From: Alphaproteobacteria bacterium | Lineage (GTDB): Bacteria > Pseudomonadota > Alphaproteobacteria > SPJN01 | Length of the DNA stretch: 64,000 nt | NCBI GenBank assembly: GCA_965229935.1 | Contig: CBDDKB010000002.1 | Location: forward strand, 637,213 to 701,212 | Direction: 5' to 3' | Shown: positions 1 through 64,000 of the stretch, piece after piece | Layout: every line of letters begins with the position of its first letter | Numbering within the stretch: the first letter of the stretch is position 1 | Program-made: the position numbers and the translations under genes | The notes under the pieces: generated by a model | What the model saw: the letters and a program-made list of their open reading frames with translations, nothing else | What the model was told of the DNA's origin: nothing | Database searches by the model: none

Positions 1-453
1 GTCACCGGAACGAATGCAGATACGGGCAATCAAGCTGTGCATGACCAACTGTCTGCCTTTATCGCAGCAAAACAGGATCGCCGCGCCTTAGTTCAATCAC
101 TAGGCATGCGTCGTTATCTAAGCGCTGTGCAGCAGGCTGATCTAGTACTTGGCAATTCATCCAGCGGCTTGCTTGAGGCACCTGCATTGGGCACGCCAAC
201 CGTAAATGTCGGTCATCGCCAAAGCGGACGACCGCTCGCCCCGTCAGTTTTGTCGGTTGAGGGGGATTGCGACGCCATCAAAGACGCGATCGCGCAGGCC
301 CTGTCACAGGATCACCAGGCGCTGAGCACCGCCTGCGACACGCCCTATGGCACGCCGGGGGCCGCCGGACGAATTCTAGATGTGCTCGCAGACATTGATT
401 TCGCTTCCATCGGACCGAAACAATTTGTTGATCGGGTGGTGACTGATGGCTGA
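1..453 (+). CDS. neuC: UDP-N-acetylglucosamine 2-epimerase (hydrolysing), NeuC/LegG-like. C-terminal part only; the 5' end lies outside the window.
   Basis: The frame is open from base 1. The motif GNSSSGLLEAPALGTPTVNVGHRQSGR is typical of NeuC-type epimerases. ATGA overlap with the downstream NeuB-like gene. Confidence 0.8.
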   Translation, partial: VTGTNADTGNQAVHDQLSAFIAAKQDRRALVQSLGMRRYLSAVQQADLVLGNSSSGLLEAPALGTPTVNVGHRQSGRPLAPSVLSVEGDCDAIKDAIAQALSQDHQALSTACDTPYGTPGAAGRILDVLADIDFASIGPKQFVDRVVTDG

Positions 454-1555
454 TCAAGAACATGTCTTCATCATCGCAGAAGCGGGCGTCAATCATAATG
501 GCGAATTGGCACTTGCGGAACAATTGGTTGACGCTGCCGCTGCTGCTGGGGCCGATGCGGTCAAATTTCAAACCTTCAACGCTGATCGGTTGGCCGGGCT
601 GGACGCGGGGCTAGCCTCCTATCAGGCGGACAATCTGGGCGAGCAGATCAGCCAGCGTGACATGCTTGCCGCGCTTGAGTTGAAGGAGGAGTGGCACGAA
701 CCGCTTAAGGCGCGCGCAGAAGCGGCAGGTATCGAGTTTCTGTCCACTGCCTTTGATCTGCAAAGCCTTGCCTTCCTGCAACAGCTTAACTTGTCGCGTT
801 ATAAGGTGCCGTCGGGGGAGCTGACGAACGCCCCATTATTGTGGGCCTTTGCCAAATCTGGCCGCCCCTTGATCCTGTCGACGGGCATGGCCGATACGGA
901 TGAGATTGAGTTTGCCTTGGCTGTTGTGCATCACGCACGAACCCATGATCAGCCGCCAGCAAGCAATGACGAGTTGTGGGACGCATGGCCCGGCACCGAA
1001 CAGGCTGTGTCTGGGGCGTTGGCAGGTACGGTCAGCCTGCTTCACTGCACATCTGACTATCCCGCCGCGCCGCAGGCTGTGAACCTACGCGCTATGGATC
1101 ACATGACAGAGGTGTTTGGGCTGCCCGTCGGCTATTCCGACCACACGGCAGGAATTGCCGTATCGCTTGCCGCTGTCGCGCGTGGTGCAACCATTATTGA
1201 AAAGCACTTCACGCTCGACCGTGATTTGCCGGGGCCTGATCACAAAGCCTCTCTCACTGTTCCAGAATTGACCCAGTTGGTTGCGGGTATTCGGGCGGTC
1301 AGCGCATCATTGGGTGATGGGATCAAGCGTCCGCAGGCGGTGGAGCTTTCCACGCGGGAACTTGTCCGCCAGCGCATCATTGCCGTGCGCGACCTGCCAG
1401 CAGGACATATCGTTACGACTGATGATGTGCGCACCGCCCGCAGTTCTACAGGTCTGTTCGCGGCAGATTTTTGGGATTGCATTGGCGCGCGCTTGACGGA
1501 AGCTGTCGGTGCTGGCATGCCGATTGTGTCGATCAATAAAGAAGGGGCAAATTAG
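446..1555 (+). CDS. neuB: Nonulosonic acid synthase (N-acetylneuraminate/legionaminate synthase family, NeuB/LegI-like).
   Basis: N-terminus IIAEAGVNHNGELALAEQLVDAAAAAGADAVKFQTF. 369 aa with a C-terminal SAF-like segment. Sits in a NeuC/NeuD/NeuA context. Confidence 0.9.
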   Translation: MADQEHVFIIAEAGVNHNGELALAEQLVDAAAAAGADAVKFQTFNADRLAGLDAGLASYQADNLGEQISQRDMLAALELKEEWHEPLKARAEAAGIEFLSTAFDLQSLAFLQQLNLSRYKVPSGELTNAPLLWAFAKSGRPLILSTGMADTDEIEFALAVVHHARTHDQPPASNDELWDAWPGTEQAVSGALAGTVSLLHCTSDYPAAPQAVNLRAMDHMTEVFGLPVGYSDHTAGIAVSLAAVARGATIIEKHFTLDRDLPGPDHKASLTVPELTQLVAGIRAVSASLGDGIKRPQAVELSTRELVRQRIIAVRDLPAGHIVTTDDVRTARSSTGLFAADFWDCIGARLTEAVGAGMPIVSINKEGAN

Positions 1556-1557
1556 CG

Positions 1558-2190
1558 ATGAGCGATCAGCCGCAAAAATTTGTTCTGTTTGGAGCTGGCG
1601 GTCACGGCACAGTCGTGGCTGCCCTGTTGCGTGCCTGCGGGCATGAGGTTGTGGGCGTTGCCGACCCAGCCCTATCTAATGCCGGACAAAAGGTTTGGCA
1701 GGGCGTACCTGTTTTGGCCGACGATGAAATCCGCGCCGAGTTTGATCCCAAAGATACACACGCGGCTATTGGTGTCGGATTGTTACCCGATCAAACCAGC
1801 TTACGCCCCCGCCTGTATGACGAGGCACGCGCAGCAGGCTTTTCCGTGCCGTCTCTGGTTCACCCATCGGCTATTATTGATCCTAGTGTTGCAATTGCCG
1901 ATGGGGCACAGATCATGGCTGGGGTAACTATACAAGTTGGTGTCAGTATTGGCATGAATGCGATTATCAATACAGGTGCGATTGTTGATCATGACAGTGT
2001 GGTCGGTGATCTTGCTCATATTGCTCCGGGTGCCGTTTTATGCGGTGGCGCGGCAGTGGGAATAGGGGCCTTTGTCGGCGCAGGCGCTTGTTTGATTCAG
2101 TCTGTTCAGGTTGGCGATCATGCTATTGTCGGCGCAGGATGCACGCTGCGGCACGATCTTGCTGTCAATGGCAAACACGTCGGGGAATAG
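1558..2190 (+). CDS. Hexapeptide-repeat sugar N-acetyltransferase, NeuD/PglD/LegH family.
   Basis: Rossmann-like N-terminus FVLFGAGGHGTVVAALL, followed by a left-handed beta-helix repeat region (IGMNAIINTGAIVDHDSVVGDLAHIAPGAVLCGG). Confidence 0.85.
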   Translation: MSDQPQKFVLFGAGGHGTVVAALLRACGHEVVGVADPALSNAGQKVWQGVPVLADDEIRAEFDPKDTHAAIGVGLLPDQTSLRPRLYDEARAAGFSVPSLVHPSAIIDPSVAIADGAQIMAGVTIQVGVSIGMNAIINTGAIVDHDSVVGDLAHIAPGAVLCGGAAVGIGAFVGAGACLIQSVQVGDHAIVGAGCTLRHDLAVNGKHVGE

Positions 2191-2199
2191 GAGAGCGGG

Positions 2200-3252
2200 A
2201 TGCAAGAAAGCTTCGGTGAATCTTGGCGCGCGGCCCTTCTGCCGCGTGACGCGACATTGAAACAGGCAATACAGAACCTGTCTGACAGCTCACTTCAAAT
2301 CGTGATGGTTGTTGATGATAATGGTCATCTTGCGGGAACTGTAACAGATGGGGATGTGCGGCGCGGGTTGATCCGCGACGTGGCATTAACCGATCCGGTA
2401 TCGGTCGTGATGAACGACAATCCATTTGTTGTACCGCCCGATATGCCGATCGGGCAGGTCAAGGCGATCATGCGGGCCAATCGATTTCACCAAATTCCAG
2501 TGGTTGAAGAAGGGCGCAAATTATGTGGCCTGCACCTGTGGGATGATCTGGAAAGTTCCAGCGCGCTTGATAATCAATTTGTGATCATGGCAGGTGGCGA
2601 GGGCAAGCGGCTGCGTCCGTTTACCGAATCTTGCCCCAAGCCCATGTTGGAAGTCGCAGGTAAGCCGATGCTGGCCCATATTGTTGAACGGGCGGTGGCA
2701 GAGGGGTTTACCAACATCACCATGTGCTTGAACTATTTGGGTCACATGATTGTTGACTATTTCGGCGATGGGGCCGCGTGGGGGGCGACCATCACCTATG
2801 TGCACGAAGAAGAAAAACTAGGCACAGCAGGTGCGCTTGGCTTACTTGACCCTGTGCCTAACCTACCATTCATCGTCACCAATGGCGATGTGATGACAGA
2901 TATTGCCTATTTGGATTTGCTCAACTTCCACAATTCCCACCGGGCAGATGCGACCATGGCTGTCCGCCAGATGGAGTGGCGGAATCCTTATGGGGTCGTC
3001 AAAACCAATGGGCTGACTATTACAGGTTTTGAGGAAAAGCCCGTGCAACGCCACCATGTTAATGCTGGTATTTATGCGCTTGAGCCATCGGCGCTGTGTC
3101 ATCTTAAGGCCGGTGACTTTTGCGACATGCCCACATTGTTCACTGATGTCAGCAAGGCAGGCGGGGCGGCCATTGTTTTTCCCATGCATGAACCTTGGAT
3201 GGATGTGGGGCGTCCTGACGATCTGGAAAAAGCGCATGACTTTCAGCGATAG
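2200..3252 (+). CDS. ptmE: CBS-pair plus sugar-phosphate nucleotidyltransferase, PtmE-like (GDP-sugar branch of legionaminic acid synthesis).
   Basis: N-terminal CBS-like region, then the NTP-transferase motif VIMAGGEGKRLRPFTESCPKPML. Same architecture as the C. jejuni PtmE-type enzyme. Confidence 0.75.
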   Translation: MQESFGESWRAALLPRDATLKQAIQNLSDSSLQIVMVVDDNGHLAGTVTDGDVRRGLIRDVALTDPVSVVMNDNPFVVPPDMPIGQVKAIMRANRFHQIPVVEEGRKLCGLHLWDDLESSSALDNQFVIMAGGEGKRLRPFTESCPKPMLEVAGKPMLAHIVERAVAEGFTNITMCLNYLGHMIVDYFGDGAAWGATITYVHEEEKLGTAGALGLLDPVPNLPFIVTNGDVMTDIAYLDLLNFHNSHRADATMAVRQMEWRNPYGVVKTNGLTITGFEEKPVQRHHVNAGIYALEPSALCHLKAGDFCDMPTLFTDVSKAGGAAIVFPMHEPWMDVGRPDDLEKAHDFQR

Positions 3253-4177
3253 ACAGATGCGGGCATTGATTGTCGGCTTTGGGTCTATCGGGCAACGTCA
3301 TGCCGACATACTGACGTCGCTGGGTTTACAAGTTTCGGCTGTAACCGGGAATCAAGAGGCGGCAGTTCCCCGCTTTGCGTCTATTGCCGATGCAATCGCG
3401 GGCGGCCCGTTTGACTATACGGTGATTGCCTCATCGACAGCGCGACATATGTCAGATATTCAGGCTTTGGCAGGCGCAGGATTTGAAGGCGCTGTGTTGG
3501 TTGAAAAGCCCATCAATGAAAATGGCCAAGAGCTGCCGGATAATAAGTTCCGTCAGGTTTGCGTTGGCTATAATTTGCGCTTTCATCCCCTGTTACAGGA
3601 ATTGCGTCATAGCCTGTCTGGTGAGGCGGTACAGCAAATCACCATACATTGCGGGCAGCATTTAGCAGATTGGCGTCCGGGCCGCGACTTCAGGACAACA
3701 TATTCAGCAGATCAGGCGCAAGGCGGCGGTGTGCTGCGGGATTTGAGCCATGAACTTGACTATCTGTTATGGTTATTTGGGCCTTGGAAGCGTGTTGCTG
3801 CGATTGGCGGGAATTTGGGGGTGCTGGATATTGATGCTGATGAAGCATGGTCGATCCTACTAGAAATGGAAAGCGGTGCGGTCGCGACCGTCACCGTGAA
3901 CTATTTCGACAGACCTGCAAAACGATCACTGCAAGTGACAACGGCAAACAACACATTATGCGTGGATATGATCCAAAACTCATTTGCCGTAGGGGGAGAA
4001 CCGCCGAGAGACTATGTGGTCGATCGCAATATGACTTATCAGTCGATGCATACTGCGATTTTGTCAGGGGATAGGGATCATATTGCAACTGCGCGTGACG
4101 GACAGGCTGTGATGGGCCTGATCAATGCCATTGAACAAGCGGCGCAAAAGGGCGAATGGGTTAAAACATGTCTATGA
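3236..4177 (+). CDS. Gfo/Idh/MocA-family NAD(P)-dependent oxidoreductase, PtmF-like.
   Basis: Rossmann start MRALIVGFGSIGQRHADIL. The ATG at 3236 overlaps the stop of the upstream gene. The track ORF start at 3029 is an out-of-frame overlap artefact. Confidence 0.7.
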   Translation: MTFSDRQMRALIVGFGSIGQRHADILTSLGLQVSAVTGNQEAAVPRFASIADAIAGGPFDYTVIASSTARHMSDIQALAGAGFEGAVLVEKPINENGQELPDNKFRQVCVGYNLRFHPLLQELRHSLSGEAVQQITIHCGQHLADWRPGRDFRTTYSADQAQGGGVLRDLSHELDYLLWLFGPWKRVAAIGGNLGVLDIDADEAWSILLEMESGAVATVTVNYFDRPAKRSLQVTTANNTLCVDMIQNSFAVGGEPPRDYVVDRNMTYQSMHTAILSGDRDHIATARDGQAVMGLINAIEQAAQKGEWVKTCL

Positions 4178-4875
4178 TTTGTACAATCTGTGCGCGGGGC
4201 GGGTCAAAGGGTGTGCCGGGCAAAAATGTCAAGGACCTGAACGGTCAACCGGTCATCGCCTGGACCATTGCGCAGGCCAAACAAAGCCAGCTTTTTGAAC
4301 TTATAGCGGTTAGTAGTGACAGCCAGGAGATTTTGGATGTGGCGTCGGCAAGCGGCGCCGATCATTTGGTTCGACGGCCAGATGAAATGGCTACAGATAC
4401 TGCGGGTAAACTGCCGGCAATCGCGCATTGTCTAAAAAGTGCTGAAGCCTATCTTGGCAATACAGTATCGGCATTTGTAGATTTGGATGCGACCTCACCC
4501 TTGCGGAAGGTTGACGATATAGTGGGGGCAGTGAATCTGTTTAATCAAACAGGAGCCACCAATGTGATTACTGGCAGTCCGGCGCGCCGGTCACCCTATT
4601 TTAATTTGGTCGAACAAGGTGAAGGCGGCACAGTTCATCTCTCTAAGCCTATGGAAAGTGTGTTGCGGCGGCAGGATGCGCCTGTTTGTTTTGATATGAA
4701 CGCGTCGATTTATGTTTGGCGTCGTGATGAGTTTTTAAAAGACCCCAAGGTGTTTTATCCGGATACTAGATTATTCGAAATGCCGGAGGATCGCTCCTTC
4801 GATATTGATACGCCGCTTGATTTTGAGATTGTGAAATTACTGCACGCGAGACAATTGCGTGGAAAGGAAGGCTGA
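4168..4875 (+). CDS. neuA: Acylneuraminate cytidylyltransferase family (CMP-nonulosonic acid synthetase, NeuA/LegF-like).
   Basis: ICARGGSKGVPGKNVKDLNGQPVIAWTI is the CTP_transf_3 N-terminal signature. 235 aa. Confidence 0.85.
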   Translation: MSMICTICARGGSKGVPGKNVKDLNGQPVIAWTIAQAKQSQLFELIAVSSDSQEILDVASASGADHLVRRPDEMATDTAGKLPAIAHCLKSAEAYLGNTVSAFVDLDATSPLRKVDDIVGAVNLFNQTGATNVITGSPARRSPYFNLVEQGEGGTVHLSKPMESVLRRQDAPVCFDMNASIYVWRRDEFLKDPKVFYPDTRLFEMPEDRSFDIDTPLDFEIVKLLHARQLRGKEG

Positions 4876-4877
4876 CC

Positions 4878-5717
4878 ATGACGGATATGTTGGAAAAGGG
4901 TCATTTCAGCCGCGCGCAGTTCGATTTGTCCGGCAAGGTTGCGCTTGTTACAGGGGCGGCGGGCATATTGGGACCCTATTTCTGCCATGCTTTGGCAGAT
5001 CATGGCGCCACCATCGCTGTCATCGATATCGATCAGGCGAAGGCCAAGCAATTGGCAACGGATTTGGAGCGGACATACAAATGTCGTGCCGCTGCATTTG
5101 ATGTCGATGTCTCTGACGCAGGCGCGGTGCGTCAGCTTGTTGAGGCGGTGGAAAGCGAATTGGGGCCTGTTGATATTTTGCACAATAATGCGGCGTCAAA
5201 GGGAAAGGCCTTAGATGCCTTTTTTGAAACGACAGAGTTATTTGATGCTGCTACCTGGAAAGAGATTATGGCCGTCAATCTGGACGGTGCATTCTTTATG
5301 GCGCGAGAAATTGGCGGGCGCATGGCACAGCGCGGCGGCGGCAGCATCATTCAAACAGCGTCTATCTATGGTGTTGTCGGGCCTGACCAGCGGATTTACG
5401 AAGGATCAGACTATCTTGGTCGGCAGATCAACACACCCGCAGTCTATAGCGCATCAAAGGCAGGCATTGTGGGGCTGACGAGGTATCTTGCAACCTATTG
5501 GGGGGATAAGGGCGTGCGGGTGAACACACTAACGCCCGGTGGTGTCTCAAGCGGCCAAAATGATGTGTTCGAGGCCAAATATTCTGCCCGCATTCCCTTG
5601 GGGCGCATGGCACAACCTGATGATATGACGGGTGCGTTGATCTTTTTGGCCTCTGACGCCAGCCGTTATGTTACGGGGCAAAATATCATTGTTGACGGCG
5701 GCTTGACCGCGTGGTGA
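4878..5717 (+). CDS. Short-chain dehydrogenase/reductase (SDR), PtmA-like.
   Basis: TGAAGILG cofactor motif, an NNAA motif and the YSASK catalytic motif. Confidence 0.8.
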   Translation: MTDMLEKGHFSRAQFDLSGKVALVTGAAGILGPYFCHALADHGATIAVIDIDQAKAKQLATDLERTYKCRAAAFDVDVSDAGAVRQLVEAVESELGPVDILHNNAASKGKALDAFFETTELFDAATWKEIMAVNLDGAFFMAREIGGRMAQRGGGSIIQTASIYGVVGPDQRIYEGSDYLGRQINTPAVYSASKAGIVGLTRYLATYWGDKGVRVNTLTPGGVSSGQNDVFEAKYSARIPLGRMAQPDDMTGALIFLASDASRYVTGQNIIVDGGLTAW

Positions 5718-7085
5718 TCAGTGGCGGTGATAAACCGTTAACATGGTTTCAACCGCCTGTTTCCATGCGCGATCACGATGCGGAAATTCCTTGTCATCCA
5801 AGTTGAGAATGGGATCGACAAGGCCGGGCCATAATAGGTGTTCTTTTTTTGCGACGGCAGCTACCAATTTATCGTGGTCATAGTCGAAAGCAAAAAAGCG
5901 CTGCATGACATCGGCATGATCGGCCGTCCATTCAAATGCGCCAGGCAGGTCGCGATACCATGCTAAGCCGAATGTGATTGTTGGTTTGCGGGCTTGCAAA
6001 CACTCCCATCCAGCGGTGCCGCAAATATTGGCAACGCCGACAGAATTTTTGATCAGCGCATGTGAGCTATATTCCGATCTGATTAATTTGACCGAAGGGA
6101 TAGACAAGATACGCTTGTAAAAACTTGCATCCCGCATATAGGCGGTCTGCAATGGGTTTTCCTTGATATAGATGGAAAAGTCATCTGGCAGGTGTCGGGC
6201 CAATTGTTCGACCGCCAGCGCCTGATCTACAAACAGATCGCCGCCTGTGATGTCGGTTGTCATCTCAGGCTGCAGGTGAAGGGGGACATAGATAAACTTT
6301 TCACCCTCAACCGGGTCACTGTAATAATGGTCCGGTAAATTGTGAACTTTGTACACACGGTAAATGCGCGTCAATTTATTGTAGGATTTGCGTGCGCCAT
6401 TCCAGTTCCCGGTGAGGGGGGCGATCAAATATTTCAGGCTTGTGTTTAGAATGCGGCTTGCGATCTGTCCTACCAGCTTTGTCTTGCTGACGCGTTTTAG
6501 ATTGCGAAATAGAAACGGAATTTCCAGATCATATTTGATTTCCAGCGTGCCGTGATCATCTGTTTCTGGGCCGCGAATACCTAGATCTTCTATCGATTCA
6601 GCAATCCACATATAGTCTGAAAACATCGTGGTTGAGGGCACGATAGTCCTGATTCCCATCGCCTTGCATAGGTGATAAAGAATTTGGGTCGAGCCAATAT
6701 GCGGCACATTGTTGAACAGTACGGTCGAGATGCGATCTTCGTTCAGAACCTTCCAGAAATATTGCAGCCCCGCCTCAAAGTGATTTTCTACATCAAGCCA
6801 GCTTTCCCGGCGACTGACGGTGCGGCTGAACAGGCGGAAATGCGTGCGCCTGAAATAGCGAAAACCAGTTTCGCGTGCCTTCGCGGCAATCGCTTCGTCC
6901 AATGTCGGGGCGAATACGTCATCGTCTGCGATGCCCGTTAAAACCCTAAAAGGGGTGAAGGTGACGCCTTCTACAGGTTTCTTGGGCTGCGCGGCACCCA
7001 GCAGATACACGCGCTTGACAGGCATGCCGCCTTCAATCAGTTCGTGAACCTGTTGTTCATAGAACCCCATCAATAAAACTGACAC
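5718..7085 (-). CDS. Putative capsule-biosynthesis-like (KpsS/LipB-type) glycosyl/nonulosonyl transferase.
   Basis: 455 aa. The segment FIYVPLHLQPEMTTD resembles the HxQPE-type motif of Capsule_synth family proteins. It is the only minus-strand gene inside the nonulosonic acid locus. Assigned from motif memory only. Confidence 0.4.
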   Translation of the reverse strand: MSVLLMGFYEQQVHELIEGGMPVKRVYLLGAAQPKKPVEGVTFTPFRVLTGIADDDVFAPTLDEAIAAKARETGFRYFRRTHFRLFSRTVSRRESWLDVENHFEAGLQYFWKVLNEDRISTVLFNNVPHIGSTQILYHLCKAMGIRTIVPSTTMFSDYMWIAESIEDLGIRGPETDDHGTLEIKYDLEIPFLFRNLKRVSKTKLVGQIASRILNTSLKYLIAPLTGNWNGARKSYNKLTRIYRVYKVHNLPDHYYSDPVEGEKFIYVPLHLQPEMTTDITGGDLFVDQALAVEQLARHLPDDFSIYIKENPLQTAYMRDASFYKRILSIPSVKLIRSEYSSHALIKNSVGVANICGTAGWECLQARKPTITFGLAWYRDLPGAFEWTADHADVMQRFFAFDYDHDKLVAAVAKKEHLLWPGLVDPILNLDDKEFPHRDRAWKQAVETMLTVYHRH

Positions 7086-7298
7086 GGGCTATCCCCTTTG
7101 TCCGAAAACCATACTTGTTAGATAAACTGAATCGGGGGGAGGGGGCAAGCAACCTCGCCAGTGGGTGAGTTTGGGGGAATTGCCGCATGATTTCCCGCAG
7201 AAATTCCCGATGAAGGACCAGATACACCGTTGCAAATACACGGTGATTCGGACCATATTGACATAGTTTAACTATGATTTGACCTGACTTGTTACGAG

Positions 7299-8621
7299 AT
7301 GCCGATGCTATATCCCAGCCGCCGCGAGATCGATTTTGCCTCCTTCACGACGGACAATCCGAATGAAGCGAAGTATGGCCTGCCGACCGAGGTGCGCTAT
7401 TGCAGCCGCTGTGTGATTTCCAATCAACGGCCTAATTCCGCGGTTGAATATGCCCACACCAAGGAAAGCAAGAAAGAGACCATCAATTTCGATGATGAGA
7501 ATATTTGCGATGCCTGCAAGGTGGCGGAACAGAAGCACAAAATAATCAATTGGGACGAACGGCGCGCCCAATTGGAGGAGCTTTGCGCAAAGCATCGTCG
7601 TACTGACGGCCATTATGATTGTGTTGTGCCCGGGTCGGGCGGCAAGGACAGTTTTTATGCTGCCCATATGTTGAAGCATGAATTTGGGATGCACCCGCTG
7701 ACGGTCACCTGGGCACCCCATATCTATACGGATTGGGGTTGGAAAAATTTCCAATCATGGATTCACGCAGGTTTTGACAATCTTTTGACAACACCAAATG
7801 GGCGTGTGCACAGGCTGTTGACGCGGCTTGCCGTTGAAAACCTGTTTCATCCGTTTCAGGCCTTTATGTTTGGGCAAAAATCATTGGCGCCCAAAATGGC
7901 TATTTTGCATGACATTCCGCTGGTCTTTTTTGGGGAAAATGAGGCTGAATATGGCAATCCTGTCGGCGACACCGAAACGGCCAAACGCGATTGGCGCTAT
8001 TTTACAGCGGATGACAAATCAAAAATCTTTTTGGGCGGCACGTCCATTGAAAGTCTGACCAATGATTTCGGGGTGGAGCCTTATGACCTTCAACCCTATT
8101 TGCCTGCGGACCCTGCCCAGATCGAAGAAAAGAATGTCGAGGTTCATTATCTTGGCTACTATCTGAAATGGCATCCGCAAAGCTGCTATTACTACTCTGT
8201 CGAACATGGCGGGTTTCAGGCATCACCAGAAAGAACGCCGGGTACCTATAGTAAATATAATTCAATCGATGACCGAATTGATGACTTTCACTATTACACG
8301 ACCATGATTAAGTTCGGGATCGGACGGGCAACCTATGACGCGGCGCAGGAGATCCGGTCAGGCGATATTGATCGAGATGAAGGGGTGGCCCTTGCGCGGC
8401 GCTTTGATGGAGAGTTCCCCGAACGGTTCGCGGATGAAATTTTTGCCTATCTTAGCCTGCCGAAAAAAGAATTTCCCGAGGCATCAAAAATGTTTGAACA
8501 GCCGATTATTGATCGAGCCTATTTTGACAATTTGACAGATTCATTCCGGTCGCCCCATTTGTGGAAGTATGAGGACGGCAAGTGGTCCTTGCGCCATTCG
8601 GTTTGGGAGGGGCAGGATTGA
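7299..8621 (+). CDS. N-acetyl sugar amidotransferase (PP-loop ATPase, WbpG/PseA/PtmG-like).
   Basis: PP-loop motif VPGSGGKDS and an N-terminal Cys-rich segment (CSRCVISN...CDAC). Followed by HisF/HisH paralogs, as in acetamidino-sugar loci. Confidence 0.8.
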   Translation: MPMLYPSRREIDFASFTTDNPNEAKYGLPTEVRYCSRCVISNQRPNSAVEYAHTKESKKETINFDDENICDACKVAEQKHKIINWDERRAQLEELCAKHRRTDGHYDCVVPGSGGKDSFYAAHMLKHEFGMHPLTVTWAPHIYTDWGWKNFQSWIHAGFDNLLTTPNGRVHRLLTRLAVENLFHPFQAFMFGQKSLAPKMAILHDIPLVFFGENEAEYGNPVGDTETAKRDWRYFTADDKSKIFLGGTSIESLTNDFGVEPYDLQPYLPADPAQIEEKNVEVHYLGYYLKWHPQSCYYYSVEHGGFQASPERTPGTYSKYNSIDDRIDDFHYYTTMIKFGIGRATYDAAQEIRSGDIDRDEGVALARRFDGEFPERFADEIFAYLSLPKKEFPEASKMFEQPIIDRAYFDNLTDSFRSPHLWKYEDGKWSLRHSVWEGQD

Positions 8622-9382
8622 AACCCAATGTCCGTCTGATTGCACGGCTTGATGTTAAAGGGCCGAACCTGATCAAAGGTGTCCATCTTGAAGGGTTGCG
8701 CGTGTTGGGTGATCCGCAAGAGTTTGCGCACCGTTACTATGATCAAGGCGCGGATGAGTTGATCTATATCGACTTGGTTGCCAGTCTATATGGCCGTTCT
8801 AAACTAACCGAAATTGTCCGTAAAACCGCTTATGATGTGTTTGTGCCCTTGACAGTGGGTGGGGGTATTCGGTCGGTGGACGATGTGCGCGAATTGCTGA
8901 TGGCTGGTGCGGATAAGGTGGCGATCAACACCGCGGGTGTGCAGCGCCCTGACTTGCTGAACGAAGTTGCCACCAAATTTGGCAGCCAGTGCCTTGTCCT
9001 GTCGGTCGAGGCCAAGCACCAGACTGGTGATCATTGGGAAGTTTATACTGATTGTGGTCGCGAACGATCCGGCCGCGATGTGGTTGATTGGGTGAAGGAG
9101 GCCGTTGATCGCGGTATCGGCGAAATCCTTCTGACCTCAATCGACAATGAAGGTACAGGCAAGGGTTATGACCTTGACTTGATTGCGCGTGTCGCAGAGG
9201 TTGCGCCCGTGCCTTTGATAGTTAGTGGCGGGTTTTCCAAGACATCACATATTGTGGATGCCGTCTCGAACGGGGCGGATGCCTGCGCCGTTGCCGATGC
9301 ACTGCATTACAATAAAATGGAACTGGGTGAGATCAGATCTGAAATGCTTGCTGCCAATATCCCGACAAGGGTGACGTCATGA
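8582..9382 (+). CDS. hisF: Imidazole glycerol phosphate synthase cyclase subunit paralog (HisF-like, WbuZ type).
   Basis: IARLDVKG...VHLEGLRVLGDP...PLTVGGGIRS...SGGF motifs. The start is uncertain: ATG at 8582 or in-frame TTG at 8618, which overlaps the upstream stop. Confidence 0.85.
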   Translation: MVLAPFGLGGAGLKPNVRLIARLDVKGPNLIKGVHLEGLRVLGDPQEFAHRYYDQGADELIYIDLVASLYGRSKLTEIVRKTAYDVFVPLTVGGGIRSVDDVRELLMAGADKVAINTAGVQRPDLLNEVATKFGSQCLVLSVEAKHQTGDHWEVYTDCGRERSGRDVVDWVKEAVDRGIGEILLTSIDNEGTGKGYDLDLIARVAEVAPVPLIVSGGFSKTSHIVDAVSNGADACAVADALHYNKMELGEIRSEMLAANIPTRVTS

Positions 9383-10038
9383 ATATTGTGATTGTTGATT
9401 ATGGCATGGGCAATCTGTTCAGTGTGGAACGCGCTTTGCAAAGCATCGGGGTGGAGCGGCCCAAAACAACCAGTGATCCTGACAGGCTGGCCGAAGCTGA
9501 ATTTGTTATTCTGCCGGGTGTCGGCGCCTTTGGCGATGGGATGGCGGGGCTGACCCAAAACGGTATGGCAGATGCGCTGCGCGACCATTGTAATCAAGGC
9601 AAGCCATTGCTTGGTATCTGTCTGGGCATGCAAATGCTTGTTGAGGCTAGTGAAGAAAGTCCCGGTGTCGCTGGCCTTGGATTGATCAGGGGACAGGTCA
9701 GGCGGATTGATTCAACAACTGAAAATGGCGCCATGCGTAAGGTGCCTTATGTCGGTTGGGCTAAAATGGCAGTCAATCCATCATGGGGCGGTTCAGATTT
9801 TGCGTGGCCTACAGAAATGATTGCGGGCGAAAGCTTCTATTGCGTCCATTCATTTCAGACTAAGCCTGTAGACGAAAGCTGCACATTATCGAGTTATGAT
9901 TATGACGGGCTTTCTGTTACAGCCGCAATTGCACGAGACAATATTATCGGCACACAGTTCCACCCCGAAAAAAGCGGCAAAAAAGGTTTGGCACTTTTGC
10001 GAGAGGTGTTGGTCACTGCGGGGGTGAGCCTGTCATGA
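9379..10038 (+). CDS. hisH: Glutamine amidotransferase subunit paralog (HisH-like, WbuY type).
   Basis: IVIVDYGMGNLFSVERAL, GICLGMQ (catalytic Cys) and QFHPEKS. ATGA overlap with the HisF-like gene. Confidence 0.85.
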   Translation: MNIVIVDYGMGNLFSVERALQSIGVERPKTTSDPDRLAEAEFVILPGVGAFGDGMAGLTQNGMADALRDHCNQGKPLLGICLGMQMLVEASEESPGVAGLGLIRGQVRRIDSTTENGAMRKVPYVGWAKMAVNPSWGGSDFAWPTEMIAGESFYCVHSFQTKPVDESCTLSSYDYDGLSVTAAIARDNIIGTQFHPEKSGKKGLALLREVLVTAGVSLS

Positions 10039-11153
10039 GGCAGTTTCTTCGTAATCTGTTTTATAAGACCGACGAAACGGAACACTTAATAGGCGCCTTG
10101 GCAGACAAAACGGGCGTGTCAGTGCCGTTTTCCAAAGTCGATGAGGTCATTAAATCCCATCCGCAGCCAGCCCTGTTTGTAGATCGTTTGAACGCGGTTT
10201 TGTCGAGCGAACTGAAGGGGTCATACAAAAAGCTATCAGAGGTCGAGTTAAAGGGGCCACTTGGGCTGCCCAGTTTCGGTTCCGAAGATCTTGACCGGAT
10301 GAGCGCCATATTGGCCTTGCTATTTCCCAAGACTGCGCAGAAGCGGTCAACCCTGTTTGATGACGCGTTGGTGAATGATACCTGCGCGCGCCTTGAGGAA
10401 CAGGGTTATGCTGTCCTGCCGGCAGTGATTAGTGATGAAAAGATTCATTCCTTGATCGACATGTTGGGTAGTTCTAAGCATCGTTTTTTGGAGCTTGAAA
10501 CCAAGGCTGTTCATCTTGGTTATGATCCCGAAGATGCCTTGGCATCGAAGTCCAACACAGTTTTGATCGAAAGTCATGATCTGTTGAATGCGGAAGAAGC
10601 TGTGCGGGATATCGCCTATGATCCCGGAATGCTTGAAATTGCGCAGACCTATCTGGGGGCAGCGCCGATCCATGTGCACACGAATGCGTGGTGGAGTGTT
10701 AACCACAGGCAAGATTATCAGGCGCTTGCAGCGTCGGCGCAGCAATTTCACCAAGACCGCGGTTTCGTTAAATTTCTGAAAGTGTTCTTGTACTTGACCG
10801 ATGTTGGTGAAGAAAATGGTCCTCATGAATATGTGGCAGGATCAGTAAAAGATTTTCGAAAAGCAGTAAAACGACGGCATAAATCCGGAAAACGCTATAC
10901 GCGCGAGCATATGGTCAAAACATTTGGCGAGGAACGCGTTGTCAGTATGGTTGCGCCAAAGGGTACGATGATTTTTGAAGATACTTATGGCTTTCATCGT
11001 GGCGTGCCGGTGCAATCAGGGCATAGGTTCGTCATGGAACTGATTTACGCGAATTCGCTTTTTTGCAGCCAAGTTGTACGCTTTACAGATGCGCCTACAA
11101 ACGTCCCCGTTGACAAGGCGCAAGCCAGCCGTCTTTTGGCAAATTATGATTAA
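10035..11153 (+). CDS. Putative Fe(II)/2-oxoglutarate dioxygenase, PhyH (phytanoyl-CoA dioxygenase)-like C-terminal domain. The N-terminal ~190 aa are unassigned.
   Basis: FHQD (HxD) followed by LYLTDVGEENGPHEYVAGS and a distal FHRG His. ATGA overlap with the hisH-like stop implies co-translation. Confidence 0.55.
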   Translation: MRQFLRNLFYKTDETEHLIGALADKTGVSVPFSKVDEVIKSHPQPALFVDRLNAVLSSELKGSYKKLSEVELKGPLGLPSFGSEDLDRMSAILALLFPKTAQKRSTLFDDALVNDTCARLEEQGYAVLPAVISDEKIHSLIDMLGSSKHRFLELETKAVHLGYDPEDALASKSNTVLIESHDLLNAEEAVRDIAYDPGMLEIAQTYLGAAPIHVHTNAWWSVNHRQDYQALAASAQQFHQDRGFVKFLKVFLYLTDVGEENGPHEYVAGSVKDFRKAVKRRHKSGKRYTREHMVKTFGEERVVSMVAPKGTMIFEDTYGFHRGVPVQSGHRFVMELIYANSLFCSQVVRFTDAPTNVPVDKAQASRLLANYD

Positions 11154-11164
11154 GGGGCAAGACG

Positions 11165-12049
11165 ATGGCTGAACCTCTATTTATTTTGGGCTATCCGAAG
11201 ACGGCGAGTTCCAACTTGGTCGGCATCTTGAACTGTCATCCCGACATTTTCATGCTTTATGAAACCAACTTACGGTCATCGGCAATGTCACGTTATGCGC
11301 AGCAATTGGTTGATGCGTGGCCTGAAACCCGAGGGCTTGTCTATGCGGAGCAGCCGATTGGCAAGCCATATGAGAAGCTTGGCGGCATGCTGCGTGAGAA
11401 ATATGGGCGCGATTACCGCTATGTCGGCGACAAGTTTGCAGGAGAACCTGCCGCAGATTTTACCGGCCTGCCAGGTAAGGTGATGTTCAGCTTGCGGGAT
11501 ATCCGAACATGGCTTGCGAAATCGTCTGTGCAATCCATCTACCAGATTGAAATGGACATCGTTCCGATTGCAATAGATTTTACGGCATTCTTGATGCGCA
11601 CGCATTTGATGCCCCACGGCATGCGGGTCAAGATGGAAGACCTGCTGGCTGATGACACAAGCCTGTTTAAGAAGATTGACGATTTTCTCGATCTAGATTT
11701 ATCCGGTCATGCCGCCCGGTGGTGGCAGGATGTGGGGAAATATAAATCATCTGATCCTAAATCATTGCAAAATTGGGCAAAAGGCCACCCATCATCAACG
11801 ACTAAACCAGCGGGCGAGGACACTGCCGCGGAGTTGGCTGATCACCCCTTTTGGGACGAAATTCTTCCCTTGTTTGACAAATATTATCAGGCGGACAACT
11901 GTTTCAGCGCCGCTGACGTTGAGGGGGATCTAAAGGCGCTAAGGGGGATAGGCGCAATGTCTCCCGTTCGGCTTGACGAAGCCTTTGTCGAAATCACATC
12001 CCATTCAATTGCGAAAAAATCAAAGAGCCGCCTGTTTAAATGGAAATGA
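11165..12049 (+). CDS. Putative sulfotransferase-family protein.
   Basis: FILGYPKTASSNLVGILNCHPDI resembles the 5'-PSB loop (xPKxxxTxL...HP). SLRDIRTW resembles the 3'-PB RDxRD segment. Starts 11 bp after the upstream gene. Confidence 0.45.
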   Translation: MAEPLFILGYPKTASSNLVGILNCHPDIFMLYETNLRSSAMSRYAQQLVDAWPETRGLVYAEQPIGKPYEKLGGMLREKYGRDYRYVGDKFAGEPAADFTGLPGKVMFSLRDIRTWLAKSSVQSIYQIEMDIVPIAIDFTAFLMRTHLMPHGMRVKMEDLLADDTSLFKKIDDFLDLDLSGHAARWWQDVGKYKSSDPKSLQNWAKGHPSSTTKPAGEDTAAELADHPFWDEILPLFDKYYQADNCFSAADVEGDLKALRGIGAMSPVRLDEAFVEITSHSIAKKSKSRLFKWK

Positions 12050-12154
12050 TTATTCCATTTCCTGTTCGTTGCGGCGGTTGATCGGCGTCTTATCGGTAAA
12101 GCTAAGGGGCCAGGTGCTGTACTGCGCCTGATCAGCTCGGATGATAGCGCATGA

Positions 12155-12459
12155 TCAAGTGCCTGTGGGATTGCCGCGATTGGCGGCCTCGTTCGGGGGA
12201 TAGCCAAAATAGCCTTTAAAGGCCTGCGTAAAGTTTGCGGGCTGTTGATAGCCGACACGATATGCGATTTGGGCAATCTGGATATCACCCGCCTTTAACA
12301 GGCGCATCGCCTCCTCCATGCGTAGTTTCAGGGTAAAGTTCATCGGACTGATGCCATATTCCTGCCGGAACCCGGCTGTCAGCTTTCGGCGGCTGACGCC
12401 AACGGCGCGCGCAATTTCGTCAAGGTTGGGTGGTTTGCGATGTCTAACGTCAGGCCCTA
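12155..12459 (-). pseudogene. AraC-family transcriptional regulator remnant. Only the C-terminal HTH domain is left; the N-terminal domain is replaced by the IS end.
   Basis: Reverse-strand translation reads RHRKPPNLDEIARAVGVSRRKLTAGFRQEYGISPMNFTLKLRMEEAMRLLKAGDIQIAQIAYRVGYQQPANFTQAFKGYFGYPP. Homology stops at the IS terminus (12460). Confidence 0.7.
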
Positions 12460-12563
12460 TGGAACAGTCTTAGGGTAATTGTATCAGGAGGATTTCTGGC
12501 TCATCGTAACGACGTAGGGGGTGAGCAGGCAGCGCGCCATTGGTTCGAGCGCAACTGCGAACA

Positions 12564-13064
12564 ATGAGACAGAAATCCAACAATCATAAAGATGCCGCCG
12601 AACGGACCGTGAAGGACATTCGCAGGCGGACCCGTAAAACCTATTCAGCCGAAGAGAAGATCAGGATCGTATTGGCCGGTCTGCGCGGTGAAGAAAGCAT
12701 CGCTAGCCTGTGCAGGCAGGAAGGCATTGCCGAGAGCCTGTACTATTCCTGGTCAAAGGAGTTCCTTGAGGCTGGAAAGCAGCGTCTGGCAGGTGATACA
12801 GCCCGTCAGGCCAGCTCCCCTGAGGTGAAGGCGTTGAAGTCAGAAGCATCCGCCTTGAAAGAGGCTGTTGCGGACCTGACGCTTGAGAACCGTTCGTCGG
12901 GAAAATGGTCCCCCGGACCATTTTCTGATCCTCCTCACCCCAAAAAAAGCATGCTGGGGGGTGAGGCCGACAGCGCGCCACTGGTTCGAGCGCAAGGCCG
13001 AACGAGTACGACGAATGAGATATTCCGCATCAGAAAAGCTAGAGATCATCAGAACAGTGGATAA
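12564..13064 (+). CDS. IS3-family transposase OrfA (HTH_Tnp_1-like), atypically extended.
   Basis: RKTYSAEEKIRIVLAGLRGEESIASLCRQEGIAESLYYSWSKEFLEAGKQRLAGD plus a coiled-coil region. It contains an in-frame hairpin-forming insert and an A7 tract before the KKSML motif. Confidence 0.65.
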   Translation: MRQKSNNHKDAAERTVKDIRRRTRKTYSAEEKIRIVLAGLRGEESIASLCRQEGIAESLYYSWSKEFLEAGKQRLAGDTARQASSPEVKALKSEASALKEAVADLTLENRSSGKWSPGPFSDPPHPKKSMLGGEADSAPLVRAQGRTSTTNEIFRIRKARDHQNSG

Positions 13065-14014
13065 CAGCCATTTGCCCGCCAAGCGGACGCTGGACATGCT
13101 GGGAATACCCAGAACCACCTTCTATCGCTGGTATGATAAGTATCTGACATTGGGGGCGGATGGGCTGGAAGACCGCTCTCCCACACCCGGTCATGTCTGG
13201 AACCGTATTCCTGACACTATCCGTGGTGAAGTCGTTGATATGGCCCTGGAAGAAGATGCGCAGGACCTATCACCAAGGGAACTGGCAACGCGGTTTACCG
13301 ACCAAAAAGCCTATTATGTCTCGGGATCAAGTGTTTACCGCATTCTCAAGGCCCATGACCTGATCACCAGCCCCGCTCACACGGTTATCAAGGCTGCTGA
13401 TGAGTTCAGGGACAAGACCACTGCGATCAACCAGCTTTGGCAGACGGAATTTACCTACTTCAAAATCACAGGCTGGGGCTGGTATTACCTCAGCACCATT
13501 CTTGATGATTATTCCCGCTATATCATCTCATGGCGCCAAGTTGACAGAAGAGGGCAGCACGATGAAGGCAGGTGATGTCATGAACACATTGGATGATGCC
13601 ATTGCCGCATCAGGCTGTGACAAGGTTCATATTGCCCACAAACCCACCTTGCTCAGCGACAATGGCAGTTCCTACATCTCGGGACAGCTGGCTGATTATC
13701 TCAGGGCCAATCACATGCGCCACATTCGGGGTGCGCCGCATCACCCTCAAACACAGGGCAAGATTGAACGCTGGCATCAAACCCTGAAGAACAAGATCCT
13801 GCTCAACAATTATTACCTACCCGGTGATCTGGAACAGGAAATCGGTAACTTCATCAATTACTACAATCATCAGCGCTATCACGAGAGCCTGAACAATGTG
13901 ACACCGGCTGACGTGTACTTCGGGCGTCACCACGCCATTCTGAAACGAAGAAAGGAGATTAAAGACAAGACCATCAAAGCACGCCGCTTGATCCATCAGA
14001 CAAAAGCGACTTAA
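13015..14014 (+). pseudogene. IS3-family transposase OrfB (rve integrase core), interrupted by a 1-nt frameshift near 13534-13538.
   Basis: Frame 1 reads MRYSASEKLEIIR...YLSTILDDYSRYIISW and then terminates. The sequence continues in frame 2 as KLTEEGSTMKAGDV...LLSDNGSSYISG...HPQTQGKIERWHQTLK...YNHQRYHESL. Confidence 0.75.
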
Positions 14015-14069
14015 CATCAATCAACAGAGCCAGAACCCTCCTGATCAGACACAGATAATCTGTCCCAAT

Positions 14070-14654
14070 TTATATGAAAACGGACACCTCTTTAAGGGGC
14101 TTGATATTCTGGTAAGGGTTCACAAAGTCATAGCGGCTCGCAGCTTCAGTCATCACCATACGTAGGGGCGTCATGATGTGATTGACCCGCGTTGCTGGTA
14201 ACTGTTTGCCTGTTTCCGGGTTTTCCGCAGCAATGCTTGCTCGAAACTTCAATATATCCGTTTTATTGATTGCAATGACGGGTACACCACCAAATCGGCT
14301 CAACAGATACTTCTGGAAGTTGATCGTGGTCGTATCGATATATGACTGCCGCCACTCGACTTTCTTCTCGTCTATCTATTGCTGGGCAAAGTCAGAGAAG
14401 AGGGGAGCATCTGCATTCAATGCAGCTGCACGTTGGTCGAGTTTATGGAATTCCTCGGCACGACGACTGTTCGGGAAGTATTTACCGTAGTCAAACGTTC
14501 CCAGAACAATCTCGGCTTCAAGACGCTTTAGGATTGTTTGCAGGCGCCGACGATGCTGAGGTAAGTCGTTGAGACCAGTAGCCTCACGACAGCGTTGCTT
14601 CTTATACCTGAAGTCAACGTGAAGCATGTCACCGCGTTTGGTAATTGAAGCCAT
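14070..14654 (-). pseudogene. Tyrosine recombinase (phage-type integrase) remnant. Only the N-terminal arm-binding and SAM-like region is present.
   Basis: MASITKRGDMLHVDFRYKKQRCREATGL (DUF3596-like arm domain). An in-frame TAG lies at 14376-14378 (QQ*IDEKKVEWRQSY). The reading frame ends 3 nt from the IS terminus, and the catalytic domain is absent. Confidence 0.75.
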
Positions 14655-14806
14655 GACGTAATCTGTTAAGCGGTGGCCATAGGCAACATGGCAGGCGCGC
14701 AAGATTCCATGTCCTGTTCAATCTGTTCCCAGATATAAGGGACTTGCGACCGCCAAAGGGGTGGATGTAATGAACGCCTTCAATCAGCACGGAATCTTTA
14801 AGTGAG

Positions 14807-15088
14807 TTGCGGATGGTCCGCGGGGCATACTTGATGCGGGCTGCTAGAGCACTGGTAAGAATGTCTCAAGATGAACTGGTAGAACTCTCTGGCGTATCAA
14901 TCGCAACAATAAGACGATTAGAGGCCAGGGATGGACCGTTACCCAGAAGGTCATCAAGCGGACAAAGAATTATCGAAGTGCTCGAGGGAGCCGGGGTTGT
15001 CTTCACGCCGAGTGACAAGCAAAAGGGGCAGGGCGTTCGCCTAGCAAAGCGAGGCCAATCTCCAAGCGCGTGGCGTCAAAACCTGTAA
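14807..15088 (+). CDS. Small XRE-family helix-turn-helix transcriptional regulator.
   Basis: ARALVRMSQDELVELSGVSIATIRRLE...EVLEGAGVVF. Divergent from the integrase remnant. The start is TTG at 14807 or ATG at 14813. Confidence 0.6.
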   Translation: MRMVRGAYLMRAARALVRMSQDELVELSGVSIATIRRLEARDGPLPRRSSSGQRIIEVLEGAGVVFTPSDKQKGQGVRLAKRGQSPSAWRQNL

Positions 15089-15382
15089 ACAAAATCCAGG
15101 TGCATCGGCGATTTTGAGAAAGGGTGCGCAGAACGGCACTATCAATCTTGGGCGGTCAAACTACAGAATGTCACCGTCTGCATTTCTATAAACTGAATTT
15201 ATTGATTGCTGTTTAATTTGCATGAGGTCACCAAAACTGGATTTGTTGGTGTCTGTTCTGCAGAGCACAAGACTACGAATCTGGGGTCAAGAAAAAGCGA
15301 TTCGTCAGACGAGGCGTGCAGCGCCGAAGGCAGGCGGAGGAAGCCCCCGAAATCTATATTGGGGCCGACCGACGACAATTCT

Positions 15383-15474
15383 CCCCGGTGCGCCACTTCC
15401 GTTCAAAACTGCGAGCTTCTTCCGGGCTTGCTGATTGCCCTTGTATTGCTGCGGCTGCAAGGGCTGCTTTTGAC
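15383..15474. repeat. Copy 1 of a ~92 bp imperfect direct repeat (32 bp near-identical core at 15383-15414).
   Basis: The core CCCCGGTGCGCCACTTCCGTTCAAAACTGCGA matches 21929-21960 at 31 of 32 positions. A second shared block, GCTGCTTTTGAC, lies 80 bp downstream of the core start here and 82 bp downstream in copy 2. Confidence 0.8.
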
Positions 15475-15612
15475 CCTGCGCCCTTGATGCGTGCCTGTGG
15501 CTGGGGAACGGGTTTTGGTGCACAGAACCCGTCGCATGACGGGCTAGTGGCAGAAATCAGTGAAAATCGGAGGCTCAACAACCTGCATCGTTGCTATTCA
15601 TGTATTTTGTAC

Positions 15613-15636
15613 CCCCCGTGTTACTAATCACGGGGG
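15613..15636 (+). terminator. GC-rich stem-loop (possible terminator or insulator upstream of the zur promoter).
   Basis: CCCCCGTG-TTACTAAT-CACGGGGG, an 8 bp perfect stem. No immediate T-run follows, so intrinsic-terminator status is uncertain. Confidence 0.35.
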
Positions 15637-15722
15637 CAACAATTATTGATATTTGTTTCGACAATGATATTGCTGAATTTAATGTGCATTTAACAATCGA
15701 GTTTCACTAATTGTATTGCCGA

Positions 15723-15741
15723 GTGATACAATATAACATCA
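15723..15741 (+). promoter_or_regulatory. Weak candidate Zur box upstream of zur.
   Basis: GTGATACAATATAACATCA carries one good half-site (ATAACAT) and a degenerate partner. It lies 30 bp upstream of the zur ATG. Confidence 0.25.
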
Positions 15742-15770
15742 TAAAATCTGAGTTTCTTGAAGTGTAACCA

Positions 15771-16271
15771 ATGCCTGCTTCCAACAATCCGCAACCATGC
15801 AAAGATCGCAATTGCCGGACCGAGCACAAACCGGAAGAGCGTATTGCGCTCGCCTCATCATTATGTGACGAACGCGGCACCAAGCTAACCAAAACACGAA
15901 GGCAGGTGCTGGAACTGCTGTGGCGAAGTGATCAGCCGATGGGTGCTTACGATCTTATAGATGCGCTTCGTGTCGAAACCGGCAAGACTGTTGCCCCGCC
16001 AACTGTATATCGCGCATTGGATTTCCTGATGACGCAAAATTTGGTCACCAAAATCGAAAGCCTCAACAGCTATATCCCCTGCACCCACCCTGAACGCCCC
16101 CATGATTGCATGTTCTTTTTGTGCAATAGCTGCGGCACGACAATCGAATTGGAAGATCATCGGGTCGAGAAACGCCTTGCTGATGATGCCGCCGCGCTTG
16201 GTTTCCAGGTGACGCGCCGGACGGTCGAAGTCGAAGGCGTGTGCCATGAATGTGCACCTCCCGCCACATAA
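15771..16271 (+). CDS. zur: Fur-family zinc uptake regulator Zur.
   Basis: Winged-helix segment TKTRRQVLELLW...PPTVYRALDFL. Metal-site Cys pairs CNSCG and CHEC. Located in a zinc-transport neighbourhood. Confidence 0.85.
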   Translation: MPASNNPQPCKDRNCRTEHKPEERIALASSLCDERGTKLTKTRRQVLELLWRSDQPMGAYDLIDALRVETGKTVAPPTVYRALDFLMTQNLVTKIESLNSYIPCTHPERPHDCMFFLCNSCGTTIELEDHRVEKRLADDAAALGFQVTRRTVEVEGVCHECAPPAT

Positions 16272-16292
16272 TCGCCCTAAAAACCTAGAAGT

Positions 16293-16934
16293 ATGTGCCA
16301 CCTTTCCACTTTGGCTGCGTTTCAAATGACCAAACTATCAGTTCCCACCGCCTCAATTCTTGCCATCGCAATTTTGGCGTTGCCTTGGTCCTTATCTGCG
16401 CAAGATCACGTCCATAATCATGATCACGACGATCATTACACTGAACGACAACATGAAGCGCACATACACGGCCATGCAGAATTGGGCATTGCTGTGGAAG
16501 GTCATTCTGTTGAGCTTTCACTTGGATCGCCGCTCGCAAATTTTCTGGGGTTTGAGCATACACCGCAAAATGATGATGAGATTGCGGCCCTGAACGACCT
16601 GAAATCACAAATGGCTAGGCCTGGCGACCTATTCAAACTCAGCCCGGCTGCGCAATGCAGCTCCCAATCTGTTGAGATAGAAATTGACGGGCATGAGGGT
16701 CGTGACGAGCATGAAGAACATGGGCATGACGAGCATGGACACGAGGACGCGCATGCAGAATTGCTGGCCGCCTATCGCTTTGCCTGTGCGGCTCCTCAGG
16801 CGCTTAATGATGTTAAGGTAATGCTGTTCACTCTTTTCCCACATTTCGAGGAAATCGACGCCGTTATCCTGACAGACAATGGTCAGACGGCACAAACCCT
16901 GTCTGCGGGCAGCTACGCAATTTCCCTGAAATAG
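16293..16934 (+). CDS. Periplasmic His-rich metal-binding protein, ZrgA-like (DUF2796-type).
   Basis: Signal peptide, with ATG 16326 (MTKLSVPTASILAIAILALPWSLSA) as the more likely start. His-rich runs QDHVHNHDHDDH and HEEHGHDEHGHEDAH. First gene of the ABC cluster. Confidence 0.6.
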   Translation: MCHLSTLAAFQMTKLSVPTASILAIAILALPWSLSAQDHVHNHDHDDHYTERQHEAHIHGHAELGIAVEGHSVELSLGSPLANFLGFEHTPQNDDEIAALNDLKSQMARPGDLFKLSPAAQCSSQSVEIEIDGHEGRDEHEEHGHDEHGHEDAHAELLAAYRFACAAPQALNDVKVMLFTLFPHFEEIDAVILTDNGQTAQTLSAGSYAISLK

Positions 16935-16937
16935 CGC

Positions 16938-17660
16938 ATGAGTGAAACCGCGATCGATATAGAGGGACTGCGTTTCTCATGGGACCGAGGCGCCCTCCTG
17001 CTTAACATCAAGAAAATGACTGTTAAGCCAGGTGAACGTGTGTTTCTTTATGGCCCCAGCGGCAGTGGCAAAAGTACATTGCTTGGGTTGATAGCGGGCG
17101 TGATCGCCCCCCAATCCGGCCAACTGAATATTCTTGGCAATGATCTTGCTGCCATGACGCAAAGCCAGCGTGATCGATTTAGGGCCGATCATATCGGTGT
17201 CATATTTCAAACCTTCAATCTGCTGCCCTACCTTTCGGTGATCGAAAACATTTTGCTGGGGTGCGAGTTTTCAAATGCACGCCGCCATAAAGCAGAACAA
17301 CACAAGGGCGGCGCAGAGGGGGCAGCATCTGAACTACTCGTGCAACTGGGACTTAGCGATGACGTTCGCGACCGCCCCGTGACCGCGCTTAGTATTGGTC
17401 AACAGCAAAGGGTTGCCGTCGCACGCGCTCTTATCGGCGGTCCTGATATTGTGATCGCGGACGAACCGACCTCTGCCCTTGATACCGCGTCGCGTCTGCG
17501 TTTTTTGGACCTGTTAAATGCTGCCTGCGATGCATCCGGCACAACATTACTGTTTGTCAGCCATGACATGACGTTGGCGGCACAATTTGATCGGCAAGTG
17601 GAATTAAATGAGCTTAACAAAAAAACAGCACAATTTGCCGAACAGGGTATGAGCCGATGA
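16938..17660 (+). CDS. ABC transporter ATP-binding protein (LolD/MacB-type; ZrgB-like).
   Basis: Walker A GPSGSGKST, signature LSIGQQQRVAVARAL and Walker B IVIADEPTSALD. Confidence 0.9.
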   Translation: MSETAIDIEGLRFSWDRGALLLNIKKMTVKPGERVFLYGPSGSGKSTLLGLIAGVIAPQSGQLNILGNDLAAMTQSQRDRFRADHIGVIFQTFNLLPYLSVIENILLGCEFSNARRHKAEQHKGGAEGAASELLVQLGLSDDVRDRPVTALSIGQQQRVAVARALIGGPDIVIADEPTSALDTASRLRFLDLLNAACDASGTTLLFVSHDMTLAAQFDRQVELNELNKKTAQFAEQGMSR

Positions 17661-18928
17661 GATTGGGCATCATTCCAAAGCTAGCGTACAAAAGCCTGAT
17701 CAATCGGCGGGTATCGGTGGCACTGACTATATTGTCGATTGCGATCAGCGTTACCTTGTATCTTGGCGTTGATCAAATCCGCAAAAGCGCCCGTACCAGT
17801 TTTGAAACCGCGCTATCGGGAACAGACCTTTTGGTGGGCGCACGCAGCGGTGAAACCAATCTACTCCTCTATGCAGTGTTTCACTTGGGGGAACCTGTCG
17901 CCAATCTGGACTGGCAAACCTATCAGGAATTTGCTGACCACAAAGATGTTGCGTGGACCATTCCGATTTCACTTGGGGATTCATTTCAGGGATACCGGGT
18001 AATCGGCACAAGCGACGCCTATTTTGATCACTTTCAATATGGCGCAAAGCAAAAGCTTGCCTTCGCGACCGGCGCACCATTCGATGATCTTTTTGATGCG
18101 GTACTAGGGGCAGAGGTTGCCAAAGCTCTTAACCTGTCGGTTGGTGACAAGGTCGCCCTGTCCCACGGCATTGGTGCCACCAGCTTTTCAAAGCATGACG
18201 ACAAGCCCTTTATCGTGTCAGGCATTTTGCAGCCGACCGGTACACCCGTTGATCGCGTCGTTCATGTCAGCCTGGCCGGGATTGAGGCGATACATCTAGG
18301 CTGGCAGGGTGGTGTGGCAAGCCCCGCGGCAAGACGATTGTCACAGGATGATGTGCGTGCCATGTCGTTTACCCCCAAGTCGATCACAGCTTTCCTTGTC
18401 GGTATGAAATCGCGGGTTAAGACCTTGCGCCTGCAACGCACCATCAACCTATATAGGAAAGAGCCGCTGACCGCGATCTTGCCGGGGGTCGCCCTAACAC
18501 GTCTTTGGCAAGTGGTTGGCGTTGTTGAAACGGCAATGAAAATCATTGCAGGTTTCGTCATTGCGACGGGTCTGATCGGCATGTTGACGGCAATCTTAAG
18601 CGGCTTGAATGAACGACGGCGCGAAATGGCGTTGTTGCGTGCTGTGGGCGCCCATCCAGTACATATTTCCAGCCTTATGATTTGCGAGGCTGTTGCCATT
18701 GCCTTTACAGGTGCCATGATCGGGGCAGCGTTTGCCGGGATCGGGACGGCGCTGGCCACCCCCCTTATTCAATCATCTTTCGGCATTGTGATGGCACCGA
18801 TTGTTTTCGGGCTTAGCGAGCTGATAATTCTAATGTTCATTGTTGGACTTGCAGCCATATTGGGCTGTTTCCCCGCCTGGGCCGCCTATCGGCGAACAGT
18901 GGCAGATGGATTGACCGTTTCGCAATGA
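17657..18928 (+). CDS. ABC transporter permease, FtsX/MacB-like (ZrgC-like).
   Basis: 423 aa with an N-terminal TM, a large periplasmic loop and a C-terminal FtsX-type 3-TM bundle (RREMALLRAVGA). ATGA overlap with the ATPase gene. Confidence 0.85.
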   Translation: MRLGIIPKLAYKSLINRRVSVALTILSIAISVTLYLGVDQIRKSARTSFETALSGTDLLVGARSGETNLLLYAVFHLGEPVANLDWQTYQEFADHKDVAWTIPISLGDSFQGYRVIGTSDAYFDHFQYGAKQKLAFATGAPFDDLFDAVLGAEVAKALNLSVGDKVALSHGIGATSFSKHDDKPFIVSGILQPTGTPVDRVVHVSLAGIEAIHLGWQGGVASPAARRLSQDDVRAMSFTPKSITAFLVGMKSRVKTLRLQRTINLYRKEPLTAILPGVALTRLWQVVGVVETAMKIIAGFVIATGLIGMLTAILSGLNERRREMALLRAVGAHPVHISSLMICEAVAIAFTGAMIGAAFAGIGTALATPLIQSSFGIVMAPIVFGLSELIILMFIVGLAAILGCFPAWAAYRRTVADGLTVSQ

Positions 18929-18953
18929 TTTCTGGAACGACAAGGAACGCAGC

Positions 18954-19472
18954 ATGCGACTTTTTCTAATATCCTTAATGTCTATCTTGCTTGTCGGCAC
19001 TGCATTTGCGGCTGACCAAGGCACGGAATACCAAACACTGTCTTGGGATGACCTGATGCCCAAAGGGGAATGGGAAAATTATGACCGATTATTCCAATCC
19101 TTGTTTGAGGCCGGGAATGTCGCAGAAGGCGGCCCGCAGGATCGGATGATCCAACTTGGCACGTTTAAAACCGTGCCTGAACTTGATGGCAAAAAGGTCC
19201 GCATGCCCGGCCTTGTCCTGCCGTTTGAGTTTAATTCGGAAAATCTCATTACTGAATTCTTACTGGTTCCTTATTTCGGCGCGTGTATTCACGCGCCACC
19301 GCCACCTCCAAACCAAATTGTCTATGTCAAAAGCGAATTGGGCATTGTGGTAGAAAGGCTGTGGATGCCAGTTTGGGCGTCTGGGACCCTTCACACCACA
19401 AAAAAGGAAAACGAGCTTGGCGACGCAGCCTATACGTTAACGCTTGATTGGGCTGAACCTTTTGAGGAATAA
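18954..19472 (+). CDS. DUF3299-like secreted protein (ZrgD-like).
   Basis: Signal peptide MRLFLISLMSILLVGTAFA. The motif LLVPYFGACIHAPPPPPNQ is characteristic of DUF3299 as I recall it. Confidence 0.55.
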   Translation: MRLFLISLMSILLVGTAFAADQGTEYQTLSWDDLMPKGEWENYDRLFQSLFEAGNVAEGGPQDRMIQLGTFKTVPELDGKKVRMPGLVLPFEFNSENLITEFLLVPYFGACIHAPPPPPNQIVYVKSELGIVVERLWMPVWASGTLHTTKKENELGDAAYTLTLDWAEPFEE

Positions 19473-19505
19473 GGCGCAGCTTGACCATTCCCCCCGCCTT
19501 CGGTA

Positions 19506-19529
19506 GATATGTTATAATATAACGTTATC
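19506..19529 (+). promoter_or_regulatory. Zur box (zinc-responsive operator) in front of the DUF1826/MerC-like/COG0523 genes.
   Basis: GATATGTTATAATATAACGTTATC, with a perfect 13 bp palindrome GTTATAATATAAC at 19511-19523. It ends 13 bp upstream of the ATG at 19542 and matches the proteobacterial Zur consensus (ATGTTATnATAACAT). Confidence 0.7.
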
Positions 19530-19541
19530 AGGGTAATTATC

Positions 19542-20237
19542 ATGTCTACCGAACAGATTCGGCCCTATATTGGCGCTGAATCCAGTTTTCAATCTGGCCA
19601 AACAGCCAACGACCATACCTTCATGCAGGTTGGCCGCGCTGCCGATCTGTCTGCGGTCAATCAGGCTGACATAGGGCTTGTTTTATGGCGCAGATCACCA
19701 GACACACAATTGGCACAGTTCGTCAGCTCACTCGACGTCGAAGACATTCCTCATGAACGGCTGCTTGTGCAGATCACCGATGTCAGACAGGCCCTGACCA
19801 ATATTCTGAATGCGCAGGCCGTTGGTGACTATGATGGCGTTGACGCCTTTATCGACGACATTGTGATCCAGTGCGAGACCTTCAGCACAATCAGCGGCTC
19901 CCCCATTGTTGATATTCGCATCGATCATATTCGCGGCAATGCCTGCCGAAAATTTCATCGCGATAATGTTCCCCTGCGCATGATTTGCACCTATCGCGGC
20001 CCCGGCACCCAAATTGTGCCTGACGATCACGCGGCTGAGGCTATTAAATCACAAGCCGACTATACCGGCCCGGTGTTTGAGTTGCCGCAATTTTCTGTCG
20101 CTTTATTTAAGGGTGCGTGGCAGTCCGCAAACGGTACCGTGCACCGCTCCCCACCTATTGAGGGGCAAGATATTTCCCGTCTGGTTGTTTGTCTAAACAC
20201 GCCATCAATTGTTTCGCCAGAGCTAACCCTGCTCTGA
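19542..20237 (+). CDS. DUF1826-like protein (a family commonly found in Zur regulons next to COG0523).
   Basis: 231 aa. The CRKFHRDNVPLRMICTYRGPGTQ segment resembles the DUF1826 core. Assigned from memory and context. Confidence 0.45.
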   Translation: MSTEQIRPYIGAESSFQSGQTANDHTFMQVGRAADLSAVNQADIGLVLWRRSPDTQLAQFVSSLDVEDIPHERLLVQITDVRQALTNILNAQAVGDYDGVDAFIDDIVIQCETFSTISGSPIVDIRIDHIRGNACRKFHRDNVPLRMICTYRGPGTQIVPDDHAAEAIKSQADYTGPVFELPQFSVALFKGAWQSANGTVHRSPPIEGQDISRLVVCLNTPSIVSPELTLL

Positions 20238-20257
20238 CTGGTTACGGAACCTCACAA

Positions 20258-20635
20258 ATGACTGCAAAATCAGCAACGTTGGATGCGGGCGCCATTGCCC
20301 TTTCGGCACTGTGTTTGGTCCACTGCCTAGCCCTGCCCCTATTTGCTTCTACCCTGCCGGTACTGGGCACTTTGGCAGAGGCTGAGTGGGTCCATCGCCT
20401 TTTGGTTTTTCTAGCGGCCCCGATACCGATTATCGCTGTGGTCACAGACCCCAAAGGACGGCGTTTGGTAGAGTTTGCGATACTTGCCTTTCTGGGCATC
20501 GGCATGTTGCTATCAGCCGCCTTTATAGAGGCGCTCCACGACCATGAGACAGCTATAACAGTGGTCGGGGCATGCATCTTATCTGTGGCCCATATCCGGC
20601 GCTGGGCCTTTGGGCACAAGCCAATTGAGGGTTGA
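20258..20635 (+). CDS. Small integral membrane protein, MerC-like.
   Basis: About 125 aa with four predicted TM helices. The first helix carries LCLVHCLALP, a Cys/His pair in the MerC-like position. The ATG at 20258 is preferred over the track start at 20189, which overlaps the upstream gene. Confidence 0.45.
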   Translation: MTAKSATLDAGAIALSALCLVHCLALPLFASTLPVLGTLAEAEWVHRLLVFLAAPIPIIAVVTDPKGRRLVEFAILAFLGIGMLLSAAFIEALHDHETAITVVGACILSVAHIRRWAFGHKPIEG

Positions 20636-21789
20636 GCGAGAAGATGGAAGACGCAGTTCTTAAAAATGCCGCAACACAATTTCCTGTGTCTGTCCTGACA
20701 GGCTTTCTTGGCAGCGGCAAAACAACGGTACTTAGTCACCTCATTCAACAGCCCGCATTTAGCAAAACATTGGTCCTGATCAATGAGTTTGGCGAAATCG
20801 GGCTGGATCATGATCTGGTGACATCCAGCAATGATGACACGGTCATTGAAATGTCCAGCGGCTGCCTATGCTGCACCATTCGGGGGGATCTTGCCAAAAC
20901 CCTGCGCGAAGCACCTCATCGATTTTCCAGAAATGGGGAGACTTGGTTTGACCGCGTTGTCATTGAAACAACCGGACTGGCAGATCCTGCGCCCATTCTA
21001 CATACATTGATGAACGAACCAGGTCTTGCCAAACACTATCGCCTAGATGGTGTCATTACCGCAATTGATGCCGTGAATGGCAGCGACACGCTTGATCGGC
21101 AGATTGAGTCGGTTAAGCAGGTTGCTTTGGCAGATCGCTTGCTGATCACAAAAACAGATCTAGCTGAAGATGACGCATTACAAAGCTTACAGGGTCGGTT
21201 GCGTGCCTTGAACCCGGCTGCGTCGCAGATCAAAGCGGACAATGGCAAGGTAGACCCGGACCAGCTTTTTGGTGCTGGCATGTATGACCCAAAATCCAAG
21301 ACATTGGACGCACAGAACTGGCTAAATGCCGAGGCCTATAGTGACTCGCATGACCATGGTCACAGCCACGACCACAATCACGGGCATGATCACCATCACG
21401 ATCATGACCACAATGATGTTAATCGTCATGATGACCATATCAAGGCATTGTGCCTGACAATTGACGACCCAATCAATGGCGAAGCATTTGACCTATGGCT
21501 CAAAGGGTTGTTGTTGCTTAGAGGGGCCGACCTTCTACGCGTCAAAGGCATTTTGAACATAATCGGCTTTGATGGGCCAGTCATCGTTCACGGTGTTCAA
21601 CACATCTTCCACCCCGCTATTGCGCTTGATGAATGGCCAAGTGAAGACCGTCGATCTCGCATTGTATTTATTACGCGCGATATGGACGAAGCCACGCTAC
21701 GCGACACCTTGAAAATGTTTGATTCAACCGAGGTAGAGCCCGACGAGTTCATTGCAAAAGTTATGGGTGACGCTGGCTCGTCTGCGTGA
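20632..21789 (+). CDS. COG0523-family G3E GTPase zinc metallochaperone (CobW/ZigA/YeiR-like).
   Basis: P-loop GFLGSGKTT, metal motif GCLCCT and a His-rich tract SHDHGHSHDHNHGHDHHHDHDHN. The start is TTG at 20632 or ATG at 20644. Confidence 0.9.
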   Translation: MSEKMEDAVLKNAATQFPVSVLTGFLGSGKTTVLSHLIQQPAFSKTLVLINEFGEIGLDHDLVTSSNDDTVIEMSSGCLCCTIRGDLAKTLREAPHRFSRNGETWFDRVVIETTGLADPAPILHTLMNEPGLAKHYRLDGVITAIDAVNGSDTLDRQIESVKQVALADRLLITKTDLAEDDALQSLQGRLRALNPAASQIKADNGKVDPDQLFGAGMYDPKSKTLDAQNWLNAEAYSDSHDHGHSHDHNHGHDHHHDHDHNDVNRHDDHIKALCLTIDDPINGEAFDLWLKGLLLLRGADLLRVKGILNIIGFDGPVIVHGVQHIFHPAIALDEWPSEDRRSRIVFITRDMDEATLRDTLKMFDSTEVEPDEFIAKVMGDAGSSA

Positions 21790-21928
21790 TCTGTACCCCC
21801 AATAGCCTTTTGTAAAATTTGCTGTTTTCCGCCTATGAAGACGGGTCGTGGCCGAGGAACAATGAAAGCGGCCGATTGTGGAATGGTCTAGATGTCCATG
21901 CAAATCCACCAGTTCGCGCTTTCATCTT

Positions 21929-22022
21929 CCCCGGTGCGCTACTTCCGTTCAAAACTGCGAACGTCCTTCTTGTGATGGTGATTTGTCCGTGTACAGTGTC
22001 GACATGAAGAGCTGCTTTTGAC
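21929..22022. repeat. Copy 2 of the ~92 bp imperfect direct repeat (core at 21929-21960).
   Basis: CCCCGGTGCGCTACTTCCGTTCAAAACTGCGA ... GCTGCTTTTGAC. Same orientation as copy 1. The central ~50 nt are diverged. Confidence 0.8.
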
Positions 22023-22279
22023 GCAAATCAGTGGAGCTATGCAGCTAATACCTTAGAAGTTCGGACAGCAGTGCCGTAGGCTATCTCAGCTGTGAATTCG
22101 CTGGCGGCTTGATGACACAATAGATAACGAGAGCCCCTTGACACATTAGGGCAGCGGTCAATATTAACGCCGATTCATATTGCCAAAATTGACGTAGTCA
22201 CATGATGGACACAAAATGGTCACAGCGCATATCTTGTAAAACTGCCACTCTTGTAATATGCTGGTTTTTAATGATTATT

Positions 22280-22356
<77 letters not shown>

Positions 22357-22551
22357 CAATGCCAAAATATGGGGACAAAACAGTGCCCATCAGTGCGCGG
22401 ACACTAGCCTAACCGCTGCGTGACCTCAATCACTAATTACGCCAGACAAAAGGGACGGCTGGTCGCATGATGCGCTTATTTTTTGGGGGGCGGCGCGGCG
22501 GGTGGCGGGACGCTATTTCAGTTTGTTGTGTTTTGGTGGCGGGAACCTCAG

Positions 22552-22586
22552 CAAACAAAAAGGCCCCGCCAAATGGCTGGGCCTTC
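22552..22586 (-). terminator. Rho-independent terminator of the TonB-dependent receptor gene.
   Basis: On the minus strand, an AGGCCC...GGGCCT stem is followed by TTTTGTTT. It lies about 25 nt after the stop at 22609-22611. Confidence 0.5.
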
Positions 22587-22608
22587 GTAAAATTATTAGA
22601 AATTTTGC

Positions 22609-25527
22609 TTAGAAGCGATAGCGTGCTTCGATTTCAAATTCCGTTGTTGGGATGCGGCCACCAAAGTGTGACCCGGTAAAGGTGGGAACGTCATTGTTAC
22701 CGGCCAATTCTTTGACATCCAGTACATTTGTGACAAAGCCCATGATATGCCAGTTTTCATCAAGACCACGGATACCAATACGGGCCCCATGGGTCCAATA
22801 GGCATTCCGTACATCCAACGGATCAAGGTCGCGTGCTAGATGTACTTCTGATGCATAGACCGCTGTCCAGCCCGCATGAACACGGAACGGCAGATTGAAA
22901 ATCTGGTCGTCAAATGTTGCGTTCAATGTCACCTGAACCTCGGGAATATTGTTCAGCTTTTCGCCGGTCAGGTCACAAGGCGGATCCTGTTCGACATCTT
23001 CAACAGAACAGGGGCCCGTTGTGAAGTTGTCATATGTACCTTCTGTAAAGGCACCATTTGCTGTCAGGAACAATCCCATAAAGGGTACCAACATTGCTTC
23101 CCATTCAATGCCGCTGATGGTTGCGCTTGCAGCGTTTGACACAACAAAGCTCACGCCATCAAATGCTGACACCTGAATGTCATCAAATTTGGTATAGAAG
23201 GCTGAAATGTTCAGGCGTGCAGCGCCTTCAAGCCATTCAGATTTCATCCCAATTTCGAATGCATTGGAAATTTCTTCTTCATATTCCAATTGGTCTGGGT
23301 TCAGAGGCTGGGCATTAAATCCGCCAGACTTATACCCCTGCGCCAATGTGATGTAGGTCATCAGATCATCTGTCCAATTGACCTGCGTTGATACCTTAGG
23401 CGCAATGTTGAATTCGGTCCGTTCCCGTTCTTCGATAAAGCTGGTGTTGCCGCTTTGAATAACAGGGAATGAAACCACACCGCCGGGCGTGCCTTCTTGC
23501 AGGGAGCCGCGCGTACCAGTGCCGCCACCTGTGCCAAGGCCAAGGGGGTCAAAGTTGAAAAGTCCGTGATCTACGAAAATCTCTTTCTTTTCATAACCAA
23601 TGCGTAGGCCGGGGGTAACTGACCAAGTATCAGTAATGTGCCAGGTTGCCTGACCAAATAGTGCATAAGAGGTGGTTTTTTGGTCAAACAATGTGGCTGA
23701 ACGTTCCAATAATGGCGTTCCCAGTCCGTCTTGTCGTGCCTTGGTTTCTTGGGCGGCGAGCGTGCTGGTGGCAATACCGGCAGGCCCATTATAGTTTTCG
23801 TCAAAGAAAGCTCGACGCAATGCAGGGTCTGTAGTGGCTGCATTGAACGCGATGATTTCACCAGCACCCGTCAGCGCCAGAATTTCTGGCAGTGTCACGA
23901 AAGCATCGACATCATATGTCGCAAGGATATTGTTCTGATAGTAGAACAGACCCATGATCCATTCCAATTCACCCGGTGCTGATGTCCAACGCAGTTCCTG
24001 ACTGACTTGGTCATAGAACTCGTTATTGTCCAAGGTGATAAACGGAATGGGCGAGAAGTCAGCGTCAAAGAACACCAGTTCGTCGAACTCTGCATAGTTG
24101 GTGACACTGGTCAATGTGTGTTCGCCAATGTCCCATTCGACTTTGGCGGTAAAGTCCATGACCTCACGCTCAACAAAGCCTGGTGCATCTTGGTGGGTTT
24201 TATCATCAAAGACATCTGCTGTAGTTTCTGGGTCGAAAACTTCAAACGCGGCAAGGTGGCGTGATTTCGCAGCAGTTAGCTGCGTACCTGAACCACCTTG
24301 GTCAACCGTGCTGTAATTGGCGGTGAACTGTGCATACAGGCTGGGAGTGATTTCCCATTTTACTTTCGCGCGGAAATTCTGGTTGTCCAGATTCCGTTCC
24401 ATTCGACCGTTCAGCGTTGTGTTTTCAATGTCGCCATCCTGTTCTTCGTCAAGAAAGGCGAGACGGAACGATAGTTTGTCGCTGAATAAGGGGCCGCCGC
24501 CAGCCAGACGGACACGGTGATGGCCGTTTGACCCATAAAGAGCATCGCCATCAATTGACCATTCTGGTTCAGGATCAGCCGTTTTCAGGTGAAGCGCACC
24601 TGCGGCTGAGTTCTTGCCATACAAAGTGCCTTGCGGGCCGCGCAACACTTCAACTGCAGAAAGGTCGAGCAAGCCGTTGGAGACATAGGAAGGCCGACCA
24701 TAAAAGACTTCGTCAATGATGATGCCGACTGATTGTTCAAAGCCGCGGTTATAGTCTGACCCAACGCCGCGCATATAAATAAAGTTAAAGGTCGGCGTTG
24801 CCAGAATGCTCATGTTAGGGGCGTGACTTGCAACATCGTTTAAGTCTGACATGTTCTTTTCTTTGATTGCCTCGCCGCCGATGGCAGTCACGGACAAAGG
24901 CACATCCTGAATGTCTTCAGCACGCTTTTGCGCGGTCACGATAATTTCGTCCAACTGTGCGCGGCGTGGTTTCGGCGCAGGGGCGCTTGCCTCAACCTCT
25001 GCATCGGCTTCAGCGCCAGCGGCTTCTGCTACCGCAGCCGCTTCCATGTTTGTTTCTTCGGCAGGGGCGGGTGTGTCATCAAAGACTAATACATCGTCTT
25101 CAGATGATGTTGCGGTATCATCCGCCATCGTCATCGGTTCTTCTTCGGCCATTGCTGGTTCATCGGCCATTGCAGGCTCATCAGCAGTTGATTCGTCTTC
25201 GGCCGGATCGTTGGCAGGCTCGTCCTCAGCCATTGCCATATCATCGCTTGATGAAGCTTGGTCTGCGGGTTCTTGGTCTTCACCGGCAGAACTGTCCTCT
25301 TCGGCCATTGCCATTTCCGTGTCTTCGGAATCGAAATCGTCAAACAGGAATTCTTCGTCGACATCACTTGTGTCATCACCGAACAGACCTGAATCGTCTG
25401 AATTGTCTTCAGCCATAAAGTCCAGCTCATCCTGTGCATAGGCAGGTGAGTGATAAATAATAGTCCCTGAAGACAGTGCTGTCGCAACAGCAAGGCCAAA
25501 CAGCCCATGGCGCAATTCTTTACGCAT
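22609..25527 (-). CDS. TonB-dependent outer-membrane receptor with a long acidic N-terminal extension.
   Basis: Signal peptide MRKELRHGLFGLAVATALSSGTIIYHSPAYA, then a ~150 aa D/E/A/M-rich region. Plug domain (DEIIVTAQKRAEDIQDVPLSVTAI...VEVLRGPQGTLYGKNSAAG). Barrel ends in EIEARYRF. A GGGGGA RBS precedes the ATG at 25527. Confidence 0.9.
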   Translation of the reverse strand: MRKELRHGLFGLAVATALSSGTIIYHSPAYAQDELDFMAEDNSDDSGLFGDDTSDVDEEFLFDDFDSEDTEMAMAEEDSSAGEDQEPADQASSSDDMAMAEDEPANDPAEDESTADEPAMADEPAMAEEEPMTMADDTATSSEDDVLVFDDTPAPAEETNMEAAAVAEAAGAEADAEVEASAPAPKPRRAQLDEIIVTAQKRAEDIQDVPLSVTAIGGEAIKEKNMSDLNDVASHAPNMSILATPTFNFIYMRGVGSDYNRGFEQSVGIIIDEVFYGRPSYVSNGLLDLSAVEVLRGPQGTLYGKNSAAGALHLKTADPEPEWSIDGDALYGSNGHHRVRLAGGGPLFSDKLSFRLAFLDEEQDGDIENTTLNGRMERNLDNQNFRAKVKWEITPSLYAQFTANYSTVDQGGSGTQLTAAKSRHLAAFEVFDPETTADVFDDKTHQDAPGFVEREVMDFTAKVEWDIGEHTLTSVTNYAEFDELVFFDADFSPIPFITLDNNEFYDQVSQELRWTSAPGELEWIMGLFYYQNNILATYDVDAFVTLPEILALTGAGEIIAFNAATTDPALRRAFFDENYNGPAGIATSTLAAQETKARQDGLGTPLLERSATLFDQKTTSYALFGQATWHITDTWSVTPGLRIGYEKKEIFVDHGLFNFDPLGLGTGGGTGTRGSLQEGTPGGVVSFPVIQSGNTSFIEERERTEFNIAPKVSTQVNWTDDLMTYITLAQGYKSGGFNAQPLNPDQLEYEEEISNAFEIGMKSEWLEGAARLNISAFYTKFDDIQVSAFDGVSFVVSNAASATISGIEWEAMLVPFMGLFLTANGAFTEGTYDNFTTGPCSVEDVEQDPPCDLTGEKLNNIPEVQVTLNATFDDQIFNLPFRVHAGWTAVYASEVHLARDLDPLDVRNAYWTHGARIGIRGLDENWHIMGFVTNVLDVKELAGNNDVPTFTGSHFGGRIPTTEFEIEARYRF

Positions 25528-25784
25528 GCGAAAGGTCCCCCGTAATGTTGTCCACCTAATCGGAAACAAGAAAGACATCGCTGTTTTCAGCCATGCCTTT
25601 GACTATCCCCGACTTCCCCTAGGCGCATATTTTCATATGCAGGGTCAATTTAGCCGAGAATGAGGGGGGATGAAAAGGGAAATATCACGAATTTACAAAT
25701 TGCTGTTGGTTAATAGGTGATAGGGGGTTTGCAGACTCGTGTCATAGGAGTAAGAGTTTCCTGAAATATCCGCACAAAATTGGC

Positions 25785-26708
25785 ATGACAATTATGACCG
25801 ATGGACAGATAGCAAAACGAATTGATGGCAAGGTTTTTGCCCAGAATCTGCGCGATAGGCTTGCCAGTGCAGTAGCATCAACCAAGGAGCAGCATGGGTT
25901 TACACCTGGCCTTGCTGTTGTGCTGGTTGGTGATGATCCGGCCAGTGACATTTATGTGACGTCAAAGGGTAAACAAACCAAAGAAGTCGGCATGAATTCC
26001 TATGAATATCGGTTGCCCGATACCGCCTCGCAGGATGAGGTGCTGGCCTTGGTTGGTGAGTTGAATGCCAACCCGGATGTGCATGGCATTTTGGTGCAGT
26101 TCCCGGTACCTGACCAGATTTCGCAAGAAGCTGTGATATTGGCGATTGACCCTGAAAAGGATGTGGATGGTCTGCACCCGATTAATGCAGGGCGACTTGC
26201 CAGCGGCTTTGCAGCCATGGCGCCTTGTACGCCCCTTGGCACCTTGATGCTGGCGCGCGATCAATTTGGTGATCTGTCAGGTAAACATGCTGTCATTATC
26301 GGGCGGTCCAATTTGGTGGGCAAGCCCATCGCGCAATTATTGCTGCGAGAAAATTGCACTGTCACGATCGCCCATTCCCGCACCGTTGATCTGCCTGCAC
26401 TGTGCCGTCAGGCAGATATTTTGGTTGCAGCCGTTGGGCGTGACCGGATGGTTCGGGGGGATTGGGTCAAACCCGGTGCCCTTGTGCTTGATGTGGGGAT
26501 CAATCGTATACCGGCCCCTGAACGGGGGGAGGGGAAGACGCGTGTCGTCGGTGATGTCGCCTATGATGAGGCGGTAGAGGTTGCGAGTGCAATAACCCCG
26601 GTGCCCGGCGGGATCGGGCCGATGACAATTGCCTGTCTGTTGTGCAACACGCTGACGACATCATATCAGCTCCACGGGCTGGAACCTATTGCAGAATTTA
26701 CGATCTGA
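25785..26708 (+). CDS. folD: Bifunctional methylenetetrahydrofolate dehydrogenase/methenyl-THF cyclohydrolase.
   Basis: [43 protein letters not shown] and GRSNLVGKP motifs. Confidence 0.9.
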
Positions 26709-27875
26709 TTGTCATTTATGACTGCGCCTGCCTATGACTATGCGGTTATCGGCGCCGGGATCGGCGGCGTGTCAATCGCCTATGAGTTGGCGCGCGCGGG
26801 CGCAACTGTTCTGATATTGGAGCAGGAGGAGCGCCCCGCATTTCACACGACTGGGCGGTCGGCTGCCATGTATGCGCGGGGCTATGGCAATCACGCCGTG
26901 CGTGCGCTGACAACGGCATCGCAGAACTTTTACTTTGACCCGGAGCCGGGATTTGATGCGAACCCGATGATCGGCCCAGCGGTTGGCTGCCTGTTTATTG
27001 CACGTGAAGACCAGCTTGACCGCCTGACGCAGCATGAGCGTGAGTTGCGGCAGGATATAGATGATGTCAGATGGCTCGATACACAGGCGGCATGTGCTAC
27101 GGTCCCTGTGCTGGATCCGGCCTATGTTGCTGCGGCTGTTTACGAGCCTTACTCAGCCAGCCTTGATGTTGCAGAAATTCATGGCAACTATTTGCGGCAG
27201 GCAAAAAAACATGGCGCTATGCTTGTCACGAATGCAGCACTTAAAAGTGCATCTTTTAACAGTGGTGAAGGCTGGCGCCTATCAGCCGGGGGCGAATGCT
27301 ATAAGGCAGCGAACCTTGTAAACGCCGCGGGCGCGTGGGCCGACCATGTCGCAAAAGTGGCTGGCGTGAAGTCTGTTGGCATTCAGCCCATGCGCCGTAC
27401 AGCGATGATATTCGACGCGCCTATTCTGGACGATATTGCTGACAAACCTTTGGCAGAATGGCCCTTATTGCTTGATGTGGATGACGCATTTTATTTCAAG
27501 CCTGAGGCTGGGAAAATTTTGGCCAGCCCATGCGATGAAACGCCGATGGAACCGCATGACGTTGCCCCCGATGAATTGGATGTTGCTATCTGTGCCGACA
27601 GGGTTATGGCCGCAACAAAGTTTGACATAAGGCACATCGGGCACAAGTGGGCCGGGCTGCGCAGCTTTGCGCCTGACCGGTCGCCGGTGATTGGGCCAGA
27701 CCCTGACAATGCTGCCTTTATTTGGATGGCGGGGCAGGGCGGATACGGCATCCAAATGGGGCCAGCCCTGGCGCGCGCTTGCGCCGGGCTTGCCCTTCAA
27801 GGTGTTGTGCCGCAGGACATATGTGATTGTGGGCTTGATCCACAGGCTGTACGCGCTGACCGCTTCCGCCTTTAG
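26709..27875 (+). CDS. FAD-dependent oxidoreductase (DAO family).
   Basis: Dinucleotide fold YDYAVIGAGIGGVSIAYELAR. The likely true start is ATG at 26718. Confidence 0.8.
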   Translation: MSFMTAPAYDYAVIGAGIGGVSIAYELARAGATVLILEQEERPAFHTTGRSAAMYARGYGNHAVRALTTASQNFYFDPEPGFDANPMIGPAVGCLFIAREDQLDRLTQHERELRQDIDDVRWLDTQAACATVPVLDPAYVAAAVYEPYSASLDVAEIHGNYLRQAKKHGAMLVTNAALKSASFNSGEGWRLSAGGECYKAANLVNAAGAWADHVAKVAGVKSVGIQPMRRTAMIFDAPILDDIADKPLAEWPLLLDVDDAFYFKPEAGKILASPCDETPMEPHDVAPDELDVAICADRVMAATKFDIRHIGHKWAGLRSFAPDRSPVIGPDPDNAAFIWMAGQGGYGIQMGPALARACAGLALQGVVPQDICDCGLDPQAVRADRFRL

Positions 27876-28591
27876 TCGGTCTGTTTTGCCTGATAAGATG
27901 CGAACAGGGCCGTGCGATGATCATCGGTTATAGGGGCATTGCCGACAACTTCCGGTCTGATTGTATCGACCTGATGAAACAAGCCTTCTGTGATAAAGGG
28001 CTGTTCTTCTAATCGCGCGAACCAATCTTCCATAAAGGGCAGGGGGCGGTCAGGTTCATACCGCATGCCGAACAGCTTCACCCATGGGTAGATGGCAAAG
28101 TCAGCGATGCTCATTTGATCGCCAGCAATAAAAGCCCGGTTTTCCAGTGTGTCGTTTAAAAGCGCGCGCAGGCGGTGCACCTCGCTCATATAACGGTCGA
28201 TGGCATATGGCACCTCTTCGGGGGCATACATCACGAAATGATGTAACTGGCCCATCATCGGGCCAAGATAGCTCATCTGCCACATGACCCATTTGATAGT
28301 CTCTGCCCGGATGGCTGGGTCGGATGAAAGATATTGCCCTGACTTTTCGGCAAGGTGGATCAATATGGCGCCCGATTCCCAAATCACCAGCGGTTTGCCA
28401 TCAAGCCCCGTATAGTCCTCATCAATCAACACAGGTACTTTTTTGTTTGGGCAAATTGAGACGAATTCGGGCTGGTTTTGGTCACCTGCAAGAATGTCGA
28501 TCTTGCGTGTTTCGAATTCTGCGTTGATTGCCTTCAACATGATTGTCACTTTTTGACAATTGGGGGTCGGGCAAAAATAGAGCGTTAGCAT
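27872..28591 (-). CDS. Glutathione S-transferase family protein.
   Basis: MLTLYFCPTPNCQKVTIMLK...KVPVLIDE...ESGAILIHLAEK is a thioredoxin-like GST N-domain. Start at 28591; the track ORF extends further upstream without support. Confidence 0.8.
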   Translation of the reverse strand: MLTLYFCPTPNCQKVTIMLKAINAEFETRKIDILAGDQNQPEFVSICPNKKVPVLIDEDYTGLDGKPLVIWESGAILIHLAEKSGQYLSSDPAIRAETIKWVMWQMSYLGPMMGQLHHFVMYAPEEVPYAIDRYMSEVHRLRALLNDTLENRAFIAGDQMSIADFAIYPWVKLFGMRYEPDRPLPFMEDWFARLEEQPFITEGLFHQVDTIRPEVVGNAPITDDHRTALFASYQAKQTD

Positions 28592-28766
28592 GGTTAAGCC
28601 TTTTAGAAATTGTGGAAAATTGCGCGTCCGTGCAATTCGGCACAGTTTTGCCAGATTTTCCAGTACAAAGATCACAATAATGTGTGACGGGATTGAGTTT
28701 GCGATTGATGTTCGTCATGCTTATCCGAAACGTCGCTATTGAAACCCATGTAGCTCAACAGGGGAG

Positions 28767-29342
28767 ATGGACATGAAGGCCAATGGATCAAAACTGTTCG
28801 GTATCGCCGCAATGATTGCGGGTCTCAGCGCCTGTGCTGCTACAACTGATCAGACGGAAACAGCTGACGAGGTTAAGGCGCGCGAAACCATGGCGGTTGA
28901 GGCGGCCCGCAAACCGTCTGACCGGGGCACGGCGGGCCAGCCCAAATTCCAAACTGCTGAGGAGCGTGAGGCACTGCAGCGTACATTGACAGCTTGTATT
29001 GCCTCTGTTGATGCGGAACTTGCGGCACTGCCTGCTGAAACCCCATTGGCTGACCGTGAAGCTGTATTGCAAAAACAGCGTGAACTGGCAAAGTTGAGAA
29101 GCCATTATGCAGCGATAGATGCGCGTCGCCGGGCCAATATAGACCGCCTACAGGATCGCAATGCATCTTTCGGTGCGCCTTTCAGTGACCCAGCTTTAAA
29201 CAGCCGGGCTGGTCTCGTGGCGCATTACGGCCCCTATGCCGAAAATGAGTCGACGCAGTTACCGGGCGTGCCATCCTATTGCCTGACAACTATCGCGCCG
29301 GAAGCTGCCCCGGAGAATGAGCAGACGCCAGAAAGCAATTAG
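28767..29342 (+). CDS. Hypothetical lipoprotein.
   Basis: Lipobox IAGLSAC after a hydrophobic signal peptide. No recognisable domain. Confidence 0.5.
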   Translation: MDMKANGSKLFGIAAMIAGLSACAATTDQTETADEVKARETMAVEAARKPSDRGTAGQPKFQTAEEREALQRTLTACIASVDAELAALPAETPLADREAVLQKQRELAKLRSHYAAIDARRRANIDRLQDRNASFGAPFSDPALNSRAGLVAHYGPYAENESTQLPGVPSYCLTTIAPEAAPENEQTPESN

Positions 29343-30604
29343 GTGCTCTTCATCTCTTCATAGCGGGCAAGCGCTTGGGCGCGGCTGGCTTTAAGGTCAA
29401 CTAATGGGGCGGTCTGTCTGGTCCGCCAGTTGGGGCCAAGCCAGCGAGAGCGGTAAATGCCCTCGGGGTCAAATTTTTTGGCCTGCGTGTCAGGGTTGAA
29501 TATCCTGAAATAGGGGGCAGCATCCGTGCCGCAACCTGCCACCCATTGCCATCCCAAACTATTGTTGGCAGTGTCTGCATCAACCAGCGTATGCATAAAC
29601 CAGCTTGCACCCATCCGCCAATCAATGCCCAGATTTTTGGTTAGATAGGATGCGGCAATCATCCGTGCGCGATTATGCATTGTGCCGCTTCGCCATAATT
29701 CCTGCATGGCCGCGTCAACCAAATCTTGTCCGGTTTCGCCCGTTCGCCATTTGTCAAAATCAGCTTGAGCCGCATCGTCATCGCGCCAAGGGAACTTCGC
29801 GTATGACTGGTTCATCGGCTGGTTCTGTGTATGGGGAAAATGATGCAAAACATGCGCCGCAAATTCACGCCACGCCAATTGCCTGATAAAGCTTTCCGAT
29901 GCTGCACTGTCAGGGTCTGCCATGCGGCAAGCATAAATGATTTGTCTGGGAGTGATCTCACCATGGTGTAGCGAGGGCGACAGGCGGGAGGTGGCAGTGC
30001 AATCCAACATATCGCGCCCGGCTTTATATCCTGTCAAACTATGATCCAAAAAGTCTGTAAGCTGATCCTGCGCTCCCGCCTCACCGGGTTGACCGTTCCA
30101 ATGGGTGTTGAGAGAGTTTGTCCATTTGGGTTCTGGCGCAACGAGGTCATGCCCATACCCTTGCAGTTTGTTTGCGGGCATGAACTTTGTCTGTGATGGG
30201 GCGGGTAAAGGGGCCTGAAGCGCTTCCTCGACAGCAGATCGCCATTGTTTGTAAAAGGGGGTGAAAACGCGATAGGGATTGCCATCTGGCTTGATAATGC
30301 TGCCGGACGCGCAGACCAAATTTTCAGATGTTCCTTCGATTATCTTGTCGGCAGAAAGTGCCTTTGCCAAATCGGCAAGCTCGCCCTCCTGCGCGATCAC
30401 AAGCCGTGATCCAATGGCGACCAATTGAGCGGCAAGGGCCTTAAGGCTTTGACCCCGCCACCAATCTGATGCTGAACAGCGGGTGAGGGGCGCAGGCGCG
30501 ATTGCCACCGGAATAATCTGATCAGCCGCACTACATGCCGCTGTCAGACCCTGATTGTCTGACAGCCTTAAATCATCCCGAAATATGTATATGGCGCGTT
30601 GCAC
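29339..30604 (-). CDS. phrB: Deoxyribodipyrimidine photolyase / cryptochrome family protein (compact, 421 aa).
   Basis: IYIFRDDLRLSDNQGL N-terminus. FAD-binding C-terminal motifs WREFA, TGxxLVDA, MHNRARM, SWQWVAG-like (LGWQWVAGCG) and PYFRIFNP. Confidence 0.85.
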   Translation of the reverse strand: MQRAIYIFRDDLRLSDNQGLTAACSAADQIIPVAIAPAPLTRCSASDWWRGQSLKALAAQLVAIGSRLVIAQEGELADLAKALSADKIIEGTSENLVCASGSIIKPDGNPYRVFTPFYKQWRSAVEEALQAPLPAPSQTKFMPANKLQGYGHDLVAPEPKWTNSLNTHWNGQPGEAGAQDQLTDFLDHSLTGYKAGRDMLDCTATSRLSPSLHHGEITPRQIIYACRMADPDSAASESFIRQLAWREFAAHVLHHFPHTQNQPMNQSYAKFPWRDDDAAQADFDKWRTGETGQDLVDAAMQELWRSGTMHNRARMIAASYLTKNLGIDWRMGASWFMHTLVDADTANNSLGWQWVAGCGTDAAPYFRIFNPDTQAKKFDPEGIYRSRWLGPNWRTRQTAPLVDLKASRAQALARYEEMKST

Positions 30605-30741
30605 AATAATCCCTCTTCATTTTAGGGTTTTACGGTTTTCAGGGATGATTGGATCAAGAATGATTTGTCATGGACTGAATTATAGGTAGACTGATTTCCG
30701 AAGAGTAACACTGGGCGGCAGCATCGCTGACCAGCCCACAT

Positions 30742-32181
30742 TTGAAAGGAAATCGCGTGTCTGAGGCTTCGGACGCGGCCCCGCAAGAGGGACGCCGCCG
30801 ACGCCGTAGACGCCGCGGAGGACGCCGCCGCAGGAAATCATCAGCCGCGCAGTCGGGCGAGGACGCACAACAGGCACAAAATGCCGATGTGCAGAACCCA
30901 CAAAGCCCCGAAAATGCAACGGCACAGGATGATAGCGGTGCGCAGGGCCAACAAACCCGCGAGGGGGGCCTTAAGGAGGAATCCCGTCCGCCGCAGGGTC
31001 GCAACCGACCCGGTAGGCCACAGGGTCAGGCGCACAAGAATAAGCGTCGATCAGGCCAAAAGCCGGGCCAGGGTAGCGGGCCACGATCAAAGCGCAAGAA
31101 CCGCTTTGATCATGTCTATGGGGTCATCGACCTGGGAACCAATAATTGCCGCCTTTTGGTTGCTGAACCGGAAGGCGACGGTTTCCGTGTGGTTGATGCT
31201 TTTTCTCGCATTGTCCGCTTAGGCGAAGGGTTGGGCCAGACCGGGCGCCTGTCTGACGAGGCGATGGACCGCGCGATCGACGCCCTCAAAATCTGTGCTG
31301 ACAAGATGCGTCGACGGCGCGTGACACGATCATGGTCAATTGCGACGCAGGCATGCCGCCTTGCCGACAATGGTCAGGCCTTTCGTGACCGTGTGAAGCG
31401 GGAAACGGGGCTGGCGCTTGAGATTATCAGTCCCGGTCAGGAAGCAAAGCTGGCTGTGTCAGGCTGTTTGCCATTGATCGACAAGGATGTAGATCGCGCC
31501 ATTGTGTTTGATATTGGTGGCGGGTCGACTGAAATGATTTGGCTGGATGTGTCGTCAATGCCGCCTAAGATCATCGATTGGACTTCGCTCGATATCGGTG
31601 TGGTTACCTTGGCTGAGGCTTTTGGCGGTCATGATGTCACCATGGCTGACTATGATCGTATGGTCGCCGATGTAGAGGGGCGCATGGCCCCCTTCGCAGA
31701 AAAATATGCTGCGGTTGATGGTGGGGCCGATGTACCCCTGTCGCGTATTCAGGTTCTGGGAACGTCGGGTACGGTGACGACTTTGGCGGGGATATATCTT
31801 GGCTTGCCGCGCTATGATCGGGCCAAGGTTGATGGGCTTTGGATGAAGCGCGAGGATGTCTTGCTGATTTCCCATAAGCTTGCAAAAATGACCTATGAGC
31901 AACGCGTGGCCCAGCCTTGTATTGGGAAAGAACGTGGCGATCTTGTTGTGGCAGGCTGTGCCATTCTAGAAGCGATCAGCGATGCTTGGCCGCATGAAAA
32001 AATGCGCGTTGCAGACAGGGGGCTGCGAGAGGGTATGCTGCTGCAGCTAATGGAAGATGCAGACAGGCCGAAAGGCCCGCGCGGATCGCGGCGCAATCGC
32101 GGCCATCGCAACAGGCGGCGACGCAGGTCTGATGCACGACAAAATAACCGTGGCGGGGCGCCGTCACAAAAGGCTGAATGA
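30742..32181 (+). CDS. ppx: Ppx/GppA-family phosphatase with Arg-rich N- and C-terminal extensions.
   Basis: Core YGVIDLGTNNCRLLVAEP...IVRLGEGL...DIGGGSTE. The likely start is GTG at 30757, 8 nt after AAGGA. Tails include RRRRRRRRGGRRRRK and RRNRGHRNRRRRR. Confidence 0.8.
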   Translation: MKGNRVSEASDAAPQEGRRRRRRRRGGRRRRKSSAAQSGEDAQQAQNADVQNPQSPENATAQDDSGAQGQQTREGGLKEESRPPQGRNRPGRPQGQAHKNKRRSGQKPGQGSGPRSKRKNRFDHVYGVIDLGTNNCRLLVAEPEGDGFRVVDAFSRIVRLGEGLGQTGRLSDEAMDRAIDALKICADKMRRRRVTRSWSIATQACRLADNGQAFRDRVKRETGLALEIISPGQEAKLAVSGCLPLIDKDVDRAIVFDIGGGSTEMIWLDVSSMPPKIIDWTSLDIGVVTLAEAFGGHDVTMADYDRMVADVEGRMAPFAEKYAAVDGGADVPLSRIQVLGTSGTVTTLAGIYLGLPRYDRAKVDGLWMKREDVLLISHKLAKMTYEQRVAQPCIGKERGDLVVAGCAILEAISDAWPHEKMRVADRGLREGMLLQLMEDADRPKGPRGSRRNRGHRNRRRRRSDARQNNRGGAPSQKAE

Positions 32182-32912
32182 TGACCAAAGGTGGCTCAAA
32201 TAAAGGTGGTGGTGGCCGTGGCGGCAAAGCGAAAGGCACGTCAGGGCGTGGCGAACGCGCGCTGAAAGTTCGGGTCAAAACTGCCAAGGGGCGCAGACTG
32301 TCGTCAACGCGCTGGCTTGAACGGCAGTTGAACGACCCTTATGTGCAACGCGCCAAGGCCGAAGGCTATCGTTCTCGCGCAGCCTATAAACTGCTGGAAA
32401 TGGATGAAAAGCACGGCTTTTTGCAGCGGGGCCAGACGGTGATTGATTTGGGGGCAGCGCCCGGCGGGTGGTGTCAGGTTGCCAAGAAAAAGGTTGGCCC
32501 GGAAGGCAAGGTCATCGGCATCGATATTCAGGAGGTAGAGTCGATCCCTGATGTTGATCTGATTTGTCTTGATTTCATGGATGACACGGCCCCGGATGTG
32601 TTAAAAAAAATGGCTGGTGGTCCCGTTGATGTGGTGATGTCAGATATGGCGGCCTTTGCAACCGGGCACAAACAAACTGACCATTTGCGCATCATGTCGT
32701 TGTGCGAGGCAGCGCTTTATTTCGCGGTTGAGGTGTTGAGCCCAGATGGCTCATTCTTCTGTAAGATATTGCAAGGCGGGGCAGATCATGACCTGTTGAC
32801 CATGTTGAAGCAGAACTTCAAAACGGTGAAGCATGTGAAGCCTGCTGCGTCCCGTGCCGATTCGGCAGAAATGTATCTAGTTGCCCAAGGCTTTAAAGGT
32901 GGCAGCCATTAA
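32178..32912 (+). CDS. rlmE: 23S rRNA (uridine2552-2'-O)-methyltransferase RlmE/FtsJ.
   Basis: SSTRWLERQLNDPYV...YRSRAAYKLLE...DLGAAPGGW SAM motif. ATGA overlap with ppx. Confidence 0.9.
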   Translation: MMTKGGSNKGGGGRGGKAKGTSGRGERALKVRVKTAKGRRLSSTRWLERQLNDPYVQRAKAEGYRSRAAYKLLEMDEKHGFLQRGQTVIDLGAAPGGWCQVAKKKVGPEGKVIGIDIQEVESIPDVDLICLDFMDDTAPDVLKKMAGGPVDVVMSDMAAFATGHKQTDHLRIMSLCEAALYFAVEVLSPDGSFFCKILQGGADHDLLTMLKQNFKTVKHVKPAASRADSAEMYLVAQGFKGGSH

Positions 32913-32981
32913 TTGGCGGATTGCCGCATCGGTAGGAAAGCCGCCGCCACGCAGTTGACATCCTAAAGAATCGTGGCATAG

Positions 32982-34478
<1,497 letters not shown>

Positions 34479-34489
34479 GTGGGTAGTCG

Positions 34490-35737
34490 ATGACCCCGCA
34501 AGCCCGCATCGCGGCAGCCATTTCCATTTTGGACCAGCTTAGTGTCGAATCGACACCGGTTGACCGCGCGTTGAAGTCTTGGGCGCGGACAAACCGCTAT
34601 GCCGGATCCAAAGACCGCCGCGCCATTGCCGACCATGTGTATCACGCAATCCGCCATGCCCATCAGGCCGCGTCCCTGATGGCAACAGATGTGACCGATG
34701 GCCGGTCTGTCATGCTGGGCAGTTTGGTCATTGACGGTCAAAGCGCTGATCAAATCGCCGCCCTGTTTGATGGCGGGAAATTCGGCCCTGATGAGCTGAC
34801 GAGCCGTGAGCGTGACGTGCTGGAGCAGGGGCGGACAAGTGACTTACTGACAGGCCTGCCTGACGAGATTAAGGCTGCGCTAACACTGCGTGCAGCGGGG
34901 CAGGAACAGGCTGCAATGGCTGCCTTGCTTGACCGGGCACCGCTCGATATTCGTATCAATACGCTCTCAGGAAAGTCTGATAAGGCATTGTCTTTGTTGG
35001 AAAACGATGGACTGTCGAGCGAGGTGGTTGCTGGCCTTCCAAGCGCGCTGCGATTGAATGAGGCACCGCGCCTGAAGGACAGCGAGACCTATAAATCCGG
35101 CCTTATTGAGATACAGGATGCAGGCAGCCAAATTGCCTCAACACTGGTCCCTGCCAAGGTGGGTGAGGCAGTGGTTGACTATTGCGCTGGGGGCGGCGGC
35201 AAGTCGTTGGCAATTGCGGCGATGTTGGATGGTAAGGGGCAAGTTTTTGCCCATGACATTGCGCCCAAACGGTTGGAAAGTTTGGCGCGGCGTGCTGAAC
35301 GGGCGAAGGCGCGCAATATCCAGATTTTCGCCGATACGGATAAGCTGCGGTCTCAAATTAATGAGATGAAGGGCGCAGATCATGTCGTTTTGGATGTGCC
35401 TTGCTCAGGCAGTGGGGCATGGCGGCGCAATCCTGAGACCTTGTGGCGGTTTTCGTCGGAACGTTTGGCAGAGCTTTCGGCTACCCAGCGGCAAATTTTG
35501 AGCGAGGCGGCCCCCTTGGTAAAAGCTGGGGGCGCGCTGACCTATATCACCTGTTCGTTTTTGCCCGATGAGAATGAACAGTCGATTGACTGGTTTTTGG
35601 CAGAAAACCCTGACTTTACGATCGAGGCGCTGGAAGGGGATTGGCCGCAAGGGCAGATTCCCGGCACAGTGCAGTTGATGCCGCACCTGACCCAAACAGA
35701 CGGGTTCTTTATAGCGCGCCTGCGGCGGGCGTGTTAG
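34490..35737 (+). CDS. RsmB/Sun-family (NOL1/NOP2) rRNA cytosine-C5 methyltransferase.
   Basis: SAM motif DYCAGGGGKS and catalytic Cys motifs DVPCSGSGAWRRNPE and YITCS. Confidence 0.8.
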   Translation: MTPQARIAAAISILDQLSVESTPVDRALKSWARTNRYAGSKDRRAIADHVYHAIRHAHQAASLMATDVTDGRSVMLGSLVIDGQSADQIAALFDGGKFGPDELTSRERDVLEQGRTSDLLTGLPDEIKAALTLRAAGQEQAAMAALLDRAPLDIRINTLSGKSDKALSLLENDGLSSEVVAGLPSALRLNEAPRLKDSETYKSGLIEIQDAGSQIASTLVPAKVGEAVVDYCAGGGGKSLAIAAMLDGKGQVFAHDIAPKRLESLARRAERAKARNIQIFADTDKLRSQINEMKGADHVVLDVPCSGSGAWRRNPETLWRFSSERLAELSATQRQILSEAAPLVKAGGALTYITCSFLPDENEQSIDWFLAENPDFTIEALEGDWPQGQIPGTVQLMPHLTQTDGFFIARLRRAC

Positions 35738-35759
35738 CAAAGGGCAGGAGGAAACCGAC

Positions 35760-36293
35760 ATGATCAGACGCGCAGGTCTTTGCTTTGGCTTAATTATATC
35801 CCTAGTGAGCATTGGAGTTATTGGCGGCAGTTTTGCCACCCCTGCCGTGGCGCAGGATGCCAGCGCGGAAGATGATCGGCTTGGCCTCGTTTCCTATTGG
35901 CTTGATCGGGGCAACATGGCGCTTGAGGCTGAAGAGCTGGACCAGGCGCGTATGGCCTATGAACGGGCAATGCTTGCGGACCCGCGCCAATCGGCAACCC
36001 ATGCTAATTTGGGGCGGGCCCACCTTGCGATGGGCAACGGCACGGCAGCGGCGAAATATTTGCGCACCGCGCTTGATATCGACCCGCAAAATCTGGATGC
36101 GCTTCATTGGGCAGGACTTGTTGATCTGTTGCGTGATGATGTTGACGCCGCCAAAAAACGCAGGGACAAACTTTTGACCTTGTGCTCATCCGACTGCCAG
36201 CAATATCGCGCCTTATCAAAGGCTGTAAAAGACTATGCCGATGCCAAGGTTGAGGAAGAGGCGGCGGCTCTTGCCTCAGACCCCAGCAATTAA
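35760..36293 (+). CDS. Secreted TPR-repeat protein.
   Basis: Signal peptide and TPR-like A/L/Y periodicity (ARMAYERAMLADP...AAAKYLRTALDIDPQN). Confidence 0.6.
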   Translation: MIRRAGLCFGLIISLVSIGVIGGSFATPAVAQDASAEDDRLGLVSYWLDRGNMALEAEELDQARMAYERAMLADPRQSATHANLGRAHLAMGNGTAAAKYLRTALDIDPQNLDALHWAGLVDLLRDDVDAAKKRRDKLLTLCSSDCQQYRALSKAVKDYADAKVEEEAAALASDPSN

Positions 36294-36331
36294 GGCGATC
36301 AATTCGTTAGTTCAAATTCACGTAAAGACAT

Positions 36332-37879
36332 ATGACAGACAGAATTCTTATTATTGATTTCGGATCGCAGGTGACCCAATTGATTGCGCGCCGGGTCCGT
36401 GAATCAGGCGTTTATTGCGAAATTGTGCCTTTCAACAATGCTGAACAGGCGCTGGACAGTTTTGGGCCTAAAGCAATTATCCTGTCAGGTGGCCCGGCCA
36501 GCGTGACCCATGCCGATACACCGCGTGCCCCTGAAAAAGTGTTTGAGATGGGCGTCCCGGTTTTGGGCATTTGTTATGGCGAACAAACTTTGGTCAGCCA
36601 ATTGGGTGGCCGGGTTGAAAATGCCGATCATCGTGAATTTGGCCGCGCCCATATTGAAATTATTGACGATTGTCTGTTGTTTGATGGCTTGTGGTCAAAG
36701 GGTGATACCCAACAAGTATGGATGAGCCATGGTGATCGCGTCATAGATATTCCTGACGGGTTCCGCCCAGTTGCTGTCACGCAATCTGCCCCCTTTGCGG
36801 CCATTGCGAATGACGAGAAACGCTTTTACGGCGTGCAGTTCCATCCCGAAGTTGTTCACACTTTGGAAGGGGCCAAACTGCTCAACAACTTCACGCACAA
36901 GGTTGCTGGCTGTTCGGGCGACTGGACCATGGCGGCATTCCGCGACACTGAAATTGCTCGCATTCGTGAACAGGTCGGCGATGGCAAAGTTATTTGCGGC
37001 CTGTCCGGCGGTGTTGATTCTGCAGTGACTGCTGTGCTGATCCATGAAGCGATTGGCGATCAACTGACTTGTGTTTTTGTCGATACAGGTTTGCTGCGCG
37101 CAGGCGAGGCAGAACAGGTCGTCAGCCTATTCAAGGAACATTACAATATTCCGCTGATCCACGTGGATGCTGAAGAAACCTTTATGGGGCAGCTTGAGGG
37201 CGTTTCCGACCCTGAAAAGAAGCGCAAGATTATCGGCGCAGCCTTTATCGACATTTTCGATGAAGAGGCCGGTAAGGTTGAAGGCGCAGAATTCTTGGCC
37301 CAAGGCACGCTTTATCCCGATGTGATCGAAAGCGTGTCATTCACTGGCGGCCCGTCAGTCACGATCAAGTCACACCATAATGTTGGCGGTTTGCCCGAAC
37401 GGATGAACCTTAATTTGGTTGAACCCTTGCGTGAGCTGTTTAAGGACGAAGTGCGCGAATTAGGGCGCGAACTTGGCCTGCCTGAAGTGTTTGTGGGCCG
37501 CCATCCATTCCCCGGTCCGGGACTTGCGATACGTATTCCGGGCGAGGTGTCGAAGGAAAAGGCCGATATCCTCCGTCAGGCGGATGCCATTTACCTTGAC
37601 GAAATTCGGAATGAGGGGCTGTACGATGAAATCTGGCAGGCCTTTGCCGTTTTGCTGCCCGTGCGCACCGTCGGGGTGATGGGCGATGAACGGTCCTATG
37701 ATTATGTGTGTGCTTTGCGGGCTGTCACCAGTACCGATGGCATGACCGCTGATTTTTACCCGTTTGAAATGGATTTTCTGGGCCGTGTTGCGACGCGTAT
37801 CATCAATCAGGTTAAGGGCATTAACCGTGTGACCTATGATATTACGTCAAAACCTCCCGGAACGATTGAGTGGGAATAG
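36332..37879 (+). CDS. guaA: GMP synthase (glutamine-hydrolysing).
   Basis: GATase ILIIDFGSQ...GICYG, PP-loop GLSGGVDS and C-terminal [11 protein letters not shown]. Confidence 0.95.
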
Positions 37880-37984
37880 GGCACCAAACCATCACCCTTT
37901 GGCGGGATATTTTTCGCTAAGGGGTTGAGAATTTGCTCTTTCACCCCCACATTAATGCCGAAAGTTGTTCGGTGGTGTCGTTGA

Positions 37985-39511
37985 TTGGGGCTGGTGTCGT
38001 TGAGTGAAGTTCTTGAACAATTAAGCCTGTGGCTGAACGCCAATGAAGGCGTGCTGGAAGGCATTGCCGTGATGATCGCTGTCATCGCGATTGTGATGCC
38101 GCGCTTTGGCTTGCGTATGTTTCGGCAGAACAACACACCGGATCTTAGCAAGGTTGACCCTCGTAACCTGCCTGTTCACCCTGCGTATTTGGCGGCCTAT
38201 ACAGGTGTGATGGACAAGCCTGAAGGGGCGAGCGTTTTTGCGCCCAAATTTGGTAAGGGCAAAAAGGCGGAGGCAGGCCAATCCGGCATTGCTGACGAGT
38301 TGGTGGAGCCTATGGGCCGCCCAGTCATCGCTGTGTTCGCCCCCGAATGCCCACCGGGCTTGGAATCGCGTGCAGACTTTCAGGGGCTTGCGGCTATTTT
38401 GGCCGAAGAAATAGCAACCGGCCTTGATGCAATTCAATCTTATGATGTGATTGCCGGGCGTGTGACGCGCGGCTTTACTGGGCATGTCTCTGACCTTGGG
38501 GCCCGTTATTTGGTCGAAGGGTCATTGCGTGAGGGCGCGCTTGAAGACGGTGCCCAATCAATACGCCTGATATTGCGTCTGGTGGATGTCGGCTCTGGCC
38601 GTCATATATGGTCGAACCGCTATACCCTTGCTGCCGAAGAATTTTATGCGCAGGAAGACGAGCTTGTCGCCCAAGTCACGGCGGCTGTGTTTGAGCGCAT
38701 GCAGGAGGCTGAGGCAGAGCGTGCCAGCAGGTCGGACCCTGACAGATTGGACGCCTGGTCCCTATCTGTTTTGGCGTTCTCTTCCGTCGCCGGGACGGAC
38801 CATACGGGAAAATTGAATGCTGAGGCCTTGGCCCGCAAGGCGGTGGAGCAGGAGCCGGAGTCGGGCTATGCCCACGCTGTTCTTGCGGCAACCTTGGTGC
38901 AAAAGCTGGGGTTTGATCGTGCAAAGTTCGATCCCAAGGATATCGAAGATATTCGCCACGCCGTTTCTGCCGCGCGGGTCTTTTCTTCCAATGATTCCCT
39001 TGTGCTTTCCATCATCGGGTTTGTGCTGACAAATCTGGGTGATTATGGCGAGGCGCAAGATATTCTTGAACGGTCGATTGAGTTGAACCCCTCCAACGCG
39101 CGTGGCTGGGCGGGGCTTGGCCGTGCCTTGCGTAACCAAGGGCGCGTCGATGAAGCCGTAACCAAGCTTGAACGGGCGTTGCGTTTGGCGCCCCGCGATT
39201 CTCTAGCTTTCCTTTGGTGGTACTGGATCGGCACTTGCTATCTGGTCCAGAAGGATTTTTCAGCCGCGATTGAAGCATGCCGCCATGTGATTGCAATTAA
39301 CCGCAATATGTTCTGGGCCTGGTTGGCGCTGGCAGCAGCTTTGGCGCAGCAGGGCCGTCAGGTTGAGGCTGAAGATGCACTGCGTGAGGCGCTGTCACTG
39401 AATAGCGACGTGAACCTTGGTAATATTGATCTGTGGATCGAAGATTCGATGGGCAAGACCGTTGATTCGTCCAACTTCAAAGACGGGCTGATCAAAGCCG
39501 GGTTAAAGTAG
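37985..39511 (+). CDS. Membrane-anchored TPR-repeat protein.
   Basis: One N-terminal TM (GIAVMIAVIAIVM), a middle region resembling TolB-N-like modules, and C-terminal TPRs (NPSNARGWAGLGRALRNQGRVDEA). Non-ATG start in the track. Confidence 0.5.
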   Translation: MGLVSLSEVLEQLSLWLNANEGVLEGIAVMIAVIAIVMPRFGLRMFRQNNTPDLSKVDPRNLPVHPAYLAAYTGVMDKPEGASVFAPKFGKGKKAEAGQSGIADELVEPMGRPVIAVFAPECPPGLESRADFQGLAAILAEEIATGLDAIQSYDVIAGRVTRGFTGHVSDLGARYLVEGSLREGALEDGAQSIRLILRLVDVGSGRHIWSNRYTLAAEEFYAQEDELVAQVTAAVFERMQEAEAERASRSDPDRLDAWSLSVLAFSSVAGTDHTGKLNAEALARKAVEQEPESGYAHAVLAATLVQKLGFDRAKFDPKDIEDIRHAVSAARVFSSNDSLVLSIIGFVLTNLGDYGEAQDILERSIELNPSNARGWAGLGRALRNQGRVDEAVTKLERALRLAPRDSLAFLWWYWIGTCYLVQKDFSAAIEACRHVIAINRNMFWAWLALAAALAQQGRQVEAEDALREALSLNSDVNLGNIDLWIEDSMGKTVDSSNFKDGLIKAGLK

Positions 39512-39525
39512 CCGGACTGATCAGG

Positions 39526-39987
39526 CTAAGTCGACGCCTTGGCCGAGATGCGATCCTGCGCAGCCTTTGTTTCTTCTCGTTTGACGCCGATACTGTCGGC
39601 TATACGTCCGATCAGGGATGCTTCAAACGGATCAAGCGAGCTGTCAGCATAGGCCACCTCCCACAACATTTCGACAATGTTGACCCGGTCTTCCGGCGGG
39701 AAACCGCTTCTGATTTTTTCGCGGAACATCCAATCGTCCCATGCCTCTTCTTGTTCATGGGCAGCCTGATCGATCAACGCGTCAGCATCCTGATCAGACA
39801 GCTCAAACCGTTCCCTGACAATGCGCACAATAGTCTGGCGTTCATCCTCGTCAAAGCTGGTGTCTTGCCGTGCCAGTTCGATCAGCAAGGCTGCCGCTGC
39901 GATTTGCACACGGTCAAAGCCATGTTCTGTTTGCGGCGCTTGGGGGCGGGCATCCAGAAATTCCAAAAATCTGGTCAAGATCGACAT
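39526..39987 (-). CDS. TerB-family (tellurite-resistance-like, COG4103) protein.
   Basis: MSILTRFLEFL...AAAALLIELARQDTSFDEDERQTIVRIV...MLWEVAYADSSLDPFEASLIGRIADSIGV. Start at 39987; the longer track ORF is unsupported. Confidence 0.6.
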   Translation of the reverse strand: MSILTRFLEFLDARPQAPQTEHGFDRVQIAAAALLIELARQDTSFDEDERQTIVRIVRERFELSDQDADALIDQAAHEQEEAWDDWMFREKIRSGFPPEDRVNIVEMLWEVAYADSSLDPFEASLIGRIADSIGVKREETKAAQDRISAKAST

Positions 39988-40201
39988 GGCGTTTCCTGTT
40001 CTGACTTGGCGGCAGCAAACTGACTGACGCGGGTTTGTTCTATTTATCAGATAGGGATTGTCCGAAAAATGTAAAGGTCGAATCGGGCTTTCCCTTTGCC
40101 TAAAACCTTGCCAGCACATATGATCGGGCACAAATGAATTGTCGGCGGTGGGTTCTGGGTAGGGCTCGCGCCAATTTCGTCGTGAAAAAGGGAGTGGACC
40201 T

Positions 40202-41038
40202 ATGAAACGAGGAATTTTAATCGGTGGTGGCGCCGTCGTGGCGGCCATTGTTATTGCGGCTGTCGTGTTGTTGGCTGGCCTTGATACAATCATCAAAAAT
40301 GCCATTGAATCCTATGGCCCCGACATGACCCAATCAGATGTCAGCGTGGATGAGGTGTCGGTCTCCTCCAGCGGCGAAGGGTCGATCAAGGGCATGTCGG
40401 TAGATAACCCTGAGGGCTTTGAGTCCCAAAAGGCATTTAGCCTTGGCAGTATTGAGCTGGCGCTTGATACGGCAACCGTTACCGAAGATGTTATTACGAT
40501 TAAGTCGATCGCAATTCGTCAGCCAAGTATCACTTATGAGATTCAAAAGGGTGGGCGGACCAATTTCGATGCCTTGATGGAAAATGTGAATGCCTATGTA
40601 GAGGCTTTGACAGGCGGCGCAGGCGATGATGGTGCTGGCGATACATCAGGTGAAACGGCGGAAGCAGAAGGTGAAGGTAAGAAATTTATTATCGAAGACT
40701 TCTTGCTTGAAGGCGGCGAGGTTGCCGTAGTGGCCCAAGGTTTGGGCCTTGGCGAAATTTCAGCCAGCCTGCCACGTATTCACATGACCAATATCGGCAA
40801 GAACAAGGGCGGTGCCGATGCTGGCGAAATTGTTCAGATCGTTCTGGCCAAAGTGCAAAATGGGGCCTTGGGCGCCATGCAGGCGCTGGATATCAATCAG
40901 CTGAACAACCTGTTGAAAGACCCGAAAGCACTGCTTGATAAGGGCCTAGACGCCCTGAATGTAAGGGGCGAAAAAGGACAAGCGGTAAGGGATGCCGAAA
41001 AGGCCTATAAGGGCTTTAAGTCCATGTTCGGCAAATAG
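40202..41038 (+). CDS. Hypothetical membrane-anchored protein (AsmA/DUF748-like N-terminal features).
   Basis: A single N-terminal TM, then repeated beta-rich segments and an acidic G/A/D/E linker. Confidence 0.4.
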   Translation: MKRGILIGGGAVVAAIVIAAVVLLAGLDTIIKNAIESYGPDMTQSDVSVDEVSVSSSGEGSIKGMSVDNPEGFESQKAFSLGSIELALDTATVTEDVITIKSIAIRQPSITYEIQKGGRTNFDALMENVNAYVEALTGGAGDDGAGDTSGETAEAEGEGKKFIIEDFLLEGGEVAVVAQGLGLGEISASLPRIHMTNIGKNKGGADAGEIVQIVLAKVQNGALGAMQALDINQLNNLLKDPKALLDKGLDALNVRGEKGQAVRDAEKAYKGFKSMFGK

Positions 41039-41047
41039 GCCAAATTT

Positions 41048-41079
41048 GCCGCCGCCATCCTGTCCACAGCGGCGGCGGC
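41048..41079 (+). terminator. Stem-loop after the 40202-41038 gene.
   Basis: GCCGCCGCC-N14-GGCGGCGGC followed by TTGCTGTC, which is a weak T-run. Confidence 0.4.
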
Positions 41080-41239
41080 TTGCTGTCATATGATGGTCAT
41101 TTAATTTGCTGCAAAGCAACATTTCCCCTTGCAATTGATAGGGCAAGGGTGCCAAATGCCGTTTCGACATGACGCTGGGTCAACTGGTTGGTTCGACTGC
41201 AGCTTTGCCCCCCAATTCAAGGCGTGAGGAGCGCTTAAC

Positions 41240-42166
41240 ATGTCAGCACAACCTACTGATAAAAAGGCGAAATCGGCTTCAGGCCGTCGCACGACAATCA
41301 CGCAGATCAAGGGCCGCAAAGGCGGTGACCCGATTGTTTGTTTGACGGCTTATTCTGCGCCTATGGCGCGCCTGGTTGATGCCCATGCGGATCTGATTTT
41401 GGTGGGCGATTCATTGGGCATGGTGGTGCATGGGCTGGACAGTACTGTGCCTGTCACGCGTGACATGATGATTATGCATGGCAAGGCGGTTATGCGCGGT
41501 ACTGAAAAGGCCTGCGTGATTGTGGATATGCCCTTTGGTTCCTATGAAGAAAGCAAGGAAGCAGCCTATCGCAACGCTGCTGAAATCATGCAGCGGACCC
41601 GGTGTACTGGCATCAAGCTTGAAGGTGGGCAATCCATGGCTGACACGATTGCCTTTCTAACCGAACGGGGCATTCCTGTGATGGGCCACATTGGCTTGCA
41701 GCCGCAATCTGTGAATGCGCGGGGCGGCTATCAGGCAGCAGGCCGCAGCCGTAGCGAGTGGGGCGCCATTTTGGCAGATGCCCTCGCCGTTCAGGAGGCG
41801 GGTGCTTTTGCAGTCGTAATCGAAGGCGTGGCAGCGCCTTTGGCTGACAAACTAACGCGAGAGCTTGAGATTCCGACAATCGGCATTGGCGCGTCTGCCA
41901 ATTGCGATGGGCAGATTCTGGTGCTGGATGATATGCTGGGATTGGGTGAGCGAGTTCCCAAATTTGTTAAGAAATATGCCGATTTGGCCGGCGTCATCGA
42001 TGACGCTATCGCCACCTATGCCGCCGAAGTGAAGGACCGCAGCTTCCCAGCAGAAGAGCACACCTATAAGATGCGCGAAGGCGATAAGGTGGAGCCTGCC
42101 GCCGCCAAAACCAAGGCGAAACCGGTAGAAGATGTGCCGTGGCTGTCATTGGTCGCTGAAGACTAA
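41240..42166 (+). CDS. panB: 3-methyl-2-oxobutanoate hydroxymethyltransferase.
   Basis: [13 protein letters not shown]...[13 protein letters not shown]...VVDMPFGSY...GIKLEGG...GHIGLQPQS. Confidence 0.9.
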
Positions 42167-42199
42167 AGGGCGCCCTGAGGCAGTAAGTGGCGGTAAGCG

Positions 42200-42228
42200 G
42201 CGATAAGGGCGCTTATCTCGCTTTTTTC
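42200..42228 (+). terminator. Probable rho-independent terminator of panB.
   Basis: GATAAG-GGCG-CTTATC hairpin followed by CTTTTTT. Confidence 0.45.
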
Positions 42229-42354
42229 GCGTGATTTAGGGTGGCAACAGCGCCAAGATTCTGCCATATCCTTAGAGAATAGTCAGGTTGCGTCCGTGCA
42301 AAAGCATGTGGCGCAACACTTCACATTTGGCAATTGGGCTTTGGAGGCCTCTAC

Positions 42355-43080
42355 GTGTCCGATATTTTTCAAGAGGTTGAGGAAGAGCTGCGTCAGGATC
42401 AGATGCGGGTTCTTTGGCAACGCTATGGCGCCTATGTCATTGGCGCGGCTGTCGCCATTGTGGTGGCAACGTTCGGTAACCAGCTTTGGCAGGGCTATGT
42501 TGCGGGGAAGAATGACAGCGCATCTGCTGCATTCGCAACCGCGGCCGCATCTGCTGCGTCCGGTGATATGTCAGCCTATGATGCGTTGATTGATGGCAAC
42601 CATGCGGGCTACGCAGCCCTTGCCGGATTTTCCAAGGCGGATGTTTTGATGGCCGAAGGCGACCGTGCCGGCGCTATCGCAATTCTTGATAATATTGCTG
42701 GCAAGTCTGGCCTGCCTTGGTCCTTGCGCGATCTTGCCGGTTTGAAGGCTGCTTTGGCATCGATGGAAACCGGGTCAGCAGACGATGTGGCTATCCGTTT
42801 GGCGCCTTTGTTGGGTGATGATCGGCCTTATCGGCATGCAGCGACAGAGGCTGCTGCTGTGAATGCCTATCGCAGTGATGATACTGATAAGGCTCGAAAA
42901 CTGTTTGCGTCTCTGGCCGGTGATTTTGAAGCCCCCCAAAGTATCCGCGCCCGTGCGGCTGAAATGTTGCTCATACTTGGTCCGGCCCCAGAAGATGTGG
43001 CTGTAGATGCAGCCCCTGCTGGGGCGGACGACAGCGCCAGTGGCCCTGCCAGTGGCATTGATAGTGATGGGGCAGAATGA
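42355..43080 (+). CDS. YfgM-like tetratricopeptide membrane protein.
   Basis: VSDIFQEVEEELRQDQ N-terminus, one TM and a TPR-like C-terminus. GTG at 42355 lies 7 nt after GGAGG. Conserved position upstream of bamB-der. Confidence 0.55.
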   Translation: MSDIFQEVEEELRQDQMRVLWQRYGAYVIGAAVAIVVATFGNQLWQGYVAGKNDSASAAFATAAASAASGDMSAYDALIDGNHAGYAALAGFSKADVLMAEGDRAGAIAILDNIAGKSGLPWSLRDLAGLKAALASMETGSADDVAIRLAPLLGDDRPYRHAATEAAAVNAYRSDDTDKARKLFASLAGDFEAPQSIRARAAEMLLILGPAPEDVAVDAAPAGADDSASGPASGIDSDGAE

Positions 43081-44426
43081 AGATGATGACCCAATTGATA
43101 CAATTAAAGCAAAAGGCTGCTTGGCTGGGATTGGCCGGGCTGTTGGCGCTGACCGCCTGTGCCGAAGACGAACAGCCCCTAACACCCGGACAGTTGACAG
43201 GTGAGCGGATTTCCGTTCTGGCCTTTGAAAGTAAGATTGAAGCTGACCCGCGCATTCAGTCTGTCAAAGTCAGCTTGCCTGCCCCCTATGTGAACGAGGC
43301 ATGGCCCACTGCTGGCGGCTATCCGTCCCATGCGATGCATCATTTGTCATTGCCTGGGCCGTTGCGCAAACAATGGAAAGCGACCATCGGTGTCGGGTCA
43401 TGGGATTTCGGTCAACTTTTGGCCCCGCCCATCATCGTCGGTTCTATCGTGTTTGCGATGGATGCAGAAGGGCGTGTGTCCGCGCTCGACCTATCTGACG
43501 GCAGTGTCTATTGGACCATGAACCTGTCGCGCAAGGGTGAACAGGCGGATGAAAATTTCGGCGGCGGTATGGCCTATGACAATGGTCGGCTGTTCGTCAG
43601 CACTGGCCTTGGCCGTGTTGTGGCGATTGACCCGCTGCGGGCACAGGTGATCTGGGAACAGGATTTCAAACTACCATTCCGGGCAGCACCAAGTGCGTCT
43701 GACGGGCGTGTGTTTGTCATTACCCATGACAACCAGCTATTCGCACTGGATTCGACCACTGGTGAAACACTGTGGGACCATCAAGTTATTGTTGAAGGTG
43801 CAGGCCTGCTGGGCAACTCAAGCCCGGCTGTTCAGGATGATACGCTGGTTGCACCCTTTACCTCTGGCGAGTTGGTGGCGATACGCGTCCAGAACGGCCG
43901 TGTTGCATGGCAGGATATCTTGACCCGCACAGGACGTTTAACATCCCTTTCCACTCTGTCCGACATTGCCGGTCGTCCTGTGATCGACCGTGGCCGGGTC
44001 TTTGCTGTCAGCCATTCAGGCCGGATGGTTTCTATCGACCTGACAACGGGTGAACGTGTTTGGACGCGAAACATTGCTTCCACCCAGACACCTTGGATCG
44101 CCGGGGATTATGTCTATGTCGTGACGTCTGAGGCTGAGGTGGTTTGCCTGAACTGGTCTGACGGTCGCGTGCGGTGGGTAACCAGCCTTGATCGTTGGGA
44201 AGACCCGGAAGACCAGGACGGTTTGATTGTTTGGTCAGGCCCGGTATTGGGTAGCGATCGGTTGATTGTCGCTTCCAGCACTGGTGAGCTTGTTGCCCTG
44301 TCACCTTATACAGGTGCTAAACTGGGAACGCTCGATACTGACAATGGGACCTATGTGCCGCCGATTGTTGCGCAGGGCATGTTGTTGGTTCTTGATGAAG
44401 AGGGTGACTTGACCGCCTATCGCTAG
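43077..44426 (+). CDS. bamB: Outer-membrane assembly lipoprotein BamB (PQQ-like beta-propeller).
   Basis: Lipobox LALTAC and repeated propeller blades ([45 protein letters not shown]). Confidence 0.8.
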
Positions 44427-44460
44427 GGGTCAGGTCGCGCACGCGCACGCGGATGCGGTT

Positions 44461-45915
44461 ATGAGTTTTAAGCTCGCCATTATTGGCCGACCCAATGTCG
44501 GCAAATCCACATTGTTCAATCGTCTGGTTGGGCGGCGGCTTGCTTTGGTTGATGATCAACCGGGCGTTACCCGTGATCGCCGTGAAGGCGAGGGACGTCT
44601 GCTTGACCTGACCATGACGGTTGTCGATACCGCCGGGCTTGAGGACGCAACAGATGATCGGCTTGAAGCGCGGATGCGGCGACAAACCGAACAGGCAATT
44701 GCGGAGGCAGATGTTTGCCTGTTTCTGATTGATGCCCGTGCCGGTGTTACCCCGCTTGATTCCTATTTTGCTGATCTGCTGCGCAAAAGCCCGACGCCGA
44801 CAATCCTTGTTGCCAATAAATGTGAAGGCAAGGCGGGGGAGCCGGGCCTTTATGAAAGTTACAGCCTTGGCCTTGGTGAGCCATTAGCGCTGTCTGCAGA
44901 ACATGGCGAAGGCATGGGCGATTTGCATGAGGTGTTGTTGCCCTTTGCAGATCTGCGCGGCGAGGAATTGCCTGACGCTGAATTGCCGGATGACGAGTTT
45001 CTGAAAGCAGAAGATGGGTCTGAAATCGCGCTGGCTGGCCTGCGCTATGACAAGCCTTTGCGTATTGCCATTGTTGGGCGGCCCAATGCGGGCAAGTCCA
45101 CCCTGATCAACAAAATCATCGGTGATGATCGGTTGTTGACCGGGCCAGAGGCAGGGATCACTCGCGATTCCATCTCTGTCGAATGGGAATGGCAAAAGAA
45201 TGAAGGGTCCAAGCCGTTTCGCGATCATACTGACCTGCCTGAACGGCGGAACCTGAAACTGTTTGATACAGCAGGTATGCGCAAGCGTGCGCGAGTAAAG
45301 ACAAAGTTGGAGAAGCTGTCGGTCGCTGATGGTTTGCGCGCTGTGCGCTTTGCAGAAATTGTTATTGTGATGATGGATGCGACCATGCCGTTTGAAAAGC
45401 AGGATTTGCATATTGCGGATCTTGTGGCGCGCGAAGGTCGTGGCCTGATCATGGCCCTGAACAAATGGGACCTTGTTGAAGACAAGCAGGCCACATTGCA
45501 CGAGATGCGTCTGAAACTTGGTGAGTTGCTGCCACAAATTAAGGGTGTGCCGATGGTGACCCTATCTGCCCTGACAGGGAAGGGGATTGAACGGCTGATC
45601 CCTGCTGTGCTGTGGGTGGAGCAACAATGGTGCACGCGTGTCGGCACCTCTGCGCTTAATCGTTGGCTGGAGGAAGCTATTGCACGTCATCCGCCGCCAG
45701 CTCCTTCCGGGCGCCGGATCAAGATCCGCTACATGACACAGGTGCGTACACGCCCGCCGACCTTTATTGCCTTTGTCAGCAAGCCTGACGATCTGTCCGA
45801 CAGTTATAAACGCTATATGATTAATGGGCTGCGTGATCGGTTTGGCATTGATGGGGTGCCGATCCGCCTGTTCTTCCGCGGCGGCAGAAATCCCTATGCG
45901 CCGAAGGATAAATAG
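44461..45915 (+). CDS. der: Ribosome-associated GTPase Der/EngA.
   Basis: Two G domains (GRPNVGKST and GRPNAGKST) and a KH-like C-terminus. Confidence 0.95.
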
Positions 45916-45945
45916 GCGCGGCGGACTTTAGAGTCATACTGTTAA

Positions 45946-47364
45946 TTATTGCGCGGCTGTTTCCGTTTCGCTCTTCACAAGCTCAGCCAAGTCGCGCCCT
46001 GCCTCGATGAAGGGGCGGGGGTCGCGGCTGTTGGGGCCGAACCACACTTCATAATGAAGGTGATTGCCGGTGCTACGTCCTGTTGTGCCTATTGCGCCCA
46101 ATGGCGTGCCGACAGCCACAAGATCGCCGACCTTGACGTCAACGCGGGACAGATGGGCATAGCGTGTCTTCAAACCATAACCATGGCTGATCGCAACAAG
46201 ATTGCCATAGGCACCCTTGGGACCTGCATGGACGACAATACCTTCAGCCGCTGCGATAACAGGAACGCCGCGCTGACCTGCAAGGTCCATACCTGAATGA
46301 AAGGCGCGACGCTTGGTAAAGGCATCGCGGCGATAGCCATAATGGCTGGACATCCAGACACGATTTTCGATTGTTGGAAAGCGAATGGGCAGGGCCATCA
46401 AAATATCGTTAAGCGCGGCCAGCTCTTCAAGTGCGCTTTCATTGTCAGCAAGGGCAGTGCCTGCATTCCAGTTCCGCGCAGGTTCGGAACCCAATACACT
46501 TGAATTCATCGGGGTTGTGTCTGTTGCTGCATCCAACAGGGGGCCACCGACTTGCTGGGTGTTTTTACTCAAATCGCTTTGGGCAAACTGTTTGCTATCA
46601 AGACCAGACGCATTGGCAAACACATCCTCGTCCGCCAAACCTGTTTTGGCCAATATGGCGCGGCGCGCTGCAATCGCCTTTTCAATGGTTTCGTGTAACC
46701 AGATCAGTGCATCAGCCTGATTGGCCTCAACCTGATCAAGGTCGCTCGCAATGTCCGCATCGCGATCAAACTGCCATGAAAGGGCCTGGCCGTTTTGGGT
46801 TTTGTTGGCCGTTGTGACAGGGCCGAACAAAGTTTCAATCTGTTCAATATCCTGATTGAGCAGCATTTGCTGGGTAAGGTCTGTTGCCGCGGTGTCTGAG
46901 TGGGTCGAAACAGTGCCAAGCTGTGTCGCGGTCGGTCGCCAATGCGGGCGCGGTGTGCCAGTTGTTTGTTCTGCAACCAGCGGGCCACCCATAGATGCAT
47001 AGCCGGTGTAGCCGCTTTCCGCAGCTTGGCCTAACATTTGCAAAATCATGTGCCGTTCAAGAATAGGCGGAGCGGCGGGGTCTTCGCTGACTAAAAGGTC
47101 AAGCCGACGCTTTTGGTCTGCAATTGTCATGGCGCGTTGATCAAGATCGATGGCGCGCGCTATGGCCTGGGTTTGTGCCTGTTCAGTCGTAAACTGGCTG
47201 GCAAGTATCTGGCGTGATTGGTTTTCAGGTGTGCTGGCGGTTTGCCAAGCGGCCAAGCCACCAGAGACCGCTGTCCATAAGGCAATGGTCAGGCTTGCGC
47301 GCGCAACGCTGCTTTTCAGCCCCAATTTATGTGTCAGACGAAACGCCAAGCGACACACCTCCAA
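45946..47364 (-). CDS. M23-family metallopeptidase.
   Basis: HSGMDLAG...GNLVAISHGYGLKTRYAHLS...GRSTGNHLHYEV. The start codon is uncertain (TTG in the track). Confidence 0.85.
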   Translation of the reverse strand: MEVCRLAFRLTHKLGLKSSVARASLTIALWTAVSGGLAAWQTASTPENQSRQILASQFTTEQAQTQAIARAIDLDQRAMTIADQKRRLDLLVSEDPAAPPILERHMILQMLGQAAESGYTGYASMGGPLVAEQTTGTPRPHWRPTATQLGTVSTHSDTAATDLTQQMLLNQDIEQIETLFGPVTTANKTQNGQALSWQFDRDADIASDLDQVEANQADALIWLHETIEKAIAARRAILAKTGLADEDVFANASGLDSKQFAQSDLSKNTQQVGGPLLDAATDTTPMNSSVLGSEPARNWNAGTALADNESALEELAALNDILMALPIRFPTIENRVWMSSHYGYRRDAFTKRRAFHSGMDLAGQRGVPVIAAAEGIVVHAGPKGAYGNLVAISHGYGLKTRYAHLSRVDVKVGDLVAVGTPLGAIGTTGRSTGNHLHYEVWFGPNSRDPRPFIEAGRDLAELVKSETETAAQ

Positions 47365-47626
47365 TTCTGACTGCTGACCAAATCGACTGCCATTGTTTTG
47401 GCAGGCTTTGTCAGCCCCTCCCGGTTTTGCCCATACTTTTTAAAGTGTGCAGGTCGTCACAAAAATAACGAATTCAAAACCGAATCACCCAAATTTCACT
47501 TTACACAGGCTTAGTGTAGGCTGCTAGGTATCACGTCGATTCTGTGTATAAAAGTCCCTAATTGACGCGCATTGGGGCGATGGGCTGCCAAAATATCCTT
47601 AATAGATCATTTATGGATGAAAATTT

Positions 47627-48427
47627 TTAGTCAGGCGCATAAAGTGTTGCAGGAAAATCCGCAAGTGCGCGAGCGTCGTCATTAAATGGCGGTTTCAGTC
47701 CGCCCCGCATATGTTGAGCAACCTGTTTTTGAAAAAAACTTGCAATATCAATTTGTTGCGCTGCACAATAGTGGGTCAGCCACTTCATCCCTATACGCAC
47801 ATGATTGATTTCATCATTGTAAATTATTGTTAGAAGGGCGGCAGAAGCTGCATCACCATGGGTTTCCAGCCGGGCGACGGTGGGCGGTGTGACATCAAGT
47901 CCTCGTGCCTCATGAACGAGTGGTACAATCGCCAGACGGGCCCCTAAATCATAGCGTGTGTCATAGGCTGCCTGCCACAACCCATCATGGGCAGAAAGTG
48001 CACCATAGCTGCATTCAAGCTCATGCAATCGGTTCTCGAGCATAAGAAAATGCCGTGCTTCGTCATCCAGAACAAACAGCCAATCACTGGTGAATTCAGT
48101 GGGTAAATCAGCGCCAAAGCGCACAATGATATCGGCGGCGAGGTCGATGGCATTCAGCTCAATATGCGCCAGTGCGTGAAGCAGCCCTTGGCGTCCCTTG
48201 AGGCCGCCTGTGCCTCGACGAGGCATCTTGTTGGGCGGAACCAGGGCTGGTTTTTCAGGGCGTGCAGGGCGGTCGGGCGCAATGGCGCTGCCGAATTCTA
48301 AAGACTGCGCGGTGATTTCCTTGAAAACGACACGGGCATGATTGGCCTTTTCCACCGCATTTGCTGTGTCCAACACTTCAAGCAACAGGCTGCTGATGGT
48401 CTTTTTCTGCGTGTTTTCAATGGTCAT
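47627..48427 (-). CDS. DUF455-family ferritin-like (diiron) protein.
   Basis: LLHALAHIELNAIDL, DDEARHF and NDEINHV give an E...ExxH...E...ExxH pattern. Confidence 0.65.
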   Translation of the reverse strand: MTIENTQKKTISSLLLEVLDTANAVEKANHARVVFKEITAQSLEFGSAIAPDRPARPEKPALVPPNKMPRRGTGGLKGRQGLLHALAHIELNAIDLAADIIVRFGADLPTEFTSDWLFVLDDEARHFLMLENRLHELECSYGALSAHDGLWQAAYDTRYDLGARLAIVPLVHEARGLDVTPPTVARLETHGDAASAALLTIIYNDEINHVRIGMKWLTHYCAAQQIDIASFFQKQVAQHMRGGLKPPFNDDARALADFPATLYAPD

Positions 48428-48630
48428 AGCAACGCCATATCAGTCTAGGGCCGATGTGCCAATGGGGCATTGAGTGACGCAAGGTGCCTGTGCCTGCCCA
48501 CATTTCGATTTTGAAAGAAAGTTGACACCCGTGTCAGGGGGCGTAAGCTTTTAATGCTGCACCTGCACAATTACTGTTGGGTAGGAATTTTAGGCGATTA
48601 ACAGGTCAACAAATAGACCGGGAGGAAACA

Positions 48631-49824
48631 ATGCCAACATTTCAAGAGTGGATGAATTTTGCCAAGGCAACGGTTCGTGATCAGCGCTTTGCTATAAAAC
48701 GGGCGATTCAATTGAACAATCCTATTCAGGATCGGTTTATGAAGGACCCTGCCTATGAGGCGAATAATCCTGATCATTTTGTCCCGCTGATCGAAGTTGA
48801 TCGCTATAAAACGCGCACACCGCATTTTGACAAAATCATCTCGGCGACCCACAGCCATTTTTGGGATCCGTTTGACGAAGACTATATCGACTATACAGAA
48901 CCGTTCGATATGGAAAACGAGATGATGGTCGAACCCGACGTGTTTGCCATTGAGTTGCGCGTGCCTGCCATTGCAGACCGACTGGATGACAAACAAAAGG
49001 TCAAGTTTGTGAACGAGAGTTTGCGCTGGACCTTGTCGAATATTCTACATGGTGAACAGGGCGCTTTGAGCCTGTCTGCATCATTGTGCCATGTGTTGAA
49101 GGACCCCGGTGCGCAGGAATATGCAGCCAATCAGGCACGGGAAGAGGGGCGCCACGTTGCAGGCTTTGCCCGCTATATTGAGGCGCGATGGGGTGATCCC
49201 TTGCCCGCTTCTGACACGCTTGCCCGTGTGTTGGATGACATTGTGACATCACCCATTGTTTATAAAAAGATTGTTGGGATGCAGATGCTGGTCGAAGGGC
49301 TCGCCATGGGTGCCTTTGCCATGATTTTTGCAGATACGAAAGACCCGCTGTTGCGTAACCTTATTCAGCTCGTCATGACGGATGAAGCATTCCATCACAA
49401 GTTCGGTAAAATCTGGGCAGACAAAACAATCCCGCATTTGTCAGAGCGTGAGCGCGAGAAAGTCGAAGACTGGGCCGTCGATGTGTTCCAGGATCTGCTG
49501 TTTAACCTTGTCAATCCGGCGCAGAAGAAACTGGTCTATCAATCTGTTGGTTTGGATTGGCGCTGGGTGCAAAAAACACTGCTGACAGAGTTGAATCAGA
49601 ATGATGTGATGATCGAAGAAATGCGGAAGGACAATAATATCTTCCGCGTGTTGATCAAAACCATGTTGAAGGCCGGTATCATCACGGACCGCACGCGCAA
49701 CATCTATGCCCAGTGGGTTGATATGGAAGAGCTGCGGGATGAAAGCGATGAAATGGTCGGTGATGCCATCGCAGAAGAAGGCATCAAGCGTATTGAAAAA
49801 ATCAATTTCAACAAGGCTGCTTAA
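48631..49824 (+). CDS. Ferritin-like diiron-carboxylate protein (AurF/diiron-oxygenase-like).
   Basis: GEQGAL, REEGRH, LVEGLAMG and TDEAFHH motifs. ATG at 48631 follows GGAGGA. Confidence 0.55.
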   Translation: MPTFQEWMNFAKATVRDQRFAIKRAIQLNNPIQDRFMKDPAYEANNPDHFVPLIEVDRYKTRTPHFDKIISATHSHFWDPFDEDYIDYTEPFDMENEMMVEPDVFAIELRVPAIADRLDDKQKVKFVNESLRWTLSNILHGEQGALSLSASLCHVLKDPGAQEYAANQAREEGRHVAGFARYIEARWGDPLPASDTLARVLDDIVTSPIVYKKIVGMQMLVEGLAMGAFAMIFADTKDPLLRNLIQLVMTDEAFHHKFGKIWADKTIPHLSEREREKVEDWAVDVFQDLLFNLVNPAQKKLVYQSVGLDWRWVQKTLLTELNQNDVMIEEMRKDNNIFRVLIKTMLKAGIITDRTRNIYAQWVDMEELRDESDEMVGDAIAEEGIKRIEKINFNKAA

Positions 49825-49849
49825 CCCTTTATTTTCTAATCCAAAAGAG

Positions 49850-49882
49850 AACCCGCCCAGTTTATTTGGGCGGGTTTTTTCT
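49850..49882. terminator. Bidirectional rho-independent terminator between convergent genes.
   Basis: AACCCGCCCA-GTTTATT-TGGGCGGGTT followed by TTTTTC on the plus strand. On the minus strand the stem is followed by CTCTTTTGG. Confidence 0.6.
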
Positions 49883-49904
49883 TTCCAGCGTAAGTGATGC
49901 GCGG

Positions 49905-50402
49905 CTAAAGCTGTTTGGCAGCTTCCAACACCTCTTCCACATGTGTTTTGACCTTTACCTTGTCCCATATGGCGGCGATGGTTCCGTCTGCCTTGATCAG
50001 AAATGTTGATCTGACAATTCCCATATAGGTGCGGCCATAATTTTTCTTTTCCTGCCACACGCCATAATCTTCGCACAGACTGCCTTCTTCATCTGAAACA
50101 AGGGGGTTCTTTAGGTCTTGCTTGGCGATGAAATTATCGTGACGTTTTACAGAATCTTTTGAGGCACCAACAAGTACGACGCCAAGCTTTTCAAACTGCT
50201 TTTTGTGTTCGGTGAAACCGATATTTTCCGTCGTGCAGCCGGGCGTGCTGTCCTTTGGATAGAAGAACAGGACCAGACCCTTTTGGCCTTTTAATGAAGA
50301 AAGTGCCTCCTTCAAAGATAGAGTGCCGCCGCCATCGCGCGGCAAATCAAAGTCGGGGGCCTTATCGCCAACAGATAATGTGGTCATCATTTGCTCCGTC
50401 AA
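49905..50402 (-). CDS. bcp: Thioredoxin-dependent peroxiredoxin Bcp.
   Basis: LSVGDKAPDF...VLFFYPKDSTPGCT active-site motif. Confidence 0.85.
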   Translation of the reverse strand: MTEQMMTTLSVGDKAPDFDLPRDGGGTLSLKEALSSLKGQKGLVLFFYPKDSTPGCTTENIGFTEHKKQFEKLGVVLVGASKDSVKRHDNFIAKQDLKNPLVSDEEGSLCEDYGVWQEKKNYGRTYMGIVRSTFLIKADGTIAAIWDKVKVKTHVEEVLEAAKQL

Positions 50403-50455
50403 TGGTCGTGTGAGGTGGATATGGGAAAGGTGGTACCATGTTTGGCCGATTGCCG

Positions 50456-53422
50456 CTACAGGGCTGGCATCTCATCCGCCGGGGGTGTGTCGTCCCGGTT
50501 AGTTTGCGAAAGCCCGCCAAACTGCTTATCAAATAGAGCCTTGATGACGGATTGTTGTTGAACAAGCGCGTCAGTGATGATTTCCAGTCTTGCTTCATGG
50601 CTGTCATTTTCATCCAAATCCATGATAGCGCAAAGCTGCTTTGACAATTGCGTGGGCAGCGAGGCCAAAAGGCCACCGCTGATTTGATCTGGGTCCAAAT
50701 TGCTGCGAACGGCCATTAGCATTTTCCGGTAAAGGGCCAGCGCGTCCGCGATGTCTTGCTTGTCATGTTTGGAAAGCGGTTGTGGTGTCGTGCCGGTCAG
50801 CGCCTCTGCCTGCTGCAGGAATTCAATATCGACCAGCCCGCCCCGCACCAGCTTTACATCTGTCGGCAGCGGCGTTGCCCCTGATGCCTTATCCATTCTG
50901 TCGCGCATCATACCGATCTGGGCATGAACGTCAGCGGCAGGTAAATTGTGATGATGGACTGCCTTGTCAATAATCTCCTCAAGCTCAGCCCTGAAGTCAT
51001 CAGGCGCAGCGATGACCCGCGCTTTGCAAAGGGCCTGCCGCTCAAATATCCAGGCGTCTTTTTCATAATATGTGGCAAAGCTTTCAAGGCTTGAGGCTAT
51101 GGGGCCTTTCTTGCCTTGCGGACGCATACGCATATCAACTTCGTACAGGTGGCCTTCCGCGGTTGGGGCACCTAGGGCATTAATGATGCGTTGTGTTAGG
51201 CGATGGAAATAAAGGCCGACCGTTAGGGGCTTGTCACCATCGGACGCGCCCGCATCGGGGTCAGCCTTATAGACAAAAATTAGATCGAGGTCAGATTGCG
51301 GCGTCATTTGTTCTTCGCCCAATCGTCCAACCGCGATGATGGCAAGTGCGCCCCCTGCGACATTGCCATGTTTCAAGGCAAACTCAGCCTCGACCAGTGG
51401 TTTGAGTGTTTGGATTGTTGCGTCTGCAAGATGGGTCAGGTCTGTGGTTGCGCTGGGGGTCGGCAGGCGCGCTGACATGTGACGCGATGCGATCAAAAAC
51501 TCCAACTCGCCTTTCCATTGCCGTGTAATATCCAACTGTTCCTCATATGAACGCGCTGCGCCCAAACGGAAATGCAGGTCTTTGCGTGCCTCTTCAGTGT
51601 CATCAAGGATCGACAAAAGATGATCATCGATGAAAATATCGAGCAGGGAGGGGCGCCGCTCCAATTGGCGGCATAGGCGCGGGCTTGCTGCGATCAGCAA
51701 TGCCAGCTCCTCCAGGACCCAAGGGTGCGCCCGGATCAGTGAAAAGAATTGAACCCCTGCAGGCAGTCGCGATAAAAAATCATCAAAGCGGACAAGGGCT
51801 AGATTGGGCGCATCCGCCTTTGCCAATTCAGTAAGAATGGTGGGGGCAAGGTCTTTCGCTAGCAGGCGCGCGCGTTCTGATCGAAGGGCGCGATATGTGG
51901 CAGATTGCCAACGGTCCACAATCTCGCGCGCTGCATTTGGGTCGCTATAGCCAAGCTCAACCAACCAATCATCCGCCTGTGCGCTGCTGGCAGGCTCGCT
52001 ACTTTCCTTGCCCGTACTCAATAGGGTGTCGTAGGCTCGTCGCACGTTCGTGTCGTGAATGGCAAAAGCTGTATTGAAGTCGTCCGGACAGGAAAACCCG
52101 CAAAATTGAGCAAAGGTGGCCAGTGCGTCCGCTTGTTTCGGCAATGTCTGTGTTTGTTCGTCATTCAGCATTTGCAGACGATGTTCAACTTCGCGCAGGA
52201 ATATATAGGCTGCTGTCAAGTTCTGTTGGTCGTCGCGACTGATTATCTCTTCGTCCGCAAGCGTTTTTAGATTCTGCAGCGTTTCTCGCCCACGGAATTG
52301 CAGGTTTCTGCCGCCCAAAATCATCTGATAGGTTTGAACAAAAAATTCGATTTCGCGAATACCGCCCCGTCCCAGTTTGACATTGTGACCGATCAGATCA
52401 AGCGGCCCCTGACCATGTTGTCGCCGGATGCGGTTTGTCATTTCCTGCACATCATCGATCGCGGCAAAATCAAGCGCGCGTCGCCAGACGAACGGGCGAA
52501 TATCCATTAGAAACTGTTCCCCCAACGCAAGGTCACCGCCGATGGGCCGTGCCTTGATCATGGCAGCGCGCTCCCAATTCAAACCAGTTGATTCATAATA
52601 GCTGATCGCGGCACCCAGTGGGACAGCAAGCGGGGTTAGGCTTGAATCTGGCCGCAAACGCAAGTCTGTGCGGAAGACATAGCCATCCTCCGTCATGGAC
52701 TGGATAACTTTCACAAGATCGCGGGTCAGGGCGACAAAAAACTCAGCCGAGGTTTTGCGCCCCTGATAGGGCGTGGTTTCATCGTCATAAAGAACGATTA
52801 GGTCAATGTCGGATGAATAGTTCAGTTCATGGGCGCCGAGCTTGCCCATGGCGAGAATTATCAGGCCTGAGCCTTGAACGGGGTTGCTAGGGTCGGGCAG
52901 GGCGATGTCGCCCTTTTCATGGGCCTGTTTTAACAGAAATGTTGCGGCGGCCTGCACGCTGGCATCGGCCTGATCAGAAAGGGCCCGTGTGATGCGACCA
53001 ACGGGCCAAGTGCCGCTTAAATCGGCGAGGCTAAGGCACAAGGATAGATCAGATTTTGCCTGACGAAGTGCAGCCATCAAGGCGGACAGGCTTTCCGCAT
53101 CGGCGGCACCCCAGGCGCGATTAAGACAGTCTTCGCGAAGCGCCTCGAACGCTGATGCATCTGATGATTGGGCCGACAGGTCAGGTGCTAATTGCGCTAT
53201 GATATGGGGGCGGGTCCGTGCAAGGCGGGCCAGAAAGCTGCTGTGCGCCATGATTGTGCCAAGTTCCTTCAGCACGGTAGCATCAGGCACAGGCAGTGAT
53301 GCAGCCTCCAATGCCTTCACCAAATCGTCGCGCATCATGGCAACCCGGTTGGGGTCGGTGGCGATTGGACGGTCTAAGACTGTTGAACTTGCAGGCATTT
53401 CGGCAGGAGAATCTTTTGTCAT
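50456..53422 (-). CDS. glnE: Bifunctional glutamine synthetase adenylyltransferase/adenylyl-removing enzyme.
   Basis: 988 aa with two nucleotidyltransferase modules (GKLGAHELNYSSDIDLIVLY and GRLGEEQMTPQSDLDLIFVY). Confidence 0.9.
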   Translation of the reverse strand: MTKDSPAEMPASSTVLDRPIATDPNRVAMMRDDLVKALEAASLPVPDATVLKELGTIMAHSSFLARLARTRPHIIAQLAPDLSAQSSDASAFEALREDCLNRAWGAADAESLSALMAALRQAKSDLSLCLSLADLSGTWPVGRITRALSDQADASVQAAATFLLKQAHEKGDIALPDPSNPVQGSGLIILAMGKLGAHELNYSSDIDLIVLYDDETTPYQGRKTSAEFFVALTRDLVKVIQSMTEDGYVFRTDLRLRPDSSLTPLAVPLGAAISYYESTGLNWERAAMIKARPIGGDLALGEQFLMDIRPFVWRRALDFAAIDDVQEMTNRIRRQHGQGPLDLIGHNVKLGRGGIREIEFFVQTYQMILGGRNLQFRGRETLQNLKTLADEEIISRDDQQNLTAAYIFLREVEHRLQMLNDEQTQTLPKQADALATFAQFCGFSCPDDFNTAFAIHDTNVRRAYDTLLSTGKESSEPASSAQADDWLVELGYSDPNAAREIVDRWQSATYRALRSERARLLAKDLAPTILTELAKADAPNLALVRFDDFLSRLPAGVQFFSLIRAHPWVLEELALLIAASPRLCRQLERRPSLLDIFIDDHLLSILDDTEEARKDLHFRLGAARSYEEQLDITRQWKGELEFLIASRHMSARLPTPSATTDLTHLADATIQTLKPLVEAEFALKHGNVAGGALAIIAVGRLGEEQMTPQSDLDLIFVYKADPDAGASDGDKPLTVGLYFHRLTQRIINALGAPTAEGHLYEVDMRMRPQGKKGPIASSLESFATYYEKDAWIFERQALCKARVIAAPDDFRAELEEIIDKAVHHHNLPAADVHAQIGMMRDRMDKASGATPLPTDVKLVRGGLVDIEFLQQAEALTGTTPQPLSKHDKQDIADALALYRKMLMAVRSNLDPDQISGGLLASLPTQLSKQLCAIMDLDENDSHEARLEIITDALVQQQSVIKALFDKQFGGLSQTNRDDTPPADEMPAL

Positions 53423-53516
53423 GATAGGGCTATTTGTGCCATAGAATCGTCAATAGCCTAAACAATATTAGGCCGGTCGCGCCACACTCAGTTTTATCCA
53501 ACCGGAAGGATCACTT

Positions 53517-56500
53517 TTGCCCCGTCGTCTCATCAAGCCTGTTTCTGCGCTTTTGACCGGCAGTTTTGCCGTCTTAAGTCTCGGGCTGGTGTTGCTGGGT
53601 TGGCGCTTGTCTCAGGGGCCAATAGCGTTGACCGGGGCGGAAACCTATATCGCAGCGGCGCTAAATCAACAGCGGGATGATCTGTCCATCGCCTTGGATG
53701 AGGTTGTTATTGCCTGGAACCCCAAGGCGCTTTCGCTTGATGTGCAGCTTCACAATGTGGTTGTAACCGATCAGGAAGGCGAAGCGATTAGCATACCGCA
53801 GGCTAATGTCGGACTAAGTGGTCGGGCGTTGTTAAACGGCATGATTGCTCCCCTTCGGGTTTCCGTCAGTGATATCGCCGTGACTTTGGTCATTTATGAT
53901 GATGGGCGTTTTGCGCTTACAGGATCAGCGCCGGGAACCACTGCTGCGACGGCGCCGACACTGCCAGTTCCGGCTGAGGAACGTCAGCCTTTGTCGCCCG
54001 TGCTTTTGGCGCTTTTGTCGCCGCCTGATCGTAGCAGCCCCATCGGGTTTCTGGAGGAGTTCGAGCTGCGCAATAGTTTGTTGCTTGTCGAAAATCGGCA
54101 GACTGGTTCCAATTGGGCACTTAACTCCTCACAGATCGTGGTCAACCGCGACGATGATGGCGCGCATAGTCTGGCTGTCGGGGAGGTGTCGCGCCTGAGC
54201 TTTGCTGGCATTGCTGGCACACCGACGCCCATTGCCTGGTCAAGTAGGTTTGATCGGGATAGTGGACGGCTTGGTCTGACCCTATCGTTCGATAATTTGT
54301 CCTTGGGTGATCTTGTTGCGCAATTTACAGGGATTGACTTTCTAAGCGGGTCAGACGCGCCTGTGACCGGCAGGATGACTGGTTCTCTGTTGTTGGACCC
54401 TGAGACAGGTGCGCGATTTACAGAGCAGGAAGAAGGAATCAGCTTTGCCTTTGACTTAGGCGCGGGCCAGATTTTGGCAGGCGGCGGTCTGTTCGAAGCG
54501 CCTTTCGATATTTACGAAGGGCGTTTGGCCGGAACGATCAGCCCAGATTTTAAAACTCTAAGTGTGGATCAACTGCTTTTATCTCGTGATCCCTTTGTGA
54601 TTGAGGGGACTGCCGCCGCAATAAGCCGATCAGAAGATGAAGTCGGCTCGCTTGCTAATCCAGCGGAGTGGGAGGTGAACGCCGCTCTATCGTTAGAGGG
54701 GTTGAGCGTCCAACAGCTAAGGCAATTGTGGCCCGCGCGCGATACCGATGGCGCGCGCAAATGGGTTGCCGCCAATATGGAGGAAGGCCAGATCAGCAAT
54801 GGGCGGTTCCGACTTGCCATTCCTGCCGGGTTTTTTGGGTCGGGGGCACCCCTACCGAAAGAGGCACTTGATCTAACCTTTGATCTTAATGGCGGCGTCG
54901 CACATGTTTTCCGCCCCTTGCCGCCCTTAACCAATGCAATAGGGCGCGGGCACCTGACTGCGCGCAGCTTTACGATGAGTGGCATTGCAGGTGACATAGA
55001 CAATCTGTCGATGACCCAAGGCAGCTTTGCCATCAATGATTTTTCGGTAAAGGGCGGGCCTGCCGAAATTGCACTGACCCTATCGGGTGACTTGGCCCCG
55101 ATGATGCATTTCCTGAATAAAGACCCTTTCGGTTACCCGGGCAAGGCAGGGCTAGACCCGGATGATTTTTCGGGCAAGGCAATCGCAAATGCCATGATCT
55201 CAGTCCCCTTAACCAAAAGCGTCTCCTTTTCCGATGTCTCGCTGGACATTAAGGGGGAGGTGAGGGAGGCGACCTTGCCAAGCTTTGTTAATGGAATGGT
55301 GTTCACTGATGCTGCAATAGACATTGCTGTGACGGAAACCGGGCTAAAGGCGACGGGGCCGTTGAAGGTCAATGATGTTCCAGTAAGGGCGACTTGGACT
55401 GAAAAGTTTAACGAAGACCAAGAAAGCGGTGGCGGCACGCATATATTTGTCATGGGTGATACGGACGAGGATGCCCGTGCCCGGCTGGGCTATGACCTAA
55501 TGCCCTATGTCAAAGGGTCTGTTCCTTTGGTTGCAGACATCAGGCTCGTCCGTGGGGAAGGGGTGCGCCTGTTGCTTGATGGTGATTTCCTGAATGCGAC
55601 GGTCGATGCACCGCTCATCAACTGGCAAAAATCCCCGGGTAACTCATTGCGCGGATCTGTGGCGCTGTTCATCCCCAATGATGGCGACGGATTTTTTGTT
55701 GAGCGGGCGGAGTTCTCAGGCGATGGCGCGAGCCTGAAGGGCAATGCTCAATTCGGTGCCGGGACAGATCCAGAAGAATTGAACATTACAGAGCTAAAAG
55801 CTGGCACGACAACGGACCTTAGCATCATTACGGTGAAGGAGCCCGATGGCAGCGGCACATTGAAGATCGAGGCTGCGAAGCTTGATCTGGCGAAAGATTG
55901 GCTGTCAGAGGGGTTGGAGCTTTTCCGGTCAGAAAAAATTGCCGAGGCTGAAGCCGCAGACGGTGAAGCGGGTTCGGATAAGGAACCGGCAATCCGTCAG
56001 TTTGATTGGTGGATTGCACAGCTTTATCATGATGGCGCGCCAATTCTTGACGCTGTTGCCGGGCGCTTTACCCCCAAATCAGCCGAGGATGGGACGCAAG
56101 CCTATGCAGGCACATTAACAGCACGCATGGCCTCGAACTCTGAGCCGGAGCCGGGGTCGCCCTTGATCGTCTCGCTGAAGGCATTGCCTAAAAACGCACA
56201 ATATATTCATGCCGAAACCAAGGATGGCGGTGCGCTGTTGCGCCTGTTGGGGTTGGTCGATCAGGCGCGTGAAGGCGACCTGCTGCTTGAAGGGGTAATC
56301 CCGGACTTTGCCAGTACGGATGAGGGAGAGGGGCGATTGCGTGTCAAAGGCGTGCGCATCGTGAAATTACCGGTGCTGGCGCAGCTTATTAATGTCAGTT
56401 CTATGGCGGGCCTTGGCAATGCGCTGCAGGGCGAGGGGCTTGTCTTTGATGATATTACCGTGCCGTTCACCGTTGTTAACGGTCAGGTGCGGTTCAAAGA

Positions 56501-56921
56501 TGGCCGCGCAATCGGCCCATCCGTTGGTATTAAGGCGCGTGGGGTGATCGGCTTTGACGGGGCGATGGATGTGGATGGCACTATTGCGCCTGCCTATACG
56601 TTGAATGCAGCAATCGGCAAAATCCCCGTTATTGGGGAGTTGCTTGTCGGGGGGGAGGGGGAGGGCCTGTTTGCCGCTAACTTTGCAATCGACAGCAATG
56701 GCGATGGCAAGCCAGCGAAAATTACAGTGAATCCACTTTCGGCACTGACGCCCGGGTTCTTGCGTGGGATTTTTGGCGATACTAATCCGGCCACAAACCC
56801 CGACGCCGAAAAGAAAAAGACACTGCCCGAAAAAATGCCAGAGCTTCAGCCCGATGAATTGCCTGCACCGGGCAAGCCAGCGCCACCAGCCCCGCCGCAA
56901 CCATCTGCGCCGGGGGAATAG
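53517..56921 (+). CDS. Large AsmA/YhdP-like (DUF3971-type) envelope protein.
   Basis: 1134 aa with an N-terminal TM anchor, a long beta-rich body and a Pro-rich tail. TTG start in the track. Confidence 0.65.
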   Translation: MPRRLIKPVSALLTGSFAVLSLGLVLLGWRLSQGPIALTGAETYIAAALNQQRDDLSIALDEVVIAWNPKALSLDVQLHNVVVTDQEGEAISIPQANVGLSGRALLNGMIAPLRVSVSDIAVTLVIYDDGRFALTGSAPGTTAATAPTLPVPAEERQPLSPVLLALLSPPDRSSPIGFLEEFELRNSLLLVENRQTGSNWALNSSQIVVNRDDDGAHSLAVGEVSRLSFAGIAGTPTPIAWSSRFDRDSGRLGLTLSFDNLSLGDLVAQFTGIDFLSGSDAPVTGRMTGSLLLDPETGARFTEQEEGISFAFDLGAGQILAGGGLFEAPFDIYEGRLAGTISPDFKTLSVDQLLLSRDPFVIEGTAAAISRSEDEVGSLANPAEWEVNAALSLEGLSVQQLRQLWPARDTDGARKWVAANMEEGQISNGRFRLAIPAGFFGSGAPLPKEALDLTFDLNGGVAHVFRPLPPLTNAIGRGHLTARSFTMSGIAGDIDNLSMTQGSFAINDFSVKGGPAEIALTLSGDLAPMMHFLNKDPFGYPGKAGLDPDDFSGKAIANAMISVPLTKSVSFSDVSLDIKGEVREATLPSFVNGMVFTDAAIDIAVTETGLKATGPLKVNDVPVRATWTEKFNEDQESGGGTHIFVMGDTDEDARARLGYDLMPYVKGSVPLVADIRLVRGEGVRLLLDGDFLNATVDAPLINWQKSPGNSLRGSVALFIPNDGDGFFVERAEFSGDGASLKGNAQFGAGTDPEELNITELKAGTTTDLSIITVKEPDGSGTLKIEAAKLDLAKDWLSEGLELFRSEKIAEAEAADGEAGSDKEPAIRQFDWWIAQLYHDGAPILDAVAGRFTPKSAEDGTQAYAGTLTARMASNSEPEPGSPLIVSLKALPKNAQYIHAETKDGGALLRLLGLVDQAREGDLLLEGVIPDFASTDEGEGRLRVKGVRIVKLPVLAQLINVSSMAGLGNALQGEGLVFDDITVPFTVVNGQVRFKDGRAIGPSVGIKARGVIGFDGAMDVDGTIAPAYTLNAAIGKIPVIGELLVGGEGEGLFAANFAIDSNGDGKPAKITVNPLSALTPGFLRGIFGDTNPATNPDAEKKKTLPEKMPELQPDELPAPGKPAPPAPPQPSAPGE

Positions 56922-56922
56922 C

Positions 56923-58170
56923 TTAGGCTTCGATCAATGCGTGGCGTTTCTTGCCTGCGGACAGTTTGACGACACCGTCTGTCACCTCAGCCTCGCCGAT
57001 CATGACTTGATCATCTTGGATTGGGCCATCATTCAACTTGGCACCATTTTGTTTGATCAAACGGCGTGCCTCGCCCTTTGATTTGGCAAGGCCAGTTTCA
57101 ACCAAGGCATCAAGGATGTTGATCCCGGCAGACAATCGGTCTGCGCCCACACTAATGCGCGGCAGATCATCACCGATTGCGCCCTGTTCAAAGGTTTTTT
57201 GCGCGGTTTGTTCTGCTATCTGTGCGGCGTCGCGACCGTGAACCAAGGCAGTGATTTCATTCGCCAGTACTTTTTTGGCGTCATTAATCTCGGCACCTTC
57301 AAGCGCTTCAAGCCGGGTAACCTCGTCCATGGGCATATCAGTCAATAGACGCAGGAAGCGGCCGACATCAGCGTCATCCACATTGCGCCAATATTGCCAG
57401 AAGTCATAGGGAGCCAGCATGTCGCCATTCATCCAAACAGCGCCATCGGCGGTCTTGCCCATCTTTGCCCCGGTTGAGGTGGTGAGCAAAGGAATGGTCA
57501 GGCCGAACAGGTCAGCGCTTGTCATGCGGCGACCAAGGTCGATCCCGCTGACGATATTGCCCCATTGGTCAGACCCGCCCATCTGCAAGCTACAACCGAA
57601 CCGCTTATGCAATTCAACAAAGTCATAGGATTGCAGGATGATGTAATTGAACTCAAGGAAAGACAAAGGCTGATCACGATCAAGCCGTTGTTTAACCGAT
57701 TCAAATGTCAGCATTCGGTTGATGGAAAAATGCTTCCCAACATCACGCAGCAGATCGATATAGTTTAGATCAAGCAGCCAGTCCGCATTATCAACCAAGA
57801 CCGCATCGGTCGGCCCGTCACCAAATGTGATCAGGTTCTCAAAATTTTTGCGGATGCCTGCCTTGTTCTCTTCAATCTTTTCGGGCGTCAAAATCTGGCG
57901 CGCTGAATCCTTGCCAGACGGGTCGCCGATCCGTGTCGTGCCGCCACCCAACAGAATAATTGGCTTGTGCCCGGCCTGTTGCAGGCGTCGCATGGCCATG
58001 ATTGCCATCATCGACCCGGCGTGAAGCGACGGGGCCGTACAATCAAACCCCATATAGGCTGTAAGCGTGCCTGTAGCTGCCTTGTCATCCAAAGCATCAG
58101 CATCCGTGACCTGATTTAGGTAGCCACGTTCGTCCATCACCTTTAAAAAGTCTGACTTGTAATTTGTCAT
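56923..58170 (-). CDS. tyrS: Tyrosine-tRNA ligase.
   Basis: HIGH-type motif (PSLHAGS), KMGKT (KMSKS-type) motif and a C-terminal S4 domain. Confidence 0.95.
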
Positions 58171-58220
58171 AGTCTGTCCATCCGAATTTGGATTGGCGGT
58201 CTAACACAGGGGCTTGCCGA

Positions 58221-59330
58221 ATGGAAGCGTTGCAGCAACTGAAAGACGGGCGACCAATTCGCGCGATTGGCTTGATGAGCGGCACGTCGCTCGATGGGGT
58301 TGATGGGGCTTTGCTCGAAACAGATGGGCAGGGTCATGTTGAACCGATTTCCGCCCAGTCTCGCCCCTATACCGGCGAGGAGCGCGCAATCCTACAGGAC
58401 GCCGTGGCGACAGTTCTTGCGTGGGATGAGGTGCGCGAGGGTGAACAGGTGATAGTGCAAGCGGAACAGGTATTGCATCAAAGTCATCTGGAGATCGTTC
58501 AGGCATTGGCGGCGCAAGGGGCTGATTTGATTGGCTTTCATGGTCAAACGGTTCTGCACCGTCCGGATCGGGGTCTAACATGGCAGATAGGCGATGGGGC
58601 GCGGCTGGCGCGGGAAACAGGACTGCCGACTGTGTTTGATTTTCGCACAGCAGACATGGCAGCAGGCGGGCAGGGGGCACCCTTCGCACCGCTATACCAT
58701 GCTGCCTTGGTGGCAAAGGCGGGGCTGACCGGGCCTATTGGCATCCTCAATCTCGGGGGTGTTGCCAATATCACGATTGTCGATGGGAACAGTCTGCTTG
58801 CCTTTGATACAGGGCCCGCCAACGGGTTGTTGGATCAGTGGGTGGAGCGTGGCGGTTATGGCCGCTTTGACATGGATGGGCAGTTGGCCGCGAAGGGCGC
58901 TGTCGATCAAACGGCGTTGGCGCGATTGATGGCGCATCCTTATTTTGCACAAACGCCGCCTAAAAGCCTTGATCGGTATGATTTTGATCTGTCTGCGGTT
59001 GCTGGGCTGTCATTGCCCGATGGCGCTGCGACACTCACCGCCTTTACCGCTGCAACAATTGCTCAGGCGATCAGCCAATTGTCTGCGCCCCCGCGGCAAC
59101 TGGTGGCATCAGGTGGCGGCAGTAACAATCCGGTTATGCTGGAGATGATCAGCCAGCGCACCGGGTGTGCAATCACTTCAGCGAGTTCGCTGGGCTGGAA
59201 TGCCGACGCGGTAGAGGCGCAATGCTTTGCCTATTTGGCAGCCCGTTCCGTGCGGGGTTTGCCCCTGTCAGTGCCGGGGACAACAGGGGTGTCCGCCGCC
59301 CAAACAGGTGGGCGGTTGGTGCTACCCTAA
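58221..59330 (+). CDS. anmK: Anhydro-N-acetylmuramic acid kinase.
   Basis: IGLMSGTSLDGVDGALLETDG N-terminus. ATG at 58221. Confidence 0.85.
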   Translation: MEALQQLKDGRPIRAIGLMSGTSLDGVDGALLETDGQGHVEPISAQSRPYTGEERAILQDAVATVLAWDEVREGEQVIVQAEQVLHQSHLEIVQALAAQGADLIGFHGQTVLHRPDRGLTWQIGDGARLARETGLPTVFDFRTADMAAGGQGAPFAPLYHAALVAKAGLTGPIGILNLGGVANITIVDGNSLLAFDTGPANGLLDQWVERGGYGRFDMDGQLAAKGAVDQTALARLMAHPYFAQTPPKSLDRYDFDLSAVAGLSLPDGAATLTAFTAATIAQAISQLSAPPRQLVASGGGSNNPVMLEMISQRTGCAITSASSLGWNADAVEAQCFAYLAARSVRGLPLSVPGTTGVSAAQTGGRLVLP

Positions 59331-59349
59331 AATCAACCTGTTGTTTGTT

Positions 59350-60012
59350 CTATTTGCCGCCTGCGGCGTCAATTTCAGGCATCCGCCGATCAAGATAGGT
59401 ATCTATCTGGGTGCGGACGTCAGCGATGTTGGCTTCAAAGAAATGATTGGCACCATCGACCAGCACATGATCAATGGTGATATCTTTCTGCGCCGTTAGC
59501 CGTTCTGCCAAAGCGGCCGCGTCTGCGGGGGGCACAACCTTGTCTTCCGTGCCAGAGATAAACAGCCCGGATGACGGGCAGGGGGCCAGGAAGGTGAAGT
59601 CATACAGGTTTGCAGGCGGCGCGATTGAGATGAAGCCTGAGATTTCCGGGCGGCGCATCAACAATTGCATACCGATCCATGCGCCAAAGGAAAAACCTGT
59701 GACCCAGCATTGACGGGCGTTGGGGTTTTCCTGCTGCAACCAATCAAGGGCTGAGGCAGCATCAGATAGTTCGCCGACGCCTTCATCAAATTCGCCCTGA
59801 CTGCGGCCTACACCGCGAAAGTTAAAGCGCAGGACAGAAAAGCCACGCTTTACAAAGGTTTCATAGGCCTGAAATACAACCTTATTGTTCATGGAGCCGC
59901 CAAAACGCGGATGCGGGTGCAAAATAATCGCGATCGGCGGGTTGTCGCCGGGGCCACGCTGGTAACGTCCATCTAGGCGGCCTTCAGGGCCGGGAAAAAT
60001 CACCTCAGGCAT
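59350..60012 (-). CDS. Alpha/beta hydrolase (COG2945-like).
   Basis: Nucleophile elbow GFSFGA. ATG at 60012 is preceded by GGAG. Confidence 0.7.
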   Translation of the reverse strand: MPEVIFPGPEGRLDGRYQRGPGDNPPIAIILHPHPRFGGSMNNKVVFQAYETFVKRGFSVLRFNFRGVGRSQGEFDEGVGELSDAASALDWLQQENPNARQCWVTGFSFGAWIGMQLLMRRPEISGFISIAPPANLYDFTFLAPCPSSGLFISGTEDKVVPPADAAALAERLTAQKDITIDHVLVDGANHFFEANIADVRTQIDTYLDRRMPEIDAAGGK

Positions 60013-60108
60013 GGGAAACTCCAATCAGGCAGCGATTTAGCTGAGTAAATTTGTCGCCTATTTCAGAAAAACCGCAGAATTAAACCATTTTGACCCGGTT
60101 ATATTCTT

Positions 60109-60121
60109 GACTATTTTAGTC
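60109..60121 (+). promoter_or_regulatory. Candidate IscR/Rrf2 operator upstream of iscR.
   Basis: GACTA-TTT-TAGTC perfect inverted repeat. A second TTTAGTCG occurs at about 60176-60183. Both lie 80-150 bp upstream of the iscR ATG. Confidence 0.35.
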
Positions 60122-60262
60122 GTGAATTGTTAAATCTGGGCTAGATGGTAGGCAATTTGCGGCAATTTGATTTATTTAGTCGCGGTTATAGCTTTGTCTG
60201 CCATGTTTTCTCAAGAGACAAAGCATCGCGGGGCTTCAGCTTTTGATGCAGGATGGACTGAC

Positions 60263-60727
60263 ATGAAATTGAGCACAAAGGGACAATATGCGGTTTTGGC
60301 GCTGGTTGACCTTGCCAAGCATGGCAATCATGGTCCTGTGTCTTTGTCAGATATCGCAATCCGTCAGGATATTTCCCAAACCTATTTAGAGCAGTTATTC
60401 GGAAAATTGCGCCGCAATGGCGTTGTCAGTTCTGTTCGTGGTCCCGGTGGCGGCTACTTGCTGGCACGCCCGGCGGATGAAGTATGCGTCGCTGATGTGA
60501 TCCGCGCGGTGGATGAGCCTATCCAGACCACACGATGCGCCAGCGATTCAGCAATTGGCTGCACAGGTAGCTCAACCCGTTGTTTGACCCATGATCTGTG
60601 GGATGAGTTGGCCCGTCAAATCAATGTGTTCCTTGCGTCCATCACTTTGGCTGATGTGGTTGACCGGAATGTCATAGGCAAGGCCGGGCTGATGGGCGAT
60701 GCGCCATTGCAGGAGCGTGCGCTGTGA
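60263..60727 (+). CDS. iscR: Rrf2-family transcriptional regulator (IscR-like).
   Basis: MKLSTKGQYAVLALVDLA...ISQTYLEQLFGKLRRNGVVSSVRGPGGGY. Cys ligands lie in the CASDSAIGCTGSSTRC region. Confidence 0.8.
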   Translation: MKLSTKGQYAVLALVDLAKHGNHGPVSLSDIAIRQDISQTYLEQLFGKLRRNGVVSSVRGPGGGYLLARPADEVCVADVIRAVDEPIQTTRCASDSAIGCTGSSTRCLTHDLWDELARQINVFLASITLADVVDRNVIGKAGLMGDAPLQERAL

Positions 60728-61863
60728 CCAACGCAAAGATGATCTATCTTGATTATCATGCAACGGCACCTTTGCTGGATGAGGCAAAGTTGGCGACGAT
60801 CGCTGCGCTTGACCATGTGGGTAACCCATCCTCAATCCACGGAGCGGGGCGATCAGCGAAAGCTTTGGCAGATCAGGCGCGCGAGCAGGTTTTGGATTTG
60901 GTTGCTGGTTGTGCGGGGCGGCTTGTCTTTACCTCCGGCGGGACAGAGGCGAACAATCTAGCCCTACGTGGTGGGGCTGCTGCGAATGGTGTTGAGCGTT
61001 TGATCATTGGCGGCACCGAACATGATGCGGTCACCGCGGTTGCGCAATCAATGGAGCTGCCGCTGACCATATTGCCTTGTGACAAAAATGGTGTTGTTGC
61101 GTTGGCTACGCTCGAACAAGCATTGCAACAGGATGGTAATGCGCTGGTCAGCATCATGGCTGTTAATAATGAGGTTGGCACCATTCAGCCGATAGAACAG
61201 GTTGCCGCGCTTTGTCAGCAATATAGCGCCTTGCTTCATGTTGATGCTGTACAGGCGCTTGGCAAGGTTGAGCTAACGCCGCTTGCGTTCGCTGCGGACT
61301 TCCTGTCGCTTGGCGCGCATAAAATTGGCGGGCCTATGGGCGTTGGCGCGCTGCATATTCGCAATGGTATTGACCTTGCCCCTATACAGTTTGGTGGTGG
61401 GCAGGAACAAGGCGCAAGAGGCGGCAGTGAAAATCTGCTTGGCATTATTGGTTTTGGTGCAGCGGCTACGCAGGTAGAGCGCATGCTAGATGATCAGCCG
61501 CGTTTGCGCACCTTGCAGCAGCGCCTTGAAAAAGAGCTTGTGGCATCTGGCGCACAGATTATTGGTGCGGGCGCTGATCGCGTCGCAACTTGCAGCGCGG
61601 TTGAAATGCCGGGGGTGGAGGCTGCGACCCAATTAATGAATTTTGATCTGGCGGGCATATGTGTCTCGTCAGGTGCGGCCTGTTCATCGGGTAAGGTAGG
61701 CACCTCAACCGTATTACAGGCGATGGGCGTGGATGAGGCCCGGGCAAAATGTGTAATCCGCGTCAGCACCGGATTACGTACAACAGAAGATGAGATTGAC
61801 CGCTTTATAGCTGAATGGCAGGCCATATACGGACGGCTTGGCCAGCCTTCATCAGCGGCGTAA
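60724..61863 (+). CDS. Cysteine desulfurase (class V aminotransferase, NifS/IscS-like).
   Basis: IYLDYHATAPL, SLGAHKIGGP (PLP Lys) and SSGAACSSG (catalytic Cys). The start is GTG at 60724 or ATG at 60739. Confidence 0.85.
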   Translation: MTNAKMIYLDYHATAPLLDEAKLATIAALDHVGNPSSIHGAGRSAKALADQAREQVLDLVAGCAGRLVFTSGGTEANNLALRGGAAANGVERLIIGGTEHDAVTAVAQSMELPLTILPCDKNGVVALATLEQALQQDGNALVSIMAVNNEVGTIQPIEQVAALCQQYSALLHVDAVQALGKVELTPLAFAADFLSLGAHKIGGPMGVGALHIRNGIDLAPIQFGGGQEQGARGGSENLLGIIGFGAAATQVERMLDDQPRLRTLQQRLEKELVASGAQIIGAGADRVATCSAVEMPGVEAATQLMNFDLAGICVSSGAACSSGKVGTSTVLQAMGVDEARAKCVIRVSTGLRTTEDEIDRFIAEWQAIYGRLGQPSSAA

Positions 61864-61885
61864 CGGCGGACGATAGGGACGGAAC

Positions 61886-63361
61886 ATGGTAGCAGTAGAC
61901 AAAACGAAAGAGCAGGTCGCAGCTCTTGCTGAAAAGTATGAGCATGGCTGGGCCACCGACATTGAATCTGATTACGCGCCCAAGGGCCTGAATGAAGATA
62001 TTGTCCGCTTTATCTCAGCAAAGAAGAACGAACCTGACTGGATGCTGGATTGGCGGCTTGATGCCTATCGCCGTTGGTTGAGCATGGACGAGCCGAATTG
62101 GGCCCGTGTGGAACATCCCAAGATCGATTATCAGGACGCCTATTATTACGCCCAACCAAAAAGCATGGCAGAAAAACCCAAAAGCCTTGATGAGGTTGAT
62201 CCAGAATTGCTGCGCACCTATGAAAAGCTTGGCATCCCGCTAGAGGAACAGAAAATCCTAGCGGGTGTTGAGGGGTATGAGCGTAAGGTCGCCGTTGATG
62301 CGGTGTTTGATTCTGTGTCTGTCGGCACAACCTTTAAAAAAGAGCTGGCCGATGCTGGCGTGATCTTCTGTTCTATATCTGAAGCTATTCAGGACTATCC
62401 TGATTTGGTGAAGAAATATCTCGGCTCCGTCGTGCCGGTGACCGATAACTTCCATGCAACACTGAATTCGGCAGTCTTCTCTGATGGCTCATTCGTTTAT
62501 GTACCTGAAGGGGTGCGTTGCCCTATGGAGTTGTCCACCTATTTCCGGATCAATGCGGAAAATACAGGCCAGTTTGAACGGACGCTGATCATCGCGGATA
62601 AAGGCTCATACGTGTCGTATTTGGAAGGCTGCACAGCCCCGATGCGGGACGAGAACCAGCTTCACGCAGCCGTGGTTGAGCTGATCGCGCTTGATGATGC
62701 AGAGATTAAATATTCCACCGTTCAAAATTGGTATCCCGGTGACGAAGACGGCAAGGGCGGCATTTATAATTTCGTGACGAAACGTGGCCTGTGCGCCGGG
62801 CGCAACTCCAAAATTTCGTGGACCCAGGTTGAAACTGGTTCTGCCATTACATGGAAATATCCGTCTTGTGTGTTGCGTGGTGATAATTCAGTGGGGGAGT
62901 TTTACTCCATCGCCATTACCAATAATCGCCAGCAGGCAGATACCGGGACCAAGATGATCCATCTTGGCAATAATACGCGGTCGCGCATCATCTCAAAGGG
63001 GATTTCAGCGGGCCGTTCTGACCAGACCTATCGTGGGCTTGTCTCCATGCACCCGAATGCATCAGGCGCGCGGAACTATACCCAGTGTGACAGTCTGCTG
63101 ATCGGCAAGACCTGCGGCGCCCATACGGTGCCTTACATCGAATCGCGCAATCCCGATGCGCAGATAGAACATGAGGCTACGACCTCTACCATTTCAGAAG
63201 ATCAATTATTTTACTGCCGTCAGCGCGGCATCCCCGAGGAAGAGGCCGTGACACTGATCGTCAATGGCTTTTGTCGGGAGGTGTTGCAGCAATTGCCGAT
63301 GGAATTTGCGGTCGAAGCGCAAAAACTTGTCGGTATTTCCCTTGAAGGCAGCGTCGGTTAG
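61886..63361 (+). CDS. sufB: Fe-S cluster assembly scaffold protein SufB.
   Basis: 491 aa. [23 protein letters not shown] and C-terminal [18 protein letters not shown]. Confidence 0.95.
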
Positions 63362-63367
63362 GAGCCT

Positions 63368-64000
63368 ATGTCAGTGAGTACCCCTCTTTTAGAAATCAAT
63401 GATCTTCATGCCCGTGTTGAAGACAAGCCCATTTTGAAGGGCCTGTCCCTGACCATTAATGATGGTGAGGTTCACGCCATTATGGGCCCCAATGGCGCGG
63501 GCAAGTCCACGCTGTCCTATGTGATTGCAGGACGTGACGGGTATGAGATTACCGGCGGGTCGATCAAATTCCGTGGTCAGGACATTACTGAGATGGAGCC
63601 TGAGGAGCGTGCCGCGCTGGGCCTGTTTCTTGCCTTTCAATATCCGATTGCAATCCCGGGTGTCGGCACAGCGACGTTCCTGCGCACAGCGGTGAATGAA
63701 CAGCGTAAGGCGCGCGGTGAGGATGAGCTTGATGCCATCGGCTTTTTGAAGGCTATGCGTGCGGCTGCCAAGCCCCTGAATATCACGGATGACATGTTGA
63801 AGCGCGCAGTTAATGTCGGCTTTTCAGGTGGTGAGAAAAAGCGGAATGAAGTGCTGCAAATGACCATGCTGGAACCCAGCATGTGTGTGCTTGATGAAAC
63901 AGATTCAGGGCTCGACATCGATGCCCTGCGTGTTGTGGCCGATGGCGTGAATGCCCTGCGCGGGCCCGACAAAAGCTTTTTGGTGATTACCCATTACCAG
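63368..64000 (+). CDS. sufC: Fe-S cluster assembly ATPase SufC (3' end lies outside the window).
   Basis: My own translation reads MSVSTPLLEINDLHARVEDKPILKGLSLTINDGEVHAIMGPNGAGKSTL...FSGGEKKRNE. The frame stays open to base 64000 and is absent from the ORF track because it has no stop. Confidence 0.9.
   Translation, partial: MSVSTPLLEINDLHARVEDKPILKGLSLTINDGEVHAIMGPNGAGKSTLSYVIAGRDGYEITGGSIKFRGQDITEMEPEERAALGLFLAFQYPIAIPGVGTATFLRTAVNEQRKARGEDELDAIGFLKAMRAAAKPLNITDDMLKRAVNVGFSGGEKKRNEVLQMTMLEPSMCVLDETDSGLDIDALRVVADGVNALRGPDKSFLVITHYQ

Follow-up and report, generated by a model that had tools for sequence, protein, structure and literature searches.

Organization of the locus

The window analyzed, a 64,000-nucleotide stretch of an alphaproteobacterial contig, contains a 16-gene cluster of the legionaminic acid type surrounding an operon with the gene order wbuX-wbuZ-hisH-phyH-sulfotransferase. 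The cluster also encodes a LegB-like dehydratase, DegT, NeuC, NeuB, a PglD-like acetyltransferase, a CBS-nucleotidyltransferase, a Gfo-type oxidoreductase, a CMP-synthetase, an SDR and two Capsule_synth transferases. Pfam and NCBIfam searches matched the genes neighboring the last two operon members to Leg-type enzymes. The two Capsule_synth genes are the only ones in the genome, and one of them (5718..7085, minus strand; Pfam PF05159, 38.8 bits) is KpsS/KpsC-like and encodes a candidate nonulosonyl transferase. The operon, on the plus strand, begins with the gene for a WbuX-type N-acetyl sugar amidotransferase (7299..8621; NCBIfam TIGR03573, 389 bits) followed by genes encoding a WbuZ/HisF-like cyclase subunit of an acetamidino-forming module (8582..9382; TIGR03572, 268 bits; Pfam His_biosynth) and a HisH-like glutaminase subunit (9379..10038; TIGR01855, 192 bits).

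The two genes completing the operon were found on the plus strand where the initial annotation had placed them, at 10035..11153 encoding a PhyH protein of 372 residues and at 11165..12049 encoding a putative divergent PAPS-type sulfotransferase of 294 residues. The overlap of the PhyH ATG at 10035 with the hisH-like TGA at 10036-10038 (ATGA), and the gap of 11 bp between the PhyH stop codon at 11151-11153 and the sulfotransferase ATG at 11165, were likewise confirmed. The spacer (11154..11164, plus strand), as read from the sequence, contains a GGGG Shine-Dalgarno-like run 7 nt 5' of the sulfotransferase ATG. The 4-bp overlap is also kept in the relative L001, and overlap and gene order are retained in both L001 and L063. 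Scans for terminators and promoters gave no signal above chance. The two genes form the translationally linked 3' end of the operon, the structure of which is regarded as established. As initially described, they are the last genes before the IS/integrase scar. An AraC fragment, an IS3-type element and an integrase fragment occupy 12050..14681, an insertion outside the tailoring module delimited by blastn against L001.

The PhyH-type oxygenase

The 372-residue protein scored 46.9 bits with Pfam PF05721, for which the cut-off is 22; its residues 121-330 align with profile positions 2-209 of 213. PhyH was the sole family detected in a Pfam scan at E ≤ 0.1, in which the KdoO family profile was unmatched, and an NCBIfam scan returned no model. 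The dioxygenase domain (10395..11153, plus strand) is preceded by an all-helical part comprising residues 1 to ~120 (10035..10394, plus strand) that matches no Pfam or NCBIfam family, forms helices within residues 2-123 of the AlphaFold model and is common to homologues P0002-P0006. Since the PhyH match covers residues 121-330 and the helical part ends at ~105-120, the unassigned N-terminal part is ~105-120 residues long rather than the half of ~190 residues described initially.

The motifs FHQD (H239, D241), ENGPHEY and GFHRG (H321) are present as annotated, with H239-x-D241 encoded at 10749-10757, H321 at 10995-10997 and R331 at 11025-11027 (all plus strand). These four residues are invariant among 11 PhyH homologues; by analogy, H239, D241 and H321 would form the iron triad and R331 would contact the C5 carboxylate of 2-oxoglutarate. 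The model (pLDDT 84.7) contains a double-stranded beta-helix that matched PhyH-type hydroxylases in Foldseek searches with E = 3.6e-11 to 1e-9 and TMt of 0.53-0.64, the matches including proline hydroxylase H11, SnoN/SnoK, OkaE and GriE (best E = 3.6e-11). The PhyH protein shares this fold, the HxD...H triad and a C-terminal Arg with H11, GriE, EctD, SnoK and SnoN, family members whose substrates are small molecules and sugars and of which SnoK and SnoN have PDB titles indicating action on the nogalamycin aminosugar, whereas the identity is 11-18% and the extra helical N-terminal part of ~110 residues distinguishes it from these enzymes. The Pfam score above the cut-off, the invariant metal and 2-oxoglutarate residues and the fold match bear out the assignment to this family, and the protein is a genuine Fe(II)/2OG oxygenase of the PhyH family, the activity being predicted from sequence and model.

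The divergent sulfotransferase

The 294-residue protein scored 25.2 bits against Pfam Sulfotransfer_3, below the cut-off of 27 and covering only the 39 residues 4-42, and the NCBIfam scan returned no model; profile searches therefore upheld the PhyH but not the sulfotransferase half of the initial assignment, and membership as a divergent branch rests on fold and motifs. The motifs GYPKTASSNL, HPDI and LRDIRTW were all found as annotated. The AF2 model (pLDDT 92.7) produced 37 Foldseek matches at E ≤ 0.001 (best E = 6.7e-7, TM up to 0.51). Among the 50 matches listed, those within this threshold are PAPS sulfotransferases bar one; TPST1/2, the sulfotransferase domains of olefin synthase and CurM, Stf9, Teg12/14 and SULTs head the list.

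The best matches of both fold and profile are TPST1 and TPST2 (PDB 5wrj, 3ap1-3, 9wwe), with which the protein has in common the five-stranded alpha/beta sulfotransferase core and a 5'-PSB strand-loop-helix following the first strand. The family profile matched TPST1/2 (E = 1.6e-5), with K12 aligned to Arg78 and E33 to Glu99 of human TPST2 at an identical 21-residue spacing; Arg78 and Glu99 of that enzyme are catalytic (PMC10951654). The family segment 'xEDL' also aligns with 'YEQLV' of TPST. K90 and S210 correspond to TPST Lys158 and Ser285 by spacing only and are not aligned. In contrast to these similarities, the identity is 13-18% with a TM-score of 0.35-0.5, and the basic residue of the 5'-PSB is Lys here and Arg in TPST. 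Further, TPST acts on tyrosine in the Golgi, whereas the sulfotransferase is encoded in a bacterial cytoplasmic glycan cluster and its substrate is almost certainly a sugar.

In an alignment of 44 sequences, 38-44 retain each of the residues G9, K12, T13, S16, E33, K90, R111, W116, E158, D159, H208 and S210. The 5'-PSB loop G9-S16 (11189-11212, plus strand) reads G9-Y-P-K12-T-A-S-S16, a motif of the PKxGTT/S type, with G9, K12, T13 and S16 kept in 38-41 of the 44, aligns with GVPRSGTT of TPST1/2, and lies in the model between strand 3-9 and helix 15-23. The candidate catalytic base E33 (11261-11263, plus strand) is kept in 43 of 44; the base near the acceptor is Glu in TPST and HS-sulfotransferases but His in cytosolic SULTs. 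R111 and W116 are kept in all 44, within an RD(I/L)RTW segment that directly follows strand 105-110 and leads into helix 113-118. This segment, RDIRTW in the protein described here (11495-11512, plus strand), falls outside the residue-level alignment to solved sulfotransferases and is a candidate 3'-phosphate motif by position, such motifs having an Arg at a strand end with a helix behind it. Taken with the adjacency of cysD and cysNC to homologues described below, the fold search and the alignment with TPST catalytic residues substantiate the initial identification, and the prediction that the protein is a divergent PAPS-type sulfotransferase is well supported.

Genomic context of the two families

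The sulfotransferase family is small, with ~157 clusters among 1.84 billion representatives, and its named members are from Alphaproteobacteria, Planctomycetota, Thermodesulfobacteriota, Patescibacteria, Balneolota, Chloroflexota and an Asgard archaeon MAG. Pfam tallies of the genes neighboring sulfotransferase and PhyH loci were heterogeneous, and TPR and methyltransferase families prevailed in them along with shadow ORFs due to crude gene calling; since such tallies were insufficient alone, they were replaced with targeted tblastn searches using the cluster proteins. Among the cluster genes queried, only NeuB, CMP-synthetase and Capsule_synth recurred beside sulfotransferase homologues. NeuB or CMP-synthetase was nearby in 17 of 38 sulfotransferase lineages and Capsule_synth only in 3 more, and at least one of the three was present in 19 of the 28 loci for which 8 kb or more of DNA was available; about one third of the well-flanked loci had no NulO gene within reach. 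Loci with nonulosonic acid (NulO) context, including named examples from Alphaproteobacteria, Planctomycetota, Thermodesulfobacteriota and a Promethearchaeota MAG, are scattered over the family tree such that well-supported branches force at least 6 separate origins. The sulfotransferase family is thus linked to NulO clusters across the family. In addition, cysD and cysNC lie immediately 5' of the homologues in three lineages (L010, L076 and L077), and in the source genome cysD-cysNC lies beside an EPS export locus 66 kb from the pair.

A canonical Sulfotransfer_3 gene is present in the source genome 8 kb from a Pse-type NeuB locus. It is not counted as a second NulO link since amidohydrolase, epoxide-hydrolase and TonB-receptor genes lie between, and it is paired with sulfur-transport genes.

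The context of PhyH homologues is mixed. The clade of the protein (support 97/96) includes L004, where the gene is flanked by Capsule_synth/NeuB on one side and an AT3-SGNH O-acyltransferase on the other, and L039 with genes for PseB-like, DegT and CMP-synthetase proteins; the sister branch has L042 with the operon WbuX-HisH-WbuZ-formyltransferase-methyltransferase-PhyH. Capsule_synth homologues adjoin either sulfotransferase or PhyH homologues in L004, L005, L006, L050 and other loci. The closest non-syntenic relatives (L002/3, L058 and L059; 41-46% identity) occur in a conserved methyltransferase/PhyH/alpha-beta-hydrolase arrangement with lipid-metabolism neighbors and no glycan locus. The link of PhyH to NulO tailoring is therefore moderate.

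Among 401 genomes compared at the class level, 2 contain the sulfotransferase and 31 contain PhyH-like genes, with both together only in the source genome. The genes are adjacent only in this lineage and in one distant, convergent case (L085), so that the pair is rejected as a conserved module and co-occurrence in other genomes failed to support it; a coupled two-step reaction is therefore not a trait of the family.

Proposed function of the pair

The initial annotation proposed a novel tailoring step for a nonulosonic acid. For the sulfotransferase, undescribed tailoring of this kind is strongly backed as a prediction by comparative genomics, the association extending over several phyla; for PhyH the case is moderate, its nearest non-syntenic relatives residing elsewhere. 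The claim that the step falls outside described Leg/Pse pathways held, since neither protein matched the NCBIfam or Pfam models of those enzymes and full-text searches found no prokaryotic sulfotransferase acting on NulOs.

The enzyme classes and the family-wide linkage between the sulfotransferase and NulO genes are the established basis of the function considered most probable, in which the sulfotransferase O-sulfates a legionaminic acid residue or its glycan and PhyH hydroxylates the same product in the cytoplasm. A cytoplasmic location is proposed because both proteins are soluble without signal peptides and their cosubstrates (Fe2+, 2-oxoglutarate and O2; PAPS) are cytoplasmic. The substrate could be a CMP-sugar or the nascent glycan made by the Capsule_synth transferases. 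The PAPS-dependent O-sulfotransferase would have a TPST-like site in which K12 belongs to the 5'-phosphosulfate loop, E33 acts as the general base and R111 lies in the 3'-phosphate motif, and PAPS would be supplied by the distant cysD-cysNC. The nonulosonic acid residue itself is the most likely target of sulfation, for which a 9-deoxy sugar such as legionaminic acid would offer free hydroxyls only at O-4 and O-8. The PhyH oxygenase may hydroxylate the same sugar, or an N-acyl or acetimidoyl group on it, and may thereby create or complement a sulfation site. What the two enzymes act on, where they modify it and any order of hydroxylation before sulfation are inferred. It is further proposed, tentatively and as a possibility rather than an expectation, that the 294-residue family comprises the first prokaryotic NulO O-sulfotransferases, which together with PhyH would yield hydroxylated, O-sulfated 5-acetamidino-legionaminic acid.

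Analogues exist for each of the proposed steps. KdoO, a Kdo 3-hydroxylase of the Fe(II)/2OG type, forms Ko on lipid A once the Kdo transferase has attached the sugar. It is a conceptual analogue in the hydroxylation of a 3-deoxy-ulosonic acid, but belongs to a different protein family from PhyH; the parallel extends to the repeated location of PhyH beside Capsule_synth (Kdo-transferase-like) genes. WSCD1 and WSCD2 are vertebrate sialate O-sulfotransferases (PMC9304399) and the only enzymes sulfating a nonulosonic (sialic) acid found in a literature search. They would be functional analogues if the substrate assignment is right, a likeness in function with no kinship claimed beyond the shared superfamily; unlike the 294-residue protein, both reside in the Golgi membrane of eukaryotes and carry WSC domains.

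Alternative functions

A somewhat unlikely alternative is that the two enzymes act independently, the sulfotransferase on a pre-existing O-4 or O-8 and PhyH in an unrelated reaction, for example hydroxylation of an N-acetimidoyl or N-acyl group or oxidation of an amine. KanJ, a PhyH-family enzyme, catalyzes the oxidative deamination of an aminosugar. Independence is consistent with the occurrence of the sulfotransferase in NulO clusters without PhyH and of PhyH without the sulfotransferase, and with the translational coupling of PhyH to the amidotransferase genes, 3' of which it is also found in the independent locus L042. Nothing speaks directly against this alternative, which departs from joint tailoring only in lacking the hydroxylate-then-sulfate order.

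Sulfation of another part of the glycoconjugate, such as a neighboring hexose or a lipid or protein acceptor, is considered unlikely. NodH/NodPQ constitute a sulfation module in rhizobia. Such bacterial polysaccharide modules follow the same logic, PAPS synthesis genes accompanying a sulfotransferase in a surface-glycan locus, but their sulfotransferases belong to well-modelled Pfam families with hexose or Nod-factor substrates, whereas no full-length model exists for the 294-residue family, which accompanies NulO genes. Capsule loci in which PAPS genes accompany sulfotransferases acting on ordinary sugars are indeed known, as for Cobetia marina KMM 1449 with cysD/cysNC/cysQ and a sulfotransferase (PMC11766843). 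Also compatible with another target are the homologues without a NulO gene within reach, which include L009, L015, L016, L017, L060 and L069, and the L014 homologue fused to TPR and methyltransferase domains. Against it, NeuB, CMP-synthetase and Capsule_synth were the sole recurrent neighbors in the tblastn searches and, in the Pfam tally of neighbors of 12 loci, no other sugar-pathway family occurred in more than 4, results favoring the nonulosonic acid itself as the target.

The initial annotation had also raised the option that the pair are cargo acquired with the IS/integrase scar. The position of the pair at the cluster edge adjoining the IS3 element and integrase remnant, the non-glycan context of the closest non-syntenic PhyH relatives and the absence of the whole cluster from the three other genomes of the order could each be read in this way, whether as passengers of the element or as genes of small-molecule metabolism with no role in glycans. 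However, L001 and L063 contain the entire cluster including the pair without the IS, and therefore the pair is not IS cargo. In blastn comparison the window is collinear with L001 to 11940 and homology returns at 14682-14840 (L001 12508-12667), past the transposase-like ORFs at 12540-14014. The protein identities of the pair to the relative (75% and 83%) fall within the 68-93% of the other cluster genes, and the GC content equals that of the neighboring genes. The codon overlap with hisH and the association of the sulfotransferase family with NulO loci in several phyla are further evidence against unrelated cargo, which is judged very improbable.

Equally hard to credit is sulfation of a PhyH-derived hydroxyl as a leaving group, the mode of action of the olefin-synthase and CurM sulfotransferase domains, to give a deoxy or unsaturated sugar instead of a stable sulfate ester. 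Although these domains (4gox, 4gbm) are among the best TM-score matches (0.47-0.51) and such routes combine an oxygenase gene with one for a sulfotransferase, the cluster is without a thioesterase or eliminating partner, most family members lack the adjacent oxygenase and TPST-type matches score at least equally well.

Significance

Full-text searches found no published structures of sulfated legionaminic or pseudaminic acid and no prokaryotic NulO sulfotransferase, and the literature searched held no description of hydroxylated, O-sulfated 5-acetamidino-legionaminic acid. Sulfated Kdo may occur in marine alphaproteobacterial polysaccharides, a possible precedent that carries no weight as evidence here. 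Sulfated sialic acid-like sugars are known in animals through WSCD1/WSCD2, with no bacterial or archaeal enzyme or structure found. From the association of this small, unmodelled family with NulO biosynthesis genes in distantly related phyla, a new class of surface sugars with strongly anionic character is predicted, for the discovery of which the family serves as a marker gene. These sugars might influence phage and host recognition, the binding of cations and the properties of the biofilm matrix, and PhyH would bring a possible C-H hydroxylation step into NulO chemistry. Nonulosonic acids and sulfated glycoconjugates co-occur in the extracellular polymers of granular sludge, for which the responsible sulfotransferases were stated to be unknown (PMC10483923). 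If the proposal is true, the family would provide a genetic handle on the sulfated, sialic acid-like polymers detected chemically in environmental biofilms (PMC10483923).

Organization and origin of the gene pair

The PhyH oxygenase gene (plus strand, 10035..11153, encoding 372 aa) and the sulfotransferase gene (plus strand, 11165..12049, encoding 294 aa) are the last two genes of the operon. The ATG of the former overlaps the hisH-like TGA (ATGA at 10035-10038), a 4-bp overlap also present in L001, a syntenic relative carrying the same cluster, while the sulfotransferase starts 11 bp past the PhyH TAA and is preceded by a GGGG run. Reading of the sequence confirmed the open reading frames, ATGA overlap and 11-bp gap described in the initial annotation, and every motif cited there was found in the two proteins. 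The N-terminal half of ∼190 aa proposed for the oxygenase was an overestimate, since the Pfam PhyH domain begins at residue 121 and the modelled helical part spans ∼105-120 residues. Signal peptides are absent from both proteins.

The initial annotation had also considered that the pair could be cargo acquired separately from the cluster, a reading that was rejected. The same cluster with the pair, and without the IS, is present in L001, an assembled contig of 62.9 kb, and in the metagenome contig L063. Identities to the relative of 75% for PhyH and 83% for the sulfotransferase are within the range of the other cluster proteins (68-93%), the hisH/phyH overlap is kept, and the GC content of the pair (0.49-0.51) equals that of the wbuX-hisH genes. 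The DNA is collinear with L001 between 7304 and 11940; the match is interrupted past the sulfotransferase gene and picks up again at 14682-14840 (L001 12508-12667), indicating that the stretch at 12050-14681 (AraC fragment, IS3 element, integrase fragment) was inserted next to an already present pair.

The surrounding nonulosonic acid cluster

A single cluster spans the first 12 kb of the window and a further 4.3 kb of the genome upstream of it, with the gene order Capsule_synth, GDP-sugar 4,6-dehydratase-like, DegT, NeuC, NeuB (446-1555), PglD-like acetyltransferase, CBS-nucleotidyltransferase, Gfo/Idh/MocA oxidoreductase, CMP-synthetase, SDR, Capsule_synth (5718-7085, minus strand), WbuX (TIGR03573, 389 bits), WbuZ/HisF, HisH, PhyH and sulfotransferase. 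It belongs to the legionaminic acid (Leg) type of nonulosonic acid (NulO) clusters and includes a module for acetamidino formation. The Capsule_synth gene that opens it, encoding 471 aa, lies upstream of the window at G000:C2:632883-634298 (L062:13884-15299). The genome has just two Capsule_synth genes, both inside this cluster, and no Wzx, Wzy or ABC exporter gene was found in the cluster, a combination which suggests the addition of a NulO cap or short oligomer to a glycan made elsewhere. The cluster appears to be accessory, as neither a WbuX match nor either gene of the pair occurs in the three other genomes of the order.

The Gfo/Idh/MocA oxidoreductase (PtmF-like, 3237-4171) and SDR (PtmA-like, 4848-5723) genes are missing from L001, and blastn collinearity is interrupted exactly across them; the products of the two clusters are therefore probably distinct Leg derivatives. 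The Gfo/Idh/MocA open reading frame as mechanically listed (3029-4177) has a TTG start within the preceding gene; the true start is probably the ATG giving MTFSDRQMRALIVGFGSIGQRH, right after the stop at 3252.

Enzyme class of the sulfotransferase

The match of the sulfotransferase to Pfam Sulfotransfer_3 was sub-threshold (25.2 versus 27 bits) and restricted to residues 4-42, and no NCBIfam model matched the protein. Of the family assignments in the initial annotation, Pfam upheld PhyH and fell short for the sulfotransferase, the class of which is supported by other evidence. The AlphaFold model of the 294-aa protein (pLDDT 92.7, pTM 0.89) was compared by Foldseek, and the matches listed at E ≤ 0.001 were all PAPS sulfotransferases bar one, including TPST1/2, the olefin-synthase and CurM sulfotransferase domains, Stf9, Teg12/14 and cytosolic SULTs. 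When 21 members of the family were built into a profile and searched against the PDB, TPST1/2 matched at E = 1.6e-5, with GaqKtGtS aligned on GVPRSGTT and family E33 on the second Glu of GEET, thereby placing K12 on Arg78 and E33 on Glu99. Catalysis by human TPST2 depends on Arg78, Glu99 and Lys158 (PMC10951654). Residues conserved in 38-44 of 44 family sequences include G9, K12, T13, S16, E33, G88, K90, R111, D112 and W116, as well as E158, D159, W186, W187, H208 and S210. The order and spacing of K12-E33-K90-R111-S210 resemble those of Arg78-Glu99-Lys158-Arg183-Ser285 in TPST2, of which only the first two pairs are aligned. In three lineages (L010, a Patescibacteria MAG, L076 and L077) the genes directly preceding the homologue are cysD and a cysN/cysC fusion, which is independent genomic support for the use of PAPS. 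Together, the fold matches, TPST alignment, conserved residues and cysD-cysNC adjacency support placing the protein among the PAPS sulfotransferases.

Some family members are fused. The L014 protein (3694-6033) is a TPR-methyltransferase-sulfotransferase of 780 aa, and other representatives of 490-800 aa (P0041, P0043, P0046, P0061, P0067, P0073, P0109) have the sulfotransferase domain at either end.

Genomic context of the sulfotransferase family

When 1.84 billion representatives were searched exhaustively with a profile, 157 proteins reached E ≤ 1e-10, 116 of them E ≤ 1e-30, and weaker matches were just distant sulfotransferases; the family is small and sharply bounded. Genomes, metagenomes and a class-level genome search provided 44 family sequences, namely the window gene and those of 42 loci, one of which (L087) has two copies. 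The flanks were scanned by tblastn with NulO-cluster proteins, and the sequences collapsed to 38 lineages at 90% identity. NeuB and/or CMP-NulO synthetase was found in 17 of the 38 lineages within the available flanking DNA, and Capsule_synth alone in three more; several rows without context are short contigs nearly identical to rows with NulO context. Among loci with at least 8 kb of flanking DNA, 19 of 28 (68%) have NeuB/CMP-synthetase or Capsule_synth. Counting well-supported branches alone, the NulO label needs at least six separate origins on the family tree. We estimate, rather than compute from a control, that ∼1-2% of DNA lies within 10 kb of NulO genes even with two NulO loci, and on this estimated background the enrichment is very large.

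Among the hosts are Alphaproteobacteria (represented by the window, L001/L063 and G215), Planctomycetota, Thermodesulfobacteriota and a Promethearchaeota MAG. The locus of the alphaproteobacterial genome G215 has WbuX, CBS-nucleotidyltransferase, NeuB and CMP-synthetase, and in locus L006 NeuB and CMP-synthetase are each present twice, with one of the CMP-synthetases joined to a HAD-type hydrolase. The Promethearchaeota member (36% identity; L013:10001-10825, JAEOTA010000081.1), located by CMP-synthetase-like and weakly Capsule_synth-like genes, reflects either horizontal transfer or a mis-binned contig. Two diverged paralogues within 4 kb near NeuB (L087:6678-7505 and 10001-10882) would fit two sulfation positions or two acceptors. 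The sole further sulfotransferase/PhyH adjacency seen is on a short metagenome contig (L085:554-2245), where a family member and a distant PhyH-like gene (26% identity) are convergently oriented. Since NulO genes are, PAPS genes aside, the only partners found recurring beside the sulfotransferase, a NulO residue or its CMP-derivative is most likely the acceptor, as judged from gene neighborhoods.

The PhyH oxygenase

The oxygenase scored 46.9 bits against Pfam PhyH (cut-off 22). A word-based search of 5.8 billion proteins returned just 11 relatives, in all of which H239, D241, H321 and R331 are unchanged. The AlphaFold model (pLDDT 84.7) matched the folds of proline hydroxylase H11, SnoN/SnoK, OkaE and GriE (E = 3.6e-11 to 1e-9), and a profile search against the PDB agreed with these PhyH-type hydroxylase matches. 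The Pfam score, invariant residues and fold and profile matches make the PhyH-type class secure.

The link of PhyH to glycan loci is much weaker than that of the sulfotransferase. The 75% homologue (L001) is syntenic, and homologues of 41-46% identity occur with a divergent methyltransferase and an alpha/beta-hydrolase amid lipid-metabolism genes. This trio, with a 276-aa methyltransferase and a full-length PhyH that includes the helical N-terminal part, is conserved in alphaproteobacterial MAGs (L002/L003:9082-12045, L058, L059) beside acyl-CoA, carotenoid-oxygenase (RPE65) and Coq4 genes. The 35% homologue (L004) is flanked by Capsule_synth (36% identical to that of the window) together with NeuB and, in the other direction, by an AT3-SGNH O-acyltransferase. 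PhyH of the window type was found in 31 of 401 genomes of the class. In further loci PhyH is near PseB-like, DegT and CMP-synthetase genes (L039), flanked by CMP-synthetase and by Capsule_synth and NeuB (L050), near NeuB (L055), or the final gene of a WbuX-HisH-WbuZ-formyltransferase-methyltransferase-PhyH operon (L042). In a maximum-likelihood tree the window PhyH is in a clade (support 97/96) with L001, the methyltransferase/hydrolase trio, L040, L004 and L039, to which L041 and L042 are the sister branch; thus, glycan contexts surround the window PhyH.

Proposed pathway and other loci in the genome

Both proteins would act before export, consistent with the lack of signal peptides and with cytoplasmic cosubstrates, either on CMP-Leg derivatives or on the Capsule_synth-assembled chain. 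The sulfotransferase would move sulfate from PAPS to the acceptor, with E33 deprotonating the acceptor hydroxyl and K12 stabilizing the departing phosphosulfate. The only free positions in a 3,5,7,9-tetradeoxy sugar are O-4 and O-8, which are common to the sugars of all the cluster types beside which the family occurs, L006 included. PhyH may hydroxylate a sugar C-H (C-9 or C-3) or that of an N-acyl/acetimidoyl group; as it follows WbuX/HisH/WbuZ in the window, in L001 and in L042, it may be connected with an amidino-bearing intermediate. The PhyH product is a candidate sulfation site.

The same genome encodes cysD-cysNC at a distance of about 66 kb, next to a polysaccharide locus of the Wzc/Wzy/Wza type. 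In this region outside the window (G000:C2:714640-726000, L098), cysD and the cysN/cysC fusion adjoin Bac_transf, Wzc-like, Wzy-like and Wza genes, an arrangement that fits production of a sulfated exopolysaccharide, which could be the acceptor for the sulfated NulO. A second NulO operon, of the pseudaminic acid (Pse) type (PseB/C/F/G/H/I-like, NeuB; G000:C2:856200-871000, L099), also lies outside the window and is common to a congeneric genome. A canonical Sulfotransfer_3 gene lies 8 kb downstream of it, beyond unrelated genes, and forms a pair with YeeE/YedE-like sulfur-transport genes; a link of this gene to the sugar is improbable.

Significance

Full-text literature searches turned up neither a prokaryotic NulO sulfotransferase nor a sulfated Leg or Pse structure. 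Known sialate sulfotransferases are the vertebrate WSCD1 and WSCD2 (PMC9304399), and in bacteria, sulfation of ordinary capsule sugars with PAPS genes present has been described (PMC11766843). Granular sludge is reported to contain NulOs and sulfated glycoconjugates together, for which the sulfotransferases were stated to be unidentified (PMC10483923). The interpretation in the initial annotation, a NulO-tailoring pair, holds in part: both enzyme identities are supported, and the evidence is moderate for a tailoring role of the oxygenase, its class being secure. The sulfotransferase represents a new family, for which no model exists and whose substrates are probably of a new class, and is a solid and fairly novel lead to NulO tailoring.

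Follow-up and report, generated by a model that had tools for sequence, protein, structure and literature searches.

The two direct repeats that bracket a zinc-acquisition module in this DNA are ordinary scars of horizontal gene transfer without a present function of their own. Very probably, each copy is the decayed, recombinase-proximal end of an alphaproteobacterial integrative mobilizable or conjugative element (IME or ICE). Such a scar would be made up of a few tRNA bases, the attachment site of the element and the last codons of a destroyed recombinase gene. The features that bear on this interpretation (Table 1) were located in the 64-kb window, which is the whole stretch of DNA that was analyzed.

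Table 1. Features of the repeat pair, the zinc module and the neighboring mobile-element remains
Feature	Position	Strand	Description and evidence
IS remnant	12540..14014	+	Three overlapping frameshifted transposase ORFs (Pfam)
Tyrosine integrase N-terminal stump	14376..14702	-	108 aa; Arm-DNA-bind_2 (Pfam E 2e-19)
tRNA-Arg(ACG) internal fragment	15262..15292	+	Positions 22-50: D-stem 3' strand, anticodon arm, variable loop
Copy 1 recombinase stump	15357..15509	-	C-terminal pseudogene of large serine recombinase, …ARIKGAGSKAALAAAAIQGQSASPEEARSFERKWRTGENCRRSAPI-stop (tblastn and HMM)
Copy 1 tRNA-derived part	15378..15395	+	…CCCCGGTGCGCCA; acceptor-stem 3' strand plus CCA
Copy 1 element-side attachment arm	15396..15416	.	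CTTCCGTTCAAAACTGCGAGC; exact 19-mer shared with 18 tRNA/recombinase junctions
Weak Zur-box-like site	15723..15739	+	32 nt before zur; 14/17 match to ATGTTATAATATAACAT
Zinc module	15771..21789	+	zur, zrgA, ABC ATPase, FtsX permease, DUF3299, DUF1826, COG0523 GTPase (Pfam, NCBIfam Zur)
zur	15771-16271	+	Pfam; NCBIfam Zur
Predicted palindromic Zur box	19509..19525	.	ATGTTATAATATAACGT; precedes DUF1826/COG0523; 1 mismatch, 0.05 expected
COG0523 GTPase gene	20632-21789	+	Pfam
Copy 2 tRNA-derived part	21924..21941	+	…CCCCGGTGCGCTA; CCA mutated to CTA
Copy 2 attachment arm and recombinase C-terminal stump	21942..22030	-	Frames; HMM
Intact tRNA-Arg(CCG)	22280..22356	-	ARAGORN and Rfam

A first-pass annotation of this DNA had described a 32-nt core present twice in the same orientation, a second shared block downstream of each core and a zinc module enclosed from zur through the COG0523 gene, all of which we confirmed. 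A repeat search of the window recovered a 38-nt direct repeat (15382-15419 versus 21928-21965, 35/38 identical). Within it, direct reading places the cores CCCCGGTGCGCCACTTCCGTTCAAAACTGCGA at 15383-15414 (copy 1) and CCCCGGTGCGCTACTTCCGTTCAAAACTGCGA at 21929-21960 (copy 2), which agree at 31 of 32 positions. The second block, GCTGCTTTTGAC, begins 80 and 82 nt from the respective core starts (15463-15474 and 22011-22022) and is identical at 12/12 positions, and the stretch between the blocks is ~64% identical. Overall, the repeat unit comprises 97/99 nt with 77% identity between copies and a longest perfect match of 20 nt. Similarity stops sharply at ~15378/21924 on one side and at 15474/22022 on the other. 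The differences are unevenly spread, with a run of 33 columns containing at most one of them (permutation p = 0.008). Only two copies occur in 64 kb when up to 3 mismatches are allowed (0.00 expected from 100 shuffles), and they bracket exactly seven genes, zur-zrgABCDE-COG0523.

Relatives of the repeat were sought by scanning 185,579 species genomes plus JGI metagenomes for the exact 19-mer CTTCCGTTCAAAACTGCGA, which yielded 28 loci. At 18 of these, all alphaproteobacterial (Bosea, Chelatococcus, Hoeflea, Beijerinckiaceae and metagenomes), the 19-mer occurs once and directly abuts the 3' CCA end of a tRNA, although the requirement for an exact match accounts in part for its lack of variation among the loci. 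The tRNAs are full in 11 cases and partial in 7, and they are mostly tRNA-Arg (Arg-CCG, Arg-ACG and Arg-TCT, besides Glu-TTC). The other 10 loci (L009, L014, L016-18, L021, L022 and L028-30) are unrelated coding coincidences, such as N-termini reading MKIAVLNGS, and were left out.

At the junction loci, the 19-mer, read on the reverse strand, gives the final codons (...GVRSFERKWR...) of a large serine recombinase gene whose 550-640-aa product has Resolvase, Recombinase and Zn_ribbon_recom domains. This gene lies on the strand opposite the tRNA gene (usually tRNA-Arg) and reads into the tRNA 3' end, its tail ...G-V-R-S-F-E-R-K-W-R... being the reverse complement of ...GCCA followed directly by CTTCCGTTCAAAACTGCGAAC. 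Likewise, the GCTGCTTTTGAC block is the reverse complement of G-S-K-A-A codons in a conserved “RIIG(D/S)K.TL” motif. A TrwC relaxase and a TrwB-type coupling protein follow the recombinase, and transfer genes are present at four loci (L007, L019, L001 and L038). Because the sequence common to all members starts at CCA, whichever tRNA is involved, the crossover most likely lies at this end of the tRNA, and the element-borne attachment half-site would be the 21 nt that follow on the right. Intact members would recombine at a site including the CCA/CTTCCGTTC junction. Our literature searches returned no description of this recombinase family, of its ...RSFERKW tail or of its reading into a tRNA, and a far-end (attR-type) site was not found for any family member within the DNA fetched around the related loci.

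Both repeat copies in the window carry remains of such a recombinase gene. Translated on the minus strand, the copies align with the C-terminal end of the recombinase, RIIG[DS]K…RSFERKW (tblastn), and an HMM of the last 48 residues of the family ranks copy 1 first (E 3.8e-7) and copy 2 second (E 0.0066) among 3147 six-frame segments, with the next segment at E 0.46. Short stumps alone survive, and the protein-level score of copy 2 is modest. Two recombinase genes would have been destroyed here, leaving about 40 codons in copy 1, from which about 510 upstream codons are missing, and about 30 in copy 2. In copy 1, the attachment arm doubles as (A)RSFERK codons on the minus strand, ~12 further recombinase-like codons (RIKGAG...) continue past the end of the shared unit, and a blastn alignment to L007 spans the full 100-nt unit. 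Copy 2 reads ASKAALHVDTVHGQ…, then a 2-nt frameshift, then VRSFERK-stop; the sole C/T difference in the core changes TGG to TAG on this strand. The two copies, which had been placed outside any credible ORF, thus both sit in short minus-strand frames that are recognizable gene remnants.

The window contains no full recombinase (Resolvase, Recombinase and Zn-ribbon domains), no tblastn match besides the two stumps and no gene for a TrwC relaxase or coupling protein. Given C-terminal stumps alone and no full recombinase, we regard the locus as a relic rather than a working family member. The near-invariance of the 32-nt core could be explained by a dual constraint, in that it would serve both as protein tail and as recombinase binding site. 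The next ~45 nt would be variable linker codons that have drifted, followed by the motif codons of GCTGCTTTTGAC that were kept. The pattern of differences between the copies roughly tracks family conservation (rho 0.18, p 0.048). An earlier suggestion of a protein-binding element holds only in the sense that the core probably represents a recombinase half-site.

Both copies have the junction at which a tRNA 3' end (…GCCA) is followed directly by CTTCCGTTCAAAACTGCGA, and about 14-18 nt in each are tRNA-like. The tRNA-derived part of copy 1 matches the 3' end of the L019 tRNA-Arg(CCG) at 14/18 positions and includes a 9-nt sequence, GGTGCGCCA, identical to the 3' end of the tRNA-Arg(CCG) in the window itself. 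Upstream of each copy, beyond ~18 nt, there is no significant tRNA likeness (shuffle p 0.15-0.9), and a supposed decayed T-arm/anticodon-arm 50-90 nt upstream of each copy was withdrawn on these shuffling values. No intact or long partial tRNA is contiguous with the junction at either copy. In their present state, the two copies no longer form clean tRNA::element junctions.

Remains of mobile elements litter the neighborhood, namely an IS, the stump of a tyrosine integrase and a fragment of a tRNA-Arg(ACG) gene. The fragment lies 90 nt from the copy 1 junction and is 24/25 identical to the L007 tRNA (E 9e-7), with a local alignment exceeding all 2000 of 2000 shuffles; ARAGORN calls no tRNA there, and the fragment is not a functional tRNA. 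The ORFs of the IS remnant match HTH_Tnp_1, HTH_32 plus the rve N-terminus, and the rve C-terminus, and the tyrosine integrase is missing its 3' part on the side facing the IS. The same order of tyrosine integrase, partial tRNA and serine recombinase recurs in L001, L002, L020 and L038. Farther left, positions 1-12000 hold a variable-type sugar/capsule cluster. A 10-nt tRNA-like match at 12252-12261, considered as an island end, falls inside an AraC-type coding fragment and was dismissed as chance.

On the right, the only intact tRNA nearby is the tRNA-Arg(CCG), which is inverted relative to both copies and lies 320 nt from copy 2. In the closest relative (L032, FolD 86% identical), homology and synteny end exactly at 22280, the 3' end of this tRNA, and a type I R-M/AbiU2 island is found at that position instead. 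Judged by this comparison, 22280 is the border between conserved chromosome and strain-variable island DNA to its left.

These observations modify an earlier reading of the copies as attL/attR-like sites of a cassette with a nearby dead integrase. What stands is the att-like character, as the junction of a tRNA 3' end with the attachment arm of a serine-recombinase element. The two copies are not an attL/attR pair of unlike make-up; both are the same recombinase-proximal type of junction. The left arm of copy 2 might serve as a far-end (attR-type) site. Moreover, the lost enzyme is not the nearby rve transposase but a serine recombinase, and its last 30-40 codons are the repeat itself.

How the pair arose is less certain. 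It is plausible, though we put it at somewhat below even, that two related elements accreted in tandem and that the zinc module (15396-21941) is the surviving cargo of the first. Such a cargo, equipped with a regulator of its own and with Zur boxes, would be comparable to a pseudo-cassette that lacks a recombinase and could move only if a family recombinase acted in trans. The closest zinc modules in other genomes, whose flanks bear on the proposed association with the repeats, carry no such flanking repeats, tRNAs or recombinase relics. The best homologue of ZrgC is just 70% identical, and the closest COG0523 homologues (L011-L013) were useless for synteny because their contexts are unrelated.

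Alternatively, one recombinase-tail relic of ~97 nt could have been duplicated as a unit, by segmental duplication or by insertion of the zinc module, with no second element involved. The tRNA end occurs in both copies as an unusual variant, CCCCGG, the copies are nearer each other than either is to any other family member, and their similarity ends sharply on both sides, all of which would follow from a duplication. Nevertheless, we consider this origin unlikely because the divergence is strongly non-uniform (31/32, about 64% and 12/12 in successive parts; p 0.008), and a dead fragment that decays neutrally after duplication would not be expected to show such clustering. In addition, the extra recombinase-like codons of copy 1 imply that the shared unit ends on the right just where copy 2 was truncated. 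Even less probable is that the copies are still active sites, used in trans by a full-length family recombinase encoded elsewhere in the genome to move or excise the 6.5-kb zinc cassette. In favor of this, each copy has kept its element-side arm and putative crossover region nearly whole, and recombinase-less cassettes with such flanking sites exist for other serine recombinases, as in SCC-type pseudo-elements. However, there is no family recombinase in the 64 kb, and inspection of the tRNA-side arms reveals no GTTCG motif at the family spacing. The CCA versus CTA difference also lies where crossover is presumed to occur, a position at which serine recombinases require identical sequence, and both sites are of the same type. 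The copies may still act as recombination substrates, as the first-pass annotation also suggested, but their longest perfect match is 20 nt and the window encodes no family recombinase.

The arrangement of a conserved core with variable arms, together with a hairpin followed by CTTTT in copy 1, had also suggested a small structured RNA or a REP/MITE-like dispersed repeat family, which we now consider to have a negligible chance of being correct. Rfam searches at gathering and relaxed thresholds found tRNA only, plus a sub-threshold Atu_C7 hit (E 0.14), and thus no match for the repeat. Folding both strands of both copies revealed no common structure and no shared hairpin; the minimum-free-energy folds differ between copies, with z-scores of -1.2 to +1.5 on either strand. 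Rather than being scattered at high copy number, the sequence is present once in each of the 18 related loci, without exception where a tRNA meets a recombinase gene, and only twice in the 64 kb. The core-and-arms pattern is accounted for by codons plus an att site. A dif/Xer site at GGTGCGC was likewise rejected, as its flanking arms are without dif-like symmetry and the tRNA accounts for those bases.

The interpretation of the copies as decayed element ends agrees with known systems to differing degrees. MOBF IMEs and ICEs with serine recombinases beside tRNA genes have been catalogued in Mesorhizobium (PMC8627217). Intact relatives of our repeat similarly lie at tRNA-Arg genes and encode a TrwC (MOBF) relaxase and a coupling protein besides the large serine recombinase. 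In the window, by contrast, what is left is the attachment arm plus a pair of 30-40-codon stumps, without catalytic domain, relaxase or coupling protein. In mechanism, the family would resemble the SCC elements of staphylococci and enterococci. There, a large serine recombinase (Ccr) inserts at a conserved gene 3' end, elements accumulate in tandem, and cassettes, including some without a recombinase (pseudo-SCC, no ccr), are bounded by internal repeats. Among curated models, the L019 recombinase scores best against CcrB (E 5e-51), although its 174 bits are far below the 900-bit cut-off. Unlike SCC, the target is a tRNA CCA end rather than rlmH, the host phylum is different, and the system is known here from sequence.

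Islander-type tRNA islands with tyrosine integrases have attL/attR sites that duplicate a tRNA 3' segment (PMC4383910). Like them, our locus is a tRNA-Arg hot spot where relatives differ in content and where a dead tyrosine integrase and tRNA fragments remain, but its repeat runs about 80 nt past the tRNA end into a serine-recombinase gene. A tyrosine-integrase attL/attR pair was therefore rejected, since the repeat is mostly non-tRNA and the intact, inverted tRNA-Arg(CCG) is part of neither copy. Phage large serine integrases (A118 4KIS, SPbeta SprA 9DXH and TP901-1) have the same domain architecture as intact family members but only distant sequence kinship (E 1e-10 to 1e-7), and the family elements are conjugative or mobilizable, not phage.

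A broader proposal, which we offer as a long shot, is that an undescribed but widespread group of alphaproteobacterial IME/ICE serine recombinases uses the CCA end of tRNA-Arg genes, and now and then of tRNA-Glu genes, as its exact insertion point, with the stop codon inside the tRNA and the attachment arm formed by the last eight codons. The Zur/Zrg/COG0523 module would then be a recombinase-less cassette still mobilizable in trans.

Settling the identity of the repeat strikes one candidate from the list of new RNA or regulatory elements, and it shows the zinc-acquisition module to be part of DNA that was acquired horizontally, varies between strains and occupies a tRNA-Arg hot spot. The tRNA CCA plus CTTCCGTTCAAAACTGCGAAC, with the protein tail RSFERKW, provides a compact signature for finding the family and its relics in Alphaproteobacteria. 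Finally, these natural recombinases apparently target a conserved tRNA 3' end, which may be of some interest for integrase bioprospecting.

A reading of the sequence bore out the 32-nt repeat pair noticed in the first-pass annotation, along with its second block (GCTGCTTTTGAC), which begins 80 and 82 nt from the respective core starts, and the enclosed genes from zur through COG0523 (see table). The cores share one orientation and differ only at position 12 (C versus T). A repeat search extends the match to 38 nt (35 identical positions), and global alignment of the 97- and 99-nt units gives 77% identity overall, with approximately 86% in the first 42 columns, approximately 64% in the middle, and 12 of 12 positions at the end. 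The likeness stops abruptly on either side of the unit. Allowing up to three mismatches, the 64 kb contain just two occurrences of the 32-mer and of each of its halves (0.00 to 0.06 expected).

The proposal that the copies belong to a structured RNA family found no backing. An Rfam search of the window returned tRNA-Arg(CCG) as its sole match, and relaxed thresholds added nothing credible. Likewise, both strands of both copies give structures that are unrelated to each other (z-scores of -1.2 to +1.5), with no shared fold. A terminator-like 7-bp hairpin (GCCCTTG…CAAGGGC) followed by TGCTTTTGA is present in copy 1 and is not conserved in copy 2.

Features in and around the bracketed zinc module (window coordinates)
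Feature	Position	Strand	Remark
Sugar-modification cluster	446-12049		NeuB, PglD-like acetyltransferase, CBS-nucleotidyltransferase, CMP-sugar cytidylyltransferase, HisF/HisH-like pair, capsule-synthesis protein, PhyH, sulfotransferase; G+C ~0.50 (~0.55 in right half of window)
AraC-type C-terminal fragment	11887-12288	-	looks inactivated
IS, three overlapping frameshifted transposase ORFs	12540-14014	+	looks inactivated
Tyrosine integrase N-terminal stump	14376-14702	-	Arm-DNA-bind_2 only, E 2e-19
Small Xre/MerR-like HTH gene	14807-15088	+	between IS and tRNA fragment
tRNA-Arg(ACG) internal fragment	15262-15292		tRNA positions 22-50; 24/25 match, beats all 2000 shuffles
Copy 1, extended match	15382-15419		core 15383-15414
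Copy 1, hairpin	15438-15474	+	terminator-like
Copy 1, second block	15463-15474		
Weaker Zur-box-like site	15723-15739		32 nt ahead of zur
Zinc module	15771-21789		zur, zrgA, ABC ATPase, FtsX permease, DUF3299, DUF1826, COG0523 GTPase
Putative Zur box	19509-19525		before DUF1826/COG0523
Copy 2, extended match	21928-21965		core 21929-21960
Copy 2, second block	22011-22022		
tRNA-Arg(CCG)	22280-22356	-	intact
TonB-dependent receptor	22609-25578		

A database search for the repeat, as the first-pass annotation had proposed, gave the central result. Using the exact central 19-mer CTTCCGTTCAAAACTGCGA as the probe, we scanned one genome per species in GTDB as well as metagenomes. The GTDB scan yielded 10 loci, nine of them alphaproteobacterial (five Bosea, Chelatococcus, Hoeflea, a Beijerinckiaceae MAG, and an uncultured alphaproteobacterium), and the metagenomes contributed 18 more, nine of which are of the same kind. 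The other ten of the 28 matches are unrelated coding coincidences. Each of the 18 related loci is a junction between a tRNA and a recombinase gene, where the 19-mer starts at the base right after the CCA of a tRNA that is either complete (11 loci; Arg-CCG, Arg-ACG, Arg-TCT, or Glu-TTC) or reduced to a 3' fragment (seven loci).

Past the 19-mer, these loci carry a long ORF (550 to 640 aa) on the reverse strand, and its C-terminus reads ...V/IRI[I/L]G[D/S/N]K.T[L/I]E.A...GVRSFERKWRA[R/Q].[D/E]SN. Because the end of this ORF crosses the junction, it reads through into the tRNA. Such ORFs, with the tail …GVRSFERKWRA.DSN, run into the 3' ends of tRNA-Arg (CCG, ACG, TCT) or tRNA-Glu in the fetched comparison loci L001-L008, L010, L015, L019, L020, L023-L027, L031, and L038. 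On the basis of its Resolvase, Recombinase, and Zn_ribbon_recom domains, the product is a large serine recombinase, with CcrB, XisF, SPbeta SprA, and the A118 integrase as distant relatives. Intact elements carry a TrwC relaxase and a TrwB/TraG-type coupling protein adjoining the recombinase, and thus are integrative mobilisable or conjugative elements. No account of this recombinase family or of the overlap between tail and attachment site was found in the searchable literature. Regardless, tRNA-linked islands, the tRNA fragments that integrative elements leave behind, and alphaproteobacterial serine-recombinase IMEs/ICEs are established (PMC4383910, PMC9897764, PMC8627217), and the family is a member of this known kind of element.

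Both copies retain traces of such a gene. The minus-strand translation of copy 1 ends in ...ARIKGAGSKAALAAAAIQGQSASPEEARSFERKWRTGENCRRSAPI*, and copy 1 was the only match when the Bosea and Hoeflea recombinases were compared with the window by tblastn (recombinase residues 601-628 and 511-547). Copy 2 splits the coding sequence between two frames, ASKAALHVDTVHGQ... and ...VRSFERK*, and this 2-nt frameshift is the source of the unequal spacing of the second block. The sole core difference changes TGG (Trp) to TAG in copy 2, or tRNA CCA to CTA on the opposite strand. An HMM made from the C-terminal 48 residues of 13 distinct members of the family was run against the window's 3147 six-frame segments; it placed copy 1 first (E 3.8e-7) and copy 2 second (0.0066), with the next segment at 0.46. 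Read as its reverse complement, the second block gives the G-S-K-A-A codons in the conserved RIIG(D/S)K.TL motif of the family, and the diverged middle of the unit corresponds to its variable linker. To the left of the 19-mer, the bases (…CCCCGGTGCGCCA) represent the 3' acceptor strand and CCA of a tRNA, agreeing with the tRNA-Arg(CCG) end of L019 at 14 of 18 positions and, over the final 9 nt, with the end of the tRNA-Arg(CCG) gene in the window. The 50 to 90 nt directly upstream of each copy were also considered as tRNA-derived and were dropped because they are not significantly tRNA-like. No other part of the recombinase survives anywhere in the window, nor any of the relaxase or coupling protein. 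We conclude that the copies are very probably a pair of scars left by integrative elements.

Members of the family lie beside four different tRNAs, and their common sequence begins at ...GCCA whatever the tRNA, so crossover most likely occurs at the CCA end. The attachment-site half supplied by the element would then be the 21 nt to the right of CCA. A 45-nt GTTCG...CGAAC symmetry has its centre at the middle C of CCA and would fit a serine-recombinase site, but mirrored positions agree at only 10 of 22, and we attach little weight to it. The core may thus be constrained twice, as a putative binding site and as a protein tail, which would produce the conserved core and variable arms that were originally noticed.

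The attachment-site interpretation of the first-pass annotation survives in that the copies appear to be relics of integrative-element junctions. They do not form a simple attL/attR pair, because both are of the recombinase-proximal kind. Duplication of a single dead fragment could also place two such copies here, and we consider this improbable since the differences between them are clustered (a 33-column run has at most one; permutation p = 0.008). Such uneven divergence argues instead that the copies descend from two related recombinase genes that were still functional when they diverged. In the simplest scenario, two related elements would have accreted in tandem and undergone deletions afterwards, leaving the zinc module (bounds 15396 and 21941) as what survives of the cargo carried by the first. 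We consider this scenario tentative and somewhat less likely than not. Against it, the one intact tRNA in the vicinity has the opposite orientation to both copies, and the far-end site of family elements was not recovered in the fetched related loci. Present-day recombination at the copies is unlikely, given the lack of a recombinase in the window, the degenerate tRNA-side arms, the CCA/CTA mismatch at the presumed crossover, and a longest perfect match of only 20 nt.

The region left of copy 1 carries further remnants. The tRNA-Arg(ACG) fragment has neither its 5' nor its 3' end attached and is separated from copy 1 by approximately 90 nt of unrelated sequence. The order of tyrosine integrase, partial tRNA, and serine recombinase recurs in four Bosea loci (L001 at 2115-3515, L002, L020, and L038 at 7040-8323), where the tyrosine integrase immediately precedes a partial tRNA-Arg(CCG) beginning at the anticodon loop. 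Integrative elements of two kinds are therefore stacked at one tRNA, and composite islands are evidently frequent at these tRNAs.

In the closest available relative (GCA_006844605.1, locus L032; FolD 86% identical), the order tRNA-Arg(CCG), TonB-dependent receptor, folD, DAO, and onwards is retained. Nucleotide homology ends exactly at the tRNA 3' end (window 22280), past which L032 carries a type I restriction-modification system with AbiU2 (741-6397) and no zinc module. This tRNA is thus a hot spot for islands in the lineage, and the region varies between strains. No ZrgC homologue closer than 70% was found. No repeat, tRNA, or recombinase relic is present in the two closest zinc modules (L039 and L040) or in three zur-COG0523 loci (L035-L037). 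The first-pass annotation would have counted a related strain carrying the zinc module without flanking repeats against its reading, and the nearest modules found elsewhere, L039 and L040, have none. In L035, another alphaproteobacterial contig, IS1595- and DDE_Tnp_1-type transposases (5084-6013 and 11289-13890) flank the zur-COG0523/DUF1826 cluster, a hint that zinc modules of this type travel.

The zinc-uptake genes between the scars are horizontally acquired. A regulator and putative Zur boxes come with the module itself; the stronger box is a near-perfect palindrome (ATGTTATAATATAACGT), and no box was seen ahead of the TonB-dependent receptor.
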